Shown here: piece by piece, positions 1-34,719 of the stretch
Position numbering within the stretch: position 1 is the stretch's first letter
Layout of the letters: every line of letters starts with the position of its first letter
Source of the DNA: Bdellovibrionales bacterium
Lineage (GTDB): Bacteria > Bdellovibrionota > Bdellovibrionia > Bdellovibrionales > JAMPXM01
Length of the DNA: 34,719 bases
Assembly: GCA_043739185.1 (NCBI GenBank)
Contig: JAYUEN010000376.1
Coordinates: 1-34,719, forward strand
Direction: 5' to 3'
Notes under the pieces: model-generated
Seen by the model: the letters and a program-made list of their open reading frames with translations, nothing else
What the model was told of the DNA's origin: nothing
The model's database searches: none
Position numbers and translations under genes: made by a program

Positions 1-1016
1 GCCCGTTAGGCCTTCTTTCGTGGGCTTGAGACTCCAACTGATAGATCGATCTTTACTCACGATGAAAATTCTACCACCCACACCTTTTTTAAATTCTGAA
101 ATAAGGTATTGGTCTTTTTCAAGCTCTTGAACTCCACCTTGGCTATCGGCATAAAAGTTTATGTCTTTATTGCCTTCGAAAATCATCTTTTTGGTTTATA
201 ATACGGGATCGTATTTTAAAATTGCTGAAGATTTTTCTGCATATTCATTGTCATAATATAAAATTGATTTGGCTTCCCTATCTAACTGAACATCGTGAAT
301 CGAATGCCCTTTCGAGAGGGCCTCAAAAGGAATGGACCATAATATTTTCTTAAAATCTTGGCTTAAAATAAATAAAATACAGAGTCCATTTACTGTGACC
401 AGAAAATTTCCTTTTTCCAATGCCTTTATTTTTTTTTTGAGATTTGATTTTTCGGAATCTCATAAACAGAATTAGCGTGGGAAAATTCGTGAAGAGTTGG
501 CAAAAAGGAAGTCTTTTCGGATTCACTAGCTCCTTCTCTAGGGCGAACTAAGCTAATATAAGTATTTCCGAAATAAGATGTTGAGTGCCTGCTTGCCAAC
601 TCTTCTCGGTGATCAAAGAAATCAAAGTACTTGGTCTCATTTCCCTCAAGGTCAAATATGCTAATGCGATCAAATCGCGTGCGCTCATTACGAAACTCAT
701 GAAAAGAGGACTGCAAGAAGATGAAGTGTGTTGAGTCCAGCATACGAATTGTATGATGTGCATTGAGTTTTTTTTCCCAAAGTATCTTCGCCTCCGGAGA
801 AAGCATAAAGATATGAGATTGAGTGCTCGAAATAACCCGCCCATCATCCAAATAAATGCAATGAGAACCAGGAAACTTTCGAAGGAGAGCTCCTTCATAG
901 TTTAAAATTTGGCATTCGTAAGTATAACTATAATTATCTTCGGCTTTTGCATTCAAAGACGAAAACAAAAGCCCAAACGCAAGCCAAAATTTGAAGTACG
1001 AACACCTCAAACTCAT
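1..1016 (-). pseudogene. Secreted arylsulfotransferase-like (ASST-type beta-propeller) gene, disrupted by a frameshift and an in-frame stop; runs off the window edge
   Basis: ORF 426-1016 has a signal peptide and HH and SHANSV motifs, and ends at an A10 tract (T10 at 429-438). ORF 196-420 continues with GNFLVT..ILWS..IHDVQL..ILYYDN. After the TAA at 196-198 the same frame stays open to base 1 (FYADSQGGVQEL..YLISE..GRIFIV..ISWS), which resembles ASST C-terminal blades. Confidence 0.7.
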
Positions 1017-1891
1017 TTTGAATTTTTAAAACAAAAATTAGCTTTTAATAGCGGTTTTTCGAGATTCGCCACCGAGTGAACAGACGCTAAGGACACTTCG
1101 TCTTTTGCACAAGTCTCAGTCTTATTTTCAAAGACAAGTGAAAAATTCTTTTTATCTTTTGAAATCAAAAAGCTCGGCAATTTTGACTCTGCTGCTTTTT
1201 GACTTAAGAGCGGTCGTATTTCATCTAGGGTGCCGAAAAATGAACTCTCAGAAAGTGCTCCGTAGAGCCCCCAGGCTTGTTTAGCATTTTTAGGAAATTG
1301 CTTTTGAAGGAGAGCCGGCAAGCTTTTCACTTCAACTAATTTGAATTTATTGGTCGTCTTCCAGGCATCATAATCGATCTTTTTCACAAAAGGGTCGCCA
1401 ATAAGTTGAGAAAAAACATAACCGCGTTCTTTAGCGATTTGATGACAAGCCACACAGCCTTGCGTAACTTGCTTGAGATCTCCCGGAAAAGTATTGCCGC
1501 TCCAATCAAAGAGCGCATAGCCCCAGCCTTGAGAATCTTTGTATTTATTTTTATCCTTTACCATAAATTGAATTCTTCTCTTCCCACTCGGAACGGCCGA
1601 GCTCGGAAATGCCGGGTCTTCTTCAGAAGCAATACCAATCTTTGCGAAAACGGATCCATCGGGGTATTCAGTTTCGTTGGCTTTTAAGGTTTTGAAAGCA
1701 AGATCATTTGCATAGACAAATCTCATTTCGGCCGAGTCTTTGCGATATCGAACTGTCACAAAGTTAAACGAGGTTTTGAAATCTTCATATTGATCGGCTG
1801 AGATTTCATTCATTTTTGTTTCAGCCAGAAGGTTTTGACCAAGAAATAGCGCAAACAGTAAAAAGGCCATACTTTGAAAATTCAATTTCAT
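1013..1891 (-). CDS. Cytochrome P460-family monohaem c protein with an extra C-terminal domain
   Basis: Signal peptide from ATG at 1891 (MKLNFQSMAFLLFALF..A). Motifs EMRFVY, YPDGSVFAK, MVKD, WGYALF, CVACH and YVFS follow the P460/c'-beta pattern. 4-nt overlap with the downstream gene. Confidence 0.8.
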   Translation of the reverse strand: MKLNFQSMAFLLFALFLGQNLLAETKMNEISADQYEDFKTSFNFVTVRYRKDSAEMRFVYANDLAFKTLKANETEYPDGSVFAKIGIASEEDPAFPSSAVPSGKRRIQFMVKDKNKYKDSQGWGYALFDWSGNTFPGDLKQVTQGCVACHQIAKERGYVFSQLIGDPFVKKIDYDAWKTTNKFKLVEVKSLPALLQKQFPKNAKQAWGLYGALSESSFFGTLDEIRPLLSQKAAESKLPSFLISKDKKNFSLVFENKTETCAKDEVSLASVHSVANLEKPLLKANFCFKNSK

Positions 1892-1914
1892 AATTTCAAA
1901 CTCAACTTTCGGAT

Positions 1915-2469
1915 TTAAGGACAATGGACCAATAGTTCTGATAACCAATCTTTAGAGTCTAACAATAAGGTGAAAAATGAGTATAGTATTTTATTTTTTT
2001 TGCAATATACAAACAGCGTTTGAGTGTGGACTGGTTCTCGCGTGCTGCATCCCAATTGAAAATAACGGGATGAAAACAAGTTGCGTTGATCAATAATTTC
2101 GATTTCATTTTCATTGCTTAAGCCCTTGGGTAAGTTCGCAAGTCGGCATTTCACTGGCACAGAATCTTGTCCAGAATAGGGTTCAATATTCGATAAAAAA
2201 TAAATTTCTTGAGACTTGATAAATGCAGCTGTTTTTAGCTTCGCCTCTTCAGCTGTCAAATCTATATACTTTTTAAGTCTAGTTGTTTCCGGCTTAAGAT
2301 ATTTTTCGTAATTGATATTGGTAAGAAAGTTTTCGCCATCCAGCCTAATTTGGATTTGCTTTTCAGGTTTTTGTAGAGGTGAAGCACATGAGTATAGACA
2401 AATACTAAATATGGCAATTGCGGAGGTGCTGCGGAGCGCCTCCAAAACTAAGCAGGTACATTTAGGCAT
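1915..2469 (-). CDS. Hypothetical lipoprotein
   Basis: 184-aa ORF whose start overlaps the ccsA stop. Hydrophobic stretch ends in a LYSC lipobox-like motif; four further Cys follow. Exact start uncertain. Confidence 0.6.
   Translation of the reverse strand: MPKCTCLVLEALRSTSAIAIFSICLYSCASPLQKPEKQIQIRLDGENFLTNINYEKYLKPETTRLKKYIDLTAEEAKLKTAAFIKSQEIYFLSNIEPYSGQDSVPVKCRLANLPKGLSNENEIEIIDQRNLFSSRYFQLGCSTREPVHTQTLFVYCKKNKILYSFFTLLLDSKDWLSELLVHCP
2436..2459. repeat. 24-bp dispersed REP-like repeat, copy 1 (GCGCCTCCAAAACTAAGCAGGTAC)
   Basis: Identical 24-mer at 17339-17362. This copy overlaps a hairpin GGAGGTGCT-GCGG-AGCGCCTCC (2422-2443). Confidence 0.8.
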
Positions 2470-4204
2470 GTCTCATTCTCGATGCTACAGATGTTGCAAG
2501 AATTATGAGCTGCAAACTGATAAAGCCAACTACGACGGCGGTGCCCCCGCTTGAGAATCCGTAGGAATGTAAGCCGGCTGCCAATACGAAATTAACTCCA
2601 TACCAAGCCATGATCACCAAGAGGTAGGCGACTGTCGATGTCGCCAAACAGCCAAAAGCATCAAGCCAGCCAGCATATTTTGCGTGGAGTATGGCGATGA
2701 AGCCGACATCGGCGATCAAGGCCCAAGTTTCTTTTGGGTCCCATCCCCAGAATCTTCCCCATGAATAGTCGGCCCATATTCCACCGAGAATAATGCCGGC
2801 GGTAAGGAGCAGGACTCCAAGTTGAGTCATGCGGTAAGCAGAATGAGCGGAAACTTTTAAAAAATCAGGAGTGGCCGTCCCAAGAATAGTGCGAACCAGC
2901 GCGAAGTTTCCGATGAGCATACAAATTGTAAATGCAGCATATGAAATCGTTATTGTTAAAACATGAATCGTAAGCCAGTAGTTACTACGTAAGACAGCAA
3001 CAATGGGATCCATATCAGGGCTGAGAACGAGAGGAAAGCCTTCAGTCAAAATTAAAACAAGGGCACTTCCTAGAAGTAAAAAACCCACGAGCATATAATT
3101 TCCGTAAAGGGCCAAAAGCACAGAACTAAAGAGGGCAACACCCAATGCCACCCACAGCATAGTGCCATACATATTTGTTACTGGCGCAAAACCGGTAATA
3201 TAAACACGAGTCGCAAAGCCTGCAATGTGAAAGAGCAGCGGCAAGGCATAGATGATCCAGGCTGAAGGTTTTGATAATTTTTCGCGAATGGGCTTTGTAA
3301 GAAAACAAACTCCACAGAGAAAATATAAAAAAGCTGCCCACAAAAAAATGTGCAAATGATTGTGAAAAACTTCAAGATCAAGTGTCTGCACATAGTGGGT
3401 GAATAGATCGGGAGTCTTTTGAGCCTTCGTTTTTGCAAGTAAGTCGCGAGCAAAATCGGCGCTTAATTGCCCCTGGGCAAGTGCGGTTAAATATTGCTTT
3501 GCGATTTTTAGAATCTCAGTATCACCAGCGCCGGCTCCGGGCTCGCTGTTAATTCCTGAAAAATCGACACTTGCCAAAAAGTGACCGCCGCCGATCATGC
3601 CTCGAGCTAGGTTATATTGATTGGCTAATTCGAGCATGGCTTTTTCAGCAGGAACGAGCGAGCGCTTATTGGCCTGCTCTTTTTCAAGCAAGGGGCGTAC
3701 ACGTTCATCGATACCAAGTTTGTCAAGATCGGCTACGGAGTAAAAACGATGATCTCGGCGGTAACCAAGCGTTTCTCTTAAATCAGCATCGCGAATTTCA
3801 ATTATTTCAAGCGCGGAATTGTATTCAAATACGATGAGTCCAAGATAGAATTGAACCGGATCAAGCCCCCACTTACTTCGACTTCCTAAAATATACAAAT
3901 TGCTTTCGCGTGCTAAACTATCTAGCGGCTTAATACGACCATTATTTTGAACTGGCAAAGTTTCAATCGCAGACGAATCAATTTTAGCAGCAAAGATTGC
4001 AAATGCCTTTTCAGCTTCTGCTCCTGAAATTTGCGAAACCGGCGCTGTGGTAGCGGTCGGTGGTGGAAGCTTGCCATCTTCAAATTGCGTCACTGCGGGT
4101 GGCTGTGAGGTGCCATGAGGATTGACCGCTTGCGCTTGTGACCAAAGATTCGAGCTGTAGATTAAAGCAAGAAAAGCGACTCCGACCGTTAAGAGATTTT
4201 TCAT
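2462..4204 (-). CDS. ccsA: Cytochrome c biogenesis System II protein CcsA/ResC with N-terminal periplasmic domain
   Basis: WWD motif WADYSWGRFWGWDPKETWA. Conserved His in WLTIHV, ILHAK and GLHSY; APVTNMY and LVLSP..VL.SNYWL motifs; multiple TM helices. Start ATG 4204 has an GGAGA RBS and an ATGA overlap with resB. Confidence 0.93.
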   Translation of the reverse strand: MKNLLTVGVAFLALIYSSNLWSQAQAVNPHGTSQPPAVTQFEDGKLPPPTATTAPVSQISGAEAEKAFAIFAAKIDSSAIETLPVQNNGRIKPLDSLARESNLYILGSRSKWGLDPVQFYLGLIVFEYNSALEIIEIRDADLRETLGYRRDHRFYSVADLDKLGIDERVRPLLEKEQANKRSLVPAEKAMLELANQYNLARGMIGGGHFLASVDFSGINSEPGAGAGDTEILKIAKQYLTALAQGQLSADFARDLLAKTKAQKTPDLFTHYVQTLDLEVFHNHLHIFLWAAFLYFLCGVCFLTKPIREKLSKPSAWIIYALPLLFHIAGFATRVYITGFAPVTNMYGTMLWVALGVALFSSVLLALYGNYMLVGFLLLGSALVLILTEGFPLVLSPDMDPIVAVLRSNYWLTIHVLTITISYAAFTICMLIGNFALVRTILGTATPDFLKVSAHSAYRMTQLGVLLLTAGIILGGIWADYSWGRFWGWDPKETWALIADVGFIAILHAKYAGWLDAFGCLATSTVAYLLVIMAWYGVNFVLAAGLHSYGFSSGGTAVVVGFISLQLIILATSVASRMRHA

Positions 4205-6099
4205 GTCAGTTTTCTCCATTGTTTATATTTCGAACTTCGCATTACAGTGAAAATAATGATTCCCAGAACAAGAATAAGACTTCCGGTATATTTGATACTA
4301 CGGCCCGGATCTTGATTCACTGAAAAGATAGATGCTGGCGGCTGTCCGGGATTGAGTTCGTAGCTTGCCTGATACAAAACATAACCAGCATACTTCAAGG
4401 GTTCATTCATGGCGATTTTAATTTTTCCTGGCAAATTATTGACGTGAACATCACTCTCATAAGAAATCGGCGTTTGTGTGCCCGGATAATCTTTCTTATA
4501 AAATTTTTCAAGACCAATGCTAAATGGCAGGCGCAAAGTTTTTCGGCCAAAATAAATTTCAAACTCACGACCATTGCGGCTTAAGCGCTTTGGCTCACCT
4601 TCGATCAACCAAAAACTTTGTGCATCTAAAGTTCCCGGAATTTTTACTTGCAAAGCGGCCGGCGGAATATTCGTTCGTAGCGGATGCTCAATAGAGGTTA
4701 CCAGAGCTTGGTTGGAACTATTCATTTGAATATTGCCAATGGTAATCGTTATGCCCATCCAGGGTGTTTGCACCACGGTCCCGGATTCAGCCCATTGCGA
4801 AAGAAGTTCCTTTCCTTCTTTATAAAGCGCGACGCGAATCTTATTAGGCCTATCCTTATAGGCATGAAATTCAATTTCATTGCCTTGACCGCGCTGCCTC
4901 GGACTCGAAGTTTCGCCTGTGCCTGCGGACTCGATTGCCGTTCCGCCGCCGTGAGGACTAGCGGCATTTTGATTCAGATTCTCAGTGGGCATACTGGGAT
5001 CGGAATAGGTGAAGCTCATCCCAAAAATTCCTTCAGCATGCAATGAAAAGTTGGGAAATTTAGCATACAAGACTTCTCGCTGCTTTTGAGCTCCATCTGC
5101 AATCTCGATTTCGATTGCGGGATTTTTTCCTAATTCACCACCCTCACTGACTCCTCCCTGACTGACCACTGCTTGCTCATATAGTTTTTTCATACTTACT
5201 GAATACTGGCCAATTTGAATCGCGGCCTTCTTAAGTTTTGCAATTGAAATTCGTGTGACCAGGCTATTATCAGATTTCTTTCTCACTTCAATGGCCACAT
5301 CATGTGACGAAGACTTTGATTTATTCACCGCGACTGTGGCCTTTTTCACCTTCACTTTTGAAGTGGGACTCGATTTGGTTTCGCCTTGAAAACTAGAGTG
5401 CTCTAATATTCGCAAATGAGCAGGACCCATTTGAAGTTCAGAACGTTCTTTACTATGAAGCCATTCACTTTGGTTGAAGAATTGACTTTTCAAAATGAAA
5501 CCCAAAGCGACCCCATGATCGCCATCATTTTGAGGACGAAACTCAGATTCAATTGAAACAAAGGGGGCGTATTTTAAAACTACAATTCGATCGGCAACTT
5601 TATTATTTAAAAAGTCGAGCGCTTTACCAGTGAGCTCATGCGCCTGCCGAACAAATCTATAAGTCTCGGGCTGCTCACTTTCAGGAGTGGCCATTTCTAA
5701 AACTAAATCTGGTAAAATGATGGTGTCATTGGCCGCATTTTCAACTACACGCAACTGACCGTCGATGCCATATTCTGCAGTGACCAGTGACCCAAACAAT
5801 AAGGTGAGTAGCCCCAAATGAGTGATGACAAATCCTAAATGATGAATTTTATATGGAATTCGTGAAAGCGTAGAAGCGAAAATATTGATCCATAATAAAC
5901 AAAGAAGTATTTGAAACCACCAGGCTTGATAAACCAACATTTTGGCCATTTCGGCATTGTAGCGACTCTCAACGATTGTTCCGTAGGCCACTGAAAAAGC
6001 CACCGTCAGCATCAAGGGTACTGCCAGTTTAATTGAAGAAATGAACTTAAAAATTTTATTGCTTTTGAGCTTAGCGATCACTTCAAAAAATAGCTTCAC
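4201..6099 (-). CDS. resB: Cytochrome c biogenesis System II protein ResB/CcsB
   Basis: N-terminal TMs with GTIVES, VYQAWWF and ITHLG (TM-His). Large periplasmic region with LPFSIGLEKF..YPGT..P.SYES, MNEPL.Y.GY.LYQASY and DPG, then a C-terminal TM. Coupled to ccsA. Confidence 0.9.
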   Translation of the reverse strand: MKLFFEVIAKLKSNKIFKFISSIKLAVPLMLTVAFSVAYGTIVESRYNAEMAKMLVYQAWWFQILLCLLWINIFASTLSRIPYKIHHLGFVITHLGLLTLLFGSLVTAEYGIDGQLRVVENAANDTIILPDLVLEMATPESEQPETYRFVRQAHELTGKALDFLNNKVADRIVVLKYAPFVSIESEFRPQNDGDHGVALGFILKSQFFNQSEWLHSKERSELQMGPAHLRILEHSSFQGETKSSPTSKVKVKKATVAVNKSKSSSHDVAIEVRKKSDNSLVTRISIAKLKKAAIQIGQYSVSMKKLYEQAVVSQGGVSEGGELGKNPAIEIEIADGAQKQREVLYAKFPNFSLHAEGIFGMSFTYSDPSMPTENLNQNAASPHGGGTAIESAGTGETSSPRQRGQGNEIEFHAYKDRPNKIRVALYKEGKELLSQWAESGTVVQTPWMGITITIGNIQMNSSNQALVTSIEHPLRTNIPPAALQVKIPGTLDAQSFWLIEGEPKRLSRNGREFEIYFGRKTLRLPFSIGLEKFYKKDYPGTQTPISYESDVHVNNLPGKIKIAMNEPLKYAGYVLYQASYELNPGQPPASIFSVNQDPGRSIKYTGSLILVLGIIIFTVMRSSKYKQWRKLT

Positions 6100-6292
6100 A
6101 TAATTCCTTAATTGAAAAAAATGAATTGCCTAAGGGCTCTATCTTCATTGATAATTTTACAAATTAATACTGCAATTTTAATGATGGTGCGATGCAAATT
6201 TAGAAGCAAGTTTGAAAACGAAGTAAGACGCAATATGCTTAAGCAAAACGGGGCAAGCAATTTTAAAGAACAGCCAATACTCAAAGCCTAAA
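6100..6292. promoter_or_regulatory. Divergent promoter region between resB-ccsA and the porin-cytochrome operon
   Basis: AT-rich spacer of about 190 bp between head-to-head genes; individual promoter elements not resolved. Confidence 0.55.
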
Positions 6293-7657
6293 GTGAGCAA
6301 ATTGCCCACTGCCATCTACAGTTTGGCGATGACAACATTGAAGTCGTTGAACAAATGGCCTCTGGCACTCAGCCTTCTTGTTTGCGTTCAAGCTGCACTG
6401 GGTACAGAAGTCAATGGACGCCTTACTGTTGGTGGCTATGTGGCGACTGAAGAGATTGATCTTCCAACTAGTCTTGCGAGTCGCAATGATGTTGAAACGC
6501 TCTCGGCCAGAGCCTATCTAAGAATAAATGATTTCGGCAAAGCGGGCAGCGAGTTGATTTCAGATTTAAGAGATAAAAATGACTTTTTTGGCAATGTTGA
6601 CAAACAAAATCTGCAACTCGCCCCCTCAAATAGCTTTCAAGTTCATCAATTGTCAGCGCAATTACCGTTTAGTAAGTTGTTTACCAAGCTCGGACGCTTT
6701 CCGGTAAATGAAGCCGGAGCCGCTACCGATGGCGCCGAAATAGGTTATAAATTTGGGCCCTCTTTTCAATCCGCGCTCTTTGGTGGATACAATCCCCGTG
6801 TCCCCGGACAAAAATATTATGTTTTCAACGCCAATGCGAATGTCTATGGCGGTTATTTTGTATACCAGCCGACGTCTGCAATATTTGGCCGCTCGTTTTA
6901 CTTCTCAAACGCCATTGTCAGTGAAAAAGTCGACGGCCTCACCGATCGAAACTACTGGTTTGAAAACTTAACTTATCAATGGAGTATGCGAAGCCGGATT
7001 TTATTTCTCACCTATTTAGACTTTGTACCAAATTCCTATTTGCAAAACGGCACCTTTCAGTGGCAGCAGGTGCTCGGTGAAAAATGGTCCGCAAGTACGA
7101 ATATCATTTCAGTTGATGTCGTTGAATATGCTCATATTCAGGGGGTTAGGTCATTGCTACCCTCGTCGCCCTATCATGAACAGAGTGAGTTTTTAAGATA
7201 TACCATTAACGATCAATTTTGGAGCGAGCTTCGCTATATATCCGGTCAAAGACTTATTGATGGTTTGAATCGTACGGATCTTGTTTGGGCGACAGACTAT
7301 AGTAACTTTGGTGGTCGTCACTGGGATACAAGTTACCAACTCGGATACTCCAATGATTTTCAAAGCAAAGACGTTTTTCTCAAGTTTGGGCTAGCCTATT
7401 TCTCGCGAAAGTGGGAGTTTAGCCTGGACGAAGAGGTGCGAAGTGCTGTTTACAGCGACGGCACTTATCATCCTATTACGACGGATATCAATATTGCGCG
7501 CACTTTTCGCAACGATTTTTTCGCAATTTTTGGCGCCCAAGATATTATCGACGAACGTGTGAAGATTATGGCTGGATATTTTAAATTGACCTATCGCTTT
7601 GGCAGTTCAAGTATGGCTCCGATTCGCGATGGCGCTCCCCCAAGGGGGCGCTTATGA
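6293..7657 (+). CDS. Putative outer-membrane beta-barrel (porin of a porin-cytochrome complex)
   Basis: Signal peptide (likely start ATG 6329). Aromatic-rich alternating beta-strand pattern, TKLGRF motif, terminal strand YFKLTYRF plus a short tail. ATGA-coupled to the multihaem gene. Confidence 0.75.
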   Translation: MSKLPTAIYSLAMTTLKSLNKWPLALSLLVCVQAALGTEVNGRLTVGGYVATEEIDLPTSLASRNDVETLSARAYLRINDFGKAGSELISDLRDKNDFFGNVDKQNLQLAPSNSFQVHQLSAQLPFSKLFTKLGRFPVNEAGAATDGAEIGYKFGPSFQSALFGGYNPRVPGQKYYVFNANANVYGGYFVYQPTSAIFGRSFYFSNAIVSEKVDGLTDRNYWFENLTYQWSMRSRILFLTYLDFVPNSYLQNGTFQWQQVLGEKWSASTNIISVDVVEYAHIQGVRSLLPSSPYHEQSEFLRYTINDQFWSELRYISGQRLIDGLNRTDLVWATDYSNFGGRHWDTSYQLGYSNDFQSKDVFLKFGLAYFSRKWEFSLDEEVRSAVYSDGTYHPITTDINIARTFRNDFFAIFGAQDIIDERVKIMAGYFKLTYRFGSSSMAPIRDGAPPRGRL

Positions 7658-10350
7658 AATTGTTAATTCATTTATTTATTTTGCTTTCACTTGGCATTTC
7701 AAGTTCGGTGCACTCAGAAGAAAAAGAGAGCGAAGGACTGCTCAATCGTTTACTTGCCCCAGGCCCCTTAATGTCAGGACACAAGAATCTCGAAGGCAAT
7801 GACTGCTTGAAATGTCATGATGCTGGCCAGGGAATCTCGCAACCCAAATGTATGGAGTGCCACAAACCCATAAAAATTGAAGTGGATGCAAAAACCGGCT
7901 TTCATGGAATGCAAAAGCAATCTTGCATTGAGTGCCACAGTGATCATAAGGGCCGTGATTTTGATTCGACAAAAGTCGACCAAAAAACTTTTGATCACAA
8001 TTTGACAGGATATAAACTTGAGGGCAAACACGCCGAACTCGATTGTGCCAAATGCCATACTGAAACCCGCAGCAAAAAAACCATTCGTCGCGGTGGCATT
8101 TTATTTGTGGGAGCCAAATCAAATTGTATCAGTTGCCACAAAAAGAACGATATTCATGCCTTTAAGGGCGAGTATGCAAAAAAAGACTGTTATGTCTGTC
8201 ACAGCCTCAAAGCCTGGAAGCAAGAACTTAAATTTGATCATACACGCGACACAAAATACAAACTCGAAGGCAAACATGCCGAACTTAAGTGTGCCGACTG
8301 TCACGGGCCAAGTAAAAAGAAAGCAACTTCGCAATACAAATGGCCGATCGCAACGGCGCAGTGCCAAGCCTGTCACGCGAATTTTCATAAAAATAATTTG
8401 AGCCCCCACTTTGCCGGTGGAAAGTGTAGTACATGCCACGATCAAAAGAGCTGGAAGCTTCCGGACTTTGATCATCAGGTGACCAAATATTCTTTACGAG
8501 GCAAGCATGCTGAACTTAAATGTGAAGAATGCCATAAACAGAATCCAAAGGTTTTGGCATCAGGCTTAAAAAACTTCAATTTTACCGGGCTTAAATCCAA
8601 CTGTCTCAATTGTCATAAAGATTTTCATTTTTTCGGCCAGAAAGTTTCAAAAAATCTAGGCAAACTCAATCAATGTCTTAGCTGTCACGTCGAAAGTAGT
8701 TTTAAAAAGATTCATGGCTTTGATCACAATCAATCCACGCGTTACGTTATTGATGGCAAGCATACAGATCTGAATTGTGAAGATTGCCATATGGTGAAGC
8801 AAAATCCGAAAGCGAAAAATGGTCCGAGAACGCCGACCTATCATTGGGAGAAACTCAATGATAAGACTTGCGAAAACTGTCATGCAAGTCCACATATCAA
8901 ATCATTTACCAAAGATCTTTTGAAAAAAAGATGTACAGAATGTCATTTAACAGAGGGCTGGACCATTTTCAAAAAAGATGGCAAGCGCTTTGATCATTCT
9001 AAGACTCGTTTTGCATTGACCGGAAACCATACCAGCCTTGCATGCAAAGAATGTCATGTCGTTGCAAAAAAGCAGGTCTTTAAATTTCAACATTTTGAGG
9101 GCCAATTTTGTATCGAATGCCATAAGACTCCACATGATAAGCAATTTAGTCCGCAACAAAGTGCAAAGTCTTGTTCAGAATGTCACAATACGAAAGCTTT
9201 TTCAGAGGTCGCACAATTTGATCATAGTAAAACTCGCTTTCAACTTAAAGGGCGACACAGTAATTTAAAATGCATTGAATGCCATATTGCGACCAATCAA
9301 ATGTTCACTGGAAAATCTCCCCACCCAAAGGGTAAATTTTTATTTCCTGAACTCGATTCAAAATCCTGTTCGAGTTGCCATTCTGATTATCACAAGGGCC
9401 AGCTGGGCTTTGACTGTGCCAAATGTCACAATGAAGAAAGCTGGAAGAAGCCTGCCTTTGATCACAATAAACAAAGTCAATTTTCAATTACCGGTGCTCA
9501 TACAAAACTAAAATGCGAGTCTTGTCATAAAGAAGTTCCAGGTCAAAAGGTCGAATTCTCTAAAAAACTTTATTCTTTAGTCTTATTTAAACCTATGAGA
9601 ACTGAGTGCGCCTCCTGCCACTCCGATTTTCATCGGGGGCAGCTCGGAAATGATTGCGCCAAATGCCATATCACCGAAAAGTGGAAGCCCGCGGCCTTTG
9701 ATCACAATAAACAAAGTCAGTTTAAGATTGAAGGTAAGCACGCCGAACTTGCTTGCAATGAATGTCATAAATTTCAAAGAGGAGAATCTGTTCAATTCGG
9801 CGGAAAAGAATTTAAATTAACTCGCTACAAACCACTAGCGGCTGAATGTTCGACTTGTCACAAAGATCCACATAAAGGTAGTTTCGGAAATAAATGTGAA
9901 GAATGTCACGCAGCACGTGGCTGGAAGTTCACCAAGGACTTTCATAAGAATTTCACTCTCACTGGAGTTCACTTCACTTTGTCATGCAACGAATGTCATA
10001 CCAACAATCGAAGGCTAGCTGGTCTTAGCCAAGATTGTTTTGTGTGCCATCAAAGAGACGATATACACAATGGTTCACTACCTAATTGCAAAGCCTGCCA
10101 TGGTCAGCAGTTCTGGGAGAATACAGGCTTTAGACATTCGGTCAGTCGCTTTGCTTTAACCGGAGCACACAGAACCATCGATTGCACCTCTTGCCATTAT
10201 AATAATATTTATCAGGGCACACCCACGCAGTGCGGAAGTTGCCACTTAGCTGCCGCACTTGCTGTGACTAGCCCTCCACATAGTGCATTTAGCAACGTCA
10301 ATGATTGTGGCAGATGCCACAATACATTTAATTTTGTGATACCAAAATAA
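7654..10350 (+). CDS. Periplasmic multihaem cytochrome c, 33 CxxCH in 11 triheme modules
   Basis: Sec signal peptide; 33 CxxCH motifs counted by eye. Repeating unit FDH-x-(Y/F)xLxGxH-CxxCH-CxxCHxxxH-CxxCH-xxxxW. Very Lys-rich. Confidence 0.95.
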   Translation: MKLLIHLFILLSLGISSSVHSEEKESEGLLNRLLAPGPLMSGHKNLEGNDCLKCHDAGQGISQPKCMECHKPIKIEVDAKTGFHGMQKQSCIECHSDHKGRDFDSTKVDQKTFDHNLTGYKLEGKHAELDCAKCHTETRSKKTIRRGGILFVGAKSNCISCHKKNDIHAFKGEYAKKDCYVCHSLKAWKQELKFDHTRDTKYKLEGKHAELKCADCHGPSKKKATSQYKWPIATAQCQACHANFHKNNLSPHFAGGKCSTCHDQKSWKLPDFDHQVTKYSLRGKHAELKCEECHKQNPKVLASGLKNFNFTGLKSNCLNCHKDFHFFGQKVSKNLGKLNQCLSCHVESSFKKIHGFDHNQSTRYVIDGKHTDLNCEDCHMVKQNPKAKNGPRTPTYHWEKLNDKTCENCHASPHIKSFTKDLLKKRCTECHLTEGWTIFKKDGKRFDHSKTRFALTGNHTSLACKECHVVAKKQVFKFQHFEGQFCIECHKTPHDKQFSPQQSAKSCSECHNTKAFSEVAQFDHSKTRFQLKGRHSNLKCIECHIATNQMFTGKSPHPKGKFLFPELDSKSCSSCHSDYHKGQLGFDCAKCHNEESWKKPAFDHNKQSQFSITGAHTKLKCESCHKEVPGQKVEFSKKLYSLVLFKPMRTECASCHSDFHRGQLGNDCAKCHITEKWKPAAFDHNKQSQFKIEGKHAELACNECHKFQRGESVQFGGKEFKLTRYKPLAAECSTCHKDPHKGSFGNKCEECHAARGWKFTKDFHKNFTLTGVHFTLSCNECHTNNRRLAGLSQDCFVCHQRDDIHNGSLPNCKACHGQQFWENTGFRHSVSRFALTGAHRTIDCTSCHYNNIYQGTPTQCGSCHLAAALAVTSPPHSAFSNVNDCGRCHNTFNFVIPK

Positions 10351-10458
10351 TCGCCCAAGTAATCGCGGGTATGAGACTGAAGTCGAGTAATTTTGAATGG
10401 CCGTTTTCTCTTGGCTCTTAGACTTGAAGTTTGAGCAATAAATTCAGATAATATTTGG

Positions 10459-11814
10459 ATGAAATTAGTTCATTCAATTTCGCAATTTCTACTCAACCAT
10501 GTAGAACTCGCTTTTACAGTTTTTGGTATTGCTTTCATTTGGTTTCGCATCAGTCAAAAAAATAAACGCGAAGCTTATGCCAAAAAAGCTTTGAAAAAAG
10601 CCATTGCAACCCAAGCCAATGAGCCGCTCACTCTGCACCCAGAAGTAGATGCAGCACTTTGCGCGGGCTGCGGAGCCTGTACCCGTGTTTGCCCTGAAGG
10701 CGACATCTTAAACATGATCAATCACAAAGCGGTTTTGGTTTCTCCAACTAAATGTGTCGGCCATGGCGAATGCGAAAGAGCTTGTCCCTTCAGCGCCATC
10801 AAACTCGTTTTTGGAACTAAAACCAGAGGACTTGATATTCCGAGATTGAATTCAAATTACGAAACCAATGTACCAGGACTTTATATCGCCGGTGAATTGG
10901 GTGGCATGGGGCTTATTAGAAACGCTGTTAAGCAGGGCGTGCTCGCAACCCAAGATGCGATTGCGAAATTAAAACCTAAGGCAGCAGTGCAAAGCGATGT
11001 TTTTATCGTTGGTGCCGGGCCTGCAGGATTAGCAGCGGCACTTGCTTGTGTGGCGAATAAAAAAACTTATGAATGCATTGAGCAAAATAGTTTTGGCGGA
11101 ACTGTTTATAATTTTCCTCGGCAAAAAATTGTTATGACCGCGCCCGCCAATTTGCCAGTAGTAGGCGAAATGAAATTTGCCAAAAACAAAGTAACCAAAG
11201 AACAATTATTAGGTTACTGGGAAGAAGTTCGTAAAAAAGCAGGAATCCAAATTCGTGATAAAACCAGCTTTCAGGGCTTAGAGGCTTTTCAAGGCGGCTT
11301 TAAAATTAAAACCAGTAACGGAGATTTTACCGCTCAAAAAGTCATACTCTCAATGGGAGTTCGTGGGAGCCCAAGAAGACTTGGCTTGCCAAATGAAGAC
11401 TTACCAAAAGTAACTTATAATTTGATTGATCCTGAACAATATCAAAATTCAGATGTAATGGTTGTCGGCGGCGGAAACGCCGGCGTTGAAGCCGCACAAT
11501 ATTTGGCTAATCCCAAACTCAATAATCGAGTTAGTCTGGCTATTCGAGGTATGGATTTTGATCGCTGCAATGATGAAAACAAAAGAATCATAAATGAAAT
11601 GGCTCAGAAGTCGCAGGTCAAAATTTTTTTTAAATCTTCAGTCGCCGAAATTCATCCTGAACATTTGGTAATGAATATTGGTGAGGAAAAAAAGAATGTC
11701 GCCAACCACTATTTATTTGTTTTTGCTGGTGCTGAAATGCCTCACAAATTTTTAATGAGCCTGGGAATCAAAATCGAGAAGAAATTTGGGGAAGGCCTTG
11801 CCAAACCTTCATAG
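10459..11814 (+). CDS. Membrane-anchored 2x[Fe-S] ferredoxin-domain FAD/NAD(P)H oxidoreductase (TrxR/YpdA/FNR-like fold)
   Basis: N-terminal TM; CAGCGACTRVCP and CVGHGECERACP; ETNVPGLYIAGE; FAD motif IVGAGPAG; NADPH-type VVGGGNAGVEAA; no redox CxxC. Confidence 0.88.
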   Translation: MKLVHSISQFLLNHVELAFTVFGIAFIWFRISQKNKREAYAKKALKKAIATQANEPLTLHPEVDAALCAGCGACTRVCPEGDILNMINHKAVLVSPTKCVGHGECERACPFSAIKLVFGTKTRGLDIPRLNSNYETNVPGLYIAGELGGMGLIRNAVKQGVLATQDAIAKLKPKAAVQSDVFIVGAGPAGLAAALACVANKKTYECIEQNSFGGTVYNFPRQKIVMTAPANLPVVGEMKFAKNKVTKEQLLGYWEEVRKKAGIQIRDKTSFQGLEAFQGGFKIKTSNGDFTAQKVILSMGVRGSPRRLGLPNEDLPKVTYNLIDPEQYQNSDVMVVGGGNAGVEAAQYLANPKLNNRVSLAIRGMDFDRCNDENKRIINEMAQKSQVKIFFKSSVAEIHPEHLVMNIGEEKKNVANHYLFVFAGAEMPHKFLMSLGIKIEKKFGEGLAKPS

Positions 11815-11854
11815 AAAAAAGCCAGAACTCAATTGGCTTGCAAAGTAAAAACCT

Positions 11855-12733
11855 ATGACACTCAAAAATTATACCTATATTTGGTTTTTCATAAGTCTCA
11901 TCATTTGCTTTGAATACCTTGCCCTTAATTTTCAACCGCAATTGAGTATGCTCAATTTGCTCAAGCATCATAATCACTCGTCGAAATTTATTGAGCACTT
12001 AAATCTTTCCCCACTTCCCGGCAGACAATTGAGTCTGTATTTTGGTTGGGCCGGGATCTTGATCATGTTATCGATGAATGTCTACACACTTAAAAAGCGT
12101 TTCAAGTATATCGGAATGCTTTTACCCTCTTTGCCCAGTACTTTTAATTTTCATATTTTTTGTGGCCTGATCGGCCCAACATTTATTTTGTTTCACTGTA
12201 ATTTAAAAGTACATGGCTTAGTAGCGATTAGCTTTTGGAGTATGCTGGTTTCTGCTAGCAGCGGCGTTTTGGGGCGCTATTTATATGGCCAACTCTTACA
12301 GAAAAAATATGATCTCAAAACCTCAGCCGACGCCGATAAATTGCGATTGGAAGCAGAGTTTACCAAACTCATGCCAAAAGTGAAACCAGAAAGACGAGAG
12401 CAAATTCTGCAAGAGGCTCTGATTTATGTTGGCTTACCCTCAACCAATAATGATGAATTTGACAGTTTAAGTATTTGGCAGGTTTTGATAGGCTCAATTG
12501 CAGGGGACGCCAGATTGTATTTTGCCGAACCCAATGCTAAAGAAAATCTGCATTTGAAAATAAGAGCCCTTCTGACAAATTGGGCCCTAACCATGCGAAG
12601 AAATATGTATTTAGACCCCCTGCAAAGACTAATGGGTTACTGGCATGCCTTTCATTTACCCTTCGCTTTTTTTATGTATATCGCAGCCTTTATACATATT
12701 GTGGCGGCACTTTTATTAGGGGTGAAAAAATGA
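11855..12733 (+). CDS. Inner-membrane protein, putative dihaem cytochrome b (ferric-reductase-like TM domain)
   Basis: About 5 hydrophobic segments with two Hx13H pairs (H100/H114 and H267/H281) and a SGVLGRYLY motif. Confidence 0.72.
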   Translation: MTLKNYTYIWFFISLIICFEYLALNFQPQLSMLNLLKHHNHSSKFIEHLNLSPLPGRQLSLYFGWAGILIMLSMNVYTLKKRFKYIGMLLPSLPSTFNFHIFCGLIGPTFILFHCNLKVHGLVAISFWSMLVSASSGVLGRYLYGQLLQKKYDLKTSADADKLRLEAEFTKLMPKVKPERREQILQEALIYVGLPSTNNDEFDSLSIWQVLIGSIAGDARLYFAEPNAKENLHLKIRALLTNWALTMRRNMYLDPLQRLMGYWHAFHLPFAFFMYIAAFIHIVAALLLGVKK

Positions 12734-12821
12734 TCGACACATTTGGCGTCTATCTTTGAGAAACTCGTAAAAATCACGTTTATCACTTTAGTCCAGTTCA
12801 GTCTAAACCGATCAGTTAGGA

Positions 12822-15800
12822 ATGCCGCGACCATCTGAATTCATTAAATTATTTCTTAAAAACAAGGATATGCAGAGGACTTGGGTCGTTCTTTTTTTAG
12901 TTATTCTGGTCGCATCTTTTAGCTTTCAAAATTGCGTGAAGGCTCCCGCGCCAGGTCAAATTACGACTCTAACTTCGATCGCCTCAAGTATTCATACCGG
13001 CAAAGAAACTGCTTGTTCAAATTGTCACGAAACGGGTAGCAGTGGTCGCCCAACTTCTACCGCTGGCTTTGTTAATTTGAATGTGAATACGCCATTTGAT
13101 TATACGACTCATGCCAAAGGCATCGACTGTATCAGTTGTCATGATATGTCCCAAATTGCGCGTACAAAGGCCGATTGGGGAAATGGATTTTTTAATCACA
13201 GTTCAACTTTAACCGCATGCAATTCTTGTCATACGTCACAACAGCCGAAAAATTCGGTTGCAGATCTTGCCCTCACTGGTGGCTTTGATCATACAATTTT
13301 GGGAGCTCAAGATTGTTTCGGTTGCCATCAAGCTTCATTGAATACTTCTTTTTCAGGCTTAGCCGATTGGTCCGGCGGCGTTGGTGCGGCCAATGGTTTA
13401 AAATATGCAACAATGAGTGATGTATCACTTTCGGGTCAAGCCTCGCAGTTACCAAATTTTTCAAATACTGTTATATCAAGTTTAACCAACGCTCCACAAA
13501 CTATTCATATGAGTATGAACCATCAAAGCAGTTTGATTACACCGCAAGTGATTTCAAACTGTGCGACTTGTCACGTAGGTGGAGTTTATACAAGCGGGGT
13601 ATTTCATAATGCGATTCGCGGTGCAGGAATTGCGCAGCCCACTTCTTGTAGCGACTGTCATAATAGTTCATCACTTCCAATTGGGATTGTCGGTCCTACT
13701 ACACCTGCGCCAGTCACACCAAGGTCGCCAGTTTCAAATGAGATGCGCCATGATGCGGTCGTTTGGTCAAAGAATGCGTCTGGCCAATTTGTAAGTACTT
13801 CGACTGGTATTGTGAGTAACGACTGTGTCGTTTGTCATAATGCTCCCGCGGCAGCTCCGGTCGGAGGAAACAACGGCTGGAATGGCGGACTTTATCACGC
13901 CTCACTTACTACTGCTAAAGTTTCCCAACCAAGTTCTTGTTTAGATTGCCATGCGAACTCACGTACAATCGGAAACAATGTCGGGACACTCACCGGCTTT
14001 GACCACAGTGTTCACGCCAATGGCGAAGGCGACTGTATCAGTTGTCATACGAGTAAATCCGCTTGGACCGGTGGTGTCTTTCATCAAGCCAGTTTGACGG
14101 CTCCAAGCACTTGTAATTTGTGTCATGCCTCACAACGACCAAATGGTATCCTAACCATTGGTTCTGCTGGTGGCAGTTTCAATTTTGTGGGCTATAATTC
14201 TGCGAAGCTCCCATTCGATACTTCGTCGGCGCAAAATACCACCGGTTACCATGGTGGAACTCGTGAGTGTAATGTTTGTCATACTCCAACTATGTTCAGC
14301 TTGATGAGCAATTGGTCGGGCGGAAATTTTGATCACGTCGCCGCCAATACCGCGCACACTTTGACGAGTTGCCAAGATTGCCATATGTCACAGCGACCAA
14401 CAGCCGCCATTTCACCAACCACATTGAATGGCTTGTCAGCAAGTTTTGATCACAGTCTGAACGGGCAAGGCGATTGTATCGCATGTCACTCATCAACTAT
14501 TACGCGTGCAGTTTATGCCAATTTTCAAACTGCTAACCCAGGAACATACGGAGATACAGATTGGCGCGGAGGCGTTGGTACGCCCACAGGTTTAGCAGGA
14601 CCAGATCCAACCAAACCACTGACTCAACTTCCGGCTGTACATGTGAATTACACCAATCTCGCGACATTTCAGTTTGGTCCACAAACCAATTTGACTGAAA
14701 CGCTATCAGATCAACTTCTTCATAGTTCAACACAAATTATCACCTCAGCCCCTTCAGTTTGGACGGGTGGAGTTGTCGGTAGCACTTTAGATCCGGCTCA
14801 GTGTATGCAGTGTCATACAAATCTTCCTACTAAATATGCGGGTTCTTCTTTTCACGCAGCAGTCACGCCTCCGGGCCCTGAAGCTTCTGCAAGTTTAACG
14901 GCCTGTGCGGTTTGCCACCTCAATACGACGCCTGCAAATATCGTCGGAATTCCGAGTACCTTTGTAACGCCATTTTTAACTCCAATGGATCATAGTGCAA
15001 ACTTAAGTAGTGGAACTGTGCTCGCAAATGATTGCATCGTTTGCCATACTAAAACCACTGCTGGAACTTCTTTCTCAGGTGCAAGTTTTCACAACAACAT
15101 AGGTTCGGCTTCTCCCTCAACTTGTACCACTTGCCATGCCTATACCGAGCCCACAGGAGCCTTTGCGTTCACCGGCCATAGCGCGCAAACTCTTGGCTTC
15201 AAACATGCCTCAAGTTTCGCACCTGGTGATTGCAATGCTTGCCACAGTCTCACCAATACTCAGGTAAATACTTTGATTACAGCTCACGGCAAAGTTTCAA
15301 CAAATTTCAGTGGCGGATTGTTTCATAAAAACGTGGCTCCAACGGGCGTCACTTCGTGTGTTGATTGCCACACTAAAACTGCAATCGCAAATCCAACTGT
15401 AAGTGCAATCGATGCCCAGCATATGAATCACAATTCAACCACAGTCGGAAGCGACTGCTATATGTGCCATAAAAATGACTTGGCTGCGAGTATTACACCA
15501 ACGGCTTTTGGCAAATCAAATCTCTTTCACGCTGGGACCAATACGAATCTTTCAGTATCAGGCTCAGTCGTCAGCACTTGTACGGAATGTCACGGCTTAA
15601 CAAATGGTGGCGGCTCAGTGCCGGGAACCAATAATGAAATTCCGGCTGCAGGAGCAAAAAATACCGATGTGGCTTCGACTTATCCAGCAGGCAATACGAC
15701 ACTGATGGATCAGATCGACCATAACGATACAACTGTAACCGGCAAAGATTGTGATATTTGTCACACCAATATTGGTCCTACCGGCCCTAAATGGAAGTCC

Positions 15801-16409
15801 GCAAAATTTCACGCCAATGTCGCCGTCACCGGCCCAGCGACAGCCTGTGAATCATGTCACGCAAACTTAAGACCTGCAGGCATTGCAAACGGTGAAGATC
15901 ATTCTGTAACTGCACCCATGTCTCATACCGCTTGCGGAACTTGTCATACTAATCCTGCAGGAACCGGAACCATTGGCTCGACTTCTTCTCCACCAAATTG
16001 GTTAAATGCAGTCGGTGGAAGTATCCCTGCTACAATTACATTTCCTGCACCTACAGGCTCTGGGTGGGCTCCGTTAACTCTTGCGCATCCCGTTCCTGCC
16101 ACAGGCGTCACCTGTGCTCAATGTCATGGTACATCTGTCGGCGCAACTGTCATAGGCTGGGATCATGGCCATATGCCAGCACTTCCGTCTGGAGCTAAAT
16201 ATTGTATGTATTGTCATTTGACTGGCCAACAAGTTGTAGCAACTGCTGGACTTACTAAATTTCAAACCAAGGCAATCAACCATCACGGGACCATCGGCCC
16301 AACCGATACCTGTGAGTATTGCCATACCCCTGGCCAAAACGTGCATCAGAATTTTTCATATCCTAATCCGTGGAACTCAGGTACCACCGGCAATGTCAGC
16401 GGCCCTTAA
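12822..16409 (+). CDS. Lipoprotein multihaem cytochrome c, 27 CxxCH, probably surface-exposed
   Basis: FQNC lipobox (likely start ATG 12870 puts Cys at residue 22); 27 CxxCH motifs counted by eye; FH/FDH/MNH distal His motifs; S/T/G/A/P/N-rich with low charge. Confidence 0.93.
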   Translation: MPRPSEFIKLFLKNKDMQRTWVVLFLVILVASFSFQNCVKAPAPGQITTLTSIASSIHTGKETACSNCHETGSSGRPTSTAGFVNLNVNTPFDYTTHAKGIDCISCHDMSQIARTKADWGNGFFNHSSTLTACNSCHTSQQPKNSVADLALTGGFDHTILGAQDCFGCHQASLNTSFSGLADWSGGVGAANGLKYATMSDVSLSGQASQLPNFSNTVISSLTNAPQTIHMSMNHQSSLITPQVISNCATCHVGGVYTSGVFHNAIRGAGIAQPTSCSDCHNSSSLPIGIVGPTTPAPVTPRSPVSNEMRHDAVVWSKNASGQFVSTSTGIVSNDCVVCHNAPAAAPVGGNNGWNGGLYHASLTTAKVSQPSSCLDCHANSRTIGNNVGTLTGFDHSVHANGEGDCISCHTSKSAWTGGVFHQASLTAPSTCNLCHASQRPNGILTIGSAGGSFNFVGYNSAKLPFDTSSAQNTTGYHGGTRECNVCHTPTMFSLMSNWSGGNFDHVAANTAHTLTSCQDCHMSQRPTAAISPTTLNGLSASFDHSLNGQGDCIACHSSTITRAVYANFQTANPGTYGDTDWRGGVGTPTGLAGPDPTKPLTQLPAVHVNYTNLATFQFGPQTNLTETLSDQLLHSSTQIITSAPSVWTGGVVGSTLDPAQCMQCHTNLPTKYAGSSFHAAVTPPGPEASASLTACAVCHLNTTPANIVGIPSTFVTPFLTPMDHSANLSSGTVLANDCIVCHTKTTAGTSFSGASFHNNIGSASPSTCTTCHAYTEPTGAFAFTGHSAQTLGFKHASSFAPGDCNACHSLTNTQVNTLITAHGKVSTNFSGGLFHKNVAPTGVTSCVDCHTKTAIANPTVSAIDAQHMNHNSTTVGSDCYMCHKNDLAASITPTAFGKSNLFHAGTNTNLSVSGSVVSTCTECHGLTNGGGSVPGTNNEIPAAGAKNTDVASTYPAGNTTLMDQIDHNDTTVTGKDCDICHTNIGPTGPKWKSAKFHANVAVTGPATACESCHANLRPAGIANGEDHSVTAPMSHTACGTCHTNPAGTGTIGSTSSPPNWLNAVGGSIPATITFPAPTGSGWAPLTLAHPVPATGVTCAQCHGTSVGATVIGWDHGHMPALPSGAKYCMYCHLTGQQVVATAGLTKFQTKAINHHGTIGPTDTCEYCHTPGQNVHQNFSYPNPWNSGTTGNVSGP

Positions 16410-16455
16410 GATAGTGCCAACTAACATTTCGTAATTCAACGAGTCGTGAAATTTT

Positions 16456-16505
16456 AAATGTACAATAAACTTTACATGTCGGCATGTATAGTCTATTGTA
16501 CATTT
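16456..16505 (+). promoter_or_regulatory. Tandem operator (two ATGTA-N10-TACAT sites forming a 23-bp-arm inverted repeat) overlapping a sigma70-like promoter
   Basis: Arms 16456-16478 and 16483-16505 (21/23 complementary). TTTACA (16471-16476), 17-nt spacer, TATTGT (16494-16499), directly upstream of the Xre gene. Confidence 0.75.
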
Positions 16506-16506
16506 T

Positions 16507-16731
16507 ATGCCGCGAATTTATCAAAGTTATAATATTGAAAATTGTATTCAGGAGCTTCGGGGCAAAACCGAGCTAACACAGCAAGAGTTGGCTAACGAGC
16601 TTGGAATCACTCGGGCAACCGTTTTAGCTCTTGAAAAGGGAAGTTATAATCCTTCCCTCGAATTGGCATTTCGAATATCTAAATATTTTAAATTGGGGAT
16701 AGAAGAAATTTTTAAAGTGAAAGGAAAATGA
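16507..16731 (+). CDS. Xre/Cro-family helix-turn-helix transcriptional regulator
   Basis: LTQQELANELGITRATVLALEKGSYNPSLELAFRIS..F...IEEIF is a typical HTH_3 pattern. Confidence 0.93.
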   Translation: MPRIYQSYNIENCIQELRGKTELTQQELANELGITRATVLALEKGSYNPSLELAFRISKYFKLGIEEIFKVKGK

Positions 16732-16732
16732 A

Positions 16733-17329
16733 ATGAAAAAACTCCTCCCGTGGACACAGAATTATTTGCTCTTGGCGGCTCCCTTTGTAATTACCATTAT
16801 GATTTGGGGTACAATTCAGCCCGAAGACGAAATTGCAAAATCAAACTTTTGGCTTTCGAGAATTCTCTGGGAAGTTTTGGCATGGCATCTGATGTTTTGG
16901 TTCACTACCTTGTTTCTCTTTTTACTTTCACTCTTAGTTGTTCCCAAGGCATCTGAAAAAACTCTCACTCAACTTGCTCAAATTAAAGAGCGGGATGAAC
17001 GTGAGGAGTTTATTACGGGGCGAGCTGCGAAAACCGCCTTTGTTTCTGGATTGGCTCTACTTTTGTTTCTTTTGTTTATTTCGATGCTAAGCCTTCAGAT
17101 CACGCAACTTCCAAAGGAACAAGCTATTTACGGTAAAACCGGAACATTGAACCTCGGTATGCATTTCAATCTAATTGATCAGCCCAAAGTAGAAGCGCCA
17201 TTGGCAGGAAAAATTGTTTTTGAGACCAGGGATATTCCAATTTCAAAATCTGGAATCATACTAGCCGTGCTGGTTTGGCAGCTTCTTGCTTTTCACTTAA
17301 GAGCAAAAAAGGAGAACGCCGCAGGCTAA
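16733..17329 (+). CDS. Membrane protein with DERE motif (DUF2178-like)
   Basis: About 4 TM segments; KERDEREEFITGRAA; directly follows the Xre gene, a common pairing. Confidence 0.7.
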   Translation: MKKLLPWTQNYLLLAAPFVITIMIWGTIQPEDEIAKSNFWLSRILWEVLAWHLMFWFTTLFLFLLSLLVVPKASEKTLTQLAQIKERDEREEFITGRAAKTAFVSGLALLLFLLFISMLSLQITQLPKEQAIYGKTGTLNLGMHFNLIDQPKVEAPLAGKIVFETRDIPISKSGIILAVLVWQLLAFHLRAKKENAAG

Positions 17330-17338
17330 CGGAGCACT

Positions 17339-17362
17339 GCGCCTCCAAAACTAAGCAGGTAC
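17339..17362. repeat. 24-bp dispersed REP-like repeat, copy 2
   Basis: Identical to 2436-2459; contains the TAG stop of the methyltransferase gene (17351-17353). Confidence 0.8.
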
Positions 17363-18289
17363 TTTTCGGAGCTCGAATATGAATTGCCACGACATAAGCC
17401 GCACTAGAGGAGTGCGTGTAAGCCAGGAGTCGACCCAATTGAAGAGTGCCAGCACAGGCCTTGAAAGGCCAGGAATACGGCTTGCGAAAACTGCGAGCGG
17501 AGCCAAAATATGAAAATATCGTATGCTGCCTACCTCGAAAAAACGCGATGCAAATTCAACATCTTTTAAAGACAAGATATGCGCCTTTTCCCATTCTGTT
17601 CTCATTGATGGCGTCAGATTGCGGTAGAGCTTAATCAGCGGATTATAATCGAGAGCCTCAATTGCAAGGATCACTCCTCCGGGCTTTAAAACCCTACGTA
17701 GCTCAGGAAAAGCATAACTCAAATCAAGGTGGTGGAGCATTCCACTGCAAATGATGACATCAAATGAATTGTCAGGAAGACCTGTGTTTTCACAATCGGC
17801 CTGCATAAATGAAACGCGATCGCTCAAGCCTAAGCTAGAGGCTTCTTGACTTGCATTTTGCACTGAAACGTCTGAAATATCGATCCCAACCGAAAACTCA
17901 GCTCCTAATTTTGCACTTCTAATTGCGAGTGGGCCGTTTCCGCAGGCGTAATCTAAAACCACTTTTCCGGGGAGGTGGGTTTGAAACCAAGAGGTAATAT
18001 AATCTTGGGAGAGCGCGGTTGTTTGATAGTACTTTTTGTTTCCGTGTAGGAGTTCGTAGGTATCGTTTGGCAGACTGGCGGTTAAGTTTTTATCACGATT
18101 TTGATTGTGAAATTCGAGCTCTTTCCATTTGCGATCACCGAGAAGTTTCTTTAGATCACGACCTTTGTAATTGAGCTTCAGTTTTTCAATCGTGGCTTTG
18201 AGATTGGTCAAAGAATTTGCAGCAGATTCAGCACTTGGCAATTTTGAAGTGCTTGGTGAATTTGAAGCGCCGGCAGTGGACTCAATCAT
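17351..18289 (-). CDS. Class I SAM-dependent methyltransferase
   Basis: VLDYACGNG (motif I), GIDIS, LPDNSFDVI, LHHL, RRVLKPGG. Likely start ATG 18289 with GGAGA upstream. Confidence 0.9.
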   Translation of the reverse strand: MIESTAGASNSPSTSKLPSAESAANSLTNLKATIEKLKLNYKGRDLKKLLGDRKWKELEFHNQNRDKNLTASLPNDTYELLHGNKKYYQTTALSQDYITSWFQTHLPGKVVLDYACGNGPLAIRSAKLGAEFSVGIDISDVSVQNASQEASSLGLSDRVSFMQADCENTGLPDNSFDVIICSGMLHHLDLSYAFPELRRVLKPGGVILAIEALDYNPLIKLYRNLTPSMRTEWEKAHILSLKDVEFASRFFEVGSIRYFHILAPLAVFASRIPGLSRPVLALFNWVDSWLTRTPLVRLMSWQFIFELRKVPA

Positions 18290-18387
18290 CTCAGTTAGAT
18301 CTCCGTCTTTAATCTTTTGATCTTCAGGTTTTAAAGCCTGTTTGCCAGGGGAGTCAAAGACAAAACGCCAAGTTCTAACTGGAGTAC

Positions 18388-18422
18388 GGGGCACCGCCCG
18401 CTTTTGCCAGGGGCACCGCCCG
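18388..18422. repeat. 13-bp direct repeat GGGGCACCGCCCG x2 (22-bp period)
   Basis: Copies at 18388-18400 and 18410-18422, GC-rich in an AT-rich intergenic context. Confidence 0.7.
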
Positions 18423-18427
18423 TTAGC

Positions 18428-18452
18428 AAAAAAAACGGCCCATCTGGGCCGT
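18428..18452 (-). terminator. Rho-independent terminator
   Basis: Minus strand ACGGCCC-AGAT-GGGCCGT followed by a T-run, about 30 bp downstream of the 18480 stop. Confidence 0.85.
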
Positions 18453-18479
18453 CTTAGAATCTGAATTTTATTATACTAA

Positions 18480-19388
18480 TTAATCATTTGCGCTAATCGT
18501 AAGCTTAGCCGCGGCGTCGCTTGCATCTGGCTTAAACCAGCAATTTGGACGCAAACCGAGCTTAAACTTCGGACCCACACATGAGTTTATGTGATAGTCG
18601 CGAATATCTAATTCTGCGTTTGCAGAAACTTGGCAGATTGAAGCTTGGTAGTAAGTATCCAATCGGCATTGGGCGGCTGGATGTGCGTCGTAAATGTCAG
18701 CCACCACATTTTTATCAGGAGTGGTAACTTGAGGTGGAGTTGAATCTTTAGAAAGAGAAGATAAAACTTTAGCTAAAATTGTTCCCGCATGAGCGGATCT
18801 TGCACAAAGCATAGCTTCTTTTAGGTTTGCAAAGTTAGCATTACATTGAGCCATGATTTCAGGTGCGACACCCAAGGCGCTGACAATTTTTTCGTTGTCA
18901 TCAGCAGCAAAAACTTTGCGAGCACATTTAAGAGCAGAGAAGTAGTCGGCGCCGCCCTCATTTGTTGCCCATCCCCAGCGAAGCGGACCCATATAAGGCT
19001 GACGACCTATGTGATGTCCGGTCTCGTGGCAAACGACCAGCATCATTCCGTCAGCAGTCATGCCTGGGTATCTCGCCAATCCACCATACATATTGATATA
19101 CCATTGATTCCAAAATCGAGTTGCGTTGGCATTGACGGTGGCATCTGTCCATAAACGATTCAATACTAAGGTTCCACCTTCTGCCGCAACGATTGGTTTA
19201 TAAACCGATTCGTAACGATTCATTACCGAGGTAAACTCTTGCTCGGTGATTCCGGTATTGGTAAAGCTCACCGGAATTTTCAAATTGTTTTCGGGTAAAA
19301 AACCCTTGCAAAGACTATCGTGTGCTAAAAAATAAGATACCGCTACAAAACTGACACTCAATATTCCCGTCACTAAAAATCGCTTCAT
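18480..19388 (-). CDS. Secreted zinc metalloprotease-like protein (HExxH, M48-like)
   Basis: Signal peptide; VNANA, MYGGL, CHETGHH, NEGGADYF, HP..QCRL; several paired Cys; GAGGGGG RBS. Confidence 0.8.
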   Translation of the reverse strand: MKRFLVTGILSVSFVAVSYFLAHDSLCKGFLPENNLKIPVSFTNTGITEQEFTSVMNRYESVYKPIVAAEGGTLVLNRLWTDATVNANATRFWNQWYINMYGGLARYPGMTADGMMLVVCHETGHHIGRQPYMGPLRWGWATNEGGADYFSALKCARKVFAADDNEKIVSALGVAPEIMAQCNANFANLKEAMLCARSAHAGTILAKVLSSLSKDSTPPQVTTPDKNVVADIYDAHPAAQCRLDTYYQASICQVSANAELDIRDYHINSCVGPKFKLGLRPNCWFKPDASDAAAKLTISAND

Positions 19389-19622
19389 TCAAATCCCCCC
19401 TCAAAAAATTAATAGAACTAAATTCGCAGACTAAAGTCTAAAGAGGCAGGGATTTTTGACTAGTAAAATCTACGCTCAAGAATAACAAACTAGACCTAGG
19501 GCGGTGCTAAGCTGTCTTCTTCTTATTTAGCCATAGAGTATTAAATTGTGGTGTTCCTAAAACGAATGAACTTAGCCGCAAATAAACTCGACCTTAGTGG
19601 GGTAAACGTAAAGAAAGAAGAC

Positions 19623-20756
19623 TCAGTTATTTTTCTTCAAAAATTCGATAATTCGATCAAGCAACTGAGTGTCGCGAATCATTTGCTGATAGTTGTGAGA
19701 AATCTCTTTTTGATCACTGGTTTGTTTCTTCAATTTCTGTAGTTTGCTTTCAACGCGAGCTTTTGTTGCCACATCAAAGGGCCCTTCGTTCATCGCATTT
19801 TCGATATATAAAAGTGTTTCGTAAGGAACCTTGATCTCGCCAATTTCAGCCACAATATGAGTCAAGATGGCTTCAAGTTTTAAGGCGACACGAATTGGAG
19901 CAGCAATTTCAGGGACACTCTTTGGCAAATAGGGCGTATTGAGCAAATCAGGATATTGTTTTGTTAAATTAGAATACCACTCTTCGAGATGTGGTGGAAG
20001 GGGTCCTTCATCTACCAGTTGAATAAAACCATTCATATTGACGATCCGGTAAATAAATTCGCGCAATTTTCTTCTTAATTTATGAAGACCCTTTTCAAGT
20101 TCATCATCATCAAATTCATTGTTTTTAATTTTATCATTCAATTCAGAAGCGAATTGAATGGCATCATCTACTAAAAATCTGCGATCAACTTCGGCTTGGG
20201 ACCAGGAGGCATACTGTGAAAATTCGTGAGCCAACTCTCTCATCAGATGAGCTGGCTTTTTTGCTGACCCCAGCTTATGCAACATCTTGCTAAATTGTTG
20301 AAGCGTTTGTAAGCGCTCGTTTTCAAAGCGGGCTGCCACTTCGGGCTCGTCTAACTTTGCCATTCGTTTTTGAAGCAAAGTATAAAGCTCAAATCTGCCA
20401 ATTAAAAATTCAAATTTCTTAAAAACTTTCACTTTTGGAGTAAAAAATTGCGGGTCATTCTTCTCATAGGACTGCGACAAAATTCTCAAATGAAAAAAAA
20501 GTCTGCGCCCATCGAGCTTCAGAATGCTCTCGAGCTGTTCAGCTAAACTTAGGTCTTCTACACTCTTAAAAAGCATTTCGATTGAGTGCAGTTCTCTATT
20601 GAAGATTTGCTTCCCATAAGAATGATCGGCCTGATATGGCAATGTTGTAAAAATGTCGACGCATTGATTGGCGGCGAACGAAGCTGGCAAGGCCAGTAGC
20701 AAAAAGCCACTCAAAATTAAAAAAGCAAAATATCGCGTACGCATAGAGGATTGCAA
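19623..20756 (-). CDS. Secreted helical protein with CHAD-like motif
   Basis: Signal peptide ending ASFA, then ANQCVDIF; all-helical composition; GLHKLRRKLR resembles the CHAD H-x-x-R motif. Confidence 0.55.
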   Translation of the reverse strand: MQSSMRTRYFAFLILSGFLLLALPASFAANQCVDIFTTLPYQADHSYGKQIFNRELHSIEMLFKSVEDLSLAEQLESILKLDGRRLFFHLRILSQSYEKNDPQFFTPKVKVFKKFEFLIGRFELYTLLQKRMAKLDEPEVAARFENERLQTLQQFSKMLHKLGSAKKPAHLMRELAHEFSQYASWSQAEVDRRFLVDDAIQFASELNDKIKNNEFDDDELEKGLHKLRRKLREFIYRIVNMNGFIQLVDEGPLPPHLEEWYSNLTKQYPDLLNTPYLPKSVPEIAAPIRVALKLEAILTHIVAEIGEIKVPYETLLYIENAMNEGPFDVATKARVESKLQKLKKQTSDQKEISHNYQQMIRDTQLLDRIIEFLKKNN

Positions 20757-21158
20757 AAAGCAGAATATATGCCAAGGCCGACGGCTTAAGCGCGATTTAA
20801 AACCTGATTGGCAGCCTTTTTTCGAGAGATTTTCAATTGTGCCAAATCAGGCCGCGGCAGGCCCAGAAATTTTTTCAAAAACTGGGGACTGTCTTCTTTT
20901 GGGTGAGATCGTTTTAGCTCTAGATTTTGAAGCAGTTTTAACGGCAGCAGCGGCAGTTAACAGTCTATCTGTTTCAGTCTTTGACTCTGGATCTGCTGCC
21001 GTTAACTGATTCCGGCCTGCCAGACCCTGAAGTTTTCTAATTTTTACCAACTAAAAAAAGAAATCCGTGCATAGCTTGATAATCCAAATAATCAATGCTC
21101 TAATTTTTTCAAGCCGCAAGAACGAAAGAATCCCAAAACGATTCTCACTGGAGTAAAT

Positions 21159-21368
21159 ATGACTAAGAAAACAATGGGTGAAACCCTAGACGAAATGAGA
21201 AAAGTTGCTGAACAGCAAATGCAAATTTCGACCACCACGACAAACTACAAGGGTCGAATCAAAGCAGTTTTTGCTGACTTCATAGAATTCGAAGACCGCG
21301 GTAAAGTTCAAGCCAATATAATCTACATTCCTTTCAACGCTATTGAATCTTTTTGCTTTCTTGCCTAA
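21159..21368 (+). CDS. Small Sm/LSm-fold-like protein
   Basis: [22 protein letters not shown]...[12 protein letters not shown] matches Sm1/Sm2-like patterns (DUF2642/Hfq-like); 3' end overlaps yyaL. Confidence 0.6.
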
Positions 21369-23343
21369 TCAGCTCGTTTAGTTGGCTGAGCTCATGAGTC
21401 GGCTTTTGACAGCTGTGATCTCGGCAAACATAAACCGTTGATTTATTTTCGAGCGTGGGTCGATCTTTCAGAATGGGCAGTTCAGAGACTTTAGCACTGG
21501 CAATTATTTGATGTGGTCGAAATCCGGTGCGGAGCTTTTCATATAACTTTTGCAAATGAGATTCATCATCACTTTTAATAATGGCAATTTGTTGTGGATG
21601 ACTTTCAATATAGTCGTAGGCCATTAAGGCTTGTACAAATTCTCCCGGATAGAGCTTCAATTCCTTAGGAAACTTTTGCAGCAATGAGAGTGCTTGATTG
21701 CGATAATCCAAATTGAAATAAAAATCTGAGAGTCGCAGTAGATTGTAAAGCGTCATTGAATTTCCTGAAGGCGTCACATTGTCGAGAAAGGACTTTTCAC
21801 GAGCAATCAAATAAGGATCCTGTCCGCTACTGCAAAAGTAATCTTGAGCTAAAGGGTCCAGAAAAATGCGATTTTGAATTTGCTGAAGCTCGAGGGCATA
21901 TTTTAAAAAATCTTCATCGAAATCGGTTTGATATAGTTCAATGAGAGCATCGATAAAAAACGCATAGTCCTCGAGGACAGCAAATTGTGAGGCTTCACCT
22001 TCTATCCATTGATGAAAGAGCTCACCTTGAGGCGTACGCATTTCACTTAACACAAATCGCGCCGCAGCCTTTGCAGCATTGGTATACTTTGGTTCATTTA
22101 ATGTCGCGCCGGCCTTGGCAAGTGCTGAAATCATCAGACCATTCCAAGAAACCAGAATCTTTTCATCGCGTAAGGGTTTTTCACGAGCCAGACGTACACC
22201 AAATAGTTTATCTTGTGCCGAGGCTAGCTCGGGACTTATATTTTTTCGAAAGCGATTCGGCAATAATTCGAGAATATTCTTTCCTTCGAAATTTCCTTCG
22301 TGAGTCAGCGAATAGGTTTCGCAGAATTTTTTAAATTCAGTTGGTATCAGTGCCTTTTCGACTTCTTCATATGTCCAAATATAAAAAGTTCCCTCAACGC
22401 CTTCGCTGTCGGCATCTTCGGCAGAATAAAAGGCACCGCCCGGAGCTTGTAAATCGCGCAGGACATATTCGAGGCTCTCCTCGAGCACAAGGCGATATTC
22501 GAGTTCCCCGGTAATTTGAAAGCCTTCAAGAAATAGTTGCGCCATTGCCGCTTGATCGTAGAGCATTTTCTCAAAGTGCGGAATGAGCCATTTTTCATCT
22601 GTGGCGTAACGGTGAAAACCGCCGCCCAAATGATCGTAGATTCCTCCTTGAGAAATAGCATCCAGAGTCCTTTTTACCATCACAAGAGCTTTTGAATCCG
22701 GAGCTCGCAAATGGTAGCGCATGAGCAGGCGCAAGCCATAAGCAGGGATGAATTTTGGAGCACCAGAACGCCCGCCTTTTTCAAAATCGAATGCCTCTAA
22801 AAAACCCTCATAGAATTTCTCGAATATATCAGGCGTAAGACTTCCGATTTGAGAGTTTTGATCTTTCATTTTCAGCCATTCAGTAATCTTCCGTCCGGTT
22901 GCGTGAATTTGTTCAGGACTCTTTTGCCAAACTCGCTGAATTTCTTGAAGCAAATCGATGAAATTTAATTTAGGAAAATAAGTTCCACCAAAAAAAGCCT
23001 CTCGGTGAGGAGTCAAAATCATATTGAGCGGCCATCCCCCCTGACGATTGAGCCCTACCAAAATATTCATATAAATCGAATCAACATCTGGTCGTTCTTC
23101 ACGATCGACTTTAATTGAAATAAAATGTTCATTTAAGACTTGAGCGACGTCATCTTGAGTGAAAGATTCGTGCTCCATCACATGGCACCAATGACAAGTT
23201 GAGTAACCAATTGATAAAAAAATTAATTTGTTTTCTTTGATCGCTTTTTCAAAAGCTTCGGCACCCCAGGCATGCCACCAAACCGGATTGCTGGCATGTT
23301 GTTTTAAGTACGGGCTCTTTTCAAGCTTGAGATTATTTTTCAT
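21340..23343 (-). CDS. yyaL: Thioredoxin-domain protein YyaL/DUF255 (SPATA20 family)
   Basis: [67 protein letters not shown]. Confidence 0.95.
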
Positions 23344-23354
23344 AATTTACTTTC

Positions 23355-24260
23355 CTAAAAAAACATCGAAGCAAAAAACGAGATGCCTTTGTCGGTGTCC
23401 GTCACCTGGGCACTCGCCTGAGTCAATTTATAGCTTGATTCTGTAATCAATGCTCCCAGGGCTAAGAGATGAAACTCAACAAAGCCGCCATATCTCCAGC
23501 GCGAACTCTGCCAACTGCCGCCAATTGCGGAGCTGTCTTGTGAAGGCGTGGTGGTGAATTCGACTTGGCTACCCAGAAAAGACAAAAGATAGAGTTTAAA
23601 TTCGGCGCCATAATACAGCGATCCGAGAGAGACCGCATTATTATTGGCGGTAGCCCACAGCCCGGTTTCATTTAAACTCATATAGCCAGCCTTTAATAAG
23701 AGCCCCGTATCTTGAGAGCTGCGGCCGAAGGGTCGAAAAATCAAAGCTGCGCCAGTCTCTGCAAGTTTAAATTGAGATTGTGTCGAGCTTGCATCGACTG
23801 TGAATTGCTGAGTTTGCAAGGAATATAGCTCGAGACCCACGTCAATATTGATCGATCGCCTCGGGCCACCTTGAGAGACAAAATCATTTGCGAGAAACTG
23901 CACCCGAGCTAAACTCGTCTGCGCCTTACCAAGATTTGAACCGTCATCTCGATTTAAACTTGCGGACTCGGACATATAAGTTAAGACAAGGTCCGGATGA
24001 ATTTGAAACCCGCTACTCGTTGTATTTCCGTACTTCGCATTTTGCGCAGAAATAATTTTTTTCTGATTGGTCAAATAACTGATCAGATCAAATCTCTCAG
24101 CTTTGCGGTCCGAATACTTCTGATTGAAAGACCCGCTTCCTGAACTGTTACTTGAAACTTCGTTTGTAGATCCGTGAACGCCGTGCTCACCGGCAAAGAC
24201 CGATTGCGAAAATGCAAAAAAAATAATGAAAGAGCTCGCATAAAAAAATATTATTTTCAT
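23355..24260 (-). CDS. Hypothetical outer-membrane beta-barrel-like protein
   Basis: Likely start ATG 24260 with signal peptide ending VFA; alternating beta-strand pattern; C-terminal Phe (FFASMFF). Confidence 0.6.
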   Translation of the reverse strand: MKIIFFYASSFIIFFAFSQSVFAGEHGVHGSTNEVSSNSSGSGSFNQKYSDRKAERFDLISYLTNQKKIISAQNAKYGNTTSSGFQIHPDLVLTYMSESASLNRDDGSNLGKAQTSLARVQFLANDFVSQGGPRRSINIDVGLELYSLQTQQFTVDASSTQSQFKLAETGAALIFRPFGRSSQDTGLLLKAGYMSLNETGLWATANNNAVSLGSLYYGAEFKLYLLSFLGSQVEFTTTPSQDSSAIGGSWQSSRWRYGGFVEFHLLALGALITESSYKLTQASAQVTDTDKGISFFASMFF

Positions 24261-24555
24261 ATTAAGAACTTTTACCCTTATACAACTCAGTTGTTGATAA
24301 CCTTTAATCGAGAGGCTCTGAGCCATCTTTCTATTGCATTGTTTTCATTTACTCATTCAGATTCATACCACTGTAAAATCTTATTTGCCCACCGAAAATG
24401 CAAGTTGGCATTTTGACGCTTTCACGCATTTTGAGCTTAGTAGAGCCTGGTCGAATTGCCAAATTCGTGATTTAAGGACGTCGATAACTCCATTTTGAGA
24501 TTGGGATTTGCGCGGGACTGCGTTGTTCGCGGTCCCATTTACAAATTATACTACA

Positions 24556-26448
24556 TCAAGCCGGCTTTTTCGTTTCCTCAAGAGGTATTGAGCGATTGAC
24601 CGGAGTTTTTTCGAAAACATTGCGTGCACTATATGCAAAGAATAGATTTTCATCGGCCTTTTTAACATAAAGAACTTTTGTATTATAACTTTTAAGTCGA
24701 TCTTTTGAGAGCTTGGTGAAAACCGCGCCATTTCTCAAATAAAGAATATGTTTATTATTCATTGGCATATAAATGAAAATATCAAAATAAAGAATTTTGT
24801 CTTCTTCAAAGCGCTCAATTGGAACAGGCACAAGATCTTCATCTATAAAATTCTGCGGCAAATCTTCAACTGGCACAAAAGCAAAAAGGATTTCTTCGTT
24901 GCCAATTTGAGATTGAATGACAAAATCTGCTTTTTCTTTGGTCCATTTTTTAAATGGTACGGCATCGAGCTTGAGTTCTAAGACTCCGCACAAAGTAGAG
25001 AGAGCTTCATTTTGGGCTTCCATCTCTTTGCCTAGATTGTCGAAAACTTTTTTCATGAATTTGGGATTGCTAACATCACTTGCTTGCCCCGAAACCAAGT
25101 ATCCCTTAAATCGAGAACTCTTAATAACTGAAACCGTGAGATTTGAAACTTCATCTATCAAAATTGGCGCCTCAAAACTTTGGACTTCTGATTTCATCGC
25201 CAATGCGATCGCATTATTTACACTTTTTTCAAGTAATGTTTGAGCTGCCTTTCCGCCAATGCTTGCATTTTTATCTGGCAGAGGAATTTGGGTAACATCG
25301 GTTTTCGGAAGATGAACTATTTTTGGAGCGGGAGCAGTAACAGGCATCGGAGCAGGCGCTGGTTTCTCTACTTTGGCGACCACCGGAGCCGGAGGCACTA
25401 GCTTTACGCCATCCTCTGGCTTGGCGTCTTTATCCTTGGCCTTAGGAAAGCCCATTACACTTACAGGCTTTTTTGCAATTAAAGACGGTGCGGGCTCTAC
25501 TTTAACTTCGGGTTTTTCAACCACCTCGGAGCTTACAACTTCAGGAGCCGTTGGCTTTTCATCTAGCTTAGGCTCGAATGAATCGAGATCGATATCATCA
25601 ATTTCATCTGTAAGATCGGACTCCGTTTCGTAATTTATAGTTTCAGAATAATCCTGAAATGAACTCAGGATATCCGCAGAGGCCGATGTCTCAGACATAA
25701 AAACATAGCTTCGTTCTTTTGCGTTTGCCTCTTCAGTCCCTGCCAGCCATTTATCTGGCGGCTTTTCGCCTTTGTAATAATAGTATTGCGGTTTGCCTGA
25801 CTTATAAATAACAGTTTCCCAAATTTGATTCGCTGAATTTGGAGAATTGACTCGAACATGCCAAACCGTTTCGACCGGAATTTCGTTTCTCTTTGGCCGA
25901 CGGTATTCAACTCCCCCTATAAGAGTTTTATCTCTGGTTTTAACTTTTTTCTTTGCCGCTTGGCCCGCTGCCTTTGCCGTGGTTCGTCCCAGTGCCAATT
26001 GAATTCGGTTGTATAAATTTACTCCGCCAACTGGATACAAAATCACATTCGGAAGGCCGCTCGACAGCATCGCCGCTGCTGATTTTGTTGACTCATCCTC
26101 GCCTAAGATATAACAAATGGCCGAAAATTTTTGTGTGATAACAGAATGTACTTTTTTTATGTCGGTGTTTTTGAGATTCCAGCTGATCAATAAAACATCG
26201 GGCTTGAAATTCGACAGCTCGCGAATGCCGTCCATTAGAGTATGGGTTTGTTTGATCGTATAATCCCGCTTCTTCAAATAACTCAAGACGCCGGTGAGAC
26301 TTGAATTCTCATTGATCAAAGCAAGAACTTTGGTCGTTTGACCTGACTCTGAAGTAATCACCGGAGTTTCAGACGCACCCGGTTTTGAATTTGGTTTTAT
26401 AGAACCGCTTTTTGGTTTCATACTCTTGGGACTATTCGGAATTTTCAA
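24556..26448 (-). CDS. Multidomain signalling protein with degenerate receiver domain
   Basis: N-terminal CheY-like pattern (KVLALINE..PDVLLISWNL..ILYP) lacking the phospho-Asp; acidic and Pro/Ala/Lys linker; C-terminal FDIFIYMPMNNKHILY..G domain. Start uncertain (TTG 26448 or ATG 26421). Confidence 0.6.
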   Translation of the reverse strand: MKIPNSPKSMKPKSGSIKPNSKPGASETPVITSESGQTTKVLALINENSSLTGVLSYLKKRDYTIKQTHTLMDGIRELSNFKPDVLLISWNLKNTDIKKVHSVITQKFSAICYILGEDESTKSAAAMLSSGLPNVILYPVGGVNLYNRIQLALGRTTAKAAGQAAKKKVKTRDKTLIGGVEYRRPKRNEIPVETVWHVRVNSPNSANQIWETVIYKSGKPQYYYYKGEKPPDKWLAGTEEANAKERSYVFMSETSASADILSSFQDYSETINYETESDLTDEIDDIDLDSFEPKLDEKPTAPEVVSSEVVEKPEVKVEPAPSLIAKKPVSVMGFPKAKDKDAKPEDGVKLVPPAPVVAKVEKPAPAPMPVTAPAPKIVHLPKTDVTQIPLPDKNASIGGKAAQTLLEKSVNNAIALAMKSEVQSFEAPILIDEVSNLTVSVIKSSRFKGYLVSGQASDVSNPKFMKKVFDNLGKEMEAQNEALSTLCGVLELKLDAVPFKKWTKEKADFVIQSQIGNEEILFAFVPVEDLPQNFIDEDLVPVPIERFEEDKILYFDIFIYMPMNNKHILYLRNGAVFTKLSKDRLKSYNTKVLYVKKADENLFFAYSARNVFEKTPVNRSIPLEETKKPA

Positions 26449-26552
26449 TTTTATTAATGAAAAAACCTTAAGGAATCTCGATATGAGACTGGTCGCTTTA
26501 TTAAACTAATTTATATTTAATTTGAAGTTTTACTTTGCGACCTTAGGCTAGC

Positions 26553-27428
26553 TCAATTCAGGTCGAGACCTAAAACTTCACCCTGCTCCGAGAGATGAAT
26601 GAGAAGATTTTGTGATCTGGTCGTGATTGAATTGATTTTCATATTGCTGCAATAAACTTGTACCCACGACTCAAAATCAATTAAGTTTTCCTGTCCAGAA
26701 ATGCGATTCCAGTGTTCATTGTTCAAATTAAAGCCAACCAATACTTCGTTTTCTTTTGAGCAGTTTATTTTCTTCATAATTCGAGAAGTTAACTGCAATG
26801 ACTTTCCGGATTTCGCGGTAAAATAAACTTCCGCAATTGGCGTCGGCATTGGGTAAGTCAAAATGTTAAATTGAATTCGATTTTGACTGCTCGCGAATTC
26901 AAAATCAAAAGTGGCAAGCTTGTTAGAAAGAGAAAAGCGAATTTTAGCTCCTAAAATATCAAGCTTTGCATGGTTAGGCTCACCGGTCTGATGTCCAACC
27001 TCGTGAATCAACAAGGCTACAACTGTAGAAAAATCAAGGCTCGGTCGCCCCGATAAATCATAAAGCTCATCGACATTAAAAAATATGGGTAGCTTCGTAT
27101 CCAAGCCAGTCTTTGCAATTCGGTAGTTTTCAGTCGAAGAAGTCGTAAAAAACCCTGGATTTAGTTTTTCTGAAACGAATTGAATTCGATCTTCTGAAGT
27201 ATAATTTTGCAAAACGATTTGCTCAATACTTTTTAAAATTGAACTTTCTTCTTGCGTGAGTCCACATTGATTGTTCGCCATATGACAACCAGAAATAATT
27301 TTTGGTAAATTTAAATATGCGAACTGAATATTTTGTTCTACAAGACCGGCACCGTTTCCAACAATTCCGCCAGCAAAACTTACTGAAGTAAATAAAAAAT
27401 ATATTAAAATTCCACTAGTTGTTTTCAT
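26553..27428 (-). CDS. Secreted protein with GGxxGNG motif and HExxH (putative metallopeptidase)
   Basis: Start ATG 27428 overlapping the upstream gene; signal peptide ending SFA, then GGIVGNGAG; LLIHEVGH followed by NH. Confidence 0.65.
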   Translation of the reverse strand: MKTTSGILIYFLFTSVSFAGGIVGNGAGLVEQNIQFAYLNLPKIISGCHMANNQCGLTQEESSILKSIEQIVLQNYTSEDRIQFVSEKLNPGFFTTSSTENYRIAKTGLDTKLPIFFNVDELYDLSGRPSLDFSTVVALLIHEVGHQTGEPNHAKLDILGAKIRFSLSNKLATFDFEFASSQNRIQFNILTYPMPTPIAEVYFTAKSGKSLQLTSRIMKKINCSKENEVLVGFNLNNEHWNRISGQENLIDFESWVQVYCSNMKINSITTRSQNLLIHLSEQGEVLGLDLN

Positions 27429-28284
27429 TGCTGGTCTCCGTGTGGTCTTCTTTTTTAGTGTGTTCAAATAATTGCACATTCAGTTGGTAGATTTGATTGG
27501 ACTCTTCCGCTTCAAACTCAGAATTAAATTCGTTTACAAATTGCAGAATGTCGGACTTCGCTTTCGCCATCTCTTTCGAATCAAACTTTAGTGTCAAAGA
27601 ATTGAAGTGGCGAGACCTAACCTCTTGCTCATCAACAGCTTCGATGGCTCGATTCATCATGCCTTTATGGTGAGCCCGAATGGCCTCCGAAGGGATCTCA
27701 TGGGTGGTTTCAAGCGTTTGATTTAAGATTTCTAATTGCCCATCCGCATTTCTATTAACGATGCCAAGCTCAGTCATGATTTCGATTGATTTTTTGACTT
27801 GGGCAGGACTAACTTTTTTTCGCAAGCGACGACTGATCCAAGAATAGTCCTCTCGAAAATCAAATGTGCTAATCAAGCTTTGTATAGCAATGTGATACCA
27901 ATCTCGCATCATAGAAAATTGCTTGAGGCTCACTTTATAAGTGTCTTTAAAGTGACTCAACTTGCCGAGAACTTGTTCGGTATTGCGCCCTTTTTTTCGC
28001 AATTTCTCAAGCTGAACCAAATTTCGAATATATTGATCTTCTTCACGTGACAACTTCCAGTGATGTGAAATGGCGTCTAATAGCTCCGAACTGGGTAAGC
28101 GCTCGCCAGAAAAAATCATCGATATACTGCTTGCAGAGCTATAGCCAAGTAACTTTGCAAACTGCTCTAAGTTCGTTCTCTTTAATCCATCCGAGGCAAG
28201 GAACTCGCGCTGAAGTCGATATTGAAAGTAATCTTGAAAGTTTTTAAATTGAATGGCCTTTAACTTTTCCAGTCGAATCTCCAT
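27415..28284 (-). CDS. TIGR02147-family protein (HTH plus DUF4423)
   Basis: FAKLLGYSSASSISMIFSGER HTH; WYHIAI, WISRRL, AIRAHHK, E.R.F..LT, YQLNVQLF. Confidence 0.88.
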   Translation of the reverse strand: MEIRLEKLKAIQFKNFQDYFQYRLQREFLASDGLKRTNLEQFAKLLGYSSASSISMIFSGERLPSSELLDAISHHWKLSREEDQYIRNLVQLEKLRKKGRNTEQVLGKLSHFKDTYKVSLKQFSMMRDWYHIAIQSLISTFDFREDYSWISRRLRKKVSPAQVKKSIEIMTELGIVNRNADGQLEILNQTLETTHEIPSEAIRAHHKGMMNRAIEAVDEQEVRSRHFNSLTLKFDSKEMAKAKSDILQFVNEFNSEFEAEESNQIYQLNVQLFEHTKKEDHTETSNENN

Positions 28285-28351
28285 GCTCTTAAATTCAACG
28301 AAGTTGTACTTTATTCAATCTGGAACTGCCACTTTAATAAGAGAATTCTTA

Positions 28352-28364
28352 TCTCAGTTTGAGA
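28352..28364. promoter_or_regulatory. TCTCA-N3-TGAGA palindrome in a divergent intergenic region
   Basis: Perfect TCTCAGTTTGAGA; degenerate copies occur in other intergenic regions of this window. Confidence 0.5.
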
Positions 28365-28529
28365 AATTTACCTCAAATTTGATGACGCAATATGGCGTCA
28401 GATTAAATTAACGCGTTCAAAAGCGTCTTCAGAATAGACAGTGAATGCTTCATGATCAATTTTTCGACTTAAGCCTAGCTTAATTTCTTCGGCACTTGGA
28501 GGCAAATTTGCTGCTCTTTAAGTTGTGGA

Positions 28530-31265
28530 ATGTTGGGGGTATGTATCATGATGAGCCGAAATTTAAATTTGAAAAAGTTTTTACTCCTTCTGCTCTTTGC
28601 ATTTTTGCCATTTCAAAATTGCGGGGCACCTGTCGACTTTCAACCTTCTGATGTTGTACTTGATTCTCTCGGACGACCAATTTACAAAGGTCAACTCGTC
28701 GTTACTCCATCTAAACCAAACCCACCACTTAAATTATTTTTTGTAATTGATAATTCGGCTTCAATGCTCGGACATCAAATTGATTTGGGTGCACAATTTT
28801 CTTCACTATTTCAATCTGCAAGTACAAGTCTTCAGGGTTTTGATACCACCATTTACGTTTTTTCAACTGCTTCGACTTATAATTCAAATTTGTATTCCTT
28901 GATTCCCTCGCGCGCGCCAAGTTCGATTTCTTCTTTGCCTTTACTTTCAGACCCCGTTCATTTAGGTCAAACTCCCGGAAGCATATTTTCTTACTGGGCT
29001 AAATTAACCGGAACTTTTGGCACCGCGCCTTATAACTATCAACTTTTACCTTCGCCAGTTTTAGATATGAATAATGGTGCAGTTACTAGTAATTTATTTA
29101 TCGGAAAAAAGGGCTCCAGTTCAGACTTAGACTATAATTCAAAGATTTCTGCGCTCACGACTGCGTTTAAATCACGACTTTCGTATTTGAACCCCTCCGG
29201 TCAAGCTGCGTTCTCGAATCTAACGGATGTGTCTTCGGGCCTCTGTAGCATGGCTCGCATCGTGAAACATTCATCGGATTATATTCAACCTGGTGATTCG
29301 ACTGCTTTCATTATAGCTAGTGATGATGATGATCGTTTGAATTTGCGAAATCCAAATGGCAATTCATGTCTTGAGTCGGTTGTAGGCGGAAGCAATTTAG
29401 TAAACGGAAATTGCGGCCACTATCAAAGTACTTTTAATTATAACAGTTCAGCCAGCATTTCTTATTATGCAAATCGCAAATTCAACTACGAATCCGGAAC
29501 CAATATTTACTATTCTTATCCGAGCTCCGAAACTTGCACGCTTTCTTACCAAGATGGTTATAGTTATTCTTCAAGCTATACCGCCTTACAAACAGATGTC
29601 ACTTATACGAGATGTGATTTGTGGCGCGACGGAACCTGCATAACTCCTCATCCAAATTATAAATACACGGTGAGCGGAAGTTTCGTCGTTTCCGGAGGCT
29701 CCTGCTCAAGAGATATGAGTGCCTTGGTTGACAATCCGGCGCCTGGCGCAAGTTTTTCGTGCGTCGCCAATAATTTGCCGAACCAAACTGGTTCTTCTGG
29801 AGTGGACTCAGGATCGAATGGTTCGGTCTGTAGCGCTAGTTTAATTTCAGGTCTGCAATCAAGTAACCGCAGTAATATTGTTTGCACAATTTCAGGTGCT
29901 CATACTCAAGCTGGGGTTAGCGTAGGCGGGCAAAGTATTGGAGCCTGCGCAAATTATTGTAGTGGTAATCTCTCAAGTTATCCAAACTGCGTATTGACCG
30001 CAACTGCAGTCAATCGAAGTTCTGGCTCATATCCTTTAACTAAAGTTGAAGTTCAATGTAATTCAACTTGCCCTGCGGGAAGTGTCTGCGCCGGTACAAC
30101 TCCACTCGCGTATCTTCAGAGCCAATACGGATCGGGTGCTACTTGTGACGGAACTTCAGCTATTATTAGCTCTATTATGTTAAACAAAGGGGTAGATGCC
30201 AGTGGCAATCGCCTAGCCTGCTCAAGCAGTATCTCCGGCCTGACTGCGACCGATGTCGGCGGCAATGTAGTATGCGCAAGTTTCAATGGTACATCCGGAA
30301 CGATTCAAGATTGCACCAACTCATTGATTAACGGGACTCCCGATTCCACTAAAGTTTGCACCACAGACGATTCTCCTTCGCCGACAGTTGTGACAGTTCC
30401 TCTCGGCGTGAATTGTACGACCTCATGTGCTTCTTCGGGTGGGTATTGTGTTTCGGGAACAGATGCTAGCGTCGCAAGTTCAATTGCCAGAAGGTTTGGT
30501 GGATATTGTTCGGGATCTTCAAGTTCAGGCTCTAACTCGTTCACATTGAGCTTCAAGCCAGCGGCTTCTTCTGGAGCCAATTGCTCCTCTAAGTGCTCAG
30601 ATACAATTTCAGGTTCGTGTGATGGCTTGGGTTTTGGTGCGACGGATAATTCTACAATTTCAGATTTTATCAGATTGCAAAAATCGGGTGGAAGCACATG
30701 TTCATCTTCAACCTCATTCACAAATGATGTGGCTGTTACTGGCGCTGATGCCGCCAATCCCGTAGCTTCCTGTGCCACGGGAAAATTCTTTCAAGCCAGT
30801 AGCTCTTCTTATATAGGAACTGCGACTACATATACTACTGGCGATGCCAACCATGTAGCCGGTGACTTTGTAAATTTCATTGCTCAAGGAGCACCTCAGG
30901 CTTCGATGGCCGTGATCACGCAAATGCCTGGTGATAATCTATATGGAACCAATATTGGACAACAATATATCAATTTAGCTACGCAAATGCATTCGGACCA
31001 AATCTCAAGTATCATGGGAAATTATTCTTCCGCACTCAATCACATTTCAGATTTCATTGTGAAAAGTGCCTTAAATAGTTTTGTACTACCAATTGCTTCA
31101 ACGAACTTTGTTTACGCCGTCTCGATTTTGCGAAAAGGAAGCACCAATTGGCAGGTTTTAGATGCCAACAATTGGAGTATTTCGGGAAGCACGCTCAAAG
31201 TATTACCTGCAGTCAGTTTGCAGATCGGCGATCAGATTTTATATCAATATCGACTGAGCGAATAG
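28530..31265 (+). CDS. Large lipoprotein with a vWA (MIDAS) domain interrupted by a Cys-rich insert
   Basis: FQNC lipobox (likely start 28548/28551); FVIDNSASM (DxSxS); IIASDDDD; about 29-Cys S/G/T-rich insert; then GQQYINLA..SI..NYSSAL and a C-terminal beta domain. Confidence 0.75.
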   Translation: MLGVCIMMSRNLNLKKFLLLLLFAFLPFQNCGAPVDFQPSDVVLDSLGRPIYKGQLVVTPSKPNPPLKLFFVIDNSASMLGHQIDLGAQFSSLFQSASTSLQGFDTTIYVFSTASTYNSNLYSLIPSRAPSSISSLPLLSDPVHLGQTPGSIFSYWAKLTGTFGTAPYNYQLLPSPVLDMNNGAVTSNLFIGKKGSSSDLDYNSKISALTTAFKSRLSYLNPSGQAAFSNLTDVSSGLCSMARIVKHSSDYIQPGDSTAFIIASDDDDRLNLRNPNGNSCLESVVGGSNLVNGNCGHYQSTFNYNSSASISYYANRKFNYESGTNIYYSYPSSETCTLSYQDGYSYSSSYTALQTDVTYTRCDLWRDGTCITPHPNYKYTVSGSFVVSGGSCSRDMSALVDNPAPGASFSCVANNLPNQTGSSGVDSGSNGSVCSASLISGLQSSNRSNIVCTISGAHTQAGVSVGGQSIGACANYCSGNLSSYPNCVLTATAVNRSSGSYPLTKVEVQCNSTCPAGSVCAGTTPLAYLQSQYGSGATCDGTSAIISSIMLNKGVDASGNRLACSSSISGLTATDVGGNVVCASFNGTSGTIQDCTNSLINGTPDSTKVCTTDDSPSPTVVTVPLGVNCTTSCASSGGYCVSGTDASVASSIARRFGGYCSGSSSSGSNSFTLSFKPAASSGANCSSKCSDTISGSCDGLGFGATDNSTISDFIRLQKSGGSTCSSSTSFTNDVAVTGADAANPVASCATGKFFQASSSSYIGTATTYTTGDANHVAGDFVNFIAQGAPQASMAVITQMPGDNLYGTNIGQQYINLATQMHSDQISSIMGNYSSALNHISDFIVKSALNSFVLPIASTNFVYAVSILRKGSTNWQVLDANNWSISGSTLKVLPAVSLQIGDQILYQYRLSE

Positions 31266-31520
31266 CCTTTGCTTCAATTAGTTTCGAACACATTTATTGT
31301 TCACATTGATTCTGGCCCCAGAATCTAAGATTTCAAAGTGTTTCATATTGAGACATCGCCACCTCTCCTTTGATAAAAAGTTGCTGTGAAATTTTTGAAC
31401 ACATGACTATTCTGCAGACGATCGTCAGCGTAATTGGTCAATATCGAGCGCCTCGCGGGGCATGAAACTTGAAGTAATGAATAACTAGGGAATGTAAATT
31501 GGATGTAAAAAGGGGAACTC

Positions 31521-32084
31521 ATGACTAAATCAAGTATTAGATTTGCCGTATTGGGTCTCTCGACTTTTTCAATGATGCTCCTTTTTCAAAACTGCGGAGA
31601 TCGTTTCAGCTTCAATTCCTCAGTCGCCGGCGCCACCTTAGTCGCTGCCAACGTCCCCGCAACTAATGCTCCGAATGCAGATGGGGCACCGCCCGCATCT
31701 CAACCACCATTAGGTGTAAAAGGTAAACCGCCGTTTGAGCCACTCCCACCAGTATGTCCTCCTGACGAAAACGAGGCTACAAAATTGGTGGAATGTGAAC
31801 TCGGAAGTCCAAATATGAAAATCATCTTGAGTACGGATTTGGTTGCAGGCTCAAATGCCCAGGCCACTCGGTTGTGTATGTCTCAACATGCTTGTCTAGA
31901 TTTGGTAAATGCCTATGCCCAAGCTCGAAACTGCGCCTTGAATTTAGGGGCCGCAGTGAACGCAACCGCTGCCGCCAGCTGCACGGCAATCTTCCCAGGT
32001 AGCCAAGGAACTTGCCACAATGCAGACGCCGTATCGGACGCAGTTGTCGCAAGTGTTTTGACAGCAATGGCTGCCGGCCATTGA
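31521..32084 (+). CDS. Small Cys-rich lipoprotein
   Basis: AGGGG RBS, FQNC lipobox, Pro/Ala linker, Cys-rich C-terminal domain. Confidence 0.75.
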   Translation: MTKSSIRFAVLGLSTFSMMLLFQNCGDRFSFNSSVAGATLVAANVPATNAPNADGAPPASQPPLGVKGKPPFEPLPPVCPPDENEATKLVECELGSPNMKIILSTDLVAGSNAQATRLCMSQHACLDLVNAYAQARNCALNLGAAVNATAAASCTAIFPGSQGTCHNADAVSDAVVASVLTAMAAGH

Positions 32085-32330
32085 TCTGCCGTTAAAACTG
32101 ATCTAAAATCTAGAGTTGAAATTGACCAAGCAAATTATTTTTTTTGCATCGCTTTGAGATGCTTTTTGTCGACTCAAATTCCCCTCGACCTAATCTTAAT
32201 TCAATCCAAACGTAGCGCTTTCTAGACTTTTTCAAAATGAGAAGCTCCCAGATTTTTCTAAACTTTTAATATTTTGAAACCGACAAGTTGCAGGCTCTTA
32301 AATCTCGAAGTCTTAAATGGAGATTCGCTT

Positions 32331-32606
32331 ATGTCTCATAATATGATCATCTACGCAGCTGCGCTTTCGCTAGGAATTGCTCCGGTTACTGCGAGTAATA
32401 AGGCGGCAAGCCTATCGGTTTCAAAAACTCAAGCAAGTGTGCAAGCTGCAAATCCACAAAATTCTTATTCAATAAATTCGCCACAGGGCCATGCCATGCA
32501 TATGCAGATGATGCAAATGCAACAGGCGCAAATGAATTTTCAGAAGCAACAAGCGAGTCTTGCAGCTCTGCCAAAAGCAAAACCACTTTCAACTAAAGAT
32601 AAATAA
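32331..32606 (+). CDS. Small secreted Gln/Met-rich low-complexity protein
   Basis: GGAGA RBS before ATG 32331; hydrophobic N-terminus; HAMHMQMMQMQQAQM. Confidence 0.55.
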   Translation: MSHNMIIYAAALSLGIAPVTASNKAASLSVSKTQASVQAANPQNSYSINSPQGHAMHMQMMQMQQAQMNFQKQQASLAALPKAKPLSTKDK

Positions 32607-32645
32607 AAATAGAAGAAATTTATTAACCCTAATAAGGAGTGATTT

Positions 32646-34703
32646 ATGTCTGGACGTTTATTGATAAATCGCAATCAAATGCGATTCTTAATTGTAGGAG
32701 CTGCCGCTCTCGCGATGAGCGCCTGTAGTAGCAGCGGAGACTCAGCAAGTACCTCAGGAACCATGAGTGTGACGGGAAGCCTAACGCAAAACGTGGCATC
32801 TGACTTAGGAAATCCTGTCAGTATGTTTGAAGCAAATTTCGCAACCTCCGGAACCAAAATTTCGCTTGATTGCGGATCTTCTGGAGTGTTTAGCGCGACC
32901 GTTGATCCAAGCAGTGGCGCCTTTACTGCCAGCGGAATCCCGACTGGAGTTCCCTGTACTTTCAATTTCGTAAGCTCAACGAACGGCGCTACCAAATGCC
33001 AAGTGCAGTTTCAAGATTCAAGTAACTTAGATTTAAATAATAATCCGATGAGTACTGGTTCAGCTGCCGCAAGTTCAAGTCTCGCATTGGGTCCGATCAC
33101 TTGCGATACATCAGGTAATGTGAACATCACTGCTTCTGGAGTTTCAGGCTTAAGCTCGGGCGGCTCAGTCGCTGTCGGTACCGCTTTTGACTTTACTGGC
33201 TCTTGGTTGATCGGTGCTTTTGACGGCACTCTGCCAACCGGCTATCTCACTCCAACTTGCAGCGGTAATAGCTGTCAGGGACCAGGTCTCGGCCAGCCAA
33301 TTAGTCTAGTGAGATTTCATGGATCAAAATTCACTCCATCCACTGGACAATGTACTCCCGCAATTAATGTCAGTTGCCCAGTTGGTAGCGGTACTGTTGA
33401 TGCAACTAAAGACGGATACGGAATGTCAATCTGGGGCGGTGACTATGCTCATGGCATCGGCGCCTGCGGAGCCAATACAGGTTTCACAGCTGATGAAGCC
33501 CGAGCTTACGCTCATATTAGTCTCGATGCGACTGCACCTTCTTTGACAGGCCATCAATTAAATTACGCTCACTTCGGATGGAGTGCTGCTCCGACAGGGT
33601 TCGGTGGTGATGCTGGATGGACCCAACCATGGATGTATACAGGAGCTACTTCAAGTTGGGCTATGCAAGACTGCCAACCTGTGAGCGTACCGAGTACTTC
33701 AAGTGGAGCTAATAAGCCGGGTTATGCATGTTTCTCACAAGTGATGAATAATAACGTGGGCCAGGGAACCTATGTCTGGAATGTCGGCTTAGCAAATGCT
33801 GGCGGTTGCGTTGATAGCAATAATCAACCGGTCATGGTAAACAACTGGTCAGCCTTTCAAAATGGCTCATGCACAAGTTCTGCGTCCTCTTTCAATAGCC
33901 ACTTTCAAACTAATAGCTGTACTTATACTGGAGCTCCAGTAGCAGGTCAGGCATCGATTACCTTCACTTGTTCATTTACGGGTGGTGCCTTCACCGATAT
34001 TTCGGCCGGCACGGCTTCTACCGATAATAATGGTCCAAATTTTTCAACTGGTGCATATTCATTTACTGGTGGAAATTATCCAGGTCAACCAGCACCACTT
34101 ATTGCGCAGAATGGAACTTGTAAAAATGCGACAACAAGCGAAGCTACTTTAATTACTCAAGCGACTTCTGGCGGTACAGCCGCGCTCAAGGCCGCTGCAT
34201 CTAAAGAACTTTTGGCTCGCTATCAATGTTATGCGAGTCAATACTGGCAACATACAACAAACGGCGGCGGAGCCACCACTTGCCAACGCAATTACAACTT
34301 CGACTGGTCAACCAATGACTATTCGAAATTCGTGATGGGTGATGATCGCAGTATGAAGCCACAAAATGCTTTCATTACTGATCGCGTATTTTACTCAAGC
34401 GATGGTCAATGGGCATTCTTGAAAAATGTGGATACTAAGTTTCAAAGTATTCCGACTTCATCTGGTAGCACACTTTGCCCTATGAAAAATATCACCGAGC
34501 TTAAGTTTAAACGTGTATCGGACAGCAAACTTCTCGTGAATTTTACTCAGATGTCAGTTATGGCTGATAAGAGTGCCACTTGCCAAGCGGCAGTGGCTGC
34601 GGCATTGGCTGGCGGAGGTACATTGGGTACGGATCCAACTGGTCTTAATAACCTCTATCGAGATTTACAACCTCAAAGAATGCTGTTTTATTTAACTAAG
34701 TAA
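32646..34703 (+). CDS. Large Cys-rich Ser/Thr/Gly-rich lipoprotein of unknown function
   Basis: AAGGAG RBS; MSAC lipobox followed by a Ser linker; many Cys without CxxCH. Confidence 0.78.
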   Translation: MSGRLLINRNQMRFLIVGAAALAMSACSSSGDSASTSGTMSVTGSLTQNVASDLGNPVSMFEANFATSGTKISLDCGSSGVFSATVDPSSGAFTASGIPTGVPCTFNFVSSTNGATKCQVQFQDSSNLDLNNNPMSTGSAAASSSLALGPITCDTSGNVNITASGVSGLSSGGSVAVGTAFDFTGSWLIGAFDGTLPTGYLTPTCSGNSCQGPGLGQPISLVRFHGSKFTPSTGQCTPAINVSCPVGSGTVDATKDGYGMSIWGGDYAHGIGACGANTGFTADEARAYAHISLDATAPSLTGHQLNYAHFGWSAAPTGFGGDAGWTQPWMYTGATSSWAMQDCQPVSVPSTSSGANKPGYACFSQVMNNNVGQGTYVWNVGLANAGGCVDSNNQPVMVNNWSAFQNGSCTSSASSFNSHFQTNSCTYTGAPVAGQASITFTCSFTGGAFTDISAGTASTDNNGPNFSTGAYSFTGGNYPGQPAPLIAQNGTCKNATTSEATLITQATSGGTAALKAAASKELLARYQCYASQYWQHTTNGGGATTCQRNYNFDWSTNDYSKFVMGDDRSMKPQNAFITDRVFYSSDGQWAFLKNVDTKFQSIPTSSGSTLCPMKNITELKFKRVSDSKLLVNFTQMSVMADKSATCQAAVAAALAGGGTLGTDPTGLNNLYRDLQPQRMLFYLTK

Positions 34704-34719
34704 TTTTAGTTTAAATTTT

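Follow-up and report, generated by a model that had tools for sequence, protein, structure and literature searches.

PCC3, the closest described conduit to the locus reported here, has been defined as a set of four genes in Proteobacteria that includes no flavoprotein and that encodes an inner-membrane protein (IMP) hypothesized to be quinone active (He et al. 2017, PMC5566968). The His pairs of the PCC3 and PCC4 IMPs, and their likeness to ferric reductases (FRD) and NADPH oxidases (NOX), were stated in the same 2017 paper. An earlier note on the DNA analyzed here had pointed out the Hx13H pairs and their NOX likeness; both were already in print for this protein family. The main text of PMC5566968 contains none of the terms "thioredoxin," "ferredoxin," "flavo," "FAD," and "pyridine." PCC3 is widespread and is still called functionally unverified (bioRxiv 10.1101/2025.02.27.639646), and it is commonly taken as a marker of iron oxidation. 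PCC4 and ptdABCDEFG comprise penta-, tetra-, and decaheme cytochromes and a cNMP-4Fe-4S subunit, and a direct NAD(P)H route is not proposed in the accessible parts of the literature on them (PMC5566968; bioRxiv 10.1101/2023.11.21.568154). Their flavoprotein is of the FNR type or is unpermuted and TrxR-like, whereas the one described here is permuted. Outside the conduits, MsrQ belongs to a known two-component NOX-like system in which a separate cytosolic flavin reductase is the donor (PMC12525009, PMC5676040). Giant cytochromes, and not the pair of proteins considered here, appear in the accessible parts of papers on MBNT15, an activated-sludge secretome, and a conductive-particle consortium (PMC9386147, PMC11495043, PMC13013709).

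The window, that is, the whole 34,719-nucleotide stretch of DNA that was analyzed, belongs to a Bdellovibrionota-like genome and contains a seven-gene porin–multiheme cluster (33 + 27 hemes) that houses a flavoprotein gene and an IMP gene (Table 1). As the earlier note had claimed, the flavoprotein lies beside an Hx13H membrane protein: the two open reading frames are on the same strand, 40 bp apart, and H100/H114 and H267/H281 are present. Contigs from three sequencing runs (one study, one run possibly being the source) show no indels.

Table 1. Genes of the cluster and their positions in the window
Feature	Position	Strand	Size or basis
CcsA-like cytochrome c maturation protein	2462..4219	-	PF01578; genome's second copy
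ResB-like cytochrome c maturation protein	4201..6099	-	PF05140; divergently transcribed
Conserved 454-aa protein	6293..7657	+	BLAST homologue in 26/29 full-flank loci
33-heme cytochrome c, N-terminal hydrophobic leader	7654..10350	+	CxxCH count; Pfam c7/c3
Flavoprotein ORF	10459..11814	+	451 aa
IMP ORF	11855..12733	+	292 aa
27-heme cytochrome c, lipoprotein-like leader (by eye)	12822..16409	+	42% Ser/Thr/Ala/Gly

The cluster has in common with PCC3 a barrel candidate and many-heme cytochromes predicted to lie in the periplasm and at the surface. The 33-heme cytochrome (898 aa, 33 CxxCH) has 27.2 residues per heme, inside the PCC3 range of 22 to 39, and is predicted to be a wire spanning the periplasm; a cytochrome with at least 18 hemes is present in 28/29 full-flank loci. 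The start of its gene is overlapped by the end of the gene for the conserved 454-aa protein, which has no Pfam or NCBIfam matches and is presumed to be an outer-membrane barrel. Extracellular cytochromes of PCC3 are described as rich in Thr/Ser/Ala/Gly, with 22 to 39 residues per heme; the 27-heme cytochrome, predicted at the cell surface from its leader alone, consists of these four residues to 42% but has 44.3 residues per heme. The size of its counterpart differs greatly from locus to locus. The resB-like gene is the second copy of the genome, with a paralogue on contig C398. Scans for promoters and terminators gave results no better than chance. In its outer half, the porin-cytochrome layout resembles that of CymA/NapC-fed MtrCAB (layout in PMC5566968). 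However, there are 33 + 27 hemes here rather than 10, and neither the NapC/CymA family nor bc1 cytochrome b has a match in the genome, which is 97.65% complete. The genome does encode an NrfD-type quinol oxidase module, which could also feed the periplasm.

A feature that sets this locus apart from PCC3 is the flavoprotein, a near-constant fifth gene. It matches Pfam Pyr_redox_3 and Fer4, and its sequence and modeled fold indicate permuted FAD and NADPH domains of the YpdA/TrxR fold joined to a two-cluster ferredoxin. The earlier note had called it an NADPH-type enzyme without CxxC. The lack of CxxC was borne out, as the TrxR active-site region contains this motif in 0/120 close homologues. 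GGGNAGVEAA, which begins at residue 337, is a plain GxGxxG in its first part and is insufficient alone as an NADPH marker; the NADPH assignment is instead based on R363 (115/120), R369 (119/120), and a nonacidic position 362. The two Fe-S sites and the membrane anchor described in that note can likewise be recognized (C68/71/74/78; C99-x-x-H102-x-x-C105-x3-C109; a hydrophobic stretch at about residues 10 to 28, corresponding to an N-terminal TM helix), but in the second site a His replaces Cys in 120/120 close homologues, so one cluster may be His ligated or a [3Fe-4S] cluster. The absence of a Tat motif and the basic residues past the TM helix suggest that the protein faces the cytoplasm. The flavin domain is circularly permuted, with the TrxR-terminal segment at residues 120 to 174, ahead of the GxGxxG at 185, and this order is found in 99/120 homologues under a strict pattern.

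In Foldseek searches the fold was that of YpdA/TrxR, with TrxR-like ferredoxin-NADP reductases among the structural neighbors, and the best PDB match was Bdr (7a76, E 1e-24). A CxxC-free TrxR fold, GxGxxG, and the 2'-phosphate Arg are shared with Bdr (YpdA) and the TrxR-like ferredoxin-NADP reductases (7a76, 7a7b; PMC8564101), whereas the permutation and the fused ferredoxin and anchor distinguish the flavoprotein from Bdr, as does a TIGR04018 score of 154.7 bits, under half of the YpdA cut-off (339.9). A bacillithiol disulfide reductase of the YpdA/Bdr type was therefore ruled out for this permuted, multi-module protein. A thioredoxin reductase was ruled out by the missing redox-active CxxC, and a NOX dehydrogenase was ruled out by the fold and by the occurrence of the NOX FAD and NADPH motifs in only 1/120 and 0/120 homologues, respectively.

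The IMP is predicted, from its sequence and an AlphaFold2 model with five long helices (pLDDT 92.6), to be a di-heme b protein. His100/114 lie on TM3 and His267/281 on TM5, and helix and charge patterns place the two His of a pair on opposite sides of the membrane. All four are invariant in 120/120 close homologues and in 104/104 rows of a more diverse alignment; the checks of conservation and topology that the earlier note had called for thus agree with its reading of the pairs. Two Hx13H pairs also appear in 4.5% of 10,000 shuffles of the IMP sequence, so the spacing by itself is weak evidence. Like the IMPs of PCC3, this one is about 300 aa long with five helices; TM4 bears the SGxxG, here S136-G137-x-x-G140 (kept in 120/120 and 103/104 rows), and TM3 and TM5 each bear an Hx13H. 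WX3HX13H is complete on TM5 (W263, H267, H281); on TM3, the Trp of the motif, present in 105/120 and 93/104 homologues, is replaced by Thr96. A fifth His, H264, adjacent to the putative inner heme, is found in 119/120 and 96/104 rows, and a helical insert of about 110 residues lies on the cytoplasmic side.

Profile comparisons suggest that, of the FRD family and hydrogenase-type cytochrome b, the former is the nearer to the IMP, although the kinship is weak. The TM2-TM3 half aligned with FRD in HHalign at 54.7% (E 1.2e-4), versus 1.2% with hydrogenase-type cytochrome b and 0.3% with CcsA, while the C-terminal half with TM5 reached 1.6% with FRD; PF01794 matched 9/120 family members, with a best E of 0.037, below the Pfam cut-off. 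Foldseek with the IMP model gave zero matches at E<=0.001, the IMP profile matched no PDB sequence, and a search of the ESM Atlas returned unnamed clusters only. VIA structure searches placed soluble helical bundles on top (McpS, Z 10.2 to 10.7) and STEAP lower (Z 8.0 to 8.4); the values for STEAP4 (Z 8.4; 158 residues aligned at an rmsd of 6.4 A) and for SpNOX (Z 7.2; 121 residues at 4.2 A) are in the range of generic helical bundles. NOX, SpNOX, and STEAP carry bis-His pairs on TM3 and TM5 as the IMP does, with a weak profile match (PMC5676040, PMC3591440), but the IMP has five helices and lacks a fused FNR dehydrogenase, the NOX FAD/NADPH motifs, and His119/Thr178. Membership in NOX by the latter signature was rejected, since position 118 is Lys in 111/120 and position 136 is Ser in 120/120 homologues (positions by analogy from the distal His). 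The NOX/ferric-reductase likeness in the earlier note may hold for the membrane protein; it does not hold for the flavoprotein. MsrQ provides a precedent for the role proposed here, as an FRD-type membrane protein with a cytosolic NAD(P)H enzyme as input and a periplasmic protein as output, and its Trp147-x3-His151 on TM5 corresponds to W263-x3-H267. However, MsrQ contains FMN and a single heme, has Arg at the position of the first His, binds ubiquinone, and delivers to MsrP, whereas the IMP has four His, a large cytoplasmic insert, and as its partner a tethered Fe-S flavoprotein of a different fold.

The flavoprotein and the long form of the IMP are inherited together almost without exception. 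In the host phylum, Bdellovibrionota (301 genomes), the flavoprotein (E<1e-60) occurs in 18 genomes, each with an IMP match. Where the IMP match is strong, 17/19 genomes encode the flavoprotein; in the two that do not, the IMP is at a contig end. In Bacteroidota (251 genomes), a long IMP occurs in 27 genomes and a full-length flavoprotein in 26, all of them within those 27; the remaining genome carries an orphan IMP broken by a stop. The flavoprotein is found at 28/29 full-flank loci, and the genome of the exception carries it elsewhere, beside cytochromes. The two genes are adjacent in just 41/64 loci, with differing strand arrangement, and their pairwise-distance correlation over 15 loci (0.80, versus 0.85 to 0.93 for other gene pairs of the cluster) does not set the pair apart. 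In a longer-protein search, 8000 candidates included a single cNMP/Fe-S-IMP fusion and none of an IMP with YpdA, which is weak evidence. Three more distant IMPs (L085, L086, and L088) have as neighbor a NAD(P)H flavoprotein of the FNR fold, unrelated to the one here, and two others (P0379 and P0385) are fused to cytoplasmic 4Fe-4S domains, which suggests repeated recruitment of donors on the cytoplasmic side. Among 20 homologue clusters looked up, the named members were from Calditrichota, Acidobacteriota, and Krumholzibacteriota only, with no proteobacterium. The PCC3 definition also calls for homology to reference proteins of Sideroxydans ES-1; the loci returned by the homologue searches included no proteobacterial PCC3 record. 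The branches of a quickly built IMP tree were long, and no claims rest on it.

This near-constant joint inheritance suggests that NADPH, and not quinones, is the direct source of the exported electrons. We propose that electrons enter a PCC3-type trans-envelope conduit through this pair on the cytoplasmic side. In this model, NADPH would reduce FAD in the permuted TrxR-fold domain, and electrons would pass one by one through two Fe-S clusters to an inner b heme (H100/H267) and an outer b heme (H114/H281), then along the 33-heme periplasmic wire and through the barrel to the 27-heme surface cytochrome and an outside acceptor. The flavoprotein would contact the IMP, probably by docking on the cytoplasmic insert, and flow would be outward and independent of quinones. 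A predicted complex that combined both proteins with FAD and two hemes (score 0.08, mark 0.32) was uninformative either way. Since electrons would cross the membrane outward, the route would cost membrane potential, like NOX, and would be a sink or a reductive tool rather than energy-conserving respiration. In our judgment, the chances that the conduit is fed in this way, as an electron sink, are evenly balanced.

Hx13H pairs occur in quinone-reactive cytochrome b too, and the NOX-like MsrQ binds ubiquinone, so the quinone bypass that the earlier note suggested does not follow from the motif. The IMP could itself be a quinone-reactive cytochrome b, with the flavoprotein as a second port, making a three-way junction of NAD(P)H, quinone, and wire that is joined to the quinone pool. 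We consider this unlikely, though the least so of the alternatives. Quinone reactivity is the hypothesis in print for the family (PMC5566968), MsrQ carries ubiquinone, its proposed electron acceptor (PMC12525009), and the conserved H264 might line a quinone site. Short IMPs, which lack the cytoplasmic insert and have a His-pair spacing of 78 to 93 rather than the 147 to 199 of the long class, have a flavoprotein partner at 0/20 loci fetched, and the four-His fold may therefore draw on quinol or an unlinked reductase. Against this stand the near-obligate coinheritance that ties the flavoprotein to the long IMP, a profile that shows no resemblance to hydrogenase-type cytochrome b, which is quinone reactive, and the potentials of MsrQ, which speak against a quinol donor (PMC12525009).

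A role in assembling the wire, in which the pair would use electrons from NADPH to keep heme or the approximately 60 apo-CxxCH motifs reduced for a dedicated ResB/CcsA, appears improbable. The TrxR-type fold fits such a role, as does the position of the short-class IMP gene, always upstream of a multiheme gene (20 loci). A second resB/ccsA pair lies inside the cluster at 14/29 full-flank loci, but is missing at 15/29, the active-site region has no CxxC, and no thioredoxin-like gene lies between 2462 and 16409. Fe-S and heme chains, moreover, carry one electron at a time, unlike DsbD/CcdA. A conduit running inward from an outside donor to NADPH, the other direction allowed by the earlier note, is very improbable even though PCC3 was first described in Fe(II) oxidizers and modeled as uptake and TrxR-like ferredoxin-NADP reductases are structural neighbors of the flavoprotein, because NADP+ reduction would have to overcome the redox gap as well as a membrane potential that is negative inside, requiring donors at an estimated -0.45 V or lower by established bioenergetics, and the cluster contains no coupling module.

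The conduit type, the IMP His pairs, and the NOX likeness are already known, and we found no paper tying this flavoprotein to the conduit. If feeding by NADPH is correct, extracellular electron transfer gains a quinone-free input, and its capacity reaches Bdellovibrionota, Bacteroidota, Calditrichota, and Zixibacteria. Electron export by flavoprotein-bearing PCC3 would then draw down membrane potential, and such clusters should be counted neither as uptake nor as respiration. Tentatively, the PCC3-type conduits of many phyla might form a class of their own, the third, within Gram-negative extracellular electron transfer. In it, a tethered permuted TrxR-fold Fe-S flavoprotein, docked on the insert of an FRD-like di-heme protein, would take electrons from NADPH and send them along a 60-heme chain to the surface without quinones. 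This NOX-like valve would have been put together on independent occasions from two or more unrelated flavoprotein folds, and would occur in heterotrophs that respire oxygen and are not known as electroactive. This wider proposal is somewhat doubtful. A cultured strain, Emticicia oligotrophica DSM 17448, also carries the whole cluster, on a plasmid and with WP_015031196/WP_015031197 as the pair, which makes the question of NADPH feeding testable.

The finding is real, and the idea of the earlier note, that a split NADPH-oxidase (NOX)-like module feeds the conduit, is partly supported. Co-inheritance of the flavoprotein and the inner-membrane protein (IMP) shows that the two share a function, not that they are in contact. 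The flavoprotein is present in 64 of the 80 genome loci examined (within 300 bp of the IMP gene in 41 of the 64). Where the flanks are complete (29 loci), it was found in 28, and the genome of the remaining locus carries it at another place, alongside three cytochromes and the barrel. Of 80 metagenome loci, the 31 that reach 8 kb or more were examined; 21 of these carry it, and most of the remainder end early. In the host phylum, 18 of 301 genomes harbor the flavoprotein, and in every one of them the IMP is matched too, strongly in 17 and in one by a copy that a contig end truncates. Conversely, the IMP is matched strongly in 19 genomes, of which 17 harbor the flavoprotein, the IMP lying at a contig end in the other two. 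In the phylum of a Bacteroidota locus (251 genomes), 27 have a long IMP (with a cytoplasmic insert) and 26 a full-length flavoprotein, all within those 27; in the 27th, the IMP is interrupted by a stop and zero cluster genes lie within 18 kb. Co-inheritance is repeated in two phyla, in both of which the cluster is patchy, with related genomes not being independent. Pairwise distances of IMP and flavoprotein correlate no better than those of other gene pairs of the cluster.

Judged on the motifs tested, the cluster fits PCC3, a porin-cytochrome conduit type that, in the accessible text of He et al. (2017; PMC5566968), combines a porin with two cytochromes of very high heme content and with an IMP of ~300 aa; five helices, SGxxG and a pair of WX3HX13H motifs characterize the IMP. 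These authors likened it to FRD/NOX and cytochrome b and proposed quinone exchange; with these motifs and the FRD/NOX likeness, the membrane half of the present finding was already published. The accessible parts of later PCC3 papers (PMC9900912, 10.1101/2025.02.27.639646) continue to count four genes and report no test of function. The ptd operon, as described in part of 10.1101/2023.11.21.568154, has no assigned function and encodes an oxidoreductase of the FAD/NAD(P) type along with one 4Fe-4S and one ferric-reductase-like protein; its penta-, tetra- and decaheme content fits, in our own reading, the PCC4 type. Our search, outside which most subscription papers lay, found no literature tying a YpdA-like flavoprotein to a PCC3-type conduit. 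What the present analysis adds is a near-obligate partner, the permuted Fe-S flavoprotein, and a link of the IMP insert to a partner.

All sequence features that the earlier note had described for the pair were found. The flavoprotein is the best-conserved gene of the cluster (mean identity 61% versus 39-51%, 15 loci). Its top solved relatives are Bdr/YpdA (E 1e-24), followed by TrxR and TrxR-like ferredoxin-NADP reductases; membership of YpdA was rejected (score 154.7, cut-off 339.9). CxxC is absent in 120/120 homologues, as had been said. Residues 120-174, the counterpart of the TrxR C-terminal segment (5nii 241-295; Bdr 278-295), precede the FAD motif at 185, which indicates a circularly permuted fold; a strict pattern recovers this order in 99 of 120 homologues. 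GGGNAG is of the GxGxxG type and reads GGGD-x-A in 10/10 distant homologues. R363 and R369, similar to the HRRxxxR 2'-phosphate motif (PMC8564101, accessible part), point to a preference for NADPH. The ferredoxin part has seven Cys and His102, the latter invariant in 120/120 close and 10/10 distant homologues; C71 is replaced by Thr or Ser in 8 of the 10 distant ones, and in two metagenome copies both sites are Ile. The proposed membrane anchor is borne out by a hydrophobic N-terminal helix in 104 of 120 homologues; since basic residues follow it and no Tat motif is present, the enzyme is placed on the cytoplasmic side.

Variants of the flavoprotein gene were also observed. In one metagenome contig (L238) no stop codon separates it from a 19-heme cytochrome, and a hydrophobic, signal-like segment joins the two; this is either a true fusion or a lost stop. 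At L135 and L136 the permuted domain forms part of large proteins that carry ferredoxin domains at the C-terminus; the flanks retrieved contain neither an IMP nor a multiheme gene. The gene is split into two or three pieces in loci L006 and L050 and on contig C72 of genome G024, by assembly errors or decay.

Two Hx13H pairs arise by chance in 4.5% of shuffled IMP sequences, so that the pattern by itself is modest evidence. Conservation settles that the pairs are real: none of H100, H114, H267 and H281 varies among the best 120 of 446 homologues, nor in any of the 104 rows of a second alignment (picked from the best 150 of 2,934 profile matches, fragments and long forms removed; six rows common to both sets). 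The AlphaFold2 model has five long helices (pLDDT 92.6), with the pairs on helices 93-114 and 234-289. The loop preceding TM3 has on average 4.5 Lys/Arg versus 0.2 Asp/Glu, and that preceding TM5 is basic, soluble and 117 residues long. This suggests a topology with H100 and H267 on the inner side, H114 and H281 on the outer side and a cytoplasmic insert, one His of each pair per membrane side as had been expected; the charge signal is not clean, since the outer loop, though short, carries 1.7 Lys/Arg as well.

Kinship of the IMP with FRD is likely, not proven. With ten FRD proteins, an alignment of its TM2-TM3 half reaches an HHalign value of 54.7% (E 1.2e-4) and brings the distal His into register, whereas thirty cytochromes b of the hydrogenase type reach 1.2% and CcsA 0.3%; TM5 gave no signal. 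PF01794 matches 9 of 120 members, below the cut-off, and DUF4405 matches 61. STEAP and SpNOX were the top heme membrane proteins in a structural search, yet beneath soluble bundles. The NOX signature, as in the accessible part of Zhang et al. (PMC3591440), is absent from the IMP, and NOX dehydrogenase motifs occur in 1/120 and 0/120 flavoproteins. The pair would work in the manner of a two-component NOX/MsrQ input without being a NOX. A precedent for a split NOX-like system, in the accessible text of PMC5676040, PMC12525009 and PMC8238504, is MsrQ together with its cytosolic reductase.

Both Hx13H pairs are kept in 8/8 distant IMPs examined. In one class the IMP gene is flanked by a 7-heme cytochrome gene on one side and a gene for an FNR-fold FAD/NAD/2Fe-2S reductase on the other (L085 and L086, domain-scanned; L089 has the identical layout), beside genes that by eye resemble copper-resistance genes. 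At the PCC4-type loci L088, L137 and L141, the IMP accompanies a cNMP-4Fe-4S protein and an FNR-type or TrxR-like flavoprotein; cNMP-4Fe-4S domains are fused to the IMP in two proteins. Short IMPs (~190 aa) lack the insert, and their His pairs are spaced by 78-93 residues versus 147-199. All 20 retrieved, of roughly 40 matches, stand 5' of a cytochrome with 7-16 CxxCH (L144-L163), a two-gene unit frequent in small genomes of the Bacteroidota sample. Three flavoprotein/Fe-S queries found a partner within ~6 kb in 0/20, and a weak TrxR-like gene lies near two. The insert therefore goes together with a cytoplasmic partner, in favor of docking. The rule is not absolute, since Table S6 of He et al. 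(PMC5566968, in part) lists 192-aa IMPs, some beside a 412-425-aa redox protein and others without. A fourth class has an extra N-terminal domain (~190 residues, no Pfam match in two scanned) and is encoded next to a small membrane protein and to either a P-type ATPase or a HAD protein; no flavoprotein was seen there.

Electrons would pass from NADPH through FAD and two Fe-S clusters to two b hemes of the IMP, and from these through the 33-heme wire and the barrel to the surface cytochrome. This route is the most likely one, held with moderate confidence. Electron exit from an inside-negative cell reduces membrane potential, as in NOX; such outward flow would point to a sink or reductive tool, not respiration. 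A serious but clearly less probable rival is a quinone-reactive IMP with two inputs: MsrQ binds ubiquinone, H264 of the IMP is conserved without explanation so far, and short IMPs encoded without a partner keep this rival alive, while the insert-partner link favors docking. That the pair supplies reductant for cytochrome maturation is possible, at a low probability. Inward flow making NAD(P)H from outside donors, the other direction raised in the earlier note, is quite unlikely because it must climb both redox and membrane potential.

The source genome (4.85 Mb, completeness 97.65%) contributes contig C376, which the window covers in full; window DNA occurs in sediment metagenome runs of a single study, and the nearest loci all come from Bdellovibrionota records. 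The cluster has ccsA and resB on the minus strand and, on the plus strand, a 454-aa barrel candidate, the 33-heme cytochrome, flavoprotein, IMP and 27-heme cytochrome. Only three ORFs of the genome have at least three CxxCH motifs: these two cytochromes and a pentaheme gene on contig C398 that adjoins an NrfD gene, which we infer to be alternative complex III. Two heme-copper oxidases and a transhydrogenase are encoded; NapC/CymA, bc1 cytochrome b and PF01794 had zero matches in this 97.65% complete genome, and control searches did match.

In L044, L045, L051, L052, L055, L057, L058, L060, L061, L063 and L064, loci labeled Oligoflexales and related, the place of the large surface cytochrome is taken by a small tetraheme, and the order is IMP-flavoprotein-tetraheme-barrel-wire. 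The full cluster occurs on the 100-kb plasmid pEMTOL02 of a cultured strain, the single match among 72,556 plasmids searched, with ccsA, IMP, flavoprotein, 23- and 40-heme cytochromes and a 538-aa barrel candidate.

Coordinates of features in the window and in compared loci (L-numbers)
Feature	Location	Strand	Remark
Cytochrome P460-family gene	window 1013-1948	-	3' of ccsA; paralogue on contig C72, 45% identity
DUF4423 HTH regulator	window 27415-28284	-	facing the big ORFs below
Cys/Ser/Thr-rich exported or lipoprotein-like ORF	window 28530-31265	+	no Pfam match
Cys/Ser/Thr-rich exported or lipoprotein-like ORF	window 31521-32084	+	no Pfam match
Cys/Ser/Thr-rich exported or lipoprotein-like ORF	window 32646-34703	+	no Pfam match
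Flavoprotein joined to 19-heme cytochrome	L238:6694-10113	+	
Large protein with permuted domain	L135:5596-8595	-	825-999 aa
Large protein with permuted domain	L136:4436-6913	+	825-999 aa; Fer4_5
FNR/2Fe-2S reductase, IMP and 7-heme cytochrome unit	L085:3422-6940		three genes
FNR/2Fe-2S reductase, IMP and 7-heme cytochrome unit	L086:7076-10358		three genes
FNR/2Fe-2S reductase, IMP and 7-heme cytochrome unit	L089:5992-9438		three genes
IMP with fused N-terminal domain	L083:3458-4858		
IMP with fused N-terminal domain	L084:7675-9027		
IMP with fused N-terminal domain	L087:8033-9424		
IMP with fused N-terminal domain	L090:7987-9387		
Full cluster on plasmid	L082:11752-24336		NC_018749.1, Emticicia oligotrophica DSM 17448 pEMTOL02
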